Made by a program: the position numbers and the translations under genes
DNA from: Terriglobia bacterium
GTDB taxonomy: Bacteria; Acidobacteriota; Terriglobia; 20CM-2-55-15
DNA: 64,000 bases
Assembly: GCA_965198225.1 (NCBI GenBank)
Contig: CBDAOY010000007.1
Span: 128,001 to 192,000, forward strand
Direction: 5' to 3'
The notes under the pieces: generated by a model
The model's input: the letters and a program-made list of their open reading frames with translations, nothing else
What the model was told of the DNA's origin: nothing
Databases searched by the model: none
Shown: in pieces, positions 1-64,000 of the stretch
Position numbering within the stretch: the first letter of the stretch is position 1
Layout: every line of letters begins with the position of its first letter

Positions 1-199
1 TTCCCCCGCGGGCGGACTTGAAGACGAGCTGACTTCCGTCAGGCGAGAGGTCGAACTCCTCGATCCAGGTAGTTTCCGCCAGCGCGGGCTCCGATAGCGG
101 CTTCCCGCCACTGACGGTCTGGCCTTCGACGTCGGGGACCAGGGCGAGCAAAAGAGCGAACATCATGAATTCGAAGGCGCGTGCTTGACGCCCGTCCAT
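1..199 (-). CDS. 5' part of a TolB-like (PD40) / S9 peptidase-family protein, runs off the window edge
   Basis: Not in the ORF track. ATG at 199 follows an AAGGAGG RBS. Manual translation MDGRQARAFEFMMFALLLALVPDVEGQ...ALAETTWIEEFDLSPDGSQLVFKSARGG closely matches ALAETVWVEEFDVSPDGNLIAYKSAKSG of the 30135..32171 protein. Confidence 0.75.
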   Translation of the reverse strand, partial: MDGRQARAFEFMMFALLLALVPDVEGQTVSGGKPLSEPALAETTWIEEFDLSPDGSQLVFKSARGG

Positions 200-215
200 T
201 GGCGGCCTCCTTACA

Positions 216-254
216 GAAAAAAGAAAGGGGAGGCGTCTGCCTCCCCTTTCTTTC
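216..254 (-). terminator. Intrinsic terminator/attenuator hairpin downstream of TBDR-1
   Basis: AAGAAAGGGGAGGC-GTCT-GCCTCCCCTTTCTT stem-loop with a U-tract on the minus strand. Confidence 0.8.
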
Positions 255-275
255 ACGAAATAACGCGACCCGGGA

Positions 276-3200
276 TCAGAAGCTGAGCTTGATCGCGAGC
301 TGGATCTGACGGTTGTCCCGCGCCCGGCTGATCACTCCGAAGGTCGAAGAGTTCTGGATCCGGTTCGGGATTCTCCACTGTGGATGGTTCGTCGCGTTGA
401 AGAACTCCGCCCGGAACTGGATCGCGTCGGCGTTCTCACCGACCGCGAAGTTCTTGTAGACGGCCAAGTCCAGCTGGTTGGTCGGCGGCCCACGGAGAGC
501 TCCGCGTCCCGCGTTGCCGATCGTCCCGGTTGGCGGGGTTGCGAACGCGCTGGTGTTGAACCACTCCGAGGCGTCGCCGCCACCGGCCTTGGAATCGCCC
601 AGCAGGTTCGGTCGGTCCTGACCGACTCCGGTACGGCTGTTGTCCCCACCCAGCCCCGGCGTGAACGGCTGGCCGGAGGAGTAGGTGTAGATCGTGTTGA
701 GCTGCCAGCCACGGGCCAGCGCGCCGGCGGCTCCGTCCATGCCCTCACCCAATGGCAGCAACCAGGTGCCGGCGAAGGTCAACCGATGCGTCCGGTCGAA
801 GATCGACGGTCCGCGCTCCAGGAAGAGCCGGGTGTTGTCCATCGGGCTCGCACCGCCGCCGAGTCCGCTGCTGCCCGAGTTGTCGTCGATCGACTTCGAC
901 CACGTGTAGGCCTGGAGGAACGAGACGCCGTTGGCGAACCTCCGATCGATGCTCTCCTGGAACGAGTGGTAGTTCGAACTGGCACTGTCCTCGAGCCAAC
1001 CGATGTTGCCGAACCGCGAATCAGGCCGGCGAGCTGCCGTCGGCGCCCACCCTGAGATGTCGGTTCCCTGGCCGAGGTCCGAGCCGGCGATCGCCTGGTT
1101 GACGTTCCGGGTCCGGGTGAGCTTGTTCCCCTTGCTCCCCGCGTAGCCGATCTCCAGGACCGTGGAGTTGGTGAGCTCACGCTGGACGTTCAGGTTCCAC
1201 TGCATCATGTAGCTCGTCCGCAGCTTCGGGTTGACACCGCGGACCGTGAAGGACGAGGCGCCGACGACCAGGTCGTCCGGGAACGGGTCCTCGAGCGTCA
1301 TCTCCGGTGTGCGGGTGTCGTCGTCGGCCCCAATCGTCTGTGTGATGACGTACGGGAACCCGCGCTTGTAGCTATGGGTCTTGTTCGCCAGCACCGGGAC
1401 GTAAAACACCCCGCCACCGCCGCGAAGGACGGTCCGGCCGTCTCCCGCCACATCATAGGCGAAGCCCATCCGGGGACCGAAGTTGTTGAAGTCCATCGCG
1501 TACCCGCCCCGTGACAGGCTACCGTCCGCGACCGCGAAACCGGGGAACGTGTCCACGATCGGCTGGATATCCGGCTGGAAGCCTGAGTCCCCGAGTTTAA
1601 CGGCGAGCTGACGATCCGGCTGGTAGGACGCCTTCCGGTCGTGCTTGTCGTAACCGGCCGTCTGCGTTTCCCAGCGCATCCCGAGGTTCAGGGTCAGCCG
1701 GTCCGTGACGTCCCAGTCGTCCTGGAAGTATCCCGAGAAGTGCGTGGACCGCTCGTAGTTGACGATGTCGCCCTGGTTCCGGATCGTGATGTTGGGGAGG
1801 CCGAGCAGGGTGTCGCCCACGGAGTTGCCGGTGTAGCGGCCGTCGAAGCGAAAGTCTCCGGCCGGGAACACGATCAGGAAGAGGTTCATCGCCGTCCGGC
1901 GGTACTCGAACCCGAATTTCATCTGGTGGTTGCCCGTCGTGTACGAGAGGTTGTTGGTGAAGCTCGTGTGGTTGTCCCACCGGATGTGCGGCGCGGCCGA
2001 GCCGGCCGCGCTGTTGTAGCCGGTCAATCGGACCAGCGGCGGGCCCTTGAGGTCGTCCCGGAAGTCGGGTTCCTCGACCACCAGGACACAGCAGATACCC
2101 AGCTGTTTCTCGATTCCCTGGTCCCGCGCTTCGGCGATCAGGCCGCCCTTGATCCGGGTGAAGCCCAACCGGAACTCGTTGACCAGGTTGGGTGAGAAGA
2201 TATGCGTCTGGTTGAACGTCCCGGCCTGGGACAACGTATCCAGGAACGTGCCGTAGTTGGGAAGCGTCGCTCCCGACCGAAACGGCTCCAGGCGATCCTG
2301 ATCCCATATCGAATAGCGGACGAACAGGCTGTCGGAGTCGCCCCAGCTCGTGTCGAACCGGCCCGTCCAGTTCTCGGTGTCGGACTTCAGGTTGTAGGCC
2401 CCATTGAAGTTGGCGGCTGCTCCCGGCACGTTTTCGGCCGGGTAGAGGTCGACCATGTTCTGGCCGATCTGACTGAACCGGCTGGCGGGAATGATATTAC
2501 CCGGGAACGGGTTGCCGGTCGTCGGATCCATGAGCGGCGTCGGCAGCATCGCCGAGAAGTCGCCGCTGCGGAACGCAGTCTCGGGCACCTTCCCCGTCCC
2601 GCTCTGCGCCTGGCGAATCGACGTGGCGTCGAAGGAGAAGAAGAAGAAGGCGGTGTCCCTGATGATCGGTCCGCCGATCGTGCCGCCGTACTGGTTCCGG
2701 CGGAACGGCCGCTTCGGGGTGCCCTTCGGGTTGAAGTAGTTCCGGGCGTCGAAGATGTCGTTCCGGACGAACTCAAACGCCGATCCGTGGTACGCGTTCG
2801 TGCCCGACTTGGTCGAGACGTTGATCAGGCCGCCGGCGGCCCGCCCGAATTCGGCGCTGAAGCTGCTGGTCTGCACCTTGAACTCCTGGACCGAGTCGAT
2901 CCCCGGGACGATGATCAACTGGGCGTTGGCAATGTCGTTGTTGTCGACACCGTCGAGCAGGAAGTTGTTGAACTCCTCCCGAGCGCCATTGGCGTGCATC
3001 GAGCCCTGCTGCCCTTCGAGGTTGCTGCCCTCGACGACGGGCTGGACGCCCGGCGTCAGGACCGCGAGCTGCAGGAAGTCCCTACCGTTGAGCGGGAGCT
3101 CGGTCACGCGCTGCGTGTCGATCACCTGGCCCAGCGCGGAGGTGTCGGTTTCGATCAGCGGCGCGTCCGCGGTGACCTCGATCGTTTCGGTGACCTGGCC

Positions 3201-3527
3201 GACCTGGAGCTCGAAGTCGATGCGGGCGTTACGGTCGACTTGCACCTGGACCCCGCTCCGGATCTCGGTCCGGAACCCGGGGAAGGCCGTCTGCACCGTG
3301 TAGGTGCCGGACGGCAGGAGCGGGAAGTTGTACCGACCCGTCTCGTTGGTCAGGCCTGTCCGGACCTGGCCGGTGGCATCACTCGTAACGGTGATCTCGA
3401 CGCCCGGAAGCACGGCTTCCGATGCGTCGCTGATTCGTCCTTCAATCGATCCGGTGATGCGCTGCCCATACAGCGTGATCGGTAGCAACACCAGCAGGGC
3501 AAAGATCCCTGCGTTTCGAATCTTCAT
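276..3527 (-). CDS. TonB-dependent receptor, Oar-like, with N-terminal carboxypeptidase-regulatory-like domain (TBDR-1)
   Basis: Signal peptide MKIRNAGIF... after an AGGAGG RBS (ATG 3527). Motifs LPLNGRDFLQL, NNFLLDGVDNN, SVQEFKVQTSSFSAEFGR, TKSGTN, NNFGPRMGFAYD. C-terminal RQIQLAIKLSF ends in Phe. Confidence 0.92.
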   Translation of the reverse strand: MKIRNAGIFALLVLLPITLYGQRITGSIEGRISDASEAVLPGVEITVTSDATGQVRTGLTNETGRYNFPLLPSGTYTVQTAFPGFRTEIRSGVQVQVDRNARIDFELQVGQVTETIEVTADAPLIETDTSALGQVIDTQRVTELPLNGRDFLQLAVLTPGVQPVVEGSNLEGQQGSMHANGAREEFNNFLLDGVDNNDIANAQLIIVPGIDSVQEFKVQTSSFSAEFGRAAGGLINVSTKSGTNAYHGSAFEFVRNDIFDARNYFNPKGTPKRPFRRNQYGGTIGGPIIRDTAFFFFSFDATSIRQAQSGTGKVPETAFRSGDFSAMLPTPLMDPTTGNPFPGNIIPASRFSQIGQNMVDLYPAENVPGAAANFNGAYNLKSDTENWTGRFDTSWGDSDSLFVRYSIWDQDRLEPFRSGATLPNYGTFLDTLSQAGTFNQTHIFSPNLVNEFRLGFTRIKGGLIAEARDQGIEKQLGICCVLVVEEPDFRDDLKGPPLVRLTGYNSAAGSAAPHIRWDNHTSFTNNLSYTTGNHQMKFGFEYRRTAMNLFLIVFPAGDFRFDGRYTGNSVGDTLLGLPNITIRNQGDIVNYERSTHFSGYFQDDWDVTDRLTLNLGMRWETQTAGYDKHDRKASYQPDRQLAVKLGDSGFQPDIQPIVDTFPGFAVADGSLSRGGYAMDFNNFGPRMGFAYDVAGDGRTVLRGGGGVFYVPVLANKTHSYKRGFPYVITQTIGADDDTRTPEMTLEDPFPDDLVVGASSFTVRGVNPKLRTSYMMQWNLNVQRELTNSTVLEIGYAGSKGNKLTRTRNVNQAIAGSDLGQGTDISGWAPTAARRPDSRFGNIGWLEDSASSNYHSFQESIDRRFANGVSFLQAYTWSKSIDDNSGSSGLGGGASPMDNTRLFLERGPSIFDRTHRLTFAGTWLLPLGEGMDGAAGALARGWQLNTIYTYSSGQPFTPGLGGDNSRTGVGQDRPNLLGDSKAGGGDASEWFNTSAFATPPTGTIGNAGRGALRGPPTNQLDLAVYKNFAVGENADAIQFRAEFFNATNHPQWRIPNRIQNSSTFGVISRARDNRQIQLAIKLSF

Positions 3528-3894
3528 CTTGTTTCCTCCTTCATCTTCACTCTTAGCTTCGTGCAGGGACCATGACGGCGGCAACGCGGTCCGGAGACAT
3601 ACTGTCTCCCGTTGGACGCGCTGCGTAGCGTCACATTCCCACGGCCGAAACGGTCCGACGACCGAAACGGTACCTCGTTCTAAGAAAGCCTGGCGAACCA
3701 GGCGAATCTCGGGCGACCATACACCGATCGCTGTTGGGTAGTCAACCTTGACAGATCAAGATGGGTCGAGTTGGATCAAACTCACGGGCCGAGATAGATC
3801 GAACGACGGTATCAGCAATAGATCGGAGGTGATAGACGGCAGTGTCGGGGCGGCGATGTGGGTTTCCGGAGGCCAGCACTTATTCTCCCTCTTT

Positions 3895-5589
3895 TCAGGG
3901 CTCGCGCACCTTCAGGAGCGTGTTGATCTCGACATTATCCAGCCTGCTGGTGCGGCCCGAGGGCCAGAGGATCTCGACCTCTTCGACGCGTTGGGCGTCC
4001 CCGAGTCCGAAATGGAGCCGGAGGTCGTTCTGAGAGACGTAGGCGCCACCGGAACGCACCTGGCTGACGAGCGTCCCGTCTTCGGTCGTGACGCTCACGC
4101 GTGCCCCGATCGCTGACCGGTTGCTTGCCCTGCCTTCCAGCTCCAGAATGATCCAGTTGCCTGCCGTTTCGGATCGGTTCGACAGGAGTATCGCCCGTCC
4201 GTCGATCTGGCTGACGAGCACATCCAGGTCGCCGTCGTTGTCGATGTCGCCTGCGACAACCGCTCTCGCGCTGAGGAGGCCGACGCCTGGAAAGGCCGCC
4301 GGCCCGACTTCCCCGAAGCGGCCTCCGACGTTTCGGAATAGTTGCAGCGGCTGCCGGTAGGCCGTTCCGATCGGGTGCTCGTCTATCTGAGGATAGATGT
4401 GACCGTTGGCGACGAGGACATCCCGCAGGCCGTCGTTGTCGAAGTCTTCAGCCAAAAGGCCCCAGCCAAGCATCGCGATAGAGGGCCGGGCTAATCCCGC
4501 ACGCGAAGACTGATCGCTGAACAGCATGTTTCCTTCGTTCCGGTAGAGGGTGTTGTAGTCGTCCGAGAAATGCGTGACGATCAGGTCCGACCGACCGTCG
4601 TTGTCGTAATCGGCGACGGCCACACCCATACCGGCCTGCGAGCGGCCGTCCTCGCTGTAAGCCACGCCGGCTTGAAGCCCAATGTCCCTGAAACGGCCGT
4701 CGCCCAGGTTGTGGAACAGGTTGTTCGGTGCTGAGTCGTTGGCGAGGAAGAGATCCGGCCAGCCGTCGTCGTCGAAGTCCTCGAAGACCGCAGTGAACGT
4801 GTAGAGAACCTCGGCGTCTTCCAGACCCGCTTCCGCTGTCACGTCGCTGAACGTACCGTCCTGGTTGTTCCGGTACAGGACGTTGCGGGCTCCCGGAATT
4901 CCGGCCGGTCCGCAGAAGACCGGGATGCCCTTGTACCCGCACGCTTCATCGCTTCGGGATGATGTCGCCAGATCGAACTCCAGGTAGTTGGCCACGTACA
5001 GGTCCAGCCAGCCATCTCGATCGTAGTCGCTGAAAGCAGCGCCCGTGCCGTAGCCCGTATCGCCGACCCCGGCTGCTGCTGTTACATCCGAGAATGTTCC
5101 GTCGGTGTTATTGCGGTATAGGACATTCGATCCGTAGTTGGTGATGTAAATGTCGGTCCACCCGTCATTGTCGTAATCGGCCGCGGCCACTCCAATTCCC
5201 CAACCCCGGTCGCCGACGTCCCCCGCTCCGGTGACGTCGGTGAACCTTCCGTCACCATTGTTGCGGTAGAGGGCGTTGCTTGGAGCGTCGCCGTTTCCCG
5301 ACGAGGCCAGGTGTTCCCGCGTCGAGCCGTTGACCAGGTAAATGTCGATGAAGCCGTCCCGATCGTAGTCCAGGAATGCGGCGCCGCTGCCGTTGACGTC
5401 GGTGATGTGTCGCTTTTCGGGAGCACCGAACGTGTTCGTGAACCGGATGCCCGACTCGGACGTGATGTCTTCGAAGACTATTGCCGGTGGATCTTGCGCG
5501 GCCACCCCGAACGTCGCCGCCAGTAGGAGGACTATGACCCGGCCGCATCGGTGTCCCATCGGTTTCCGGATCGCGTCGAGTGATTTCAT
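3895..5589 (-). CDS. CRTAC1-family protein (FG-GAP/VCBS beta-propeller + ASPIC/UnbV domain)
   Basis: Many DxDxDG Ca-binding repeats (DYDRDG, DYDNDG, DFDDDG, DIDNDG). C-terminal SNRSAIGARV...LHFGLG...WPSG ASPIC/UnbV signature. Signal peptide. Confidence 0.9.
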   Translation of the reverse strand: MKSLDAIRKPMGHRCGRVIVLLLAATFGVAAQDPPAIVFEDITSESGIRFTNTFGAPEKRHITDVNGSGAAFLDYDRDGFIDIYLVNGSTREHLASSGNGDAPSNALYRNNGDGRFTDVTGAGDVGDRGWGIGVAAADYDNDGWTDIYITNYGSNVLYRNNTDGTFSDVTAAAGVGDTGYGTGAAFSDYDRDGWLDLYVANYLEFDLATSSRSDEACGYKGIPVFCGPAGIPGARNVLYRNNQDGTFSDVTAEAGLEDAEVLYTFTAVFEDFDDDGWPDLFLANDSAPNNLFHNLGDGRFRDIGLQAGVAYSEDGRSQAGMGVAVADYDNDGRSDLIVTHFSDDYNTLYRNEGNMLFSDQSSRAGLARPSIAMLGWGLLAEDFDNDGLRDVLVANGHIYPQIDEHPIGTAYRQPLQLFRNVGGRFGEVGPAAFPGVGLLSARAVVAGDIDNDGDLDVLVSQIDGRAILLSNRSETAGNWIILELEGRASNRSAIGARVSVTTEDGTLVSQVRSGGAYVSQNDLRLHFGLGDAQRVEEVEILWPSGRTSRLDNVEINTLLKVREP

Positions 5590-6836
5590 CGGGGTCGCGG
5601 CCGGCTCATGGCACGGCCTTCCGCCTCGCGGATCTGTCGATCCAGCTGCCGGAATCGTTCCAGGGCGGCCTCGGCCTCGGTGGTGTTGCCGACCTGCCGG
5701 TAGGCCCGCGCGAGCAGGTACAGGGCTCGATGTCTTTGGGAATCATCGTCGGGGAGGTCCGCGAGGATGTCGGGAAGGTCCCCGAGGATCTCGATCACTT
5801 CCTCGTGTCGATCCAACCGGCCCAGCGCCACGGCCTTTTCGATCCGCGTCGCAGGGTTGTCGGGATCGAGCGCCAGGGAGCGGTCGAACCACTCGAGAGC
5901 TTCGTCGTCGTCACCTGTCTCGAGGGTTAGACTGCCGATTGCGGTCAACGCTTCACTCGACCTGGCGTCCAACCTCAAGGCCGTTTCCAACCCCTCGAAG
6001 GCCTCATCATACTTACCGATGCCGCGGGCGGCGTACCCCAGCCACAGGTGTCCTTCCGCGTTGTCCGGAGCCGCGGCGACCATCGCCGAAAAGGTGTCGT
6101 GTGCCTCCACGGGTCGATCCAGCCCGAACCATGCCTGTCCCAGTCGGAAGAGCATCCGAGGGGACCGATCGCGAGCCGGTACGGATGAGAGCAATTCAGC
6201 GCTCGGCGCAAACGCTCCCTTTTCGTTGAGTAGTGTCGCGAGTTCCAAGAAACCGGAGAACCCGGGCGGCGGCGACCTTCGAAAGCGTTCCAGGTAGGGC
6301 CGCGCCCGATCGTATTCCTCCAGTTCGATCCACGCCCGAGCCAGCGAGTATGAAATCAAGAACTGCTGGCCGAGGCCGGCCTCCGCGCGTTCGAGCCGAT
6401 CGATCGCTTCGCGGAACTGCCGCTGCTGAATCGAGACCATGCCTGCGTTCAACGATGCCCGCGCGTTATCCGGGTCGATCTCCAGCGCGCGATTCAAAGC
6501 TCCCAGGGCACCGTCCAGGTCACCCGAGCGCCGGAGCAGATCCCCGAGATTGTTCCACGCATCCCCGAAACCGGGCTGTACCGAAACGGCCTGGCGGTAG
6601 GCGGCGATTGCCCCGGAAGTTCGTTCGAGCCGCGCACGGCTGATACCCAGCAGATACCAGGCTTCGGCGTTGTCGGGATCCGTGCCGACCAACCGCTCTG
6701 CCGCCTGTTCCGCTGCCGCCAGGTTGCCGCCGCCGATGAGCCGTCGAACTTCGTCGAGCGACTGTCCCGCGGCCTGCACGGAGGGTGCGGTACACACGAC
6801 CAGGGTCAACAGGAATCGAATCGAGAAGCGGGCCAT
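5586..6836 (-). CDS. Secreted tetratricopeptide-repeat protein
   Basis: Signal peptide and repeated TPR motifs (AEAWYLLG, AWNNLG, EGHLWLG, ALYLLARAY). Stop overlaps the next start (ATGA). Confidence 0.88.
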   Translation of the reverse strand: MARFSIRFLLTLVVCTAPSVQAAGQSLDEVRRLIGGGNLAAAEQAAERLVGTDPDNAEAWYLLGISRARLERTSGAIAAYRQAVSVQPGFGDAWNNLGDLLRRSGDLDGALGALNRALEIDPDNARASLNAGMVSIQQRQFREAIDRLERAEAGLGQQFLISYSLARAWIELEEYDRARPYLERFRRSPPPGFSGFLELATLLNEKGAFAPSAELLSSVPARDRSPRMLFRLGQAWFGLDRPVEAHDTFSAMVAAAPDNAEGHLWLGYAARGIGKYDEAFEGLETALRLDARSSEALTAIGSLTLETGDDDEALEWFDRSLALDPDNPATRIEKAVALGRLDRHEEVIEILGDLPDILADLPDDDSQRHRALYLLARAYRQVGNTTEAEAALERFRQLDRQIREAEGRAMSRPRPR

Positions 6837-6948
6837 CCGAACGCTTTCCCCCGGTCTCCCTCGAATCCGGACGGCATGGTCGCGGCATTCAGGGAGGACT
6901 TCGAAATACTATATCGCAAGGTGTTGCGGAGAGTTTCGGTGTGTCGGT

Positions 6949-9900
6949 TCACCGCTTCGGACTTTGATGTTCGAAACGATAAGCGGGCACGCCCCGGCCC
7001 GAGACGAGGCGCGTATTCCATTCGAGCCGATAGCCGACGTCCGCGTCCGTCATCGCCTCGTTTCCCCCGGAGGTATACGGATACGGGCTGTCGCTGTGAC
7101 GCGGGTGCGGGGTGACAGTTTGGGCGAAAGCCTCGTAGGAATCCATGTCCTTCTCGAAGCCGTCGGCGTAGAAGAAGTAGTCCCTCTTCCAGCCCGGTCC
7201 CGGTTCTTCCAGCTGGCTAGGGTCGAAATCCAGGGCGAGTTCTTCTCCCGAACCGAATATCACGAAATGGTCCTCAGCATCCTCCAGGAGTGGCCGAACG
7301 TTACCGAACGCCGTGTATGCGCCCCGGTGCTTCGCAAAAGGCCCCGTCGGGCTGAGGTCATCGTAGACGAAGGCTATGTCGCTCCGAGGACTGCCGGCTT
7401 GCGAACGGGGGTATCCGCGCCATGCAAGCGTTGCCGCCGACAGCGGGATCTCCCTCATTCGCACGGGGACTTCGTCGGAAGTCGTATCGATCATGATCCG
7501 GTCCCAGTAGATCTCCAGGTTTGTCGTGATTCTGATGCGCCGGAATCCGTCGGGCAGCAGGCCGGTCAGATCGCGGGTCATCGTGCGTGCAAGCCCGGCA
7601 GGGAATCCCATGTCGTCCAGCACGCGGACCCACCGGCCCGATGTGTCCAGAGCCTCCACGTACGGCGCTATCGGTTCGATTCCGGACTGGAGCGCCGCGA
7701 ACACGGCCGTCGGTGTGAAGTAGTCGATGAAACCTCGCATCAGAAGCCGAACCGGCTTCGTGCCCTCGATCGGGCCAAGGTCCAATTCCAGACTGTGGGT
7801 TTCCGCGAGTCCGTGGAAGGGGAGGGATTCGAATCCCGTTACGTAAAGCCGATCCTGCTCGAGCAGGCTGGGGAGCACATCAACGCCGTCTTCGTCCCAG
7901 GCCCCAAGCGGCGGGTGGGCGTCCCGACTCGCGATGATCTCGAACGACGGGAATGGCGGTCCCGATGCGAAATACTCGTTCGGGTAGACCTCCGCGTCGG
8001 CGGGATGATCGAGCGCAAACAGGCGGACCTGGTCCAGATAGACGAGTTCCTCCATCGGTTCCGATAGTCGAAAGCTGAGCCGCCCGTCGCGCGCGCGCAC
8101 GCTGTCGCCGTCGACGCGGATGTATTCGGTCGGGTCGGAAACGTTGCGTTGGCCCGGAGCGACCCAGTGTCCCGCTATCCCTGCTCCGATCGCGTCGGTG
8201 ATGAATTCGTATCGGTCGCCGTTCCATGCGAACAGGACCGGGCAGGAGCTGCCACGCCGGTCGATCTCGGTGACCAGGTGGGTCTGACGGGCTTCCGGCT
8301 GCGTTTCGTCCTGGAGGACCCCGGTCGGCCACAGCAGGCGCACCGTGTCGACTTCGGTGTTCGGTCCCAATCCGGCGATGACGGACGTGGAGCCCTGTCC
8401 GAGGTACCCGGATCCGCTCTGGACTTCCCACTTCTGTCGATGTATTCCCGCGAATATCTCGACCTTGGTGCCGATGGCGCTCTTGCTGTCGTTCAAACCC
8501 TCGAGGTCGATCCGTATCCACGCGTTGGCGTTTCCCCCGTCATTGCGGAGCAGGTGAACTGAGCCGCCGTTTTCGGTCAGGAGCAAGTCGGTATCGCCGT
8601 CCTCGTCGTAGTCGGCCGACACCAGGGCTCGCGGACGCTCGACGTCGAGCCGGTCCAGACCGACCGTCTGTGTCATGTCTTCGAAGCGATTGTTGCCGAG
8701 GTTGCGTAGCAGGCGCGCCTCCGCTCCGTCGGGTCCTTCACCGGCCCCGGCCAGGTCGATCCAGCCGTCGTTGTCGTAGTCGAGAGCGGCAAGTCCCCAG
8801 CCCTTGTCCCATCCGAACTCCGGCAGAGCGACCCGCTCGAACGTCCTGCCTTCGACGTTACGCCAGACGGTGATACCGGGCGAGGCCCAGTGTCCGAAAG
8901 CAACGTCCATCCATCCGTCCTTGTTGAAGTCGGCGACAGCGACTCCGGCAGTCGGCGCAACCTCCCCCCAGGGTTCGCGCATCTCGAACGCGCCTTCGCG
9001 TGGGTTGACGAACAGTGTGGGAGCCCTTTGCCAGCCGCTCACCACGAAGTCGATCGCGCGGTCGTTGTTGATGTCGGTCGCGACGGCGCCGACGCCGGGT
9101 GCAGCCCCCCCAAGTCCGGACTCGGAGGTCTGTTCGGTGAATGTCCCGTCCCCGTCGTTCCGCCAGAGCATGTTGGACGGTGCGGGCCCCTCAAACGGGA
9201 ACTCGAAGGAGGCGCCTTCAGCGGGACGAGGGAAGTTCACGAAGCGAGCCACGTAAAGATCCAGATCTCCGTCGTGATCATAGTCAACGAAGGAGAGCCC
9301 GGCGGACATCCCGTCGGCGGCAATGCCGGAACCCCCTGTCCGGTCCTCGAACCGGCCGTCGCCGGTGTTACGGAACAGTGTGACCCGCTCTCCGATGGCT
9401 GTTGCCAGGTCGGTGTGACCGTCATTGTCGTAATCGCCCGCGACGCAGCCCAGACCCAGCCCGGACACACCGACCCCTGCCGCGGCCGTCGCGTCCTCGA
9501 AACTTCCTCCTCCGCGGTTGCGGTACAGGGCGCTCGACGCGCCGGCCGCACCGTTGGGCAGGAACAGGTCGATGCTGTTGTCACCGTCGTAGTCGAGGAA
9601 ACACGCTCCCGGTCCCAGCAGTGTCGCCACGCCCCGATCCGCTTCGGCCGACTCGGACGTATGCGTGAAATCCAAACCCGCTTCGGACGCGACCGAGGCG
9701 AACTGTACCGGGATGGTGTCGGCAGGGGCTTCTGAAACCGCTCCGACCTCCTGCGCAAGCGAGTATCGTCCCTGGTCCCCGTAGGCAAGCCCCATCGGTA
9801 CTCCGATGTTCTCCCGGGTCAGGAGCTGGAAACGCTCCAGGTGTTGCCGCGCGAGATCGCTCTCCCCCTGACGCTGGTAGGCCCGCGCCAGTCCGAACTC

Positions 9901-10434
9901 CGCCGACGCATGGTAGGGCACCCGGTCGATCGCACGCTGGTAGGCTGCGACAGCTTCGGGGAACCGCTCGAGCTGGTCATACATCAGACCGCGCAGGTAG
10001 TGAGTGTCCGCATCATCGGGGTCGAGAGCCAGGGCCCGATCGAACGCCTCGATCGCCGGTTCCGGTTCTCCCAGGTAGCGGTAGGTCAGACCCAGGTTGT
10101 ACCAGGCCCTTGCGTCGGCCGGCGATTCTTCGACCATCCCGAGCAGAAGGTCTCTCGCAGGTTCGAACCGTTGCAGGTTGTAGAGCGCGATGGCCTGGTT
10201 CAGACGAGCCGCCGTAAGGGACGGGTCCAGCGCCTCGGCCTGTTCGAACATTTCGAGCGCATCTTCGACCCGCTGCTGAGAGAGGTACGCGATTCCCAGG
10301 TTGTTCAGACGGATGGCTCCGGTTTCTGCGTCCTCCTCATTCTGCGGTGCAGCGAGCGAAAGGCTGAGCGTCAACGCCAGAGCAAGCGCCATGCCGAGCG
10401 TCGAGAATCGAATTGTCACGCTTTTCTCCTCCAC
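6949..10434 (-). CDS. TPR + FG-GAP repeats + ASPIC/UnbV + uncharacterised C-terminal (SCP-motif) domain protein
   Basis: Signal peptide, N-terminal TPRs and DxDxDG repeats. SAIGTKVE...GLG...WPTG is followed by about 430 aa beginning RRGSSCPVLFAWNG. Confidence 0.88.
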   Translation of the reverse strand: MEEKSVTIRFSTLGMALALALTLSLSLAAPQNEEDAETGAIRLNNLGIAYLSQQRVEDALEMFEQAEALDPSLTAARLNQAIALYNLQRFEPARDLLLGMVEESPADARAWYNLGLTYRYLGEPEPAIEAFDRALALDPDDADTHYLRGLMYDQLERFPEAVAAYQRAIDRVPYHASAEFGLARAYQRQGESDLARQHLERFQLLTRENIGVPMGLAYGDQGRYSLAQEVGAVSEAPADTIPVQFASVASEAGLDFTHTSESAEADRGVATLLGPGACFLDYDGDNSIDLFLPNGAAGASSALYRNRGGGSFEDATAAAGVGVSGLGLGCVAGDYDNDGHTDLATAIGERVTLFRNTGDGRFEDRTGGSGIAADGMSAGLSFVDYDHDGDLDLYVARFVNFPRPAEGASFEFPFEGPAPSNMLWRNDGDGTFTEQTSESGLGGAAPGVGAVATDINNDRAIDFVVSGWQRAPTLFVNPREGAFEMREPWGEVAPTAGVAVADFNKDGWMDVAFGHWASPGITVWRNVEGRTFERVALPEFGWDKGWGLAALDYDNDGWIDLAGAGEGPDGAEARLLRNLGNNRFEDMTQTVGLDRLDVERPRALVSADYDEDGDTDLLLTENGGSVHLLRNDGGNANAWIRIDLEGLNDSKSAIGTKVEIFAGIHRQKWEVQSGSGYLGQGSTSVIAGLGPNTEVDTVRLLWPTGVLQDETQPEARQTHLVTEIDRRGSSCPVLFAWNGDRYEFITDAIGAGIAGHWVAPGQRNVSDPTEYIRVDGDSVRARDGRLSFRLSEPMEELVYLDQVRLFALDHPADAEVYPNEYFASGPPFPSFEIIASRDAHPPLGAWDEDGVDVLPSLLEQDRLYVTGFESLPFHGLAETHSLELDLGPIEGTKPVRLLMRGFIDYFTPTAVFAALQSGIEPIAPYVEALDTSGRWVRVLDDMGFPAGLARTMTRDLTGLLPDGFRRIRITTNLEIYWDRIMIDTTSDEVPVRMREIPLSAATLAWRGYPRSQAGSPRSDIAFVYDDLSPTGPFAKHRGAYTAFGNVRPLLEDAEDHFVIFGSGEELALDFDPSQLEEPGPGWKRDYFFYADGFEKDMDSYEAFAQTVTPHPRHSDSPYPYTSGGNEAMTDADVGYRLEWNTRLVSGRGVPAYRFEHQSPKR

Positions 10435-10459
10435 GCCAGGCCCGTGGTGCCCGGCGTCG

Positions 10460-12145
10460 TCATTGATTCCCTTCGTAGGCTTCGGTGGCTACGATTCCTG
10501 CTCCCTCGCGTACGGTAATCGTCCGACCCGCCCGGACTCCCCCGAGTTCCTCGGAGCGGCCGCTCGGCCATCGAATCTGGATCCGGTCCACGCGCGTTCG
10601 AGCGCCGAGGCCGAACGTCAGCACGAGCTCGCTCGACGAGAGGTAGCTCGATCCGCTGCGCACCATCTGCCACTGCGTTTCGGTCCCGGTGCGGACTTCG
10701 ACGACTGAACCAATGCCGGCCCGGTTGGAACGCGCACCTTCGAGCCGAACGCGAATGCTGTTGTTCTGGTTCTGCTCGTTGCGGATCAGGGCCGCCGGGC
10801 CGCCGTTCGTCATGAGGAGCAAATCGAGATCCCCGTCGTTGTCGATGTCGGCGTGAGCAGCGCCCCGTCCGACGCGTGGGGCCGCCAGGTCATCGCCGAG
10901 CGTTGCCGTCACCTCACGAAACCCGTTTCCGGCGAGGTTGCGGAAGACATGGGGCGGTTGGGCATGCTTGATGCGCGTCTGGATTCTTTCGAACGCTTCC
11001 TCGATATGACCGTTCGCGACGAATATGTCGAGCCACCCGTCCAGGTCGTAGTCGAAGAAAAAACACGCAAACGCCAGCGTGAGCAGACTCCGCCGACCCA
11101 CGTCGGAGCGGGGGGCCTCGTCAACATAGAGCCCGTTACCCTCGTTGTGATAGAGACCCAGCATTTCGTTCGAGAAATTGCCGATGACGACACTCGGGTA
11201 GCCGGAGCGGTCATAATCGGCCGCGTCGATTCCCATGCCCGCCCGTGCGAGTCCGTCCTCGCTGAAGGCGATGCCTGCGAGCATTCCTCTTTCGGTGAAC
11301 GACCCCTCCCGTGTGTTGACCCACAGCCGGTTCGGCTCCGTGTCGTTGACGATGACCAGGTCGGGCCAATCGTCCCGGTTGTGGTCGAGGACGGCGATGC
11401 CGAGCGCCTTCGACGAAGGGTCGAGCAGGCCGGCTTTTTCGGTGGCGTCCTCGAAGGTGCCGTCTCCCTGGTTGCGCCACAGCCGGGGCGGCACGCCGTC
11501 GTAGGACTCGGGGGTGCAGTAGGACTTGGCGTTACCGTCGATCGTGCAGAAGATGTCGTTCTCGATGGACCACTCCACGTAGTTGGCCACCAGCAGGTCC
11601 AGGAAACCGTCGCGGTCATAGTCCAGCCATGCGGCCCCCGTGCTGAAATCGTTCGCATTCCCCAGATCGGCTGTATGGGTAGTGTCAGTGAAGGTCCCGT
11701 CGCCTTCGTTGCGGAACAATCGGTTCGGCCCGACCGCGGTCACGAACAAGTCCATGTTGCCGTCGTTGTCGTAATCCCCGACAGCCGTCCCCATGCCGTA
11801 GATCGCGACATCGAGGCCGCTCGATGATGTGACGTCGGTGAAGGTCCCGTCACCCTCGTTGCGGTAGAGGCGTGGCGTGGAGGGCGGGCCCGGACGTTCG
11901 GGCCAGTTCAGGCCGTTCACCAGGAAAATGTCGGGCCACCCGTCGTTGTCGTAATCGATAAACGCGCAGCCGGGTCCCATCGTTTCCGGCAGGTAACGGG
12001 CCCCGAACGCGCCGCTGTTGTGGGTGAACCGGATTCCTGCTTTCACGGTGACGTCGGAGAACGCAGGAGGCGGTCCCTGCGGCTCGAGCGTCGGAGCGGG
12101 AACCAGCGTCCAGACAGCGACTGCGGAGAGCGTGAGGAGCCTCAA
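10460..12145 (-). CDS. CRTAC1-family protein (FG-GAP + ASPIC/UnbV), paralog of 3895..5589
   Basis: DYDNDG/DYDRDG repeats, GSSYLSSSELVLTFGLG, WPSG. Signal peptide. TTG start overlaps the upstream stop. Confidence 0.9.
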   Translation of the reverse strand: MRLLTLSAVAVWTLVPAPTLEPQGPPPAFSDVTVKAGIRFTHNSGAFGARYLPETMGPGCAFIDYDNDGWPDIFLVNGLNWPERPGPPSTPRLYRNEGDGTFTDVTSSSGLDVAIYGMGTAVGDYDNDGNMDLFVTAVGPNRLFRNEGDGTFTDTTHTADLGNANDFSTGAAWLDYDRDGFLDLLVANYVEWSIENDIFCTIDGNAKSYCTPESYDGVPPRLWRNQGDGTFEDATEKAGLLDPSSKALGIAVLDHNRDDWPDLVIVNDTEPNRLWVNTREGSFTERGMLAGIAFSEDGLARAGMGIDAADYDRSGYPSVVIGNFSNEMLGLYHNEGNGLYVDEAPRSDVGRRSLLTLAFACFFFDYDLDGWLDIFVANGHIEEAFERIQTRIKHAQPPHVFRNLAGNGFREVTATLGDDLAAPRVGRGAAHADIDNDGDLDLLLMTNGGPAALIRNEQNQNNSIRVRLEGARSNRAGIGSVVEVRTGTETQWQMVRSGSSYLSSSELVLTFGLGARTRVDRIQIRWPSGRSEELGGVRAGRTITVREGAGIVATEAYEGNQ

Positions 12146-14976
12146 GGGGCGCCTCCCACGTCTGTCCCTACCGATTCGGCGTTCGCAATGGGGTCGAGTG
12201 GGATCGAGATGTGTTCGTGGATCGGCTGACGTTCATTGTTGTCCGCGGGATGTGCGAGGCGGTAGGGCCCAGTGATCGCCTGGGCCGACTCGTCGGCCTT
12301 GAAGCGAAGGTAACGCTGTTGGTGCTCCACTGCTCTCTCTTCGTCGCCCAGCCCGTTGTAGGAGAGCATCAGGTTGTAGTGCGCCCGCAGATCTTCAGGA
12401 TCGATGCGCAGGACGGCTTTCAGCTCGTCGACCGCGTCCTGGTACCGGCGTTGGAGGAACAGAATGCGACCCGTCTCGTTGCGGGCGACCCGATCGCGTG
12501 GATACTGCCGTGTGACGATCGCGAGATGGGACAAGGCCTCGTCGAACGACCCCTCCGAGCTCAAAACCTGAGCGTAGAAGAAGTGCGCCCGTGCAAGTTC
12601 GGGGCCCAGCACCAGCGCGCGTTCCAGAACTTCGCGGGCTCCTTCGAGGCTCCCCTCCCGCAGTCGCGCCCGCCCGATGTTGATCCACCCATCGGGGTTG
12701 GCAGGCGCGATCTCCGTGGCTTTGAGGAAGGCGACTTCGGCGCCCTTCAGGTCTCCCTGCAACAGCAGGCCGATCCCGTAATCGTTCCAACGTTCCCAAT
12801 CAGAGTCTTCGAGTACGACTCGAGCTGCGGGCGGGTCCGAATCGGCGTCCGTCACCCGCAGGGTGAGCGAGGCCTCCGCCATCGTGACGCTCGGAAGTTC
12901 AGGTATGCGTTTGAGGCTGCCCGATACCCCGGACACGTCTCCCGTGAACAGCCAGGAACGGTCGTCGTAGTGGGGCGTGACTTCCGAATCGTCGTCTGTC
13001 GGATCCCGCGCACCCGCATAGGAGAAACCAGTGTTCCACCAGCTGAACTTCCGGTAATGCAGCCGTGCCTCCAACGTGATTTCGTCGCCGGCCGTCTCCG
13101 GTATGTGGACCCGGTAGTGAACCGTGTCGGCAGCTCCGGGCGGGATGAGGCGGGCATACACCAGCGCTCGGGCGGCCCACGCATTCCGTTTGTTGATGGG
13201 ATTCCCGTGCGCGTCGAGGGAAAGGGAACGGTAGAAGTGAGCGCCTTCTTCGACCGGTCCCTTGCCGTCGTCTTCAACCCTGCCGCTCCAGAACAGCACC
13301 TGACCGTTGTTGTCTGTCGCGATCAATTCCAGCCACACGTCGAAGGCATCGACGGTTCCTGCCGGGAAAAAATGGCCGACTTTCCGGGTACGCACGACCA
13401 CGTCCACGCGAAGAGTGTCTCCGCGGCGCAGAAGCGGACTGACGCGATCCAGCGGCGCCGTCACCGGCACGGCGTCCGGGACGATTCCGAGAATCATGGC
13501 CGCAGGCGACTCCTCCCCAACGGCGAAGGTCGTCGCTGCTTCGATGGCCCCCGGCGACCCGGTCTGAATCTCGGTGCGGGCCGGGGAAATAGCAAAAATA
13601 TCCAGGCTGACGACGTCGTCCTGAAGGAAACGGATGGTCTCTTCGAGCTGTTCGCGGTCCTGGTTAGCGGTGGGCAGGGCCGTATTTGCGGCCGGGAAGC
13701 GGTGCGAGTGAACCCGGCCTTCCCGATTCCCTGAATCATCCGAGGCGACGAGAGGCATATGACAGTCGACGCAGTCCATCGGTTCGGGCGGGTAGTAGAA
13801 GGAGCGCGCACCCTCGCCGGAGACCCCGCTCGCCTGCCAGTTGTCGAAATCGTTGAACCCACGAATCCAGCGGTACTGGTTGACGGGCGCGTCGAGGTGG
13901 ACTTTATGACAGCTCGAGCAGAACTCCCCCGTCTGAGCGCGCACGAAGGGTTTCATGAACGTGCGGCGATGCGGTTCCGGGTTGACCCGGACGACGAAGT
14001 CGTGCGCGGCTCGAACCAAACTGTTATCACTCGTCGCCAGGTCGTAGAGATCCGGATAATCCAGGGTATAGCCGCCCTGACCCATCGTCCCCTCCACTTC
14101 CGTCACCGAGTGACACATCACGCATCCCAGCCCGGCGTGAGCTTCGGGTTGATCGACGATCTCACCGACGGGGGTGTCCATCATTCCTGAGAACAGAAGG
14201 GCGGGATCGTGACACCCCCCGCACCACTTCGAAGGTGTGACGCCGACGACTTCCTGCATGTATTCGATGCTCTTCCGGTACCACTGGTTGTTGAAGGATG
14301 AAAACCGATGTGCCGAGCTCGACCATTGGTCGTAGATGTCGGCGTGGCAGCGTGCGCACTGATTCGATCCCATGAAGAACCGGGCGGGAATCCGGCCCCC
14401 GTCACTCGTCCGCGCGGCACTGGGGAAGAACAGGCCCGAGGGCCCGTCTCCCTCCCCCTCCATCTCGGCGGGCGGCATGGGTGGGTTTTCGATCCGGTGC
14501 TCGTTCTGCCAGCCCAACTCACGCGTCGCCCAAAGCGAAAGACACAGTGCCGCCGTCGCGGCGAACACTAGACCGAGCCGAAAAGCGGTTCGGCCCGATG
14601 AGGCGGCGAGCCAGCCTGCGCGCCCGAGCCCCGTCGCGATCAGGAAGGCAACGGCCAGTACAGACGTGCCCATATGGGCGCTCAGCCAAGGTGAAAACGA
14701 TCCCGCGGTACCTGTAAAGATCAACGCCACGCCGAGCACCGAGCCTAGAGTCGCAGTGATCGAGGCGGGTATCGACGCGAACGGGCGCACCCTGCCGCGG
14801 ACGAAACCGACGAGCAGAAGGGCTGCGAAAGCAACTCCCGCCCCGAGGTGGAGGAGCAGGAGAGCGACGTTCGTCAACGTCGGAGAGGGTGCGGCGTAGA
14901 GAAGAGCTCCAGTGAGCGACAGCACCGCTATAAGCGCTGGGGCTATCTTCTGCTTTCGACCGGTTTGCTCACGCAT
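12142..14976 (-). CDS. Membrane-anchored multiheme cytochrome c (c554-like, 5 CxxCH) with C-terminal TPRs
   Basis: CARCH, CGGCH, CVMCH, CSSCH, CVDCH motifs. About 5 N-terminal hydrophobic helices. C-terminal TPRs (RWNDYGIGL, AHYNLML). Confidence 0.88.
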   Translation of the reverse strand: MREQTGRKQKIAPALIAVLSLTGALLYAAPSPTLTNVALLLLHLGAGVAFAALLLVGFVRGRVRPFASIPASITATLGSVLGVALIFTGTAGSFSPWLSAHMGTSVLAVAFLIATGLGRAGWLAASSGRTAFRLGLVFAATAALCLSLWATRELGWQNEHRIENPPMPPAEMEGEGDGPSGLFFPSAARTSDGGRIPARFFMGSNQCARCHADIYDQWSSSAHRFSSFNNQWYRKSIEYMQEVVGVTPSKWCGGCHDPALLFSGMMDTPVGEIVDQPEAHAGLGCVMCHSVTEVEGTMGQGGYTLDYPDLYDLATSDNSLVRAAHDFVVRVNPEPHRRTFMKPFVRAQTGEFCSSCHKVHLDAPVNQYRWIRGFNDFDNWQASGVSGEGARSFYYPPEPMDCVDCHMPLVASDDSGNREGRVHSHRFPAANTALPTANQDREQLEETIRFLQDDVVSLDIFAISPARTEIQTGSPGAIEAATTFAVGEESPAAMILGIVPDAVPVTAPLDRVSPLLRRGDTLRVDVVVRTRKVGHFFPAGTVDAFDVWLELIATDNNGQVLFWSGRVEDDGKGPVEEGAHFYRSLSLDAHGNPINKRNAWAARALVYARLIPPGAADTVHYRVHIPETAGDEITLEARLHYRKFSWWNTGFSYAGARDPTDDDSEVTPHYDDRSWLFTGDVSGVSGSLKRIPELPSVTMAEASLTLRVTDADSDPPAARVVLEDSDWERWNDYGIGLLLQGDLKGAEVAFLKATEIAPANPDGWINIGRARLREGSLEGAREVLERALVLGPELARAHFFYAQVLSSEGSFDEALSHLAIVTRQYPRDRVARNETGRILFLQRRYQDAVDELKAVLRIDPEDLRAHYNLMLSYNGLGDEERAVEHQQRYLRFKADESAQAITGPYRLAHPADNNERQPIHEHISIPLDPIANAESVGTDVGGAP

Positions 14977-15348
14977 CTGTCGTTGCGAACCGGGGTGGCC
15001 CGCGGGTTGGTCACACCGGGGAAGACTGTCGGATGAAACTCACAGGTCCGGCGAACCTCGCCCGCCGAGTATGCGTGCCGTAGCAATGGACATCCGAGAC
15101 CGATGCTACCCCTGTGATTCGTTTTCGAGGCCTGCGTTTCTCGCCGATCAAAAATATCATGCGGGGCGCGAGGGAGGAACCCTTCCCTCGGTTCTCGGCC
15201 GCACTCCGACTTCAGTTGCGGAGCCAGGTGCCGGACCGCGTCGATCAACTTTTTCGGGACTTCCAATCGTTGCTAAAGCACCCGCTGTTGCCTTAGACTG
15301 TCGCCGCTTGAATCACCCACTCAAACCGACGACTCGGGAGAAAACGCC

Positions 15349-16458
15349 ATGAAAAGTATCGAAATCGACCGAAGCAAACAGCTCAGAGATCAGCCTGAAA
15401 CAGGACACAACCGGTGGCATCCGGACATATCGCCTCTCCTGGAGGTCGATGAAGGCGAGGAGGTCGTCCTGGAGACGCGTGACGCGTTGGACGGCCAGTT
15501 TCAGAACTCGACTACCCCGGAAGACTTCGCCAATATTGAAGTCGGTCTGATCCATCCGCTGACGGGTCCGGTCTTCGTGAAAGGCGCCGCGCCCGGTGAC
15601 CTGCTGGAGGTCGACTTCGTCGAGATCCGTCCGGTCGAGTTCGCGTGGACGGCCATCATCCCCGGCTTCGGATTCCTGCGCGATCGTGAGGACATAGCGC
15701 CGTTTTTCGTGCCGTGGACACTCGCCGACAATTTTGCGACTTCCCCCGCGCTTCCGGGCGTCCGGATTCCCGGGGCCCCGTTCATGGGCATGTCCGGTAT
15801 TGCGCCGTCGCATGCCCAGGTGGCCGAGTGGAAGGCGCGGGAGGACCGGGTGATTGCAGGCGGCGGCGTCGCTCTCCCGCCGGATCCCGGGGGTTCCGTG
15901 CCGCCGACCGGGATACCGGCCACTGAAGGGCTGCGGACTCTACCTCCTCGTGAGGTCGGGGGGAACTTCGACGTCAAGCAGCTCACGGGCGGGTCGAAAC
16001 TCTTGTTGCCCGTCGCGGTCGATGGTGCGCTGTTCTCGACAGGGGACGGTCACTTTGCCCAGGGTGACGGCGAAGTCTGTGTGAGCGCTGTCGAAATGGG
16101 CGCGACGGCGACCGTCCGTTTTCGCGTGCTGAAGGGCGAAGCGGAACGGCATAACATCAACCGGCCGCGGTTCACGAGGGAGGACTACTGGACGGACCCG
16201 CAGATGGCAGCGCCGCGCAAATTCACCGCGACGATGGGGATGCCCATTCGCGACGACGGCGAGAATGAGGGAGAAAACCTCACCCTGGCCTGCCGCGACG
16301 CCGTCCTCGGCATGATCAACTTGCTCGGGGAGCGCGGGTGGACGCGCGAACAGGCTTATGTCATCTGCAGCGTTGCCGTGGATCTGAGAATCAGCAATGT
16401 CGTGGACGTGCCCAACTACGTGGTTTCGGCTCTCCTGCCCGAGGACATATTCGTATAG
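15349..16458 (+). CDS. Acetamidase/formamidase family protein
   Basis: HNRWHPDI, HPLTGPVFV, GGNFDVKQL, GDGHFAQGDGEVC, AYVICSVAVDLRISNVVDVPN motifs. Confidence 0.9.
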   Translation: MKSIEIDRSKQLRDQPETGHNRWHPDISPLLEVDEGEEVVLETRDALDGQFQNSTTPEDFANIEVGLIHPLTGPVFVKGAAPGDLLEVDFVEIRPVEFAWTAIIPGFGFLRDREDIAPFFVPWTLADNFATSPALPGVRIPGAPFMGMSGIAPSHAQVAEWKAREDRVIAGGGVALPPDPGGSVPPTGIPATEGLRTLPPREVGGNFDVKQLTGGSKLLLPVAVDGALFSTGDGHFAQGDGEVCVSAVEMGATATVRFRVLKGEAERHNINRPRFTREDYWTDPQMAAPRKFTATMGMPIRDDGENEGENLTLACRDAVLGMINLLGERGWTREQAYVICSVAVDLRISNVVDVPNYVVSALLPEDIFV

Positions 16459-16470
16459 CTTGTCTCTGCA

Positions 16471-16507
16471 GAAGAGGGCGGCAGCAGGGGCTGCCGCCCT
16501 CTTTTTT
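16471..16507 (+). terminator. Rho-independent terminator
   Basis: AAGAGGGCGGCAGC-AGGG-GCTGCCGCCCTCTT stem-loop ending in a T-tract. Confidence 0.88.
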
Positions 16508-16889
16508 CGCCTTCAGGTTGCCGAGTGGCCAGTTCCCGATTTCCGCGAAACGTGGCGCTTACCGCAGCCGCATATATATAAATAGACATAGATCAATATA
16601 CATATGTATAGCTGCTTACATTTGTGTCTTTAGGTAAATTCGGCCATCCTACCTCGTTTGATAGAATAGCCCCCGGCTGCATATCTCATTCACTCGATAG
16701 AGGAAACTCTGAAGCGACTCCGGTGTCGCGGAACCGCAAGCGAGGGTTGTGTGAAGGTGAGTCTTTCAACCAGGCTCTGGCGGCAAAGCGCAAGCTTCAT
16801 CGGCAGCCACAAATAGGCCAGTCGTCCCAAGGCCGCCGTGGCGACGGACGCTTTTGACAACAAAAGGTTTGTAGCCTCGACAAAAAGAG

Positions 16890-16919
16890 TTGACGCTGGG
16901 TCGGACGTGCTCACATACT
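16890..16919 (+). promoter_or_regulatory. Candidate sigma70 promoter for the first DUF1592 operon
   Basis: TTGACG-N18-CATACT about 170 bp upstream of the ATG at 17090. Confidence 0.35.
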
Positions 16920-17089
16920 GGCCCAAGTTTGTTCTTGATCTGCAGTCATTAAGGTAGATTTAAGTTTCTTGATGAGGGATCACCGATCTAGACCGGGCGG
17001 ACAAGGGTCTGCTTGATCACGCGATGGGCGAGAGCACCCGTTCGTGTTCTCGAGGGCTTGAGAAGCGACCCGTAGAGAGGGAGGACTTG

Positions 17090-19474
17090 ATGAAGCGCAT
17101 GCTGACAGGTGGCCTGGTTTTGTCGGTTTCGATGGCGTTCGGTTCGGTAGCGTTCGGTCAGGCAGGTTCAGAACTGCCGTCCGTCGAATCGCAGAAGGCG
17201 CTGGTCGAGCAGTACTGCTCCGGATGCCACAACGACATCGAGCTGGCCGGCAACATGAGCCTGACTCAACTGGACCTGGAACACGTCGACCAGAACCCCG
17301 TGTTGGCGGAAAAGATTATACGAAAGTTGCGCGCCGGCCTGATGCCTCCCGCCGGCGTCGCGCGGCCGGATGCAGCGAACCTGAACGCGCTTGCGGCGGC
17401 GGTGGAAGCCGGGGTGGACCGAGCGGCGACCCTGGAGCCATATGTCGACGTTCCGGAACTGCACCGCGTCAACCGGACCGAATACAAGAACGCCGTCCGG
17501 GACCTTCTCGATCTCGAGGTGGACGTGACCGCACTCCTCCCGCGGGATGCGATAACCGGGGGGTTCGACAACATGGCCGACGCACTGACCGTGACCCCGG
17601 CGCTCATGCAGGGTTACGTGCGTGCCGCAGAAACGATCGCGCGCCTTGCCGTCGGCGACGCGGAAGCGCCGACCTCGATGGTGTCCTATGCGATCCCGAG
17701 GGTGGAGAACCAGCTGGAGCACATCGAGGGTACGCCCTTCGGGACGCGAGGGGGATCGGTAGTCCTCCACAACTTCCCGGCGGATGGAGAGTACTCCTTC
17801 AAGATCGACCTCTACCACTGGTACACGGGCTCGTTGATCGGCTACAGGCTGCCCGACAGCCTGGAAGACCAGCAGATCGACGTTTCCATCGACGGAACGC
17901 GTGTCGCGCTCATCGACATCGACCCCGGGCTTCAGGACTATGACGGCGGTCTGCACACCGAACCGGTCTTCGTCAAGGCCGGTCCGCGAAGGGTGGCGGT
18001 CGCTTTCATTTCGAAGTTCGAAGGACCTGTCGAGGATCGCTACTGGCTCGTCGATCAGACGCTGGTGGATGTCAGCATCGCCAACCATCCGGGAATGTCG
18101 TCCCTGCCGCACCTGAAGACGTTCAACATCACCGGTCCGATGAACGCGAGCGGCGTGTCGGAGACGCCGAGCCGTCGGACGATCTTCACGTGCCGCCCCG
18201 AAAACGCCGGCATGGAAGAGCCCTGTGCCGAGCAGATCATTTCGCGACTGGCGCGGAAAGCCTTCCGCCGGCCTGTGGTTTCCGAGGACATGGAAAGCCT
18301 GATGGATTTCTACCGGGAGGGTCACCAGGAGGGCGGCTTTGAAATCGGCGTCCGGATGGCACTGCAGGCGCTCCTGGCCAAGCCCGAATTCGTATTCCGC
18401 TTCGAGCGGCTGCCCTCCGGCGTCGCCCCGGGCGAGACCTATCGCGTCAGCGATCTCGAGCTGGCTTCGCGGCTGTCGTTCTTCCTCTGGAGCAGCGCGC
18501 CCGATGACGAGTTGATTTCCCTCGCCAGCGAGGGCCGACTCCGTGACTCTGCCGTCCTGGAACAACAGGTCCGGCGGATGCTTGCCGATTCCCGGTCCAG
18601 AACGCTCACCGAAAACTTCGCTGGACAGTGGCTGCGCCTCAAGGCAGTCGAAGAAGTCAATCCCGAAGGGCTCACGTTCCCGAATTTCACGCGGACGCTG
18701 GCCCGGGCAATGCGAAGGGAGATCGAACTCTTCTTCGACAGCATCGTTCGAGAGGATCGCGGCGTGCTCGATCTGCTCACAGAGGACTACACGTTCGTAA
18801 ATCAGGTACTGGCGGAGCATTACGGAATCCCGAACGTCGCAGGAACGCAGTTCCAGCGCGTGCAGGTTTCCGACCCCAATCGAGCAGGATTGATCGGCAA
18901 GGCGGGCTGGCTGACGATGACGTCGCTGCCGAGCCGGACCTCACCGGTGGCCCGGGGCAAGTACGTGTTGGAGGTCTTGGTCGGCACGCCGCCGCCCAAC
19001 CCGCCGGCCGTCGTTCCCCCTCTGAAGGAAGCCGCCCGCAACGAGAAGGTGCTGTCGGTTCGCGAGCGTATGGTGCAGCATCGGGCAAACCCGGCGTGTT
19101 CGGCGTGCCATCAGATCATGGATCCGATCGGTCTGGCTCTGGAGAACTTCGACCCGATCGGCCGATGGCGCGGTGTTGATGGCGGCTTCACGATCGACGC
19201 CAGCGCTACGATGTACGACGGCACCGCGCTCGATGGTCCGGCCGGGGTCCGTGAGGCGGTCTTGAACCGTCCCGAAGCGTTCATCGGGAATTTTGCGGAG
19301 CAACTTCTCGCGTACGGACTGGGCCGCGTCCTCGATCACCAGGATATGCCTACCGTCCGTTCGATCACGGGGGCGGCCGCTCAGAACGGCAATCGATTCT
19401 CCTCGTTCGTGATGGGTATCGTGGAGAGTCCGACATTTCAGATGTCGAAGAGACCCAGCACCGAGGAACAGTAA
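17090..19474 (+). CDS. DUF1592/DUF1588-family diheme cytochrome c (planctomycete PSCyt/PSD domains), copy 1
   Basis: Signal peptide. CSGCH...MPP, HRVNRTEYKNAVRDLL, ELASRLSFFLWSSAPDDEL, NFAGQWL, RTSPVARG, CSACH..MDPIGLALENFD. GGAGG RBS before ATG 17090. Confidence 0.9.
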   Translation: MKRMLTGGLVLSVSMAFGSVAFGQAGSELPSVESQKALVEQYCSGCHNDIELAGNMSLTQLDLEHVDQNPVLAEKIIRKLRAGLMPPAGVARPDAANLNALAAAVEAGVDRAATLEPYVDVPELHRVNRTEYKNAVRDLLDLEVDVTALLPRDAITGGFDNMADALTVTPALMQGYVRAAETIARLAVGDAEAPTSMVSYAIPRVENQLEHIEGTPFGTRGGSVVLHNFPADGEYSFKIDLYHWYTGSLIGYRLPDSLEDQQIDVSIDGTRVALIDIDPGLQDYDGGLHTEPVFVKAGPRRVAVAFISKFEGPVEDRYWLVDQTLVDVSIANHPGMSSLPHLKTFNITGPMNASGVSETPSRRTIFTCRPENAGMEEPCAEQIISRLARKAFRRPVVSEDMESLMDFYREGHQEGGFEIGVRMALQALLAKPEFVFRFERLPSGVAPGETYRVSDLELASRLSFFLWSSAPDDELISLASEGRLRDSAVLEQQVRRMLADSRSRTLTENFAGQWLRLKAVEEVNPEGLTFPNFTRTLARAMRREIELFFDSIVREDRGVLDLLTEDYTFVNQVLAEHYGIPNVAGTQFQRVQVSDPNRAGLIGKAGWLTMTSLPSRTSPVARGKYVLEVLVGTPPPNPPAVVPPLKEAARNEKVLSVRERMVQHRANPACSACHQIMDPIGLALENFDPIGRWRGVDGGFTIDASATMYDGTALDGPAGVREAVLNRPEAFIGNFAEQLLAYGLGRVLDHQDMPTVRSITGAAAQNGNRFSSFVMGIVESPTFQMSKRPSTEEQ

Positions 19475-19556
19475 GGTCACAACCGGGGCCGACGTGATTG
19501 CGCCGGCCACGAACTATTAGCTCACTACTGATTCGGATCACCCAAGGAGGAACAGT

Positions 19557-20927
19557 ATGTTCATCACCAAGAAGCATATCTCCCGGCGCACGATGCTTCG
19601 CGGCATGGGAGCGGCGGTATCGCTTCCATTCCTGGAATCGATGGTGCCGGCCGCGACGCCTCTCAAGCAGACGGCGGCTTCTCCACGCAGCCGTTTTGCT
19701 GCTATCGAGATCGTGCACGGTTCGGCGGGCAGTACGGTCTACGGTACCGACAACAGCCTTTGGACTCCGGCCACGGAGGGCCGCGATTTCGAATTCGGCA
19801 CGATCCTGAAACCGCTGCAATCGCTCCGGGACTACGTCACGGTGGCTACTTTGATGGACTGTCACCAGGCCGATCCGTTCACGCCGGAAGAAGTCGGCGC
19901 GGATCACTTTCGCTCGGCGGCTGTTTTCCTCACGGCGTCCCACCCCCGCCAGACCGAGGGTTCCGACGTCTACTGCGGGACTTCGATCGATCAGATGTAC
20001 GCGCACAAGTTCGGCCAGGACACACCGCTGCCGTCGATCCAGCTCTGCACGGAGAACTTCGACACCGCCGGCACCTGCGCGTTCAACTACAGCTGCGTTT
20101 ACATGGACACGATCAGCTGGTCGTCGCCCTCGACACCGCTGCAGATGACATACAACCCGCGTGTCGCATTCGAGAACGTGTTCGGTACCGGGGGGTCGCC
20201 CGAAGATCGTGCCGCCAGGCGGAAGGCGAACCGCAGCATCCTCGACGGGATCACGCACGACGTCGCGCGGCTCATGACGGATCTGAACCAGGCGGATCAG
20301 GGTCGTCTGAACACTTACCTGGACAACGTTCGGGAGATCGAACGCCGAATCGAGAGGATCGAAGCCTACAACCGCTCCGGCGCCGAAAGGGCGGTGCCGT
20401 CGGCCCCGGTCGGGGTTCCCGATTACTGGGAAGATCACGTGAAGATCATGATCGACCTGACGGCGTTGGCGTTCTCCTCGGAGACCACGCGCGTCTCGGC
20501 GATCAAGCTCGGACGCGACACGAGTGATCGCGTCTTCCCCGAGAGCGGCAGCACCAAGTCGTTCCACTCGGCTTCACATCATGGCGAGACGCCCTCAGGA
20601 ATCGAAGAGTTCGCCAAGATCAACCGGTATCACGTCAGCATGATCGCCTACTTCGCGAACAAGCTGAAGAGTATGCCAGACGGCGACGGCAACCTCCTGG
20701 ATAACTCGCTGATTCTCTACGGCAGTGGCATGGGCAATTCCAACGTGCACGGCCACCGGCGCGTGCCGTTCCTGCTGACCGGACATGCAGCCGGTACTGT
20801 GAAGGGCAACCTGCATGTGCGGGCCGCCGAGGAGACGCCTCAAGGCAACGGCCTGCTGAGTGTCATGCACAAGCTTGGCGTCGAGGTCGATAGCGTCGGC
20901 GACAGTACAGGAACGATCGCGATCTAG
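19557..20927 (+). CDS. DUF1552 (HXXSHH-motif) protein, Tat-exported, copy 1
   Basis: Twin-arginine leader SRRTMLRG, FHSASHHG motif, CAFNYSCVY, GNLLDNSLILYGSGMG. AGGAGG RBS. Confidence 0.9.
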   Translation: MFITKKHISRRTMLRGMGAAVSLPFLESMVPAATPLKQTAASPRSRFAAIEIVHGSAGSTVYGTDNSLWTPATEGRDFEFGTILKPLQSLRDYVTVATLMDCHQADPFTPEEVGADHFRSAAVFLTASHPRQTEGSDVYCGTSIDQMYAHKFGQDTPLPSIQLCTENFDTAGTCAFNYSCVYMDTISWSSPSTPLQMTYNPRVAFENVFGTGGSPEDRAARRKANRSILDGITHDVARLMTDLNQADQGRLNTYLDNVREIERRIERIEAYNRSGAERAVPSAPVGVPDYWEDHVKIMIDLTALAFSSETTRVSAIKLGRDTSDRVFPESGSTKSFHSASHHGETPSGIEEFAKINRYHVSMIAYFANKLKSMPDGDGNLLDNSLILYGSGMGNSNVHGHRRVPFLLTGHAAGTVKGNLHVRAAEETPQGNGLLSVMHKLGVEVDSVGDSTGTIAI

Positions 20928-21029
20928 ATGCTCCTAACCTCGCGGCGGCCCATGGCTGCCGCCGCAGGGCGGGGCCGATTCAAGGTGTTTGGAACCGACT
21001 CGAATCAAAACTTGAAGGAAGGGATCACA

Positions 21030-22640
21030 ATGTTCGGTAAAACTTTGACAGCGGGCCTATTCGTCGCATTGCTGATCGTCGGGACAGCACAGACGGCTGC
21101 GGCCCAGGACTTGCGCCTCCCGGACGCAGCGATGCGGGGTGACCTGGAAGCTGTTCGCTCGCTGCTGGGCGAAGGTGTCGACGTGAACGCGGTTCAGGGC
21201 GACGGCAACACGGCGCTCCACTGGGCGGCGTACCGCCGCAACGCCGAGTTGGTTCGTATCTTGACCGACGCGGGTGCAGACACCGCGGCCAAGACACGCA
21301 TCGGTGACATGACGCCTCTGTTCATGGCGGCGAAGCTCGGCGATGCGGAAATCATGGAGCTGCTGCTCAAGGCCGGGGCGGATGCGAACGTCGCGAACAC
21401 GAACGGGACAACGCCGCTCATGCTGGCAGCCGGCTCGGGAAAAACCGCGGCGGTCCACCTGTTGTTGGATCATGGCGCCGACGTGAATGCCCGGGACGTC
21501 ACGAACGGGCAGACGGCAGTGATGTTTGCCGCCGCGCTCAATCGTGGCGAGGCGATCACGATGCTGGCCGACCACGAAGCCGACCTGGGAGTGCTGACCA
21601 AGGTGTCCCATGTCCAAAAGGGACGCCGGGCCCGCGTCGATGACGAGTTGGACGAGGCTACCGTCGAGATGGGCGGCAACGCCGCGCTGCACTTCGCGGC
21701 CCGCGAGGGGGCGTTCGATGCGGTGCGGGCGCTCGTTGCGGCCGGAGCCGATGTCGATCAGGTGTCGGGCAACGATCAGACCCCTCCGATGACACAGGCG
21801 TTGATCACCGGGAATCTCGACATCGCGATGTTCCTGCTCGAATCAGGCGCTGACCCCAACATCACGAACGCCGACGGGACGGCACCGCTCTACGCCACGC
21901 TCGATGCACGTTTCGCCCAGCGCACATGGTACCCGCCCCCGACCGTCGAGCAGGAGAAGACCGACTACCTCGACCTGATGAAGGCGCTTCTGGCCAAGGG
22001 AGCGGACCCGAACGCCAGACTGAAGAAGCAGCTCTGGTACCGGCAGTTCGGCAACAGCGGAAGCCCGGACAGAGCCGGCGCCACGCCGTTCTGGCGGGCG
22101 ACGCAGGCGCACGATCTGACGGCGATGAAGATGCTGCTGGAGGCGGGCGCGGATCCGAACATCAACACGACAAAGGGATCCTCAGCGCTCATGGTTGCAT
22201 CCGGCATCCACTACTCCAACCAGGGCCTGAACTACCTGCCGGACCAGCGGTCCGCTGTGGTTAAGTTCCTCGTCGAGGAGCTTGGGGCCGACGTGAAACA
22301 CAAAGACCATATCGGCCACACACCGTTGCACGGCGCCGCGTTGATCGGGGACCACGACATCATTCGCTATCTCGTGGACAGGGGTGCCGATGTGACGGCG
22401 CGGGCCAACACTATCAGCGGCAGCGGCGACGGCGGTGGAACCGCCCAGGAGGTGGATCCGGGCACGGGTGATTCGCCGGCGGACATGGCCAATGGCTGGT
22501 CGATGAATGCGCCGCAGTATCCCGAGACGGTCCAGTTCCTGATCAGCCTGGGTTCGCCGTTTGCCAATACGTGCTGGGCTTCGAACTGCGTGAACCCGAC
22601 GATCTCGGACGACAGGGTCAACGGGAAGAAGAACCAGTAG
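21030..22640 (+). CDS. Secreted ankyrin-repeat protein, copy 1
   Basis: Signal peptide and many G.TALH.AA / GADVN ankyrin repeats. C-terminal CWASNC. Confidence 0.9.
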   Translation: MFGKTLTAGLFVALLIVGTAQTAAAQDLRLPDAAMRGDLEAVRSLLGEGVDVNAVQGDGNTALHWAAYRRNAELVRILTDAGADTAAKTRIGDMTPLFMAAKLGDAEIMELLLKAGADANVANTNGTTPLMLAAGSGKTAAVHLLLDHGADVNARDVTNGQTAVMFAAALNRGEAITMLADHEADLGVLTKVSHVQKGRRARVDDELDEATVEMGGNAALHFAAREGAFDAVRALVAAGADVDQVSGNDQTPPMTQALITGNLDIAMFLLESGADPNITNADGTAPLYATLDARFAQRTWYPPPTVEQEKTDYLDLMKALLAKGADPNARLKKQLWYRQFGNSGSPDRAGATPFWRATQAHDLTAMKMLLEAGADPNINTTKGSSALMVASGIHYSNQGLNYLPDQRSAVVKFLVEELGADVKHKDHIGHTPLHGAALIGDHDIIRYLVDRGADVTARANTISGSGDGGGTAQEVDPGTGDSPADMANGWSMNAPQYPETVQFLISLGSPFANTCWASNCVNPTISDDRVNGKKNQ

Positions 22641-22686
22641 GTAGAGCGTTTCCGAGGCCAGACAGGTCCTTCGAACTTCAAGCGAG

Positions 22687-22718
22687 AAAGGAGCCCGTAA
22701 AACGGGCTCCTTTTGTTT
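22687..22718 (+). terminator. Rho-independent terminator
   Basis: AAAGGAGCCCGT-AAA-ACGGGCTCCTTTTGTTT. Confidence 0.85.
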
Positions 22719-22784
22719 GATCGTGCTTTCCAGGAATTGGCGGAAAGGGTGATCGATTTCATCGAACTGCTGAGGAATACGAAA

Positions 22785-23717
22785 ATGGAAAAGCTATTCG
22801 GGAGCATCGGGGCGCAGCGCAGGATGGGCCGGCGGGAATTCATGGGGAGTAGCCTGGCCCTGGCTACGGCCGCCACCCTCGGACCGGTTTCGACTTTGAG
22901 CCGCTCGGCGCCGTCATCGATGGCCGCGGCGGAGGGCACGAAAGCCGCCTGGTTGAGCCACTACACCTACGTGGCGCCCGATCTCGCCGTGACCCGCGAC
23001 TGGTACCACGAAGTGTTCGGCATGCAGATTGGGCACCAGGATGCGACCGAAGCGCACCTGTGGTATGGCGACGAAGGCGGAGACACGCTGATGATCGTCC
23101 GCCAGGCGGGTGCCGGCGAGAAATCCCCGCGAATAGATCGCTTCGGCTTCAGCCTGGACGACTGGGACAGGAACGCGGTCGAGTCGGAGTTGACGCGTCG
23201 TGGCCTGCGCCCTCAGGCGGACACCGATCGCGGTTTCTGGTTCAACGATCCGGAGGGAAACAAGATCGGGGTCTTTGCCGGCGACTATGTGACGCGCCCC
23301 GATGCGCGCCCGGACCCACCTCACCTCTGGAAGGCGCTCAGCGCGAACCACATCGTCGTGACGTCGCGAGACTACCGCAAACTAGGCGACTGGTACGGGG
23401 ATCTGTTGGAGTTGAGGGAGACCAACGACGGCGGTAGGGACGTCTACCAGTGGTTCGGCGATTCGGTGTGGATTCCAACGGCTGTCAGGGAAGGCGCCCA
23501 GACATCGTTCGAGCTCGATTCGCTCGACCATGTCGCCTACACCATCGCGGACTACAATTCAGCGGATGTCGAAGCCGAGTTGAAACGCCGGAAAATGATC
23601 GAGCCCGACGACGACGTGACCGGCAGTCTCGGTATCAATTGTGTGGATATCAATGGGTTCAAGACCCAGGTTTGTGACATCAACCTCGTGTCCAACGCTG
23701 AGCAGGGGCGCGGGTAG
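22785..23717 (+). CDS. Tat-exported two-domain VOC (glyoxalase/bleomycin-resistance/dioxygenase) family protein
   Basis: GRREFMG Tat motif. Two repeats: LSHYTYVAPD..TRDWYHEVFG / FNDPEG and ANHIVVTSRD..DWYGDLL / LDHVAY / DING. Confidence 0.75.
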   Translation: MEKLFGSIGAQRRMGRREFMGSSLALATAATLGPVSTLSRSAPSSMAAAEGTKAAWLSHYTYVAPDLAVTRDWYHEVFGMQIGHQDATEAHLWYGDEGGDTLMIVRQAGAGEKSPRIDRFGFSLDDWDRNAVESELTRRGLRPQADTDRGFWFNDPEGNKIGVFAGDYVTRPDARPDPPHLWKALSANHIVVTSRDYRKLGDWYGDLLELRETNDGGRDVYQWFGDSVWIPTAVREGAQTSFELDSLDHVAYTIADYNSADVEAELKRRKMIEPDDDVTGSLGINCVDINGFKTQVCDINLVSNAEQGRG

Positions 23718-23733
23718 CAGACCCCAGGAGAAC

Positions 23734-24564
23734 ATGACGATGCAGACCTACGGAAAAAAGGCTAATCAAGGGAAGCACTGGAGAGGGGGCACCCTCTTTG
23801 TGGTCGCCCTCATGCTCATCGGTGCGCGTGCCGAGTTTTTCTCGGGAGAACCGGAGAGGGAGCGGGCCCTCGCCCAAAGCGGCGCGGAAACGACGACCGT
23901 CTGGGACGGCGTCTACACTGATGCCCAGAGCGCGGCCGGCGAGACGGTTTACGAGCAACACTGTGCGGTCTGCCACGGAGAGGCGGCTTCGGGCCAGCGC
24001 GGGCCTCAACTCATTGGTGAGGAATTCTTTGAGGACTGGAGGGAAGACAGCTTGGGCGCCCTGTACGGTTTCATCCGAACCAACATGCCCCGACGCAGGC
24101 CTCCGCTGGAGGACTCCGATTACCTCGCTGTCACGACTTATATCTTGAAGGAGAACGGTTTTCCATCGGGGAATGAAGGATTGACCGTCCGATCCATGGG
24201 AGCGGTTCGAATCGAAGGTAAGGATGGGCCGAAGCCGCTGCCGCCCGGCTCGCTGGTCCAGGTCACCGGCTGCCTGACCCCCGACGGGGGCGACTGGGAC
24301 CTCTCGATGGCGAGTCCACCTGCTCGCAACAGAAATACGGATCCGGAGAGCGCGGCGACCGAGGAGGAGCTGAAGGCGGCCCGGGACATGCCCGGCGGGG
24401 ATCTGACGTTCGATCTCGCAAACTTCTTCATGCTTGGTGACTTCGACCCCGCAGCGCACTCAGGCCACAAGATGCTCGCGCGAGGAGCGCTGATCCGGCG
24501 CCCGAGCGGCGATCGAATCAGCCTGACCGGCCTGGACATGCTCACCGTGGAGTGCGGGCCGTAA
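23734..24564 (+). CDS. Periplasmic monoheme cytochrome c with C-terminal extra domain
   Basis: Hydrophobic leader, VWDGVYTDAQ..G..VY..HCAVCHG, TNMP distal Met. C-terminal domain with a GCL...C pair. AGGAG RBS. Confidence 0.82.
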   Translation: MTMQTYGKKANQGKHWRGGTLFVVALMLIGARAEFFSGEPERERALAQSGAETTTVWDGVYTDAQSAAGETVYEQHCAVCHGEAASGQRGPQLIGEEFFEDWREDSLGALYGFIRTNMPRRRPPLEDSDYLAVTTYILKENGFPSGNEGLTVRSMGAVRIEGKDGPKPLPPGSLVQVTGCLTPDGGDWDLSMASPPARNRNTDPESAATEEELKAARDMPGGDLTFDLANFFMLGDFDPAAHSGHKMLARGALIRRPSGDRISLTGLDMLTVECGP

Positions 24565-24678
24565 CGCCGAGCTCACTTCTTTTATACAAAGGGCCTTCGA
24601 GCCGGATCAGTCGGTTCGGAGGCCCTTACATTTCATCCATCCTGCCGGGTTCGGCCAACCGGCGCATTCGAGGTGTCT

Positions 24679-26355
24679 ATGTCCATCGACCGCAGAACCT
24701 TCATCCGCTCCGGCATCGCCGCCGGAGGGCTAGCTTCCCTTTCCAGTTACGGCTGCGGCCGCGGAGAGCCCGGACCACCCGCGGGTGGGGAACCCGACAC
24801 GGCGTCTGTCGGGTCTTTTGAATTGGACGAGATCACGATATCGGAGCTTCGGGAGCGGATCAGCTCCGGCGCCCTCACGTGCCGCGCAGTCACGGAAATG
24901 TACCTGGACCGGATCGAGGCGCTCAACACGAACGGACCGCGTCTTTATGCCGTTCTGGAGACCAACCCGGACGCGCTCGAGATCGCCGAGCAACTGGACC
25001 AGGAACTCCAGGCTCAAGGTCCCCGAGGGCCGCTTCACGGCATTCCGATCCTCCTTAAAGACAACGTCGACACGGCCGACAGGATGACGACGACCGCCGG
25101 GTCGACCGCGCTTCGGGGTTCAATCCCGCCCCAGGATTCTTTCGTTGCTCAGAAGCTGCGCGAGGCGGGCGCCGTGCTTCTGGGCAAGGCGAACATGAGC
25201 GAATGGGCTGGTTGGAAGTCGTTCGAACGTGGGACATCCGGATGGAGCGGCCGCGGATGGAACGGTGGTCAGGGAGACTTCTGCAGGAATCCGTACGCTC
25301 TCGATCGTATTCCGGGCGGCTCCAGCTCCGGCTCCGGCTCCGGCGCGGCCGCCAACCTGGCTGCTGCCGCGATCGGTTCCGAGACTGACGGTTCTATCGT
25401 CGGGCCGTCCTCGAGGAACTGCCTGGTCGGAATCAAGCCGACGATCGGCTTGGTAAGCCGGGGCGGAGTCATCCCGATCTCGAGCAGCCAGGACAGCACC
25501 GGACCGATGACCCGAGCCGTCACCGATGCGGCCATCATCCTGGGAACCCTGACAGGCGTGGATCCGCGCGACCCGAAGACCACCCCCAGCGAGGGCAACT
25601 TCCCGACAGATTACACGGCATCGCTCGACCCTGCCGGATTGAACGGCGCCCGCATCGGTGTCGCGCGTGAGTACGCGGGTTTCGATGATCGTGTGGACAA
25701 GGTTTTCGACGACGCGCTCGACGTGATGCGTGCCCAGGGCGCGACCGTGGTCGATCCGATCCAACTGCCCCCCGAACTGCGGTTCGGCAACGACGACGAG
25801 ATGGAAGTCCTCTACCACGAGTTCAAGGCGGACCTGAACGCCTACCTCGCGTCGCTGGGGCCCGACGCTCCGATCAAATCGCTGGCGGAACTCATCGCAT
25901 ACAACGAGGCGAACGCCGAGCTCGAATTGTCCCTGTTCGGTCAGGAGTTGCTGACCGGTTCCGAAGAGCGGGGTCCGTTGACCGATGCGCCCTATGTCAG
26001 CGCGCTCCGCAACAGCCATCGTCTGTCCCGCAACGAGGGGATCGATCGGGTGATGGATGCCGAAAACCTGGACGCGATCGTGGGCCCGACGAGCGGACCG
26101 GCCGCCCTGCTGGACCCCCTCGGTGCCCGGCTCGGCTCCGGAGGCGGATGTTCGACTCCGTCGGCGATGGCGGGATATCCCAATATGACCCTCCCGATGG
26201 GATTCATCTACGGCTTACCGGTCGGTATTTCGCTGTTCGGACGGGCCTGGAGCGAGGCGACCCTGCTCCGCCTCGCCTACGCCTTCGAGCAGGCGACGAA
26301 CTTCCGTACCCCACCTCGATTCCTGCCCACGATGGACGTGAGGGCGGGAATATGA
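24679..26355 (+). CDS. Amidase-signature family amidase with Tat (lipo)protein leader
   Basis: DRRTFIR Tat motif and SYGC lipobox-like site. GPLHGIPILLKDN, GGSSSGS, GSETDGSI catalytic motifs. Confidence 0.92.
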   Translation: MSIDRRTFIRSGIAAGGLASLSSYGCGRGEPGPPAGGEPDTASVGSFELDEITISELRERISSGALTCRAVTEMYLDRIEALNTNGPRLYAVLETNPDALEIAEQLDQELQAQGPRGPLHGIPILLKDNVDTADRMTTTAGSTALRGSIPPQDSFVAQKLREAGAVLLGKANMSEWAGWKSFERGTSGWSGRGWNGGQGDFCRNPYALDRIPGGSSSGSGSGAAANLAAAAIGSETDGSIVGPSSRNCLVGIKPTIGLVSRGGVIPISSSQDSTGPMTRAVTDAAIILGTLTGVDPRDPKTTPSEGNFPTDYTASLDPAGLNGARIGVAREYAGFDDRVDKVFDDALDVMRAQGATVVDPIQLPPELRFGNDDEMEVLYHEFKADLNAYLASLGPDAPIKSLAELIAYNEANAELELSLFGQELLTGSEERGPLTDAPYVSALRNSHRLSRNEGIDRVMDAENLDAIVGPTSGPAALLDPLGARLGSGGGCSTPSAMAGYPNMTLPMGFIYGLPVGISLFGRAWSEATLLRLAYAFEQATNFRTPPRFLPTMDVRAGI

Positions 26356-26401
26356 ACCCTCGGCGGGTCTTATTGCAAATCGCGATATCTGAACAATCCA
26401 C

Positions 26402-26516
26402 ATTGCAGGTTGCTCATTGGAGATTGCTTCATTTCAGATTTCCGACCGATAAGAAATCGAGCAATCTCTAATCTCCAACTTCCAATGCGGATTCGTCCAA
26501 TTGACCAATCTGCAAT
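26402..26516. repeat. Imperfect long inverted repeat built from ATTG/CAAT short repeats
   Basis: ATTGCAGGTTGCTCATTGGAGATTGCT pairs imperfectly with AGCAATCTCTAAT and TCCAATTGACCAATCTGCAAT. AT-richer than the flanks. Confidence 0.55.
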
Positions 26517-26583
26517 CCGCTGGTCCTGGGATGAGAAGTTCTCGGCGCTCATTCACACCGAATTCCCAGTTTTCTAAACAAAC

Positions 26584-26666
26584 AGATCGGGGACGGAGAC
26601 CGAATTCGTGAGACCCGCAACTCGCTGGTTTTAAAGGCGGGGTAATTCGGTCTCCGTCCCCGATCT
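26584..26666. repeat. Perfect 23-bp inverted repeat (REP/MITE-like, second family)
   Basis: AGATCGGGGACGGAGACCGAATT (26584-26606) and its exact reverse complement (26644-26666) around a 37-bp spacer. Confidence 0.8.
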
Positions 26667-26683
26667 CACCCCCTTCGGAAACG

Positions 26684-26756
26684 GTGTAGGTGCGGTCTAT
26701 GACCGCACAACTCGTGGTTCCGCGGGCATTTGTGCGCTCATAGAGCGCACCTACAC
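26684..26756. repeat. GTAG-type REP doublet (REPIN)
   Basis: GTGTAG-GTGCGGTC-TAT-GACCGCAC, 23-bp spacer, then inverted GTGCGCTC-ATA-GAGCGCAC-CTACAC. Confidence 0.88.
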
Positions 26757-26783
26757 TTGTGCCGGGCATAGGTGCTTCCACCC

Positions 26784-26830
26784 AAAAAAAGAGGCTGGCG
26801 ACCCGCTTTCGCGGGCCGCCAGCCTCTTTG
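26784..26830 (-). terminator. Rho-independent terminator of TBDR-2
   Basis: AAAAAAAGAGGCTGGCGACCCGC-TTTC-GCGGGCCGCCAGCCTCTTT, with a U-tract on the minus strand. Confidence 0.85.
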
Positions 26831-26837
26831 GGGGCTA

Positions 26838-29800
26838 CTACTCAGGAACTGCTACGAGTCGGCTAGAACTCGAACCGCAGTGCCAGCTGAATCTGCCGGT
26901 TGACGTGGACGTCCGGCCCACGGCGCCGAAGTTGGACGAATTCCAGGTCAAGTTCGGGAAGCCGAAGTTCGGGTGGTTCAGGGCATTGAAGAACTCCGCC
27001 CGGAACTGGATCCGGGAGTCTTCTGCGACGTCGAAGGCCTTGGCCAGCGTGAGGTCGAGCGTCTGGATGCCATCCGAGGTAGCCGTGCCGCGCGCGGAGT
27101 TCCCGAACGTGAAACGGTCCGGCATCGCGTACGCCGCTTTGTTGATCCACTGGATGGGATCGGGGTTGGCCCGCTTGGGGTTTCCGACCAGATGAGGCCG
27201 GTCTCCCCGTATCAGAACCCCGCTGTTGTCCCCGGCGAGCCGCGGTGTCAGGGGGAAGCCCGACTGCGCGGTCAATATCCCCGAGAACTCCCATCCCCCA
27301 AGGATGAAGTTCGCGGCGTCCGGAATGTCGGAACCGAAGCGCTGTCCTCGCCCGAACGGCAGCTCCGACACCCAGCTGAAGCGGTAGACGTGCCGGACGT
27401 CAAAGTCCGAGAGACCCCTTTCGGCGGCAAGGTTGTAGCTGTCCTGCGGGGTGCTGGACGAGCCTCGACCCTGGCCGCCGGTGTTGTCGATCGACTTGCC
27501 CCAGGTGTAGGAGGAGATAAAGGTCAGCCCGTCGGCGAACCGCTTCTCAACCCGGGCCTGCAGCGAGTGGAAGTTCGAGTTGCCGGTCCATTCCGATGTT
27601 CGGAGCCGCCCGAACGCGGGATAGGGACGCGGACCGACGACACCGTTGATCAACTGGGGCTGGTTGAGCCGCCGCTGACGTTTCAGCTTATTCGTCTTGG
27701 AACCGACGTAGCTCGTGTCGATCAGGAGCCCCGAGACCAGTTCGTGCTGGATCCCGAAGTTATACTGGATCGAATACGTGTCGCGGAAGTCTCGATTGAC
27801 ACCGTTGAGGCTGATAACGCTCGCCACCCGGGCGGCGCCGTCGGGGAAGGCCCCCTCCGGTGTGAACTCCAAGGGAAACAGCTTGTCGTCGAAGCTCAGG
27901 AACGTGAAGCGGGGGTAGTTCACGATGATGCTGAAGTTGTGCCGTTCATCGTTGTCGTAGAAGACGCCGGTTCCGCCCTTGATCACGGTTTGCGATCCAC
28001 CGAACGGCCTGTAGGCGAACCCCAGGCGCGGAGCGAAGTTGTTGTGGTCCCCGTTGACCAGCGAGCGTCCTTCACCACCCTCGCTGGCGATGCGGACCTT
28101 CCGGGTCTCCGGATCGAAGCTGGAGAAGCGATCGGCCTCCTCGGTCATCCGCTTGTAGAACTCGTAGCGCAGGCCCCAGTTGATCGTCAGATTCGGCGTG
28201 GCCTTCCAATCGTCCTGGATGTAGAGTGCCGTCTCGAACTTGCGGGGGTGACCCTGAACATCTCCGCGACTGACATTGGTCGAGTCCGGCAGACCGAGCA
28301 GGAAGTCGGCAAAGGCGAATCCCGTCTGACCCGTCCGGCTCACCGAACGGTACTGGAAGGCGGACGCGCCTCCAACCCCGGCATTGAACAGGTACCGACG
28401 GACATCCACACCGTACTTGAAGGTGTGATTGCCTTTGATCTGGGTCACGTTGCCCAGGTAGTTGTAGGTGTTCACGGCGCGATCGAAACCGCCGCCGCGG
28501 CCGATCTCGTGCAGCCCCTGTATCTGTATGGGGTTGAAGGAGACGCGTCGAGTCTCGAACGCACGGAGCTCGTCTGGACCCAGTTCAAGCGGTTTGAACG
28601 GCTGGTTCAGACGGCTGTAACCGGCCCGCAACTCGACGATCGTGTTCTGGGAGGCCGTCCAGGTCAGGTTGAGACCGATGTTAGTCCGGTACTGGTTCGA
28701 AGAGGTGGGATACCCGTCGATACGGCGGCTCGGGTTCGAGCTGATCTGGTCGCCGTAGGGGTCGAAGATCGGGTTCGCCGTGTAGCTGCCCCGGCCGCTG
28801 GCGCGCCAGTTATCGTTGAACTGGTGGTCGATCTTGACCGAGATGTCGTTGATGTCGTCTTCGGTGACGGGATTGCCGACGTAGTTGTTGACCGACGAGT
28901 TCGGTTCGCTGAGGCGCAGGTTGGGCACTGGAAAGCTCGGTTTGCCGTCAGCCTTGGTGTAGTTGAGGATCGCCCGCGAGTTCGAGTTGAAGCGATCCTG
29001 CGGGATGATGTTGCCCGGGAACGGCTGCCCGGTCACCGGATCCATGATCTGCTGCGACAGGGCCGAAAAGTCTCCCTGCCTCCACGCCAGCGGTGGCACG
29101 CTGCCCACGCGGGTCTGGGCCTCTCGGGACCGGAGCCCTTCGTACAGGACGAAGAAGAAGGTCTTGTCCTGCTTGATCGGACCGCCGACTGCCGCGCCGA
29201 ACTGGTTCTTGACCTGACGCGGGATGTCCTTGTCCGCCGGGTCGAAGTAATTCTTGGCATTGAGCGCCGATCCCCGGTAGAACTCCCAGACTGCGCCGTG
29301 TACCGCGTTTGTACCGGACTTCGTCGTGACGTTGACGACGGCGCCCGAGTTGCGACCGAACTCCGCCGCGTACGCCGAGGTCTGCACCTTGAACTCCTGG
29401 ATCAGGTCGATAGACGGCCGGTAGGCGTAGATGCGAACGACCGGATCGATGTTGTCCACCCCGTCCAGGATGAAGCTGCTCGTGACCTCACGCTGTCCGA
29501 CGACGTTGAACAGGCCGCGGTTGGCGTTGAGCGATCCCTCCACAGACATCGTGGCGCCCGGAACGAGGTTGACCAGCTGCTCGAACCGTCGACCGTTGAG
29601 GGGGAGCTCGGTGACTTTCCGTTGGTCGACGACGAAGCCGACCGAGCTGTCCTCGGTCTGGACCAGGGGCGCCTCACTCGTGACCTCGATCGTTTCCGTG
29701 AGCTGCCCCACCTGCAGGGCGAAGTCGATCCGCGCTCGGGCATCCACGTTCAGTGTGATCCCGGTCCGGACTTCCGACCGGAACCCCGGCAACTCGGTCG

Positions 29801-30056
29801 CCACCGCGTAAGTGCCGACCGGAAGGAGCGGAATCGTGTAGTTGCCGCTTTCATTGGTGAAGATCTCCCGGCGCAGACCGGTGCCTTCGTTCGTGGCGAC
29901 GACCGTCACGCCGGGCAGGACTGCGCCCGTCGCGTCGGTGATCGTGCCGACGATCGATGCGGTCACTCCTTGCGAATGCGCGGCGGTTGCCAGCAGGGCA
30001 ATGGCCAGTATCGCGGCCGCCGCCCATCGCAGTGTTTCGCATTCCTTGACGTTCAT
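26838..30056 (-). CDS. TonB-dependent receptor, Oar-like (TBDR-2), with an apparent 1-bp frameshift about 13 codons before the native C-terminus
   Basis: Same motifs as TBDR-1 (LPLNGR, QEFKVQT, TKSGTN, NNFAPRLGFAY). The expected final beta-strand VNRQIQLALRFEF* (stop at 26863) lies in another frame. Confidence 0.9.
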   Translation of the reverse strand: MNVKECETLRWAAAAILAIALLATAAHSQGVTASIVGTITDATGAVLPGVTVVATNEGTGLRREIFTNESGNYTIPLLPVGTYAVATELPGFRSEVRTGITLNVDARARIDFALQVGQLTETIEVTSEAPLVQTEDSSVGFVVDQRKVTELPLNGRRFEQLVNLVPGATMSVEGSLNANRGLFNVVGQREVTSSFILDGVDNIDPVVRIYAYRPSIDLIQEFKVQTSAYAAEFGRNSGAVVNVTTKSGTNAVHGAVWEFYRGSALNAKNYFDPADKDIPRQVKNQFGAAVGGPIKQDKTFFFVLYEGLRSREAQTRVGSVPPLAWRQGDFSALSQQIMDPVTGQPFPGNIIPQDRFNSNSRAILNYTKADGKPSFPVPNLRLSEPNSSVNNYVGNPVTEDDINDISVKIDHQFNDNWRASGRGSYTANPIFDPYGDQISSNPSRRIDGYPTSSNQYRTNIGLNLTWTASQNTIVELRAGYSRLNQPFKPLELGPDELRAFETRRVSFNPIQIQGLHEIGRGGGFDRAVNTYNYLGNVTQIKGNHTFKYGVDVRRYLFNAGVGGASAFQYRSVSRTGQTGFAFADFLLGLPDSTNVSRGDVQGHPRKFETALYIQDDWKATPNLTINWGLRYEFYKRMTEEADRFSSFDPETRKVRIASEGGEGRSLVNGDHNNFAPRLGFAYRPFGGSQTVIKGGTGVFYDNDERHNFSIIVNYPRFTFLSFDDKLFPLEFTPEGAFPDGAARVASVISLNGVNRDFRDTYSIQYNFGIQHELVSGLLIDTSYVGSKTNKLKRQRRLNQPQLINGVVGPRPYPAFGRLRTSEWTGNSNFHSLQARVEKRFADGLTFISSYTWGKSIDNTGGQGRGSSSTPQDSYNLAAERGLSDFDVRHVYRFSWVSELPFGRGQRFGSDIPDAANFILGGWEFSGILTAQSGFPLTPRLAGDNSGVLIRGDRPHLVGNPKRANPDPIQWINKAAYAMPDRFTFGNSARGTATSDGIQTLDLTLAKAFDVAEDSRIQFRAEFFNALNHPNFGFPNLTWNSSNFGAVGRTSTSTGRFSWHCGSSSSRLVAVPE

Positions 30057-30134
30057 TTAGTTTTCCTCCGAATGTAGGTCTTGTAAGTGTTATCGGTTTG
30101 CTCTGAGCGGCCTTCGTCAAACCAGGCCGTCGGC

Positions 30135-32171
30135 TCAGGGCGTTCCGTGCACGAGTGAGTTCCACAGGTCGATGGTTGGGTTCCGTTGGAACTCGATCCC
30201 TTCCCGTTGTTCCTCCATTAGTTGCTTGATGTCGTGATCCACTCCGAGGATGAACTTGTCGAACAACTGGCTCATCGCGGTGAGCGATCTTTCCACGCTG
30301 TCGGGCCTCCAGTGATACCAGCCGTGAGGTTCTTTCTCGTAGATGACCCAGTCGAACCAGTTGCCGTGGATCAGCGCCTGTACGCCGTACTGTTCGATCT
30401 GCTGGAACCGAGCGGCGCCGTCTCCCTGCGCGTAGAGGAACAGCAGCGGAACCTTGACGCGGTCGGCGTGGTAGATGATCGAGCGGCTGTAGTAGTTCTC
30501 GGGGTTCTCCATCGGATCCATTCCGATCAGAAAACGGTTCCAGCCCTGCATGCCTCCGTAGGTCGACAGCGTCACGAGATCCGTCGAGCCGTACCAGACG
30601 ACGCCGGCCTTGAACCGCTGCGGATCCTTGGTTACCGCAGTCGTGGTGAAAAAGCCCCCGGTCGAACCGCCGAACGCGCCCACGCGGTCCGGGTCCACCC
30701 AGCCGTCGGCGGCGAGCAGGTCCATCCCCACGAAGGCGTCCCGTAGGTCATGGTCTCCCCCGTGGGTGTGGACTGACTGACGGTACTCCTTGCCGCGTCC
30801 GGTGCTCCCGCGGAAATTCGGGGCGAAGACGAGATAACCGCGGCTGGCGAAATACTGAACATAGGGATGCCATTGTGTCGGGTGCTGACCGTTGGAATTG
30901 GCCCGGAAGAAGAACAGGGCGGGCAACCGATCGCCCGCCTGACTGCCCCTGGGCTTGTAGACGAGTCCGGCGACCTCGCGTCCGTCGAAGCTCTTGTACT
31001 CGAAGAACTCCGGCCACACGAACAGGTCCGGGTCTCTCAACGCGGCGGCCTGATGGTTCGTGATCTGTCGTTCGCCACCGCCGGAGGACGACATGATCCA
31101 GACGTCGCCGGTCATCGTCGGGTCGGAGTGGTAGTAGACGATCTGTTCTCCCGAGGGATGCCACATATGATCGCCGCGAGTCTGGCCGGTTGCCGAGGAG
31201 CCGCCACTGACGCCGCCTTTTTCGGTCAGCTGGACAGCCTCGCCTCCCTCGGCGGAAATCTTGAAGATGTGGTACTCGTAGTCGAGATTCTTCGTGAAGG
31301 TCAGCGATTGCCCGTCGGGAGACCAGCGGGGCTCGCTTTGCTCCACGTCCTCGGTCAGGAGCATACGTGAACGCCCCGTTTCGACGTCGATGACACCCAG
31401 GTTGTTCCAGCCGTTCCGGTCGGAGATGAAAGCGATCTTCGAACTGTCCGGAGACCAGACCGCCGCCCGGTCCATCGCATCGAACGTGCCGGGGGTCAGG
31501 AGCCGCGCGTCACCGCCGCTCGACGACATCACGTAGATGTCCTGGTTGCTCTGGTCGTCGTCGCGCGGCTTTTCGTTCCGCGTGAGGACGATCGAGTTGC
31601 CGTCGGGAGACACGTGCGGAGAGCCGCCACCCGAACCCACCCGGGTGATCTCTTTCGTTTCGACATCGATGACAGCCACCGACGAGTCGAAGTACATACC
31701 GCTGCTGAAATAGATCTTCCTGCTGTCGGGGGACCATGATGCGCTGGTGTCGTTCAGCGGATGTTCGGTCAGGCGCACCGGCTCGCCGCCGTCGGCAGCG
31801 ATCAGGTACAGGTCTCTCACGTTCACGCCACCGAAGTCGGCCTCGAAGACGATCCACTGGCTGTCCGGACTGAACTTGGGAGCCATCTCACGGCCCGGCA
31901 TCGTCGTCAGCCGGCGAGGCTCGCCGCCGGCTGTCGGGACGGTCCAGATATCGTACGTCCCGGATTTCGCCGACTTGTAGGCGATCAGGTTTCCGTCCGG
32001 GGAAACATCGAACTCTTCGACCCAGACCGTTTCGGCCAGCGCTCCGATGGGAAGGCCTTCTGGCTGGGAGGTCGTTTGAGTGGATCCGGACGAAGACAGG
32101 ACCCAGGTTGTTAGGCCCACTGTAAGGACCAGGATGGACCCCCAACCGGGCCGCGCTGATGAGATACCCAT
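30135..32171 (-). CDS. S9-family peptidase/acyl-peptide hydrolase with TolB-like PD40 propeller
   Basis: WSPD/FSPD propeller repeats, PNFRGSTGRG, nucleophile GGSTGG, Asp in GDG, His in EPHG. Signal peptide. GGGAGG RBS before ATG 32171. Confidence 0.88.
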   Translation of the reverse strand: MGISSARPGWGSILVLTVGLTTWVLSSSGSTQTTSQPEGLPIGALAETVWVEEFDVSPDGNLIAYKSAKSGTYDIWTVPTAGGEPRRLTTMPGREMAPKFSPDSQWIVFEADFGGVNVRDLYLIAADGGEPVRLTEHPLNDTSASWSPDSRKIYFSSGMYFDSSVAVIDVETKEITRVGSGGGSPHVSPDGNSIVLTRNEKPRDDDQSNQDIYVMSSSGGDARLLTPGTFDAMDRAAVWSPDSSKIAFISDRNGWNNLGVIDVETGRSRMLLTEDVEQSEPRWSPDGQSLTFTKNLDYEYHIFKISAEGGEAVQLTEKGGVSGGSSATGQTRGDHMWHPSGEQIVYYHSDPTMTGDVWIMSSSGGGERQITNHQAAALRDPDLFVWPEFFEYKSFDGREVAGLVYKPRGSQAGDRLPALFFFRANSNGQHPTQWHPYVQYFASRGYLVFAPNFRGSTGRGKEYRQSVHTHGGDHDLRDAFVGMDLLAADGWVDPDRVGAFGGSTGGFFTTTAVTKDPQRFKAGVVWYGSTDLVTLSTYGGMQGWNRFLIGMDPMENPENYYSRSIIYHADRVKVPLLFLYAQGDGAARFQQIEQYGVQALIHGNWFDWVIYEKEPHGWYHWRPDSVERSLTAMSQLFDKFILGVDHDIKQLMEEQREGIEFQRNPTIDLWNSLVHGTP

Positions 32172-32540
32172 AAGACAATCCTCCCTTGGCGTACCGGACG
32201 TAGTGATAGCTCCCGGACTTTCCGTCTGGTTCAATGCCCGTCCCGAAGCGGCGTCTTACCTCAGGAGTCCGTCCTTGCCCGATGCTCCCATCGGCCCAAA
32301 ATGCGTGACGGGATATGAGTGCTGAGATGCTAGCAGGGATCGTCGGGCTGGGTTAATCCCCCATTAGTACTGTTTTGGGCTAATCCAATCAGTACACTAA
32401 ATACTATATCTTTAGATGTATTATTTCTCCCTCGGGAGCACGGCGTTCGGCCGCTGCTACATACCGACCGAATGCGGCTATACTGTCCCGGGCCGGCCCT
32501 GCTCTCGGGCTCGCGCCGCACTCAGATTCTTGCCGGACCG

Positions 32541-32567
32541 TGTAACCATCGAACTTCCGCGGACGTT
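32541..32567 (+). promoter_or_regulatory. Candidate ECF-sigma promoter
   Basis: TGTAACC-N16-CGTT (AAC...CGT pattern) about 40 bp upstream of the 32605 start. Confidence 0.35.
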
Positions 32568-32604
32568 AGATCGAACAGAGGGTTAATCAGGGAGTTTTTT
32601 GTGA

Positions 32605-35049
32605 ATGGATGACCTGGATCAGACGGTAGACTTGCGCTCGACAAATTGGACGCTCCCTCTCCTGGTGGCCTTGTTCGTGGGCAGCGGCTGCGCAGCGCTG
32701 GTCTACGAGGTCGTCTGGTTCCAGCTCCTCAGTCTGGTCATCGGGTCCTCGTCGGTATCGCTCGGGGTGCTGCTGGGCACGTTCATGGGAGGGATGTGTC
32801 TGGGCAGTTTGATGCTGCCACGCCTGGTATCGCCGGAACATCATCCACTCCGGCTGTACGCGTTCCTGGAACTCGGGATCGGTGTGATCGGACTGGCGGT
32901 CCTGTTCGCCATGCCGCTGGTGGGCGGTGTGTACACGGCCTGGGCGGGGTCGGGTATTGTCGGCATGTTGCTGCGGGGGATCGTGGCAGCCATCTGCCTG
33001 CTGCCGCCGACGATCCTGATGGGTGCGACGCTTCCGGCGATCTCGCGATGGGTGGAAACCACTCCCAGCGGTGTGTCGTGGCTCGGATTCTTCTATGGCG
33101 GAAATATCGTAGGAGCCGTTATCGGGAGCCTGCTGGCCGGCTTCTACCTCCTCCGTGTCTACGACGTTGCGATCGCCACGCTCGTCGCGGTCGGGATCAA
33201 TGTCGCCGTCGCCCTGTTGGGCCTTGCCCTGGCGAAGGCGACACGCTACGAGCCGGCAGCGCCGACGGCGGAAACGGAAGAGTCGGAAGGCGCCTCCTGG
33301 CCGGTCTACGTTACGATCGGCCTGTCGGGGATGACGGCGCTCGCGGCCGAAGTCATCTGGACCCGCCACCTTTCGTTGCTCTTCGGTGCCACTGTCTACA
33401 CGTTCTCGCTGATACTCTCGGTCTTCCTGCTGGGGTTGGGAATCGGCAGTAGTCTCGGCTCTGCCCTTGCGCGCTCGATCAAGAAACCGCGCATGGCGCT
33501 TGGCCACTGTCAGCTCTTGTTGTGCCTGGCCATGGCCTGGGCCGCCTACTCGATCACCGTATCGCTGCCGTTCTGGCCGATCGATCTCACGCTGACATCG
33601 GACCTGTGGATCAGTCTGCAGCTCGATCTGGCCCGCGCGCTGTGGGCGATGCTGCCGGCGGCGATTCTCTGGGGCGCCAGCTTCCCCCTCGCGCTGGCTG
33701 CGGCCGCGGCGCGTGGGCAGGATCCCGGGCGTCTGGTCGGCGGCCTTTACGCCGCAAATACGGTGGGGGCCATCGTCGGTTCTCTGGGCGCAAGTCTCGT
33801 GCTGGTCGCCTGGCTCGGTAGCCAGCTGGCCTTGCAGTTGTTGATCGTCTTTTCCGCGGTTTCGGGGTTGCTCATGTGGGCTTCAGGCGGAGCCGGGGGG
33901 AGCCAGGATCGGTTCGGGATACGTGAAGCGGTCCCCGTGTCCGCCGCGATGGGTCTCGCGGTTCTTCTCGCTCTCGCTGTTCCAGGCCTGCAGCCGGGAT
34001 TCGTCGCATACGGTCGCTTCCTGCCGACGCTCGGATACACCCCCAACGTCATCTACGTGGGCGAGGGGCTGACCGCGACGGTAGCCGTCTCCGAAGAGTC
34101 GGACGGCATCCTCAACTACCACAACGCCGGAAAGGTTCAGGCCTCGAGCTATCCCGAGGACATGCGACTCCAGCGGATGCTCGGGCATCTGACGACGCTG
34201 GTGCCGGAAAACCCCGAAACGTTTCTCGTCATCGGATGCGGCGCAGGAGTGACGGCCGGCGCCGTCAGTATCAACCCCGATATGGAACGCATGACCATCG
34301 CCGAAATCGAACCGCTGGTGCCGGAGGTGGTCTCGACCTATTTCGGCGTCGAAAACTACAACGTCGTCGACAACCCACGTGTGGATATCCGTATCGACGA
34401 CGGACGCCACTTCCTGCTGACCACCGATCAGAAGTTCGACGGCATTACCTCCGATCCGCTGGATCCCTGGGTGAAGGGGGCGGCGGCGCTCTATACGAGG
34501 GAGTTCTGGCAACTGGCGAAGGATCACCTGAAGCCGGGCGGCGTCGTGACGGTGTTCGTGCAACTCTACGAAAGTACCGAGGAAGCGGTGAAGAGCGAAA
34601 TCGCCACGTTCTTCGACGTCTTTCCAAACGGTGCGGTCTTCGCGAATACGGTCTCCGGGGAGGGCTATGACGTGGTATTGCTCGGCCAGGCCGACCCTGT
34701 GCCGATCGACATCGACCGCATCCAGCGGCGCCTGGACAGTCCCGACTACGCGCTGGTCAGACGGTCGCTCGGCGAAGTCGGGTTTTATTCCGCGGTCGAT
34801 CTGCTGGCCACTTTTTCCGGCCAGGCGTCCGACCTTGCCCCGTGGCTCGAAGGGGCGGCGATCAACCAGGATCGAAACCTCCGTCTGCAGTACCTTGCCG
34901 GCAGGGGCTTGAACCTCTATCAGGCCGACATCATCTTCGACCACATGGTCGCTACAGGCATCCAGTTTCCGGAACTCCTGTTTACCGGGTCCCCGGTCCG
35001 GATGGGGCAACTCGAGAGTTCGATCCTGACGCGACAGGGTCGATTTTAG
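32605..35049 (+). CDS. Fused multi-TM / spermidine-synthase-like SAM-dependent transferase
   Basis: SGCAALVYEVVW, MGATLP, LYAANTVGAIVG membrane repeats. LVIGCGAGVTAG, EIEPLV, DDGRHFL, FDGITSDP, LYTREF. Confidence 0.9.
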   Translation: MDDLDQTVDLRSTNWTLPLLVALFVGSGCAALVYEVVWFQLLSLVIGSSSVSLGVLLGTFMGGMCLGSLMLPRLVSPEHHPLRLYAFLELGIGVIGLAVLFAMPLVGGVYTAWAGSGIVGMLLRGIVAAICLLPPTILMGATLPAISRWVETTPSGVSWLGFFYGGNIVGAVIGSLLAGFYLLRVYDVAIATLVAVGINVAVALLGLALAKATRYEPAAPTAETEESEGASWPVYVTIGLSGMTALAAEVIWTRHLSLLFGATVYTFSLILSVFLLGLGIGSSLGSALARSIKKPRMALGHCQLLLCLAMAWAAYSITVSLPFWPIDLTLTSDLWISLQLDLARALWAMLPAAILWGASFPLALAAAAARGQDPGRLVGGLYAANTVGAIVGSLGASLVLVAWLGSQLALQLLIVFSAVSGLLMWASGGAGGSQDRFGIREAVPVSAAMGLAVLLALAVPGLQPGFVAYGRFLPTLGYTPNVIYVGEGLTATVAVSEESDGILNYHNAGKVQASSYPEDMRLQRMLGHLTTLVPENPETFLVIGCGAGVTAGAVSINPDMERMTIAEIEPLVPEVVSTYFGVENYNVVDNPRVDIRIDDGRHFLLTTDQKFDGITSDPLDPWVKGAAALYTREFWQLAKDHLKPGGVVTVFVQLYESTEEAVKSEIATFFDVFPNGAVFANTVSGEGYDVVLLGQADPVPIDIDRIQRRLDSPDYALVRRSLGEVGFYSAVDLLATFSGQASDLAPWLEGAAINQDRNLRLQYLAGRGLNLYQADIIFDHMVATGIQFPELLFTGSPVRMGQLESSILTRQGRF

Positions 35050-35056
35050 AGTTGGC

Positions 35057-35941
35057 ATGGAAAAACTCCGATTCGGCGGCCAGACGATGGTCGCCCCGCT
35101 CAAGGCGGTGGCGCTGAAGCGTCCGCGTGATGCCTTTCGGTCGACCGAAGCCATCGAGGGCCAGTGTCGGGCGCTCGACTACCTGCGCCCGCCGGACCTC
35201 GAACGCGCCGAACGGGATCATCGACAATTCGTCTCCCTCATCGAGTCGGCCGGCGCAAGGGTCTTCTACCTGCCAGAAGATGCGGGCACGGGCTTGGATT
35301 CCATCTACACCCATGACCCTCTCCTGATGACCGATGCGGGCGCCGTTGTTCTCCAGACCGGGAAGGAGGCCCGTCGGAGGGAAGGGCCGGCGTTTGCGGC
35401 CGCGCTGGAGGAGTGGGGCGTGCCTGTCGTCGGAACCATCGACGGCGACGCGACGGCCGAGGGCGGGGACATGCTCTGGCTGGATGCGTCGACGCTGGTC
35501 CTCGGGCGCGGCTTTCGAACTAACGCGGCCGGTGTCTCGTCGCTGACTGAACTGCTCAAGCCGTGGGGCGTCGGCGTCATCCCTGTTGAGCTGCCTTACT
35601 GGAACGGGCCTTCGGAGGTTCTGCACCTCCAGTCGTTCATCAGCCTGCTCGACGAGGGCCTCGCTCTTGTCTACCGACGCCTGCTTCCGGTGACGCTGTT
35701 CGAGATCCTCAACGATCGCGGTTTCGAACTCGTCGACGTGCCTGATGAGGAATACGACTCGCTCGGTTCGAACGTTCTCGCGCTCGCTCCCCGGAACATC
35801 GTCATGGTATCCGGCAACCCGGAGACGCGATCCCGGATCGAGGGGGCCGGCTGCCGCGTCTCGGAATTTGACGGCAGCGAGATCTGTTTCCCCGGATCAG
35901 GGGGCCCCACCTGCCTGACCCGCCCGTTGTTGAGAGGCTAG
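35057..35941 (+). CDS. Dimethylarginine dimethylaminohydrolase / amidinotransferase-family protein
   Basis: DSIYTHDP, RRREG, AEGGD, LHL and catalytic GGPTCLT motifs. Confidence 0.88.
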   Translation: MEKLRFGGQTMVAPLKAVALKRPRDAFRSTEAIEGQCRALDYLRPPDLERAERDHRQFVSLIESAGARVFYLPEDAGTGLDSIYTHDPLLMTDAGAVVLQTGKEARRREGPAFAAALEEWGVPVVGTIDGDATAEGGDMLWLDASTLVLGRGFRTNAAGVSSLTELLKPWGVGVIPVELPYWNGPSEVLHLQSFISLLDEGLALVYRRLLPVTLFEILNDRGFELVDVPDEEYDSLGSNVLALAPRNIVMVSGNPETRSRIEGAGCRVSEFDGSEICFPGSGGPTCLTRPLLRG

Positions 35942-36114
35942 CAGCCCGTGGCAGAAGTCTGATGGTTCGCGCGCACCGGTCTTCGGAGGCGGAGACGAGG
36001 CGCGAGGAGGAGTTGATGCTGTTTCATCATGGGAACGAAAAATGAATCATTCTCGAAGCGCCAGCTGTTCGGCGGTTTACCTGAGCCGCCGCCCGATGGC
36101 GTTGGAGGGCAGAT

Positions 36115-36807
36115 ATGAGCAGGTATTCGATCGCCGAATTTGTATCCAGTACCTCGCAGAAAGACCGCGGCGAGGGACTGTTCGAGCTGGAGACGGAACG
36201 GATGCTCGAGGTCAACTTGAGCGGCCGGGTCTGGACCAAGATGGGATCGATGGTGGCCTACGAGGGCGACATCAAGTTCACACGGGAGGGCGTCCTCGAG
36301 CACGGCCTGGGTCGGATGCTGAAGAAGAGCTTCACCGGCGAGGGTGTGCGGCTGACGAAGGCCGAAGGCAGGGGAGCGCTGTACCTGGCCGACATGGGCA
36401 AGAAGGTTTCGATCCTAAAACTCCAGGGGGAGTCGCTCTTCGTCAATGGCAACGACCTGCTGGCTTTCGAAGACGGAATTCAATGGGACATCAAGCTGAT
36501 GCGCAAGGTGACGGCGATGCTGGCCGGAGGCCTGTTCAACGTGAGGCTCGAAGGCACCGGCATCGTGGCGATCACCACGCACTATGATCCGCTGACGCTC
36601 CGAGTCTCGGCCGATCGTTCCGTAACGACTGATCCCGGTGCCACCGTGGCCTGGTCTGGTTCGCTCAACCCGGAGTTCAAGACCGATGTGTCGCTCAAGA
36701 GCTTCATCGGCCGCGGCAGCGGAGAGTCGATCCAGATGTCTTTCTCCGGCGAGGGCTTTGTCGTCGTTCAGCCCTACGAGGAAGCCTTCGTTCAAGCTCG
36801 GGGGTAG
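36115..36807 (+). CDS. AIM24-family protein
   Basis: KMGSMVAYEG, TGEG..L, GGLFNVRLEGTG, TDP.ATVAWS, GRGSGESIQ..FSGEGFVVVQP. Confidence 0.88.
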   Translation: MSRYSIAEFVSSTSQKDRGEGLFELETERMLEVNLSGRVWTKMGSMVAYEGDIKFTREGVLEHGLGRMLKKSFTGEGVRLTKAEGRGALYLADMGKKVSILKLQGESLFVNGNDLLAFEDGIQWDIKLMRKVTAMLAGGLFNVRLEGTGIVAITTHYDPLTLRVSADRSVTTDPGATVAWSGSLNPEFKTDVSLKSFIGRGSGESIQMSFSGEGFVVVQPYEEAFVQARG

Positions 36808-36892
36808 CAGCCTGCCGCGGAAGTGCTTGGTTTTTCGTCAGCGCCGCCTAAGCGAGGCGGTAGCCCAAATAGGGCCGCGCCGAATACATTCC

Positions 36893-36920
36893 TTGACACT
36901 ATATTCGATATGGCTATAAT
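36893..36920 (+). promoter_or_regulatory. Consensus sigma70 promoter, probably leaderless padR mRNA, with a likely PadR operator in the spacer
   Basis: TTGACA-N16-TATAAT followed by 6 nt and then the ATG (36927), with no RBS. Confidence 0.75.
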
Positions 36921-36926
36921 AGGCGC

Positions 36927-37289
36927 ATGAGCCAAGAACAATCTCGACTCGCCGCGCTCCTGCCGTTGCCGCCTGTGACCTTCCATATCCTGATGACGCT
37001 CGCCGGTCAGGATCGCCACGGTTACGCCATCATCCAGGAAGTCGAAGCGCGGACGGATGGCGCGGTCCGTATCGGTGCGGGCACCCTCTACCGTTCGATC
37101 CAGCGGATGCTGGAACAGGGTTTGATCATCGAAACTCTGGATCGTCCGACGCCGGACCTGGACGATGAGCGTCGTCGGTATTACCGGATTACTTCGTTTG
37201 GTTCCGACGTGGCGAGGGCCGAGACTCGACGCCTGGCGCAGATGCTGAAGCTGGCCCGGGCGCAGGGCTTCGCCCCCGGGAGAGTGTGA
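36927..37289 (+). CDS. PadR-family transcriptional regulator (acidobacterial ADOP-associated type)
   Basis: FHILMTL...RHGYAII..GAGTLYRSIQRM...DERRRYYRIT..G. Confidence 0.92.
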   Translation: MSQEQSRLAALLPLPPVTFHILMTLAGQDRHGYAIIQEVEARTDGAVRIGAGTLYRSIQRMLEQGLIIETLDRPTPDLDDERRRYYRITSFGSDVARAETRRLAQMLKLARAQGFAPGRV

Positions 37290-37810
37290 TGCGCCCCTAC
37301 GAGCTCCTGTTGCATCTCTACCCCGCGGCGTTCCGCATCGAATACGGAGACGAACTCCGTCGGGTTTTCGCCCATCGTCGGGCCGACACCTCCGGGACCT
37401 TCGGGCTGACGTGGCTGTGGATGGAGGTGATCAAGGACACGTTCCTCAACGCGATTGCCGTGTACTGGGACATCCTGCGCCAGGACCTCCCGTATACCGC
37501 CAGGACGTTGGGACGAGCTCGTGGTTTCGCAATGACGGCGATCCTGGTCACGGGGCTTGGCGTCGGTGCGAACACGGCCGTGTTTTCGATCACCGACCAC
37601 GTCCTCATCCGGCCTCTTCCGTTCGCCGATTCCGACCGGCTCGTGAAGCTCTGGGAGCATCCTCCCGGATACGCTCGGATGGAGCTGTCGCCCCCGAACT
37701 ATCGCGATTGGCGCGATCGCAGCGTGTCTTTCGAAGAAATGGGTGCGTACCATGCCGTATCGGCGAACCTGGTCGGGATCGGCGACCCGGAGACTGGTAC
37801 AGGTCACTAA
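37289..37810 (+). pseudogene. Truncated ADOP/MacB-like ABC permease (N-terminal ~170 aa only)
   Basis: LLHLYPAAFR.EYG.E, QDL.Y..RTL..A.GF...AIL..GLGVGANTAVFS....VL.RPLPF.D.DRLV, SPPNYRDWR..S.SFE. The family is normally about 800-900 aa; this copy ends abruptly after GDPE. Confidence 0.85.
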
Positions 37811-37919
37811 GCGGCTCTACCCCCCCCAAGAAAGCCCCCGGGCTGAGCCCCGGACCGCGGGTGATATCATCGGCAGCGATGTCGGGTTCTTGCAGCAGTC
37901 CGCCCCCCGGGGGGCGTCG

Positions 37920-39902
37920 TTGACGGACACGCCACAACACCAGCCTGGGCAGGATGCCGGCTCGGTCGACGAAGCCAAGAAATTCCGTGCCCTTCTGCAG
38001 CACGCCAACGACCTGGTTTATTCGGTCACAATCAACCCGGACGCGGGGACCTGGCGGCTGGAGTTCCTTAGTGACCGCATCCTCGATCTGAGCGGTTGTC
38101 GACCGGATGAATTCTTGCAGGAAGGCCGGCTGGGGGAAGGCGGTCCCTTTCGTCTGGCTGAACCCGCAGAGCACCCATTCGAGCTTCTTCACCCGGACGA
38201 CCTGGAGCAAGCGCTCCAGGCGACGCGGCGATTGTCCGCGGGCGAGAAGGTAATCCGTGAATACCGCATCCGAAACCGCCAGAGCGAGGAATACCGCTGG
38301 GTGGAGGACCGGTCGGAACCGGAGATGGACTCGCATCACCGCGTGGTCCGCATCTGGGGGATCGTTCGCGACATCACCGAGCGTCGCGAAAGAGAGGACG
38401 CGCTCAGACACCTTGCGGCGATCGTCGAAGTGACCGACGATGCCGTCGTCGGGCTGGACCCGGCCGGCCGGGTAGTGACCTGGAACTCGGCAGCGTCGGC
38501 GTTGTACGGTTACGAGAGCGAAGAGATCGTCGGCGAGCTGTTCTTTGATCGGGTCGTGCCGGATCGCGCCGTTTCGCTGAACGACCAGCTGAAATCGCTG
38601 GAGAGTGGGCACTTCAAGGAGCCCGACACCGAGCACGTGAACCGGGTCGGTCAGGCAGTTCCGGTTTCACTGACGGCGTCGGTGATCGATGGAGCGAATA
38701 CGACCTCTCGAATGATCGCCCTGGTGGTTCGCGACCTGACCGAGCGCCAGCAACTCGAGCAGCAGCTGCTTCAGTCTCAGAAGATGGAGGCCGTCGGCCG
38801 TCTTGCAGGTGGGATCGCCCACGACTTCAACAACATTCTCACGGTGATCCTCGGACTCGCGCGCGAAATCCGACTCGGTTCGGACGATCCATTGGCTGAG
38901 GAGGTCGAAGGTATCCAGCATGCGGCCGAGAGGGCGGCGCTCCTGACGCGGCAACTGCTCGCCTTCAGTCGAAGACAGATGCTTCAACCGAAGGTTCTCG
39001 ATCCCAACGAGCTGATCACGAACCTAGTGGGCCTGGTGCGCAAGCTCCTCGGCGAGCACATCGAAGTCGCGACGGAACTGGATGCCTCGACGGGACGTAT
39101 CAAAGCGGATCCTGTCCAACTGGAACAGGTCGTGATGAACCTGGCTGCAAACGCCCCTGATGCGATGCCCGACGGCGGTCGAGTCACGATCGAAACCGCT
39201 AACGTCGATTTTGACGACGAGTTTGTCCGGACTCACTCAGGAAGCCGTCCCGGCGCCTACGTGCGGCTGCGGTTTGCCGACACGGGCGCCGGGATGAGCG
39301 ACGAAACGCTGGTTCACGTTTTCGAGCCGTTCTTCACGACGAAGGGACCGGCGCTGGGGACGGGACTGGGGTTGTCGATGGTGTACGGCGTCGTCAAGCA
39401 GAGTCTCGGCTACATTTCGGTGGTGACCGAGCCCGGCGAGGGAACAGCCTTTGAGATATACCTGCCGAGGGTTCGAGAGGTGTCGCCTGCGCCTGCCGAT
39501 CCGCCCACGACTGCCCTGGGTGTTGAAACCATTCTCCTGGCCGAGGACGAGCCGTCTTTGAGGGGTTTTGTGCGTCGGGCGCTCGAGGCCGCCGGATACC
39601 GCGTGCTGGAAGCGCACGACGGCAAGGACGCTCTGACCGCCTTCGAAGAGAACGCCGAAGACATTCAAGCGATTCTGACCGACATCGTGATGCCCAACCA
39701 GAGCGGGCCCCAACTCGCCGATCGCGTGCGCGCGCGGCGACCGGGAATCGGCATCGTCTACATGTCCGGCTATCCCGACCTGGCAGACGACCAGCGCCCG
39801 ACGCTGGACGAGACTTCGGTGTTCATCCAGAAACCGTTCACGATGGAAGAGCTCACGGTGGCACTTCGGAATGTGCTGGATCGCTCCTCAGCCGAAGCTT
39901 GA
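37920..39902 (+). CDS. PAS-PAS hybrid sensor histidine kinase / receiver (CckA-like); start uncertain
   Basis: LHPDD PAS motif, [24 protein letters not shown]-box, [21 protein letters not shown]. Receiver ILLAEDE...TDIVMP...KPF. Confidence 0.9.
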
Positions 39903-39939
39903 CGTCTGCATAATCCCAGCTGGGACACCGCTCACGCGG

Positions 39940-40238
39940 GCAGGTGCGCCTGCTACCACTCCCGCGACCGCGCTGGGGTCCACTTCGTTTCCAGCGGAAC
40001 ATATAGAGGCCGAAGCTGGTCAGGGAGAACGTGATCGCGAGTGCGTACTGGAATAACCCGAAATCGAACACGATCCGGTAGATCGGCAGGTATACGATCT
40101 CGACGATTCCGACCAGCAGACAAAGAGCCCCGAGCCGGCGTGCCGCTTCTTCCTTGAGTTCCGGCGCCCAGGATCGGAGGAGCGGCGCCGAGCTGAACCT
40201 CCTGAAGATGCGGTGGCTGTCGGTGGCAGTTTCTTCAT
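39940..40238 (-). pseudogene. Possible degraded N-terminal fragment of a membrane protein
   Basis: A start-less frame reads WAPELKEEAARRLGALCLLVGIVEIVYL...FQYALAITFSLTSFGLYMF (two hydrophobic helices). The nearest ATG (MKKLPP) is in another frame. Confidence 0.3.
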
Positions 40239-40402
40239 TACGAGTGTCTTCAGATAGCGGCGACTTTTGGCTGCGGTCTGGTGACGCAACTAATACGTAT
40301 GAAACACTTTGCCGACATGCCGGCCACGATTATAGAAGCTGCGGGAAGTCGGCTGCAAGGACACATGACGCCTTTCGTCGGTCGAGATCCGCCCAAGTGG
40401 AG

Positions 40403-40427
40403 CAAATGTCACAATTGGTGACATTTG
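40403..40427. promoter_or_regulatory. Palindromic operator candidate upstream of the second DUF1592 operon
   Basis: Perfect inverted repeat CAAATGTCAC-AATTG-GTGACATTTG in an AT-rich intergenic region. Confidence 0.55.
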
Positions 40428-40551
40428 TTTGGTTGTTTTTTGGCGGGCTGTAGCATTAAATATGATGTCGTGGGATCTGTGCACCTGCGGGTGTGGTGCG
40501 CGTATGTTTGGAAACCGAGCGGGGTGACGTAAGTTGATGATGACGAGAGAG

Positions 40552-42969
40552 ATGATGAAGAGAATGTTGCTGTTCGGTCTCGTCGTGGTCGTCGCCGTGG
40601 CGATGGACCCTCAGGCCGACGGCTCGATCGCAATGTTGCCGGCGCACAGCGTATCGCCCCCATCGCCCGCCGCGGTGAATTCGGCCATCCTGGATCAGTA
40701 TTGCAGCGCCTGCCATGATGATGACCTGCGCTCGGGAGGGTTCGCGCTGTCGGAACTGGACCTGGAGCAGCCGGGGGAAACGGCCGAACGGTTCGAAACG
40801 GTCATCTTGAAGCTGAACGCCGGGATGATGCCGCCTCCCGGAATGCCTCGACCCGAAGCCGGCGTCATCGATGATTTCATTGCCGGGGTGGAGGGAGCGA
40901 TCGACACGGCGGCCGCTGCCGACCCGAATCCCGGCCGGCCGATTCTGCACCGGCTCAATCGGACCGAGTATTCCAACGCAGTCCGTGACCTGCTGGGTGT
41001 GGAGATCGACGCCGAGTCCTACCTGCCGCCCGACGACATGAGCGAAGGCTACGACAACATGTCCGACGTGCTCACGATTTCGCCGGCCCTTCTCGAGAGT
41101 TACATGGTCACGGCGGGGAAAATCAGCCGGATGGCAGTCGGCGATCCCGAGGCGGCTCCGGTTGTCGACACCTATGTGGTACCCCAGGCGGTTTCGCAGA
41201 TGCGTCACGTTCCGGGCGCGCCGTTCGGTACCCGGGGCGGCACGGTCGTTCGTCACAACTTCCCGGCCGATGGCGAGTACACCTTCTGGATGAGTTTCTA
41301 CTACGCCAGCATCGGTCCCCTCTTCGGCGACAACATACCGGCCGAAGGAGAGCAGATCGAGGTTGCGATCGACGGCGTGCGCGTCGCGCTGCTCGATATT
41401 CCGCGGCAGATCAAGACGGTCGAAGACGTCCGGACCGAACCGATCAAGGTGACTGCGGGACCGCACGACGTCTCGGCGACGTTTATCGAGAGAGGCGCAG
41501 GACCCGTCGAAGATTTCGTGATGCCTTTCGAGCGTGTCCTCGTGGATCTTTCGACCGGCCACTTCCCGGGCCTGACCGGTCTGCCGCACTTGCGCAACCT
41601 TGGCATCAATGGGCCCTACAACGTGACGGGTGTCAGCCCGATCCCAAGCCATGAAAAGATCTTCGTCTGCCGTCCGGCCGATGATAGCGAAGAAACTTCC
41701 TGCGCCCGCCATATCGTGTCGAAGCTGGCGCGTCTGGCGTTCCGGCGGCCCCTGACGGATCAGGACGTCGAGCCCCTGATTTCCTACTTTCGCAGCGGTC
41801 GGGAACAGGGCGATTTCGATGCGGGCATCCGTCTGGCGCTGCAGGCTATTCTGGCGGATCCGGAATTCCTGTTCCGTTTCGAGCGCGACCCCGAAGGCGC
41901 CGAGCCCGGCACGAACCATCGGATCACCGATCTCGAACTGGCTTCCAGGCTGTCGTACTTTCTGTGGAGCAGCGCGCCCGACGACGAGTTGATCACGATT
42001 GCCGCTGACCGACAGCTGTCGGACCCGACGATCCTAGAGCAACAGGTACGGCGGATGCTGGAACATCCGAAGGCCGAGACCTTGTCGACGAACTTCGCGT
42101 CCCACTGGCTGCGGCTGCAGAACCTCAAAGACATCCATCCCGACGCGTACCTGTTTCCCGACTGGGATTACAACCTGACCCGGTCGATGCGGAGGGAAAC
42201 AGAGTTGTTCTTCAACAGCATCGTCCGCGAGGACCGCACCATCATCGATCTCCTCGATGCCGACTATACGTTCGTCGACGGGCGGCTTGCCCGGCATTAC
42301 GATGTACCCAACGTCGTCGGTAGCCGATTCCGTCGCGTCGGGCGGGCCAACAGCGAGCGACGCGGCCTGCTCGGGCAGGGCAGCATCCTGACCTTGACCT
42401 CGATGGCAAACCGGACGTCACCGGTGCTACGGGGCGCGTGGATCATGGAAGTCATCCTGGGGACGCCTCCGCCGAACCCGCCGGCCAACGTGCCGCCGCT
42501 CGAGGAGAACGAGACGGGACAGAAGCTGTTGTCGGTGCGCGAGCGTCTGGTGTCGCACCGCGCGAATCCGGCCTGCGGCGCCTGCCACGACATCATCGAT
42601 CCGCTGGGGTTCTCTCTCGAGAACTTCGATGCGGTCGGAGCATGGCGCGCGAAGGATAGCGGTTTCGCCATTGACCCGTCGGGTACGCTCTTCGACGGTA
42701 CCGAAGTGGCCGGGCCGTCCGATCTTCGCGAGTATCTACTTCGGAGCCAGGATCTGTTCGTCAGGAACTTCACGCGGAACCTGCTGATGTACGCGATGGG
42801 CCGGGTTCTGCACCACTACGACATGACCACCGTCCGCGAGATCGTTCGCCAGGCGGGGGCCGAAGACAACCGCTTCTCATCCTTCGTCATGGCCATCGTC
42901 AACAGCACGCCGTTCCAGTTTCGACGCGTGGAAGCGCTCCCGACGGAGGAGGATGCGGCAAGGCACTAG
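40552..42969 (+). CDS. DUF1592/DUF1588-family diheme cytochrome c, copy 2
   Basis: Signal peptide. CSACH...MMPP, HRLNRTEY.NAVRDLL, ELASRLSYFLWSSAPDDEL, RTSPVLRG, CGACH..IDPLGFSLENFD. Confidence 0.9.
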   Translation: MMKRMLLFGLVVVVAVAMDPQADGSIAMLPAHSVSPPSPAAVNSAILDQYCSACHDDDLRSGGFALSELDLEQPGETAERFETVILKLNAGMMPPPGMPRPEAGVIDDFIAGVEGAIDTAAAADPNPGRPILHRLNRTEYSNAVRDLLGVEIDAESYLPPDDMSEGYDNMSDVLTISPALLESYMVTAGKISRMAVGDPEAAPVVDTYVVPQAVSQMRHVPGAPFGTRGGTVVRHNFPADGEYTFWMSFYYASIGPLFGDNIPAEGEQIEVAIDGVRVALLDIPRQIKTVEDVRTEPIKVTAGPHDVSATFIERGAGPVEDFVMPFERVLVDLSTGHFPGLTGLPHLRNLGINGPYNVTGVSPIPSHEKIFVCRPADDSEETSCARHIVSKLARLAFRRPLTDQDVEPLISYFRSGREQGDFDAGIRLALQAILADPEFLFRFERDPEGAEPGTNHRITDLELASRLSYFLWSSAPDDELITIAADRQLSDPTILEQQVRRMLEHPKAETLSTNFASHWLRLQNLKDIHPDAYLFPDWDYNLTRSMRRETELFFNSIVREDRTIIDLLDADYTFVDGRLARHYDVPNVVGSRFRRVGRANSERRGLLGQGSILTLTSMANRTSPVLRGAWIMEVILGTPPPNPPANVPPLEENETGQKLLSVRERLVSHRANPACGACHDIIDPLGFSLENFDAVGAWRAKDSGFAIDPSGTLFDGTEVAGPSDLREYLLRSQDLFVRNFTRNLLMYAMGRVLHHYDMTTVREIVRQAGAEDNRFSSFVMAIVNSTPFQFRRVEALPTEEDAARH

Positions 42970-43041
42970 TCGATCAGCGACCGTATAAACCGACCCGTTA
43001 TCATATGTACGACATCACACCAGGTAGATAAGGAGAGGGCG

Positions 43042-44415
43042 ATGTACATTACCAAGAAACATATTTCCAGGCGGACGGCCCTTCATGGCATCGGCGTGAC
43101 CCTGTCGTTGCCGCTGTTGGAGGCGATGTTGCCCGCCCAGACGCCGATGCGGCAGACGGCGGCAGCGACGAAGACGCGTCTGGCCGCGCTCGAGATGGTG
43201 CACGGTTCGGCCGGCAGCACCGGCGACGGGACCCGCCTGCACTACTGGTCGCCCGAGAAGCAGGGTCGCGATTTCGAGATCACCCAGATCCTGCGTTCGC
43301 TGGCTCCCCACCAGGAGTACCTGACCGTAGTCAGTCACACCGACATCGCCCCAGCGACCGCTTCCATGCCCGCCGAGGCCGGCGCCGACCACACGCGTTC
43401 TTCGGCCGCGTTCCTGACCTGCGCTCATGCACGGATGACCGAGGGCGCCGACATCTACAACGGCGTCTCGATGGATCAGCTCTACGCGCAGCAGTTCGGC
43501 CAGGACACGCCGTTGCCCTCGATCCAACTTGCCATTGAGGACGTCGGCTCGTTGACCGGCGCCTGCGGCTACGGTTACAGCTGCGTGTACGCGAACACGG
43601 TGTCCTGGTCTTCGCCGACGACACCGCTTCCGATGGAGCGTGATCCCCGTGTTGCGTTCGAGCGCCTGTTCGGCGACGGCGCGACGCCGGAACAGCGGCT
43701 CAGCCGCCGCCAGGCCAGTGCCAGCATTCTCGACGGCATCCTCGGAAAGATCGACGACCTGAAGAAGGGGTTGGGCGAAGCGGACAGGGTCCGGCTGGAC
43801 GACTACCTGGATGACGTTCGTGAGATCGAGCGGCGGATCGAACGGGCAGAGCATCACAATGCGACCAAGGAGGCCGTCGAGTTGCCGTCCGCTCCGATCG
43901 GGGTGCCCGACGTCTGGACCGAGCATGTCAAGCTGATGTTCGACCTCCAGGTCCTGGCGTTCATGACCGACACGACCCGTGTTTCCGCCTTCAAGATGGG
44001 CCGCGACGTCAGCTCCCGCGTCTACACCGAGAGCGGCGTGAAAACCCCGTTCCATTCGCTGTCGCACCACGGCAACAAGCCCGACAAGCTGGCCGAGTTC
44101 GCGCAACTGAACGAGTTCCACGTGAACCAGGTGTCGTACTTCATCGACAGGCTCAAGAACACTCCCGATGGCGACGGCAACCTTCTCGACCACTCAGTCG
44201 TGCTCTACGGCAGCCCTATGGGCGACGGCAGCGTGCACAACCACCTGCGAATTCCGCTGTTCCTGGCCGGCAAGGCCAACGGGCAGCTCAAAGGTAACCA
44301 CCACCTGCTTTGCCCTGATGCTACGCCTCTGGCGAACGTCTACCTGACGCTGCTGCGAAGGATGGGGGTCGACGTCGACACGTTCGGCGACAGCACGGGC
44401 GAAGTCGCAATCTGA
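43042..44415 (+). CDS. DUF1552 (HXXSHH-motif) protein, Tat-type leader, copy 2
   Basis: SRRTALHG leader, CGYGYSCVY, FHSLSHHG, GNLLDHSVVLYGSPMG. Confidence 0.9.
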   Translation: MYITKKHISRRTALHGIGVTLSLPLLEAMLPAQTPMRQTAAATKTRLAALEMVHGSAGSTGDGTRLHYWSPEKQGRDFEITQILRSLAPHQEYLTVVSHTDIAPATASMPAEAGADHTRSSAAFLTCAHARMTEGADIYNGVSMDQLYAQQFGQDTPLPSIQLAIEDVGSLTGACGYGYSCVYANTVSWSSPTTPLPMERDPRVAFERLFGDGATPEQRLSRRQASASILDGILGKIDDLKKGLGEADRVRLDDYLDDVREIERRIERAEHHNATKEAVELPSAPIGVPDVWTEHVKLMFDLQVLAFMTDTTRVSAFKMGRDVSSRVYTESGVKTPFHSLSHHGNKPDKLAEFAQLNEFHVNQVSYFIDRLKNTPDGDGNLLDHSVVLYGSPMGDGSVHNHLRIPLFLAGKANGQLKGNHHLLCPDATPLANVYLTLLRRMGVDVDTFGDSTGEVAI

Positions 44416-44437
44416 GCCAGCGCGGAGGAAAGTGGAT

Positions 44438-46033
44438 ATGTTGTGGAAAAACGTAGTCGGCAGCCTCTTCGTCGCCGTGTTCACCGCCATTTCGACGGCG
44501 GTGTTGGTTCTGGCAGGCGTCGCCGCGGATGCCCCCCTCGCCGATGCGGCGATGGAAGGCGACATCGAGACCGTCCGCGCTTTGCTTGCCGGGGAGGCCG
44601 ACGTCAACGCGGCCCAGGGCGACGGCATGACCGCCCTGCATTGGGCGGCGTACCGGGATGATCTGGACACTGCCGATTTGTTGCTCCAGGCCGAGGCCGA
44701 CGTTACGGCCAAGACGCGCGTGGGCGCGATCATGCCGATCTCTCTGGCCGCCCAAAACGGCGGCGCTGTCATGATCGCGAAACTGATCGAGGCCGGGGCA
44801 GAGGCGAACTCCCGAACCGCGACCGGTGCGACCGCCTTGATGATGGCAGCCATGTCGGGCAGCCTGGAAGCCGTCGAGGTTCTGCTCGACAACGGGGCTT
44901 TCGTCAACGCACGTGAGAAGAAGAACGGTCAGACACCCTTGATGTTCGCGGCCTGGGAGAATCGCCCCGACGTCATCAGACTACTACTCGAGCGCGGAGC
45001 TCATGTCGGCCTGGCGACCTATCTCATTTCGATGGACGACACGCCGATCGACACGGTCGGTCTTCCGATCCAGGGCCGCAGAGGCCGGGGGCCGAGAGCC
45101 CCGGGCGGGAACTCTACGATGGGGGGCCAGACGGCCTTGCTGTTTGCCGCGCGTGACGGCCATCTGGATGCGGTGAAGGCGCTCGTCGAAGCCGGTGCAG
45201 ACGTCGACCAGATCAACGGAGGTGAAGGGTCGAGCCCGATGGTGATCGCCGTCGCAAACGGGCACTACAGCGTCGCCAAGTATCTCCTCGACCAGGGCGC
45301 GGATCCCAACATCGCCAACATTGACGGCCTGGCACCGCTGTACGCGACCGTGAACATGCGCCATGCGCCGGTGTCGTGGGCTCCGAATCCGTTGACAGAC
45401 CAGGAGACGGTCGACGGGCTCGAGTTGATCCGCGCGTTGCTCGAAAAGGGTGCGAACCCTGATGCGCGCGTCGAGCGAAAACTGTGGTTCAGCCCCACCT
45501 CCCACGACCGCGGCTGGATCGACTATTCCGGTTCCACTCCGTTCTGGCGCGCCGCCCGATCGAGCGACGTCGAGGCGATGCGCATCCTTATCGAGTTCGG
45601 CGCGGACCCGAACATCAACAGCTACGGTGGTATCACGCCACTGATGGTTGCAGCGGGCATCGGCTGGATCGGTAATTTCAGCCAGAACCTGCCGGATTCC
45701 TGGATGGATACCGTCCAGTACTGTGTCGAACTCGGCAACGACATCAATGCGGCCGACAAGGACGGCTACACTGCGCTGCACGGAGCGGCAGCCCGCGGCG
45801 ACGACGAAATGATCACATATCTGGTCGACCAGGGTGCGGATGTGACCGCCCTCAACAAGGACGGAGATTCCCCCGCCGACATGGCTTTCGGACCGTCGCG
45901 CTTCTTCATCCCGAGACCGGAGACGCGGGACCTGCTGATCAGGCTTGGATCGCCGTTCCTGGACAATTGCCGTTCCGACCAGTGCGTCGACGGCAAGTTC
46001 AACGCGGAGGGGAAAACCCCGAACCAGAACTAG
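44438..46033 (+). CDS. Secreted ankyrin-repeat protein, copy 2
   Basis: Signal peptide and ankyrin repeats (DGMTALHWAA, GQTPLMFAA, GYTALHGAA). C-terminal CRSDQC. Confidence 0.9.
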   Translation: MLWKNVVGSLFVAVFTAISTAVLVLAGVAADAPLADAAMEGDIETVRALLAGEADVNAAQGDGMTALHWAAYRDDLDTADLLLQAEADVTAKTRVGAIMPISLAAQNGGAVMIAKLIEAGAEANSRTATGATALMMAAMSGSLEAVEVLLDNGAFVNAREKKNGQTPLMFAAWENRPDVIRLLLERGAHVGLATYLISMDDTPIDTVGLPIQGRRGRGPRAPGGNSTMGGQTALLFAARDGHLDAVKALVEAGADVDQINGGEGSSPMVIAVANGHYSVAKYLLDQGADPNIANIDGLAPLYATVNMRHAPVSWAPNPLTDQETVDGLELIRALLEKGANPDARVERKLWFSPTSHDRGWIDYSGSTPFWRAARSSDVEAMRILIEFGADPNINSYGGITPLMVAAGIGWIGNFSQNLPDSWMDTVQYCVELGNDINAADKDGYTALHGAAARGDDEMITYLVDQGADVTALNKDGDSPADMAFGPSRFFIPRPETRDLLIRLGSPFLDNCRSDQCVDGKFNAEGKTPNQN

Positions 46034-46050
46034 ACTTTCCTGGCGAAAGA

Positions 46051-46090
46051 GAAGCCCCGGCGGTCCGCCCGACGCCGGGGCTTTTTTCTT
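46051..46090 (+). terminator. Rho-independent terminator
   Basis: AAGCCCCGGCG...CGCCGGGGCTTTTTTCTT. Confidence 0.85.
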
Positions 46091-46124
46091 GCGCGGGCTT
46101 CTCGTGTAGCGAAACTTGCGTCGG

Positions 46125-46194
46125 GTGTAGGTGCGCTCTATGAGCGCACTTCGTTTGGGTTCGAAGAATGTGCGGTCATAGACCGCACCTACAC
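46125..46194. repeat. GTAG-type REP doublet (REPIN)
   Basis: GTGTAGGTGCGCTCTATGAGCGCAC, spacer, GTGCGGTCATAGACCGCACCTACAC. Confidence 0.88.
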
Positions 46195-46321
46195 CTCCCC
46201 AGGAAATCCGCCTATCCAAAAATTTCCTCCCCTCGAAAGGCTGTTTTGGACAAGGATGGTCATAGACCGAACCTTCATGGACGCCTGGCAAACAGGTTCC
46301 CGTCGACGGAGATTGAAAAGC

Positions 46322-48997
46322 ATGGCTCTCGAATACCTGTCTCAGTTGCCCGACACCAACCCGGAAGAAACCGCCGAATGGCTGGAATCGCTGGAAAGCC
46401 TTCTCCAGTCAGGGACTCACGATCGCGCCTCGTATCTGCTGCGGGCGATCGTACGTCGGGCCAGGGACCTGGGCATCGAACTTCCGGTTGCGGTGCAGAC
46501 TCCGTACATCAACTCGATCCCGGCTGAAGACGAACCGGACCTCCCGTTGAACGCCGACCTGGAAAAGCGAATCCGTCGTTTGATCCGATGGAACGCCATG
46601 GCGATGGTGCACCGCGCGAACGAACGCATCGAGGGCCTCGGCGGTCACCTTTCAACATACGCTTCGTCGGCAAGTCTCTACGAGGTCGGTTTCAATCACT
46701 TCTTCCGCGGCTGCGACGCTCCCGGGGGCGGTGATCAGTTGTTCATCCAGGGACACGCCGCTCCCGGCATCTATGCCCGTGCGTTTCTGGAAGGCCGCCT
46801 GGCGGAACAGGATCTCGACCACTTTCGGACCGAAACTTCGGGTAAGGGTCTGCCGTCATACCCGCATCCATGGCTGATGCCCGACTTCTGGCAATTCCCG
46901 ACCGTGTCGATGGGTTTGGGGCCCATAGCGGCTATCTACCAGGCGCGCTTCAATCGTTACCTGCAGGACCGCGGCCTGAAAGATACTTCCGAGCAGAGAG
47001 TCTGGTGCTTCCTCGGAGACGGTGAGACCGATGAGCCGGAGACTCTCGGCGCACTTTCGGTCGCGGCCCGTGAGCAGTTGGATAACCTGGTCTTCGTCGT
47101 GAACTGTAACCTGCAGCGCCTGGACGGTCCCGTGCGGGGCAACGGGAAGATCATGCAGGAGCTCGAAGCGGTGTTCCGCGGAGCGGGCTGGCGTGTCATC
47201 AAGGTCGTCTGGGGACCGGAATGGGATCCCCTTCTGGCACGGGACGACGACGGCCTGCTCGTTCAGCGGATGAACCAGGTGACCGACGGGGAGTTCCAGA
47301 AGTACTCCGTCGAAGACGGCGATTACATACGCAAACACTTCTTTGGCACCGATCCACGACTTCTCGAGCTCGTTTCCGATCTCAGCGATCGGCAACTGAC
47401 CCGGCTGCGACGTGGCGGCCACTCGTTTCGGAAGCTCTATACAGCTTACAAGTCCGCTGCCGAACATCGCGGCCAACCCATCGCGATCCTGGCGAAGACC
47501 GTAAAAGGTTGGATGCTCGGCAGCCATTTCGCGGGACGAAACGTCACGCACCAGCTCAAGCATCTCGACGAAGAACAGCTTCGAAAGTTCCGAGACGTGC
47601 TGGATCTGCCGATCCCGGACAGCCGCATCGAGGAAGCACCCTACTATCATCCCGGTCCGGACAGCGAGGAGGTGCGCTACCTGATCGAGAGGCGGCGCCA
47701 GCTGGGCGGTCCGTTGCCCAGCCGTAGCCGCAACAGCGCGGCGGTCAAGATTCCGGCGCCCGGCATCTTCAAGGAGTTCCGTGCCGGCGCGAAAGGCGGT
47801 GTGGAGGTGTCGACGACGATCGCATTCACGCGCTTGTTGCGGACGCTTCTGCGGGACAAGAAGATCGGTGCAAGGGTCGTGCCGATCATTCCCGACGAAG
47901 CCCGGACGTTTGGAATGGACGCTCTTTTCAGAGAGGTTGGAATCTACTCTTCGCTCGGCCAGCTCTACGAACCGGTCGACTCGGACCTGCTGCTCAACTA
48001 CAAGGAGGCCAAGGACGGCCAGCTGCTCGAAGAGGGAATCACCGAGGCGGGATCCATGGCGTCGTTCACCGCCGCGGCCACGTCCTATTCGACCCATGGC
48101 GTCGCCATGATCCCGTTCTACATCTTTTATTCGATGTTCGGTCTCCAGCGTACCGGGGACCAGGTTTGGGCGGTTGGGGATTCTCGGGGACGCGGCTTCA
48201 TGATGGCCGCCACGTCGGGACGCACGACCCTGAACGGGGAAGGGCTCCAGCATCAGGATGGCCACAGTCATCTGATGGCGAGTACGGTGCCGAACCTCGT
48301 CTCATACGACCCCGCGTACGCGTACGAGCTTTCCACCATCATCTATAACGGTCTGGAGAGGATGATCCGAGACCAGGAAGACATCTTCTACTACATCACG
48401 ATCTACAATGAGAACTACGCGATGCCGCCGATGCCCGAGGGAATCGAGGAAGGCATTCTGAAGGGCATCTACCTGTTGAGCCCTACCCCTCCGGGAAAGA
48501 AATCCGTGGCGCAGCTCTTCGGCAGCGGCCCGATCTTGAGGTGTTCACTGGAAGCCCAGGGAATCCTGGCAGAGGACTTCGGCATTCAGACCAATGTCTG
48601 GAGCGTCACCAGCTATCAGGAGCTGTTTCGGGACGGGAGGCGCGTCGAACGTCACAATCGGCTGAATCCTGGCTCGAAGCCGGGGCTTTCCTACCTGGGG
48701 AAAGTCCTGAAACCTCACCCGGGACCCGTGATTGCCGCGTCGGACTGGGTGTCCCAGATCCCCGACATGCTGCGTCCTTTCCTGCCGCGACCTTTCGTTG
48801 CTCTGGGTACCGATGGATACGGACGGTCCGACACCCGGGTTGCGTTGCGGTCGCATTTCGAGGTCGATGCGCGATGGATTGTGCACAGCACGCTCTACGC
48901 GTTGATGCGGGAAGGGAAAGTATCGTCCGAGACCGTTCAGAAGGCCCTGAAACAGCTGGAGCTGGACCCCAAGAAGCCCGATCCTTTCGGTGCTTGA
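46322..48997 (+). CDS. aceE: Pyruvate dehydrogenase E1 component, homodimeric type
   Basis: D.NPEET.EWLESL, GGHLSTYAS, FPTVSMGLGP, ThDP motif GDGETDE...NCNLQRLDGPVRGNGKI, PDEARTFGM, TTLNGEGLQHQDG, LGTDGYGRSDTR. Confidence 0.96.
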   Translation: MALEYLSQLPDTNPEETAEWLESLESLLQSGTHDRASYLLRAIVRRARDLGIELPVAVQTPYINSIPAEDEPDLPLNADLEKRIRRLIRWNAMAMVHRANERIEGLGGHLSTYASSASLYEVGFNHFFRGCDAPGGGDQLFIQGHAAPGIYARAFLEGRLAEQDLDHFRTETSGKGLPSYPHPWLMPDFWQFPTVSMGLGPIAAIYQARFNRYLQDRGLKDTSEQRVWCFLGDGETDEPETLGALSVAAREQLDNLVFVVNCNLQRLDGPVRGNGKIMQELEAVFRGAGWRVIKVVWGPEWDPLLARDDDGLLVQRMNQVTDGEFQKYSVEDGDYIRKHFFGTDPRLLELVSDLSDRQLTRLRRGGHSFRKLYTAYKSAAEHRGQPIAILAKTVKGWMLGSHFAGRNVTHQLKHLDEEQLRKFRDVLDLPIPDSRIEEAPYYHPGPDSEEVRYLIERRRQLGGPLPSRSRNSAAVKIPAPGIFKEFRAGAKGGVEVSTTIAFTRLLRTLLRDKKIGARVVPIIPDEARTFGMDALFREVGIYSSLGQLYEPVDSDLLLNYKEAKDGQLLEEGITEAGSMASFTAAATSYSTHGVAMIPFYIFYSMFGLQRTGDQVWAVGDSRGRGFMMAATSGRTTLNGEGLQHQDGHSHLMASTVPNLVSYDPAYAYELSTIIYNGLERMIRDQEDIFYYITIYNENYAMPPMPEGIEEGILKGIYLLSPTPPGKKSVAQLFGSGPILRCSLEAQGILAEDFGIQTNVWSVTSYQELFRDGRRVERHNRLNPGSKPGLSYLGKVLKPHPGPVIAASDWVSQIPDMLRPFLPRPFVALGTDGYGRSDTRVALRSHFEVDARWIVHSTLYALMREGKVSSETVQKALKQLELDPKKPDPFGA

Positions 48998-49015
48998 GAG
49001 ACGTGTGTGAACGAG

Positions 49016-49088
49016 GTGTAGGTGCGGTCTATGACCGCACATCTCGTGGTTCCTCAAGCATTTGTGCGGTCATAGACCGCACCTACAC
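49016..49088. repeat. GTAG-type REP doublet (REPIN)
   Basis: Two inverted GTGTAGGTGCGGTCTATGACCGCAC units. The spacer ATCTCGTGGTTCCTCAAGCATTT resembles that of the 26684 copy. Confidence 0.9.
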
Positions 49089-49099
49089 CCGAGAAGCAG

Positions 49100-50737
<1,638 letters not shown>

Positions 50738-50741
50738 TTTA

Positions 50742-50793
50742 GCGAAATCTCGCAGCCTGGCTACGATATTTCGTAATAATCACGAAATATCGC
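50742..50793. promoter_or_regulatory. Three palindromic operator/UAS boxes (CGAAATWTCG-like)
   Basis: GCGAAATCTCGC (50742-53), TACGATATTTCGTA (50762-75) and ACGAAATATCGC (50782-93), followed by an AT-rich IHF-like tract at 50812-50845. Confidence 0.65.
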
Positions 50794-50943
50794 ACCCCTT
50801 CGATGGCCCGATTTCATTTTAACTTACTTATATTTAATGCTTTACGGCTTTGGTTCCTATGGACGCCGGCGTGTACCAGAAACACCAAGGCAAATGGAAA
50901 CGCCAGACAACATTCAACCTTTCAGAAAAAGAGGAGACATGAA

Positions 50944-52713
50944 ATGACATTCACCAACACCACTCGAAAGACGCTCTTGGTTGGACTGATGGCCGTACTC
51001 GCTTTTACGACCCCGGTCCAGGGCCAACTCCCGAATCCGGGAATGGAGATCGACCCGGCAAACACCGCTCTGGTCATCACCGATCCGCAGAACGACTTCC
51101 TGAGCCCCGATGGAGTCACATGGGGCGTTGTCGGCAAGAGCGTGACCGAAAACAACACGGTCGAGAACATCGAGAGCCTGTTGAAGGCCGCCAAGGCGAA
51201 CGACATTCCGGTATTCGTTTCCCCTCATTACTACTACCCCACCGATCACGGCTGGAAGTTCGAGGGGGCTCTCGAAGCCTTCATGCACGCCGTTGGCATG
51301 TTCGACCGCGAAGACGCCCTGAGCCTGGACGGCTTCGAGAACTCTGGTGCCGACTGGCTGGAGCGGTACAAGCCCTACATCAAGGATGGCAAAACCGTCG
51401 TGTCCAGTCCCCACAAGGTGTACGGTCCCGAGACGAACGATCTGATCCTGCAACTCCGCAAGCGCGGTATCGACCGAGTGGTCCTGGCCGGAATGTCGGC
51501 GAACCTCTGCACGGAAAGTCACCTGCGCGAGCTGCTGGAGCAGGGCTTCGAAGTCGCCGTCGTCTCTGACGCGACCGCCGCCGCCCAGGTTCCCGACGGT
51601 GATGGCTACCAGTCCGCGCTCGTCAACTTCCGGTTCATCGCGAACACCGTCTGGACGACCGCCGAAGCGCTCGAAAGGATCGAGCGGACCACAACCGATG
51701 CACGGGCCGCGGCTCAGCCCAGTAGCGCCGCGACATTCGTCCAGACGTCAGGTCGAGAAACGAAACCGGAGATGACCTCCCAGAGCACGTCGGGCCGAAC
51801 CCATCATCGGACGATGGACATCGGCGGTCTGGAGATCTTCTACCGTGAAGCGGGTCCCGTCGAAGCACCGACGGTGCTGCTGTTGCACGGTTTCCCGACC
51901 TCGTCGCATATGTTCCGCAACCTGATCCCGCTTCTCGCGGATCGCTTTCATGTGATCGCACCCGACTACCCGGGTTTCGGCGCAAGCTCGATGCCGACAC
52001 CGCAGGAATTCGACTACACCTTCGACAACCTCGCCGATGTTGTCGATCAGCTCGTCACCAGGTTGGGAATCGAAAAGTACAGCATCTATCTTATGGATTA
52101 CGGCGCCCCCGTCGGCTATCGCCTCGCGGTGCAACATCCCGAACGGGTGCAGGCTCTCATCATCCAGAACGGCAACGCGTACGACGAAGGTCTCCGCGAG
52201 TTCTGGGATCCGATCAAGGCCTACTGGAAGGACCGCACCCCCGAGCAGGGAGAGGCTCTCCGCGACGCTCTCTTGACCCTGGAAGCCACGAAGTGGCAAT
52301 ACACAAACGGGGTTCGCGAGGTGGCGGCGATTTCTCCGGACAACTGGTTCCACGACCAGTTTCTGCTGGAGCGGCCGGGCAACAAAGACATCCAGCTCGA
52401 GTTGTTCTACGATTATGGCTCGAACCCGCCGCTCTACCCGGAATGGCAGGCGTACTTCCGGGAGCACCAACCGCCGGCTCTCATCGTTTGGGGCAAGAAC
52501 GACTACATTTTTCCGTCCGAAGGCGCCTCCCCGTACACACGCGACCTGGATGACGTCGAGCTCCACCTCTTCGACACCGGACACTTCGCCCTGGAGGAAG
52601 ACGGCGCCGCCATAGCGGACCTGATTCGTGACTTCCTCGAACGGAAGGTCGTCGAGCAGGGGACGGATTCGAAACTGGCTTCGACACAAACCGTCGCAAA
52701 GGGACTCCGGTAG
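50944..52713 (+). CDS. Isochorismatase-like cysteine hydrolase fused to an alpha/beta hydrolase (epoxide hydrolase/dehalogenase-like)
   Basis: Signal peptide. [12 protein letters not shown] and [12 protein letters not shown] in the first domain. [43 protein letters not shown] in the second. GAGGAG RBS. Confidence 0.85.
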
Positions 52714-53360
52714 TGGCTCGTCCGATCAGCGACATTGCTTTTACACCGGCCGTAAAGGCCGCACAGCAGAAACGCGGCTCGCGGCTCTCTTACTCCCGGA
52801 TGGAACAGCGAGGCGGATGGGCCGGCGTCGTTACTCGCGAACTCGAAGACTTCATCGGCCAACGAGACTCGCTGTACCTGGGGACGGCCAGCGCGGACGG
52901 CCAGCCTTACATCCAGCACCGGGGAGGTCCGCCCGGCTTCCTCAAGGTGCTGGACGAGGAGACACTCGCGCTGGCCGACTTTGCCGGCAACGCCCAGTAC
53001 ATATCGCTGGGTAACCTCAGCGAAAACAACAAGGCGTTCATCTTCCTGATGGACTACTCCAACCGGCGGCGGATCAAGATCTGGGGCGAAGCGGAGTTCG
53101 TGGAGGACGACCCAGAACTGTTGGCCCGGCTGGTCGATTCTGGATACGAGGCGCGGCCTGAACGGGCGCTCGTGTTTCACGTCAGGGCCTGGGACGTCAA
53201 CTGTCCCCAGCACATCCGGCAACGCTTTACGCCCGAAGAGATCGAGCCCACGCTCGAAGCGTTGCGCGCCAGGATCGAGCAACTGGAATCCCGGTTGCAA
53301 GATGCTGGCCTGGACCCGTCGCCCGAGGCGGACGAACCGATAGCCCGGAGGGCAGGTTGA
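52713..53360 (+). CDS. Pyridoxamine-5'-phosphate-oxidase-like FMN-binding protein
   Basis: IAFTPAVKAAQ..RGSR, GQPYIQHRGGPPGFLKVLD, DFAGNAQYISLGNL, NCPQHI, C-terminal coiled coil. Confidence 0.88.
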   Translation: MARPISDIAFTPAVKAAQQKRGSRLSYSRMEQRGGWAGVVTRELEDFIGQRDSLYLGTASADGQPYIQHRGGPPGFLKVLDEETLALADFAGNAQYISLGNLSENNKAFIFLMDYSNRRRIKIWGEAEFVEDDPELLARLVDSGYEARPERALVFHVRAWDVNCPQHIRQRFTPEEIEPTLEALRARIEQLESRLQDAGLDPSPEADEPIARRAG

Positions 53361-53970
53361 ACCGACGCGATACCAATTCCTGATCGACACCTACGAGACG
53401 GAGCGACTCAAGACGCTCAGCGTGTGGAGCATGTTCGAAGACGATGATCTCGGGGTCAGGCCTCACTCCTCCGACCGACGCGGCCGCAGTGTCCGGGAAC
53501 AGATGGTGCACCAGTGCATCAGCGAAGACCTCTGGTTTCGTCAGATCCTTGGCGTCGACATCGAGTTGCCCCCCTTACCGGAAGAGGAGTCGCGTCTTGG
53601 GTTCATCCAGCGTTACGCCGATGACTCCGGCAGGAGGTTGGAGTCGCTCCGCCTTCGAAACGAGACATGGTGGGAGGAACCATCGATGTTCTTCAACGTT
53701 TCGCGGTCGCGAGCCTGGGTGCTTGTGCGGCGCGTTGCGCACACCTCCCACCACCGCGGGCAGCAGATGGCGATGCTGCGAATGCTCAACCGGGATGTCC
53801 ACAGCAACTACGGCCCGACTGCCGACACGGGCGGCCTGATGCAGAACAAGGCGCCGGTGATCTACGCGTATCCCGACCTCGATACCCTGCTCGAGCAGGA
53901 AGCCGGTGCAGCAGGGCTCAAGGCGCCGCTGCCCGGACCGGGGGAGAAGGCGCCGACGGAACGGCCGTGA
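53357..53970 (+). CDS. DinB-family protein (likely frameshift just after the TTG start)
   Basis: EQMVHQC and AHTSHHRGQ metal His motifs. The frame extends upstream of the called GTG (RYQFLIDTYETERLKTLSVW), but the RBS-linked TTG at 53357 is out of frame. Confidence 0.78.
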
Positions 53971-54009
53971 CCGTTCGCGGATTGGTCATGCGATCAACAG
54001 GAGAAGACA

Positions 54010-54339
54010 ATGAGCAGACAGCTAGGACAGTTGACAGACGCGAACTTTGAACTAGAACTCGCTCGAGCCGATCAACCCGTATTGGTCGACTTCTGGGCAG
54101 ACTGGTGTGGGCCTTGCCACGCGGTCGCTCCAACGCTCGAAGAGCTGGAGAAGACGTTTTCTGGTCGCGCAACGATCGCGAAGCTCGACGCCGATCAGAA
54201 CCCGCAGGCCTCTGCACGCTACGGTATACGGTCCATTCCAACGCTGATATTGTTCAAGGCCGGACGCGAACAGGAGCGACTGCTGGGAGCCCAGCCAAAG
54301 AATGCGATATCGGAATTGCTGGAGCGGAACGCGGCTTGA
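54010..54339 (+). CDS. trxA: Thioredoxin
   Basis: VLVDFWADWCGPC, YGIRSIPTLILFK.G. Confidence 0.95.
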   Translation: MSRQLGQLTDANFELELARADQPVLVDFWADWCGPCHAVAPTLEELEKTFSGRATIAKLDADQNPQASARYGIRSIPTLILFKAGREQERLLGAQPKNAISELLERNAA

Positions 54340-54368
54340 AGCTGCCGCGATCCATCGGCGGCATACCT

Positions 54369-54463
54369 GTGCGGTCATAGGCCGCACCTACACCGCGAGA
54401 ATACCGTCGTACAAATGTAGGTGCGGTCTATGACCGCACACTGTTCGACACACGCACCTACAC
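54369..54463. repeat. REP cluster: one inverted REP plus an internally deleted REPIN
   Basis: GTGCGGTCATAGGCCGCACCTACAC (54369-93) and TGTAGGTGCGGTCTATGACCGCAC-ACTGTTCGACACA-CGCACCTACAC (54416-63). Confidence 0.85.
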
Positions 54464-54593
54464 CTGGTCCTGGAGTTTCGCTTGTCTCCGGCATCGAGAC
54501 TTCGTAGGAGGACCGCATACTCTACGCTGAGCGAAAAGCTGCGTGGGTTGGTGGTATCATTGTCGGGCCCTTTCACACGAAACGGACCACACT

Positions 54594-54953
54594 ATGATCG
54601 ACGATGTGAAAGAACTCTTCCAAAGCTTCATCGCCCCTCAGCTCGAGGGTATCAAAGGTGAACTTGTAGCCATCAACGCCAGAATCGACGCCCAGGACGT
54701 GAAGTTTGAAGCGAGGTTTGAAACCCTCGACAGCAAGTTTGAAGCCCTCGACATGAAGTTCGGAACCATTTCTCCGAGAATGGAAGCCTATCGCGGGGAA
54801 CTGCTCGCTCAGATACAGCGTGTGGAAGAAACCTTGTCAGCCGACTTCGTCCGCCTCGAAAGCAAGGTCGACCTCCGTCTGGCTTCGATGGATGAGAAAC
54901 TGGACCTCTTCCGTCGGGAACTGCTGGCGGAGATCAGAGCGTCGAAAAACTAG
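54594..54953 (+). CDS. Small coiled-coil hypothetical protein with heptad repeats
   Basis: MIDDVKELFQSFIAPQLEGIKGEL...KFEARFETLDSKFEALDMKF, with 21-nt DNA repeats. Confidence 0.7.
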   Translation: MIDDVKELFQSFIAPQLEGIKGELVAINARIDAQDVKFEARFETLDSKFEALDMKFGTISPRMEAYRGELLAQIQRVEETLSADFVRLESKVDLRLASMDEKLDLFRRELLAEIRASKN

Positions 54954-54970
54954 GTTCCGTATCGAAAAAC

Positions 54971-54995
54971 GTGCCGTCATAGACCCCACCTACAC
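54971..54995 (-). repeat. Degenerate single REP
   Basis: GTGCCGTCATAGACCCCACCTACAC (two mismatches to consensus). Confidence 0.75.
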
Positions 54996-55015
54996 CTCCC
55001 TCACGAAGGATCCGG

Positions 55016-55804
55016 CTAACCGGAAAGTACCGATTCTTTGGGAACCTTGGCCGGCAACTCTCCGAACTTCCTCTTGTAGTACCGCGTCCAGAAATGCAGT
55101 GCGGGCAATCCGAGGGCGGTCGGCAATATCCAGGGAAGGAACGACCAGGTTCCCTGGATCAATGCGCCGCCGAAGAGAGTCCGCGCACCAAAAACCAGGA
55201 ACGCCGTGTGAAAGGCAATACCCGAACCCACCATGCCGTCCATGTGTCTGTACCACCACGCCATCGGCGTGGGACGGGGGTTCGCGAAGAACTTCCTGTT
55301 CTCGACGAAGTCCGCCACACCGGCCGCACCCAGTGCGACCGGGATCCAGAACATGGCGCTGCCGCCCCGGGCGATATGGTAGGCGCCGAAGACAAACACC
55401 GAGACACTGGCGGACACCTGTGCCAGGTTGAGCGAACGCAGCCGGGTACCGGCAAAGATCTCAGGCTGGCGCTTGGTGCGGACGGCGCGCACGCCGTTCT
55501 CAACACCCTGAAGCAGGAAGATGGCCAGCAGTCCGAGGATGGCGACGAACATGATGTCGTCTGCGGGTATCTGGGACAGCGTGACGGGCTCGCCAACCCA
55601 GCTCGACGGATGAATCAGGACCCACGAGGACGAACCGAGTGCCGTCAGCGCGACAGTGTAGGCGCACAGGCTGAACACCTTGCCGGCAGCGATGTGAACG
55701 CGGCCGCCTTTTGGCGCGAACGCCGGTATCCAGAACGTGGCCAGACCCAGAAAACCCATCGAAATGTGCATCCAGCGCAGCACGCCGTGAATCGTTTCAG
55801 CCAC
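55016..55804 (-). CDS. Multi-TM membrane protein (DUF2306-like)
   Basis: H...G...L..FWIP....KGGRVH...GK.F and WWYRHMDGM.GS.IA.HTAFLVFG. About 6 hydrophobic helices. Confidence 0.72.
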   Translation of the reverse strand: MAETIHGVLRWMHISMGFLGLATFWIPAFAPKGGRVHIAAGKVFSLCAYTVALTALGSSSWVLIHPSSWVGEPVTLSQIPADDIMFVAILGLLAIFLLQGVENGVRAVRTKRQPEIFAGTRLRSLNLAQVSASVSVFVFGAYHIARGGSAMFWIPVALGAAGVADFVENRKFFANPRPTPMAWWYRHMDGMVGSGIAFHTAFLVFGARTLFGGALIQGTWSFLPWILPTALGLPALHFWTRYYKRKFGELPAKVPKESVLSG

Positions 55805-56408
55805 GACGGACCTCCTTCGGTCTCCTCTTCGGTTCCGGGTGTTTCACGTCTCTGGGCTGCCGACGCAATTCGATTCGCCCAAGCGCCTCATCGCACCACT
55901 GAACCTTTGCACGAAGCGAGTGAATGCCCATGCGCACGGCCAGGAAGACGTGAAAGTCCTCGGAGTTCAAATTGTCGAGTTCCGCTGTGTCGTTCCCGGC
56001 AAACTCGGATTCGGCCTGTAGAAGCAGGGCCAGGAATTCGCCGAGGCGAGAGCGCAGGTCGAGCATGAAGTCGGTGGTCGCTTCCAGGTCCTCGAGTTCG
56101 TGCATGAAGCACAACTGGGCCACGTAAGCAAACCGCTCGGTCCCCATCTGCGGCCCGGCCTTCAGCCATTCGATCAGTTCCCCACGCCCTTCCGCGGTCC
56201 TGTGATAGACACGGCGGGGAGGTCCTTTCACGGGAGGCTCGATCCTGCTCCTCAACCACCTCCGGTTTTCGAGCTTCTTCAGGGTGGGATAGATCTGGCT
56301 CAGCTCTGCGGACCAGAAGTGACGGGTGCCCTGGCTGAAATCACTTTTGATGTCGTAACCGCTTGCGGGCTCATGGAGCATTCCCAGCAGGATATGTTCG
56401 AGACTCAT
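55797..56408 (-). CDS. PadR-family regulator with C-terminal dimerisation domain
   Basis: MSLEHILLGML..PASGYDIK..F...HFWSAELSQIYPTLKKLE...PPRRVYHRT.EG..EL.EWL. Confidence 0.92.
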   Translation of the reverse strand: MSLEHILLGMLHEPASGYDIKSDFSQGTRHFWSAELSQIYPTLKKLENRRWLRSRIEPPVKGPPRRVYHRTAEGRGELIEWLKAGPQMGTERFAYVAQLCFMHELEDLEATTDFMLDLRSRLGEFLALLLQAESEFAGNDTAELDNLNSEDFHVFLAVRMGIHSLRAKVQWCDEALGRIELRRQPRDVKHPEPKRRPKEVRRG

Positions 56409-56430
56409 GTTGCATTACCGCCTTGACGCC

Positions 56431-56460
56431 AATCTATGACATAATTTATATAGTTGTCAA
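56431..56460 (-). promoter_or_regulatory. sigma70 promoter of padR-2 with AT-rich operator
   Basis: Minus strand TTGACA-N18-TAGATT about 22 nt before the ATG. Confidence 0.6.
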
Positions 56461-56545
56461 GGAAATCGACCCAAACGGAGGACGTCGACGACGAATTCGT
56501 GAAGTTTGGGGATAGAGCGGGAGGCGCGCCGGAGGCAATCAGTCG

Positions 56546-57616
56546 CTACGAGCGCGCGCGTTTTCGAGCTGCCTGACTGATCTTGTCTCCGATCATCGCG
56601 ATCTTCTGGTCGTGCAGTCGCTTCTCGCTCAGCCAGTACGGGGAGGTGATCTCCTTGAAGGCGTAGATCGCAGCCTGAATTCCCTCGGCCCAGGCGACGG
56701 CGATCAGCTTGATGTCGCCGTGAACGTCGCCCACCGCGAACACGCCGCGCCGGCTGGTCTCGTAATAGGGGTCGATCGCGATGCTGCCATCATCGTTCAG
56801 ACGCACATCCAACCGGCGAAACGTGTCCTTCGCCGAGAGAAAACCGATCTGAACGATGATCCGGTCGACGAGCAGGGACTGGCTATCGGTCAGAGTGAGA
56901 CGGATTCGGTTGTCGGCGAACTCCGCCGCCGATATTTCGCACGACAGGTGCAGGGCTGCACCCGACGACTTGACTCTTGCGAACGTGTCGGCTTTGCCGG
57001 AGGGCTGCGCTCCGCGAACGATGAGATGAACCAGTCCCTCCCGGCCCAGCACAATCACCGCCGCGTCGAGAGCCGAGTCCCCCGCGCCCACAATCGCGAC
57101 ATCCTGCCCTTCGTAGTCTCCGATCTTCGGAACCTTGTAATGCACATTCCTCGAGTTGAGCTGGTCCAGGACGGGAAGCTTGCGGGGGAAGTGCAGCAGC
57201 CCGCACGCGATGATTACCTTCCGGCATTTGTAGACTTCGTTGTTCGTGATCACCTTCCTGAGGGGATCGTCCTTTTCTGTTTCGTCCGTGTCCTCGATGT
57301 CGACCAGTTCCTCGCCGAACCGGAACTGAACCAGAGCGTCGCAGGCCTGGCGATAGACCCGCGACGACAGTTCCTCGCCGCTGATGCCGTCGGGAAATCC
57401 CGGGACGTCGACGATTTTCTTCTCCGGGTAGAGAAACCGCGGCTGCCCACCGGGTTTGTCCTTGGCTTCGATGACAAGAGTCGTCAGGCCGCGGTGTGCC
57501 GTGGTCAGGCTCGCAGCCAAACCCGCTGGACCCGCCCCAATGATGATGACGTCCCAATAGGCCAGGCTGTCGAAGTCGATGTCTTCTTCCAGTTCGGTAA
57601 CATTGAAATCTGCCAT
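56546..57616 (-). CDS. TrxB-like FAD/NADPH oxidoreductase lacking CxxC (ferredoxin-NADP+ reductase type 2 / YumC-like)
   Basis: IIGAGPAGL, GGQP..LYPEK.I.DVPGFP, GAGDSALD, ETS..GVFAVGD. AAGGAGG RBS before ATG 57616. Confidence 0.85.
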   Translation of the reverse strand: MADFNVTELEEDIDFDSLAYWDVIIIGAGPAGLAASLTTAHRGLTTLVIEAKDKPGGQPRFLYPEKKIVDVPGFPDGISGEELSSRVYRQACDALVQFRFGEELVDIEDTDETEKDDPLRKVITNNEVYKCRKVIIACGLLHFPRKLPVLDQLNSRNVHYKVPKIGDYEGQDVAIVGAGDSALDAAVIVLGREGLVHLIVRGAQPSGKADTFARVKSSGAALHLSCEISAAEFADNRIRLTLTDSQSLLVDRIIVQIGFLSAKDTFRRLDVRLNDDGSIAIDPYYETSRRGVFAVGDVHGDIKLIAVAWAEGIQAAIYAFKEITSPYWLSEKRLHDQKIAMIGDKISQAARKRARS

Positions 57617-57818
57617 CGAGGGACCTCCTTCAATCATGATACGCCGAGCATTTGCCGGGCCGTCACCTTTACCCGGCGACGGGGCGGCAGCGCACAGATC
57701 AAACCGATGGTTGGCCGCTTGCGCCCTCTTGTGGTCCAATTCTTCAGCCATCGGGATGGAAGAAGCCCTCGATGTCGCACCTGACTGGAGCAGGACCAAT
57801 AACCCCTCGAGGAAAACA

Positions 57819-59024
57819 ATGGCAGACCTAGACAATAAATCATTCACAACTCGCACTGTTCATGCAGGTGAAAGGCTGGATCTGGAAGGCGTGAATCCGG
57901 TGGTTTCTGCCATTCACCCTTCCGTGGGGTATACCTTTGCAGACTCCAACGATCTGGATGCCGTCCTGGGCAACGAAAAGGCGGGGTACGTGTACTCCAC
58001 ACGGTACGCCAATCCGACCGTTACGGCCTTTGAGACGGCCGTTGCCAATCTGGAGGGAGCCGAAAAAGCTCACGCTTTTTCCTCCGGAATGGCGGCCATT
58101 CACATGTCGTTGTTGGCGGGCGGTGTTCAGGCCGGAACTTCGGTTGTTGCAGCGGCCGATGTGTATGGCGCAACCTACACGCTCCTGCAGGACATTTTCA
58201 CCCTCCTGGGCGCCAGGGTTCACTTTGTCGATGTCCTTGACCTGGAGACCGTGCATCGAACCGTAGTCCAGGAAAAACCGGCCATAGTGCTTGTAGAAAC
58301 GATCTCCAACCCCCTGATGAAGGTTGCCGACCTGCCGCGTCTGGTCGAAATCGCCCATGTAGAGGGCGCGCTTCTTCTGGTCGATAACACGTTCTGCTCC
58401 CCCTATCTGTGCAATCCCATCGCGTTCGGTGCAGATATGGTGATTCACAGTGCGACGAAATCCATTGCCGGTCACGGTGACGTCATGGCCGGTATCGTGG
58501 CGACGACGGCTGCTCTGAAAGAGAAATCCTTTGCCTTGAACAAGCTCGTCGGCAGCAGCATCGGTCCGTTCGAAGCGTGGCTGGCATTGCGAGGTCTCAA
58601 GACCCTGTCTTTGCGCATGCGCCAGCAGTGCGATAACGCGCTCGCGCTGGCGGAATGGCTGGTGGGCCATCCCAGGGTCCAGCATGTCAATTATCCCTTC
58701 CTGCCGGACCATCCCCAGCATGGGCTGGTGCATTCGCTGACTGGGGGCAGGGGAGCCGGCGGAGTGTTCTCATTTGAAATCCTGGGAGCGGGCCGGGAGC
58801 AGATCTTTGCCTTCATGGATGCCCTGGATTTGATCCAGCCGGCCACGTCATTGGGCGACATATATTCGCTGGTGCTCTACCCGGCCATTTCTTCGCATCG
58901 GACACTGACGCCGGAAGAGCGGGGCTCGTTGGGCATCGGAGATGGCCTTGTCCGTATTTCTGCAGGCATTGAAGATGTGGCGGACCTCCAGGCCGATATC
59001 GAGCACGCGCTGTCGGTGGTTTAG
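57819..59024 (+). CDS. PLP-dependent Cys/Met metabolism enzyme (cystathionine gamma-synthase / methionine gamma-lyase family)
   Basis: YSTRYANPT, FSSGMAAI, ETISNP, VDNTF, HSATKSIAGHGD (PLP Lys), SLGD, LVRISAGIED. Confidence 0.92.
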   Translation: MADLDNKSFTTRTVHAGERLDLEGVNPVVSAIHPSVGYTFADSNDLDAVLGNEKAGYVYSTRYANPTVTAFETAVANLEGAEKAHAFSSGMAAIHMSLLAGGVQAGTSVVAAADVYGATYTLLQDIFTLLGARVHFVDVLDLETVHRTVVQEKPAIVLVETISNPLMKVADLPRLVEIAHVEGALLLVDNTFCSPYLCNPIAFGADMVIHSATKSIAGHGDVMAGIVATTAALKEKSFALNKLVGSSIGPFEAWLALRGLKTLSLRMRQQCDNALALAEWLVGHPRVQHVNYPFLPDHPQHGLVHSLTGGRGAGGVFSFEILGAGREQIFAFMDALDLIQPATSLGDIYSLVLYPAISSHRTLTPEERGSLGIGDGLVRISAGIEDVADLQADIEHALSVV

Positions 59025-59033
59025 ACCTGGAGA

Positions 59034-59102
59034 GTGTAGGTGCGGTCTATGACCGCACACTGTTCGAACCGAAACACGTGCGCTCATAGAGCGCACCTAC
59101 AC
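59034..59102. repeat. GTAG-type REP doublet (REPIN)
   Basis: GTGTAGGTGCGGTCTATGACCGCAC-ACTGTTCGAACCGAAACAC-GTGCGCTCATAGAGCGCACCTACAC. Confidence 0.9.
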
Positions 59103-59163
59103 CCGATCAGGGGAGCGCGGTTTGGCCGAGACCGCTCCCCGGCGGCAAGCAGACGAGATTCTT

Positions 59164-59559
59164 TCAATCTTCGGTAGTGATCCGCACCGGGTCCTGAACG
59201 AGCTCGCATTCATCCAGGCTGGAACAGCCGCACCGGATTCCCTCTTCCAGCAAGCGTTTCATTTCGCGGGCCCGGTCGATCATCCGGTCAATCTCGACCA
59301 GCTTCGAGCGTGCCAATTCGGACCACCGTTCCGAGGGGCTCGCATCGGCAGGAAAACCGTAGAACAGCTCTTTGATTTCCTCGACTCTAAAGCCGGCGCG
59401 CTGGGCCACTCCGATTCCCGCCAGCAGCATCAGCACGTCCGGCCCATAGCTTCTCCTTCCGTTGATCCGCATCGGTGGAGGCAGCAGGCCGATGCTTTCA
59501 TAGTATCGGAGCGCAGACGGCCGAAGACCCGCCTTCTCAGCCACTTCGCTTATTCTCAT
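59164..59559 (-). CDS. MerR-family regulator, SoxR-like
   Basis: MRISEVA..AGLRPSALRYYESIGLL...R..GRRSY, with C-terminal CGCSSLDEC. Confidence 0.9.
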   Translation of the reverse strand: MRISEVAEKAGLRPSALRYYESIGLLPPPMRINGRRSYGPDVLMLLAGIGVAQRAGFRVEEIKELFYGFPADASPSERWSELARSKLVEIDRMIDRAREMKRLLEEGIRCGCSSLDECELVQDPVRITTED

Positions 59560-59577
59560 TTTCCGCCGAAAACCTCC

Positions 59578-59608
59578 TTGACTTAAAGTTCACTTTAACT
59601 TCTAGGCT
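59578..59608 (+). promoter_or_regulatory. MerR/SoxR-type promoter with 19-bp spacer and dyad operator
   Basis: TTGACT-N19-TAGGCT with dyad TTAAAGT-TC-ACTTTAA (SoxR-box-like), divergent from the regulator. Confidence 0.82.
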
Positions 59609-59648
59609 ATCACATGAAGTCGATGAATACGGTCGCGAGGAGGCGAAA

Positions 59649-59984
59649 ATGCCGGAGAAGATGAAAGAGACCAAAGGCACCCTTGCCTGCAGACTGAGTT
59701 CCGCGGAGCTTGCCCGAAGGAGCGAGGAGATTTCGAAGCTGCTCGAAGGCTCTCTGGAGTGGAGAGAACGACACGATGGATTTGCCGCGAGCTTTTCCGG
59801 GGATGAGCAAACAGCAAGGCGTCTGCTGGATTTCATATTGATGGAGCGCCGATGCTGCAGCTTTCTCAGCTTCCAACTGAGCTTCGAGCCGGAAATGGGA
59901 TCTATCCGACTCAACCTCGGCGGATCCCGGGAGGCTCGAGACTTCTTAAAGCAGCTGGCAGGCGCCGCCGGGGTGAATCCATGA
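59649..59984 (+). CDS. Small Cys-motif hypothetical protein (LACRL...ERRCCSFL)
   Basis: GAGGAGG RBS. Lies directly downstream of the MerR promoter. Contains a vicinal CC plus an N-terminal Cys. Confidence 0.75.
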   Translation: MPEKMKETKGTLACRLSSAELARRSEEISKLLEGSLEWRERHDGFAASFSGDEQTARRLLDFILMERRCCSFLSFQLSFEPEMGSIRLNLGGSREARDFLKQLAGAAGVNP

Positions 59985-61102
59985 CCTCAGGGACTGGCAC
60001 GACAAAGGCCACGCCATGCCGACATCTCCTGTCACTGGGGTTGGTCCTGCTCGCAACCCCGATCGTAGGCGAACCCTTGAGGGCGCAGGAGCTGCGAGTG
60101 GGAAAAGAAGTCATCGTTCGCGCCGACGAAGTGATCGAAGAGGACCTCTACGCGTTCGGAGACACCGTTGTCATCGAAGGAACCGTGAGAGGTGACGTGA
60201 TGGCCAGCGGTCGAGAAGTAAGGCTGCTGGGAACGGTGGAAGGCGACCTTACCGGGTGCGGCCAGACCTACATCGTGGATGGCCGCGTCGGCGATGATTT
60301 GCGAATTGCCGGTATGACCACTGTCCTGGGACACGGGGCTCGCATCGGCGGCGATTTCGTGACGGCGGCTCTCGGTCTCGAGACCAACAAAGGGAGCTGG
60401 GTCGATGGAAGCCTCCTGTTCGCCGGCTACGAGGCGACGCTCGCCGGCGATGTCTTCGGCGACTTCCGTGCCGAGGCGGTCGCAATCGCGTTGGACGGAA
60501 GTGTTAGAGGAGATGTGGATGCTGCTGTCGGCGGCGGTGGAGAGTCTGCCGGATTCTTGGGGCGTGTTCGCCACGTCGTCATCGTTTCGATTTTCGGTCT
60601 GTTGCTGGCCTGGATCGCCCCCTTGACCCTGCGGGATCTGGAATCAAAGGCACAAAAAAGGCCGCTCGCAGGAATCGGCCGCGGTGTGATCGCTATCGCA
60701 GTGCTGTTGGCCCAGGCCCTGGGGGTGCTGATTGTCGTGATCGGTCTCGGACTGGCGGCCGGGCTCCTGAAACTATGGTCCTTATTGCTGCCCACCCTCA
60801 TCGTCGTAAGTTTTGCGGAAGGTATCCTGCTCGCCGGTTTCTGGATCTTCGGTGCGTTCGTCGCGCCCGCCTCGGTGAGCCTGATGGCCGGACGCGCAAT
60901 CCTGGGTCGGGCCGTGCCGGATCGGGCGGGAGGGTTGTTCTTGCCTCTGGCGGCCGGACTCAGCGTGTTCGCCGTCCTCGTGAGCGTCCCCTACCTGGGG
61001 GTGCTGGTCCACCTGTTGGTCCTGTTCCTGGGCCTCGGCGCGTTCTGGCTCTGGCTATTCAATTCGTTGGAAAACCTGCGCGAGCCCGTATCGTCTTCCT
61101 AG
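59981..61102 (+). CDS. Secreted beta-helix (bactofilin/polymer-forming-like) repeat protein with C-terminal multi-TM domain
   Basis: Signal peptide, repeated V.I.G.V.GD units, then about 6 hydrophobic helices. ATGA overlap with the upstream gene. Confidence 0.75.
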   Translation: MTSGTGTTKATPCRHLLSLGLVLLATPIVGEPLRAQELRVGKEVIVRADEVIEEDLYAFGDTVVIEGTVRGDVMASGREVRLLGTVEGDLTGCGQTYIVDGRVGDDLRIAGMTTVLGHGARIGGDFVTAALGLETNKGSWVDGSLLFAGYEATLAGDVFGDFRAEAVAIALDGSVRGDVDAAVGGGGESAGFLGRVRHVVIVSIFGLLLAWIAPLTLRDLESKAQKRPLAGIGRGVIAIAVLLAQALGVLIVVIGLGLAAGLLKLWSLLLPTLIVVSFAEGILLAGFWIFGAFVAPASVSLMAGRAILGRAVPDRAGGLFLPLAAGLSVFAVLVSVPYLGVLVHLLVLFLGLGAFWLWLFNSLENLREPVSSS

Positions 61103-61367
61103 TGGCCGGTAACAGAGAGAGTGATAGTGGCGTTGCGAGCGCAACGGTACCGGATTCTAGGAGCGCCGCCCGAGGTAATGCTGCTTCATTGCGAGAAGGC
61201 GAGACGACGAAGACGGTGCTGTTCCGCCGCAACCCGAAGGGACGACGGGTCTTGCGAGCCACAAAGAGGAGCTAGGAAACCGGCGTTTTTCGTAGCCGCA
61301 ACGAGTCGGGAGAGGACCCGCAAGGCCCATCGGCGACGCTGTCACTCTCTCTGTTACAGGCCACTAG
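61099..61367. mobile_element. Non-autonomous MITE (~269 bp) with 29-bp terminal inverted repeats ending in CTAG
   Basis: Left CTAGTGGCCGGTAACAGAGAGAGTGATAG versus right reverse complement CTAGTGGCCTGTAACAGAGAGAGTGACAG (27/29). No transposase. Its TAG is the stop codon of the upstream gene. Confidence 0.82.
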
Positions 61368-61483
61368 CACGCCCCCCGACCCGCGAGCTCGCGTCGATTC
61401 ACTTCAGGCTGGAGCTCACGGGGTTCGGGACGGCCGCGACGCCGCCTGCCCCCTCCCGTCCTTCTCCTCATAGTGGTTTCTTC

Positions 61484-61568
61484 TGCGAGAAGGCGAGACG
61501 ACGAAGACGGTGCTGTTCCGCCGCAACCCGAAGGGACGACGGGTCTTGCGAGCCACAAAGAGGAGCTA
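61484..61568 (+). repeat. Exact 85-bp direct repeat of the MITE core (61190..61274)
   Basis: TGCGAGAAGGCGAGACGACGAAGACGG...CCACAAAGAGGAGCTA is identical in both places. Confidence 0.9.
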
Positions 61569-61839
61569 TTCCAGTTCGTTATCCAAATCGTCTTCTTCGT
61601 CTGGAGTGGTTTCTTCTGCCTTGGATTGATTGTGGGTGTGCAGCATCCGCTCTATGTCTTCTGGTCGCACCGGTACACCCAACGAACTTCCGAATAGCAG
61701 GACGATGCACAGCAACACCTTGCCCAGCAGGCGTTCCAATCCCATTGGCCTTGGCCGGATCCGTCCTTCGCCAACCTGCTCCACTGTAAAATCAACCGAA
61801 GATGTTTTTGGACCAGAACGGCTTCTCGGTTTGAGCTCC

Positions 61840-61856
61840 GCGGTCTATGAGCGCAC
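61840..61856 (+). repeat. Degenerate hybrid REP remnant
   Basis: GCGGTCTATGAGCGCAC: left arm of one REP variant with the right arm of the other. Confidence 0.6.
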
Positions 61857-61963
61857 ATCGCTGCGGAAGGAAGAAGCCGGGCCCACGTTCGGGATGCCTG
61901 GGTAGTGCAGGGACAAAGGGTTGGTGACCGGGCGAAATCATACGGTAGTGAAAACTGATCGAC

Positions 61964-62539
61964 ATGCTCAATATTGTATTGTTCGGGCCGCCCGGTTCTG
62001 GGAAGGGCACACAAAGCGAGAAAATAATCGACACATATGGGCTGGTTCATTTGTCGACTGGTGACCTTCTCAGAAAGCATCTCAGTGAGGGGACGGAGTT
62101 AGGCAAAATTGCCAAAGAATACCTGGATAACGGTAGATTGGTGCCGGACAAAATAGTCATCGAAATGGTCGAAGATAAGATCGCAGATCATCTTGATGCA
62201 GAGGGATTTGTTTTCGACGGGTTTCCAAGAACCGTTAACCAGGCTGCAGCTCTGGATGAAATGCTTGGCAATCACAACCTGTCGATTTCCGGAATGATCG
62301 CTCTCGATGTCCCGGAGGACGAACTAAGAAAAAGGATCACGGAACGAGCGAAAACCTCGGGCAGGGTCGACGATCAGGATGACGAAAAAATAAGTACCCG
62401 AATCCGGGTGTATACAGATGAAAGTGCACCAGTCGTGGGTTATTACAGAGATCAAAAGAAGCTTAGCGGCGTACGCGGTGTCGGTTCGATAGATAGCGTC
62501 TTTCAAGATATCCGTGCCGCGATTGATCGGATCGCTTGA
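61964..62539 (+). CDS. adk: Adenylate kinase, short (LID-less) type
   Basis: LFGPPGSGKGTQ, HLSTGDLLR, LVPD, FDGFPRT..QA, short R..TSGRVDD LID region. Confidence 0.95.
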   Translation: MLNIVLFGPPGSGKGTQSEKIIDTYGLVHLSTGDLLRKHLSEGTELGKIAKEYLDNGRLVPDKIVIEMVEDKIADHLDAEGFVFDGFPRTVNQAAALDEMLGNHNLSISGMIALDVPEDELRKRITERAKTSGRVDDQDDEKISTRIRVYTDESAPVVGYYRDQKKLSGVRGVGSIDSVFQDIRAAIDRIA

Positions 62540-62585
62540 TTAGCGCCTTGGGTGCTCTTACCTACCACCGCTGAGCGGTAGCGAC

Positions 62586-63305
62586 TCAGTCGACCCCACA
62601 CCCTTTCTCCGCAGGGGGCCTCTCGGTTAATAGCGACGCTATGAGTTCTGAGCCAGATCCCGTCGTGGCGAGCTCACGAGCAACATCACCGAGTTGTTTT
62701 CTGAGGGAAGCATTGGCTTCTTCCAGATCCGCAATACACTGCTGAAGTTTCTTGACCTTCGGAGCCATTTCTTCGACCGTGTATCGTTGTTTGATGTGTT
62801 GAGGGCAGTTCGGGCTCCAGGCCTTCACGCGGAAGCGCAAAACGCGCTCGGGTCGAGCCTTGTAATCGGTGTCGACCAGGGTTTCGAGCAGCGCCGGATC
62901 ATCTTCGACGAACTCGGCGGTACCCCAGATTTTGATCCGATGGCGGTTCGGATAGTCCATCAGGAAGATAAACGCCTTGTTGTTCTCGCTCAGGTTTCCC
63001 AGCGAGATGTACTGGAAGTTCCCCGCAAAATCCGCCAGCGCAAGCGTATGGTCATCGAGTACCTTGAGGAAGCCTTTGGGGCCACCGCGGTACTGGATGT
63101 ATGGTTGACCATCTTGGCTTGCGGTTCCCAGATAGAGAGAGTCTCGCTCGCCGATGAACTCCGCAAGTTCTGGCGTCACAACGTCGCGCCACGGTCCCTG
63201 TTCTCCCCGCTGTTCCATCCTGGCGTAAGAGGCGCGTGAGCCCCGCCTCTCCTGGGCGGCCTTGACTTCGGCTGTGAAGGCGATTTCACTGATCGGGCGT
63301 TCCAT
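62586..63305 (-). CDS. PNPOx-like FMN-binding protein, close paralog of 52713..53360
   Basis: RPISEIAFT.EVKAAQ..RGSR, GQPYIQYRGGPKGFLKVLD, YISLGNLSENNKAFIFLMDY, NCPQHI. AAGGAGG RBS. Confidence 0.88.
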   Translation of the reverse strand: MERPISEIAFTAEVKAAQERRGSRASYARMEQRGEQGPWRDVVTPELAEFIGERDSLYLGTASQDGQPYIQYRGGPKGFLKVLDDHTLALADFAGNFQYISLGNLSENNKAFIFLMDYPNRHRIKIWGTAEFVEDDPALLETLVDTDYKARPERVLRFRVKAWSPNCPQHIKQRYTVEEMAPKVKKLQQCIADLEEANASLRKQLGDVARELATTGSGSELIASLLTERPPAEKGCGVD

Positions 63306-63535
63306 AATTGGAGCCTCCTTTCTTCCGAAAAGGTCATGGTCTTCTGTCATGAGGGACATAGTCAAAACAAAAAACCCCGTTCTCGCGACGCTCGATCATC
63401 GCGAGGTGAGATGATGACGGTCCGGACGCGATGCCGGATCGAAGACGCGTGGGTCCCACCAACAGCTCAACGCGTTCTTCACTCAAGTGGCATCCTGTGG
63501 TCGGATTTACCACAACGAATTGTTTGAACGATTGT

Positions 63536-63821
63536 TCCCGAGGAGGAGAGCATGACGACACAGTTGGACGCCATCGTGATCGGCACGGGACAGGCGGGGC
63601 CATCGCTCGCCGGCCGCCTGAACCGAGAAGGTTTGAAGACCGCCATTATCGAACGCAAGCTCGTTGGCGGGACCTGCGTCCCGAGGAGGAGAGCATGGAC
63701 ACAGTTGGACGCCATCGTGATCGGCACGGGACAGGCGGGGCCATCGCTCGCCGGCCGCCTGAACCGAGAAGGTTTGAAGACCGCCATTATCGAACGCAAG
63801 CTCGTTGGCGGGACCTGCGTC
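63536..63821 (+). repeat. Tandem duplication (143 bp, with a 2-bp deletion in copy 2) of the RBS and first 43 codons
   Basis: 63536-63680 is repeated at 63679-63821. CATGACGACACAG in copy 1 versus CATGGACACAG in copy 2. Confidence 0.92.
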
Positions 63822-64000
63822 AACGTCGGCTGCATCCCGACCAAGACCCTGGTGGGGAGTGCCAAGGTCGCGTACACGGCAAGACAGGCCAGGCAATTCG
63901 GTGTGATTGTCGATGGCCCGGTTACTGTGGACATGCGGCAGGTCAAGGAACGCAAGGACGCAATCTCGGGTGCCTCGAACAAGGGCCTCACCGGCTGGCT
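63552..64000 (+). CDS. 5' part of a class-I pyridine nucleotide-disulfide oxidoreductase (mercuric-reductase/RclA-like), with duplicated N-terminus; runs off the window edge
   Basis: Not in the ORF track. Manual translation MTTQLDAIVIGTGQAGPSLA...GGTCV-PRRRAW-TQLDAIVIGTGQAG...GGTCVNVGCIPTKTL. GAGGAGG RBS. Confidence 0.85.
   Translation, partial: MTTQLDAIVIGTGQAGPSLAGRLNREGLKTAIIERKLVGGTCVPRRRAWTQLDAIVIGTGQAGPSLAGRLNREGLKTAIIERKLVGGTCVNVGCIPTKTLVGSAKVAYTARQARQFGVIVDGPVTVDMRQVKERKDAISGASNKGLTGW

Follow-up and report, generated by a model that had tools for sequence, protein, structure and literature searches.

Gene content of the locus

The window, a 64,000-nucleotide stretch of a Terriglobia bacterium contig, begins with a run of co-directional genes on the minus strand (positions 1 to 14,976). 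The earlier note counted seven genes; six are complete open reading frames, and only 66 codons of the seventh are present at the window edge. The features are listed below.

12142-14976, minus strand: cytochrome gene (944-aa ORF)
14527..14976, minus strand: N-terminal membrane domain of the cytochrome, with a probable bis-His heme b site (His43/His101) that would lie near the periplasmic face
10460-12145, minus strand: crtA (561 aa), CRTAC1-family protein with an FG-GAP propeller and an ASPIC/UnbV domain
6949-10434, minus strand: fusion gene (1161 aa), with TPR, degenerate FG-GAP propeller, ASPIC, and a 430-residue all-beta C-terminal domain
5586-6836, minus strand: tpr (416 aa), stand-alone periplasmic TPR protein
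3895-5589, minus strand: crtB (564 aa), second CRTAC1-family protein
276-3584, minus strand: TonB receptor (1102 aa when counted from the first TTG, although ATG 3527 is the likely start), with an N-terminal CarboxypepD_reg domain and a PF25183 barrel
213..255, minus strand: terminator-like hairpin and U-run 3' of the receptor gene (-39.3 kcal/mol, z -4.7)
1..199, minus strand: edge stub, 66 codons from the 5' end of a gene for a secreted TolB-propeller protein (paralogue at 30135-32234)

Two junctions have overlapping stop and start codons, as the earlier note had reported. These are 4-nt overlaps at 12142-12145 (TTGA, cytochrome/crtA) and 5586-5589 (ATGA, tpr/crtB), and tpr and crtB are translationally coupled. 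However, the seven-gene run is not one tight unit, given a 112-bp gap between the fusion gene and tpr, a 367-bp gap between crtB and the likely receptor start, and the hairpin between the receptor gene and the stub (0 of 200 shuffles equally stable). Promoter and terminator scans performed at chance level (2 vs 2.3 and 12 vs 13.3, respectively), and a promoter-like site at 3745-3716 was discounted for this reason. Rfam returned no match within positions 1-20000, and the intergenic repeats were unremarkable.

Each of the three propeller proteins, including the TPR-FG-GAP-ASPIC fusion described previously, has FG-GAP_3 and UnbV_ASPIC domains above the Pfam cut-offs; TPR domains reach theirs in three proteins. 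The cysteine loops noticed in the two CRTAC1 proteins (CGYKGIPVFC and CTIDGNAKSYC) are both present. Each propeller protein has 5 to 7 DxDxDG motifs, which are candidate calcium-binding loops. Export signals were assessed by eye and hydropathy only. A motif test of crtA, fusion, tpr, crtB, receptor, and stub found neither a lipobox nor a twin-arginine motif within their N-terminal 45 residues.

A conserved cytochrome-CRTAC1 gene pair

At least 7,929 of 8,000 scored candidates are relatives of the cytochrome, and at least 551 matches were confirmed among at least 587 stretches from species-representative genomes. We centered a neighborhood survey on this gene and kept 80 loci, mostly from Acidobacteriota, 46 of which form one closely related group. 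A CRTAC1 gene lies directly 3' of the cytochrome gene in 75 of the 77 loci whose downstream flank is 1 kb or longer (L009 and L031 have none there), and the junction overlaps by 1 to 4 nt in 22 of these 75. The adjacency also holds outside the large Acidoferrales-like group (29/31). The gene-order conservation that the earlier note anticipated is therefore found for these two neighbors, and the conserved core is the cytochrome and the CRTAC1 gene behind it. Of 1,083 longer relatives, the top 120 showed no fusion of the two genes, which is weak evidence since near-length proteins fill that list. Among 150 representatives, only P0137 looks fused, and its sequence reads as run-through across a frameshift; the gene order in it is the same.

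Other neighbors vary. In the large group, a histidine kinase/LuxR pair is found upstream; the two families occur in 41/80 and 35/80 loci. Amidase (10/80) and glutamine synthetase (9/80) genes also occur, as do formamidase and aminotransferase genes. An AhpD-family gene, present in 44 of the 80 loci, is another redox link; the in-frame UGA in its CxYU motif suggests that it encodes a probable selenoprotein.

The TPR-plus-propeller combination is a repeated building block, found as cytochrome-TPR with crtA, as the fusion, and as tpr with crtB. The fusion is an accessory gene, present in 17 of 64 loci. Its propeller lacks the Cys loop, docking loop, and counterparts of Glu54, Asp268, and His380 of crtA. 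Its C-terminal domain includes a CBM32/35-like jelly roll (Z 8-10.8 over about 120 residues); the whole domain had no clear fold match, no Pfam match at E ≤ 1, and only unnamed Atlas clusters. Both tpr and crtB are clade-restricted. A clear tpr orthologue was found only in L001 (608 bits), with two others at 49 bits. The crtB protein, 42% identical to crtA, groups with proteins of L001, L010, L020, L028, and L044 in a clade separate from crtA (support 1.0).

The earlier note had read the run as a SusCD-type locus spanning both membranes, in which the TonB receptor would co-occur with the cytochrome and CRTAC1 genes. The receptor is readily recognized (PF25183, E 3e-244). Its co-occurrence is occasional: 11 of the 80 loci have receptors (among loci with full flanks that fall outside the large group, 7 of 21), with 6 co-directional and 5 on the opposite strand. 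They are nonorthologous, with 24-44% identity, and the best of those at other loci scores 367 bits versus 621 for the window's own second receptor. That paralogue (26838-30056, 37% identity) is accompanied by a TolB/S9 protein at 30135-32234, so the receptor/S9 pair is repeated without cytochrome or propellers. The edge stub resembles the N-terminus of this TolB/S9 protein (64% identity over 28 residues, pairwise E 2e-10), which makes the S9 label a reasonable inference. The edge gene is probably a peptidase, although its 66 codons match no Pfam or NCBIfam family and no peptidase domain is in view. S9-like matches occur in 1 of the 80 loci, and in L001, the closest relative, a transposase-like ORF and no receptor is found within 1.5 kb after crtB.

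With the SusCD systems/utilisomes of Bacteroidota the block shares a TonB receptor near TPR-rich, possibly carbohydrate-binding proteins. SusD is described as a surface lipoprotein (PMC11658791). In contrast, the block here has no conserved receptor pairing and no surface lipoprotein: SusD had no Pfam match, and tpr, crtA, crtB, and fusion have no lipobox. Pfam found no glycoside hydrolase domain in any of the seven genes, and no hydrolase domain of any kind in the six complete ones. The receptor is probably a separate unit; with the S9-like gene it would form a neighboring peptide/oligomer-uptake unit, not a constant part of the system. In one independent locus, L020, the cytochrome, crtA, and fusion genes share a strand with a crtB orthologue, a TPR protein gene, and a receptor gene, although the order differs; in this clade, the receptor may thus be functionally linked in a looser way. 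The TPR protein of L020 carries a rotamase domain.

Architecture of the cytochrome and its predicted complex with crtA

The cytochrome comprises five predicted transmembrane helices (residues 11-150), a heme domain (about 180-455), an Ig-like domain (about 455-710), TPR repeats (about 725-895), and a conserved C-terminal tail with His920/His922. Five CxxCH motifs (residues 207, 252, 285, 353, and 402) and the TPR match in Pfam agree with its initial description as an inner-membrane five-heme cytochrome with TPRs. Five CxxCH motifs are found in 49 of 77 full-length representatives; heme 1 has CxxxxCH in the other 28. Residues 160-944 contain no Cys beyond the heme motifs.

Within the membrane domain, His43 is conserved in 128/135 homologues and His101 in 129/135 (both in 126/132), and they are kept in 71/77 and 73/77 diverse representatives, while the rest of the domain is variable. 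Both lie in transmembrane helices on the same side, judging by the K/R bias (N-terminus, loop 2, and loop 4 are K/R-rich). They probably form a heme b site. The membrane domain had no relevant Pfam match at E ≤ 1; the leading Atlas cluster (at only 0.80) has b561 in 18% of its members. These two histidines, the Ig domain, and the unannotated 430-residue C-terminal domain of the fusion were absent from the earlier note.

An AF2 model (pLDDT 93) points to the pentaheme-plus-Ig fold of Thermochromatium c552. The top match of the fold search was 5ZE8 (E 3e-13), which superposes with Z 20.9 over model positions 38-547 (rmsd 3.7, 337 aligned residues, 20% identity); the next match among 48,161 chains had Z 10.1. 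As in c552 of T. tepidum (PDB 5ZE8), there are five heme c motifs and then an Ig-like beta-sandwich that superposes on 5ZE8. This c552, the “PHC” family of cable bacteria and Geobacter (PMC11976967), and PtdA (bioRxiv 2023.11.21.568154) are likewise without an assigned function in the available text. Unlike them, the cytochrome here adds a five-helix di-His membrane domain, a TPR domain, and the pairing with a CRTAC1 propeller. A porin-cytochrome conduit of the Mtr/Ext/Ptd type was rejected, as there is a single multiheme gene and no porin among the seven genes; the ptd/ext clusters differ from the block here in both respects.

The cytochrome is also related to MccSep/ExtKL, the polysulfide reductase of Geobacter sulfurreducens (PDB 9WT8, PMC13510729), with which it shares five hemes and an Ig domain with an alignable GHxxPxG loop. 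A PDB profile search with alignment A2 was swamped by TPR matches; repeated with a TPR-poor alignment, it matched MccSep chains at E 2e-4 and aligned the Sec loop to Thr541, with the heme 4 region still unaligned. MccSep chains were not in the fold-search lists, an absence that excludes nothing, and the NF040886 (NCBIfam) score is 34.8 bits versus a cut-off of 250. The soluble core has exactly four near-invariant histidines outside the motifs (223, 336, 425, and 535; 135, 134, 135, and 135 of 135), matching in number the four bis-His hemes among the five of MccSep (PMC13510729). However, sequence comparison indicates that both catalytic chalcogens are missing. Sec325 of MccSep is replaced by Thr541, in a column with Thr in 85 and Lys in 20 of 116 rows and no Cys in 118 homologues. 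The distal Cys ligand of heme 2 corresponds to Gly373 or Phe374, from motif spacing judged by eye against two MccSep homologues in the supplement of PMC13510729. The cytochrome is also membrane-anchored, unlike MccSep. A sixth ligand on heme 2 could come from His920 (113/135), His922 (116/135), His580 (124/135), Met407 (133/135), or Lys358 (127/135).

In crtA, the invariant positions are the Cys200-Cys210 loop, Glu54, Asp268, Met304, and His380. The Cys pair aligns in all 123 CRTAC1 proteins examined; it is just as conserved in crtB-type proteins and so may be structural. Human CRTAC1 (PDB 9ETN; match E 4e-19) shares the FG-GAP repeats with DxDxDG and the UnbV_ASPIC domain, while the protein here is bacterial, periplasmic, and a predicted heme-protein subunit.

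The TPR tail of the cytochrome is predicted to dock on the crtA propeller. A complex model of the cytochrome TPR/tail, built without the heme domain, and crtA scored 0.87, versus 0.02 for the best of three controls with unrelated proteins, in keeping with the TPR-mediated interface suggested earlier. The score mark is reached by 116 of 157 solved pairs and 2 of 215 mismatched pairs, although close cousins can pass. At least 74% of contacts recur between runs, and partner pLDDT is at least 90. The predicted interface joins cytochrome residues 775-910 to propeller residues 288-300, 335-346, and 198-217; crtB has a similar docking loop. Interface residues are only slightly more conserved than background (P = 0.046 in crtA and P = 0.13 in the cytochrome). 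An effective depth of 31 is too low for contact analysis, and the cytochrome-crtA distance correlation (0.94) was set aside as evidence, since shared descent explains it.

A putative quinol-linked oxidoreductase and its alternatives

We consider it somewhat probable that the conserved system is an inner-membrane-anchored, quinol-linked periplasmic oxidoreductase whose CRTAC1 subunit docks through TPRs. This two-subunit (often three-gene) enzyme would face the periplasm. A b-type heme between His43 and His101 would exchange electrons with the quinone pool, and electrons would travel along four bis-His c-hemes to heme 2. By analogy with MccSep, heme 2 would be the catalytic centre, open or differently ligated without the distal Cys and Sec, and possibly lined by the conserved residues Asn230, Tyr233, Lys358, Asn375, Thr541, Asp543, and His580. 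The TPR repeats are predicted to clamp the propeller, and the invariant polar residues and disulfide loop of the latter probably serve in substrate binding or presentation. The most likely direction is reduction of a periplasmic acceptor. That acceptor might be a small nitrogen or sulfur compound, a tentative guess from the weak hints of the amidase, formamidase, glutamine synthetase, or aminotransferase genes often found nearby. A more specific version is a rather unlikely proposal: a widespread acidobacterial respiratory enzyme in which a single polypeptide, with one b-heme and five c-hemes, connects the quinone pool to an MccSep-like site without Cys or Sec, and the docked CRTAC1 protein supplies the missing chemistry through its disulfide loop or polar pocket.

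We found no description of the cytochrome-CRTAC1 system in the literature searched, nor a role for bacterial CRTAC1 proteins. The cytochrome is a variant of the known c552/MccSep fold family, which is thereby extended to a membrane-bound, selenium-free branch. The first catalytic function for this fold was reported only in 2026. Acidobacteriota are a dominant, poorly understood soil phylum, many members of which carry the cytochrome. The pairing suggests a specific function for a large family of bacterial proteins. It also makes the ASPIC/UnbV question testable, since the partner is named, an interface is predicted, and there are candidate residues for heme b ligation and for the active site. 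CRTAC1 genes also occur inside operons of hydrazine-synthase-like heme proteins, where, in the available text, their neighbors are periplasmic heme c proteins that in some cases have c554 domains (PMC12758564). Those heme proteins differ from the cytochrome here, and no HZS subunit homologue was detected among the seven genes (Pfam and NCBIfam). If CRTAC1 does supply the missing chemistry, bacterial CRTAC1/ASPIC-UnbV proteins could generally act as the catalytic or specificity-conferring subunits of heme oxidoreductases in the periplasm, including those of hydrazine-synthase-like operons.

The loss of both MccSep chalcogens fits other readings too. The cytochrome could be an electron-transfer or redox-sensing hub with no catalytic heme: heme 2 would be capped by His920/His922 or another residue, and the protein would only pass electrons on to the docked propeller or another periplasmic enzyme, or use it for signaling. 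The conserved HxH of the tail and the upstream histidine kinase/LuxR pair agree with this. Nevertheless, we think it unlikely: between a fifth and a quarter of the diverse representatives have Tyr or Val in place of the tail histidines, in contrast to the four invariant histidines, and the GHxFPxGTxD loop and adjoining polar residues are strongly conserved (Asp543 in 134/135), as expected of an active site. Alternatively, the cytochrome might reduce the Cys200-Cys210 disulfide of the docked propeller in an envelope thiol-redox system, the cis chalcogens of MccSep being supplied in trans. The universal Cys pair, the presence of part of its loop (198-217) in the predicted interface, and the AhpD-type probable selenoprotein favor such a system. 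We judge it quite improbable, as the pair may be structural and the modeled loop contacts the TPR tail; cytochrome loop 534-543 is outside the listed interface, which is not a fair test with the heme domain absent.

Equally improbable, in our view, is the SusCD-like utilisation system of the earlier note, in which a substrate imported by the receptor would be captured by the propellers and oxidized by the cytochrome. Co-direction in the window, the six gene types of L020, the jelly roll of the fusion, and the receptors outside the large group speak for it. Set against these are the rare, nonorthologous receptors on either strand, the transposase-like ORF of L001, the 367-bp gap, the missing lipobox and glycoside hydrolase, and the second receptor/S9 pair. 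TPR proteins take part in cytochrome c maturation, and the propeller and TPR proteins could be folding or assembly factors for the cytochrome instead of functional subunits. Weak TPR_CcmH_CycH matches below cut-off and the rotamase domain in L020 are compatible with this role. It seems very improbable nonetheless: the available parts of reports on the soluble c552/MccSep relatives mention no such partners, the invariant polar residues of crtA suggest a ligand site, and 33 of 43 upstream paralogues, cousins of crtA, carry a twin-arginine signal.

Conserved cytochrome and CRTAC1 gene neighbours

The minus strand of 1-14976 carries six complete genes and the start of a seventh, with an even base composition throughout. 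Pfam bears out the labels that the earlier note gave to the six complete genes, and both overlapping junctions that it described are present, at four bases each.

1-199 (-): first 66 codons of an edge gene
276-3527 (-), from the likely start: TonB receptor, PF25183 barrel with an N-terminal CarboxypepD_reg domain
3895-5589 (-): crtB, CRTAC1-family protein, FG-GAP and UnbV_ASPIC
5586-6836 (-): 416-residue TPR protein
6949-10434 (-): TPR-propeller-ASPIC fusion, FG-GAP and UnbV_ASPIC
10460-12145 (-): crtA, CRTAC1-family propeller, FG-GAP and UnbV_ASPIC
12142-14976 (-): 944-residue cytochrome, c554-like heme region and TPRs

A TPR-then-propeller arrangement occurs three times in this block. The edge gene's 66 codons had no match in Pfam and family searches; over 28 residues they share 64% identity with the beginning of a TolB/S9 protein (30135-32234) that precedes a second receptor, itself 37% identical to the first. 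A hairpin and U-run (-39.3 kcal/mol, z -4.7) lie 3' of the first receptor, and crtB and the likely receptor start are 367 bp apart. Two tandem 17-nt repeats, 88% alike, occur in this gap at 3637-3670; they are possibly an operator, or chance.

A single genome scan with the cytochrome as query yielded at least 551 relatives among 587 stretches. The best 80 loci, for the most part from Acidobacteriota, were kept; because 46 of them form one close group, counts are split by group. As the earlier note had anticipated, cytochrome and CRTAC1 genes are conserved neighbours: a CRTAC1 gene lies downstream on the same strand, within 900 bp, in 75 of the 77 loci whose flank reaches 1 kb or more (three of the 80 were too short and left out). 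This adjacency holds in 46/46 loci of the large group and in 29/31 of the other 34, whose labels extend to Versatilivoraceae, Bryobacterales, Binatota, and Eiseniibacteriota; the two exceptions are L009 and L031. Of the 64 loci with 4.5 kb of flank, 17 contain the TPR-propeller fusion (1/38 in the large group, 16/26 in the other). Among the 80 loci kept, crtB has orthologues in five and the TPR protein has a clear orthologue only in L001, the closest relative (77%).

The earlier note's proposal of a SusCD-type locus is not supported. In this cytochrome-centred survey, TonB receptors were found in only 11/80 loci (10/51 with full flanks) and share 24-44% identity; six are encoded on the same strand as the cytochrome and five on the other. 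S9-like matches were found in one of the 80. The receptor is probably a separate unit. In L001, the five-gene block is followed by a transposase-like ORF, with no receptor there. Counting against separation, receptors occur in 7/21 full-flank loci outside the large group, and L020 carries on one strand a receptor, a crtB orthologue, a rotamase-TPR protein, the cytochrome, crtA, and the fusion.

A transposase-like ORF pair (L001:21543-22808), labelled from reading its translation, directly follows crtB at the place of the window's receptor.

Cytochrome domains and candidate heme ligands

Residues 11-150 of the cytochrome contain five hydrophobic segments. Across 135 homologues, Lys/Arg counts are 2.6-3.1 at the N-terminus, loop 2, and loop 4, versus 0.2 and 1.4 in loops 1 and 3, a bias that puts the heme domain on the outer side of the membrane and His43 and His101 close to its periplasmic face. 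Both histidines are kept in 126/132 rows; among 77 diverse representatives, His43 is kept in 71 and His101 in 73, while flanking columns mostly vary. A conserved membrane His pair usually denotes a bis-His heme b. Pfam and Atlas cluster searches with the membrane domain gave no family match confirming heme b, and we infer one held by His43/His101.

The AF2 model of residues 160-720 (119 sequences, pLDDT 93) matches pentaheme c552 of Thermochromatium tepidum (5ZE8; E 3e-13; Z 20.9, rmsd 3.7, 337 residues). The second-best of 48,161 chains in the fold search matched the Ig domain alone (Z 10.1). Pentaheme and Ig domains are also combined in MccSep/ExtKL (PMC13510729). In this polysulfide reductase four hemes are bis-His ligated, the catalytic heme 2 has His/Cys ligands, and a loop of the Ig domain carries Sec. 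The cytochrome would work like enzymes of this c552/MccSep fold. However, it falls outside MccSep itself. Profile alignment (E 2e-4) sets the Sec loop against residues 534-543 and Sec at Thr541, a column where 85 of 116 rows have Thr, 20 have Lys, and none has Cys; all ten periplasmic Cys lie within heme motifs. The distal heme 2 Cys is likewise lacking, its position being Gly373 or Phe374 (motif spacing compared by eye with two rows of the MccSep paper's supplement). Outside the motifs, four His are near-invariant (223, 336, 425, and 535), where five distal ligands would need one more. Together with the Gly373/Phe374 position, this makes an open or atypically ligated heme 2 probable; His580, Met407, Lys358, or tail His920/His922 could be alternative ligands. 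The related "PHC" and PtdA proteins have no assigned function either in the portions available of PMC11976967 and bioRxiv 2023.11.21.568154.

The heme 1 motif is CxxxxCH, not CxxCH, in 28 of 77 full-length relatives (representatives P0121-P0270), so that motif counts undercall such relatives as tetraheme.

Predicted complex and propeller proteins

A TPR-mediated CRTAC1-cytochrome interface, suggested in the earlier note, is predicted. Cytochrome 456-925 with crtA 28-556 (heme domain left out for size) scored 0.87, versus 0.02 for the best of three controls, all unrelated proteins. The mark set for this score is reached by 116/157 solved pairs and 2/215 mismatched pairs, counts that hold roughly for the alignments used here. 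At least 74% of contacts recur between runs, and the partner's pLDDT is 90 or higher. In the model, the last TPR repeats and the tail clasp the propeller at residues 288-300 and 335-346 and also contact 198-217; a similar loop in crtB limits what the model says about specificity. PDB searches found no like complex.

Glu54, Asp197, Cys200, Cys210, Glu213, Asp268, Arg301, Met304, and His380 are kept in 112/112 crtA-type rows, and Cys200, Cys210, Asp268, and Met304 also in 11/11 other CRTAC1 proteins. The fusion's propeller has lost them, and the docking loop too. Its C-terminus (6949-8271, minus strand) is a strongly conserved 430-residue beta domain without annotation, whose model folds well (pLDDT 88) and whose SCP motif is invariant. 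It has at least 6,430 relatives; in most of the 120 listed it is 56-69% conserved. A CBM32/35-like jelly roll of ~120 residues matches with middling Z (8-10.8), a shared fold that shows no function. This domain merits its own family definition.

The genes, their motifs, conservation, and adjacency are direct observations; fold and interface are predictions. On balance, we lean towards an inner-membrane oxidoreductase that is linked to quinol and docks a CRTAC1 subunit through its TPR domain. Electrons of the membrane-anchored cytochrome would be tied to quinol, heme 2 would be catalytic, and the propeller may present substrate; direction and substrate class we likewise infer. Literature searches covering open-licence PMC and bioRxiv turned up no description of such a system, while subscription journals and bioRxiv supplements may hold prior mention. 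CRTAC1 genes occur in hydrazine-synthase-like operons (available portions of PMC12758564).

Other genes around the cytochrome loci

L058:12902-13468 and a further 43 loci: gene of the AhpD/CMD family containing an in-frame UGA
L002:3155-4840 and ~40 other loci: second paralogue resembling crtA and bearing a twin-arginine signal, immediately 5' of the cytochrome and itself preceded by a histidine kinase/LuxR regulator pair
Window 15349-16458, 24673-26355, and 35057-35941: formamidase-family, amidase, and arginine-deiminase-like genes near the block
Window 16472-16503: 14-bp inverted repeat without mismatches that follows the formamidase gene and resembles a terminator on either strand
Window 26838-32234: TolB/S9 peptidase and second TonB receptor, repeating the pair found at 1-3527 but in reversed order
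Window 17024-22640 and 40534-46033: a block of three genes (DUF1592/PSCyt - DUF1552 - ankyrin) present twice

The AhpD/CMD-family gene, found in 44/80 loci and absent from the window's block, is a probable selenoprotein gene, judged from its CxYU motif: UGA is present in 44/44 matches and Cys in none, and an example read through UGA passes TIGR01926 (102 bits versus a cut-off of 81.8). In the eight loci inspected for its position it lies between the cytochrome and crtA. The group carrying it also has the upstream crtA paralogue (twin-arginine signal in 33/43 upstream proteins) and the kinase/regulator pair. The gene is usually called as two ORFs. Amidase-family genes lie near the cytochrome in 10 of the 80 loci and glutamine synthetase in 9, and the formamidase-family gene is divergent from the cytochrome in both the window and L001.
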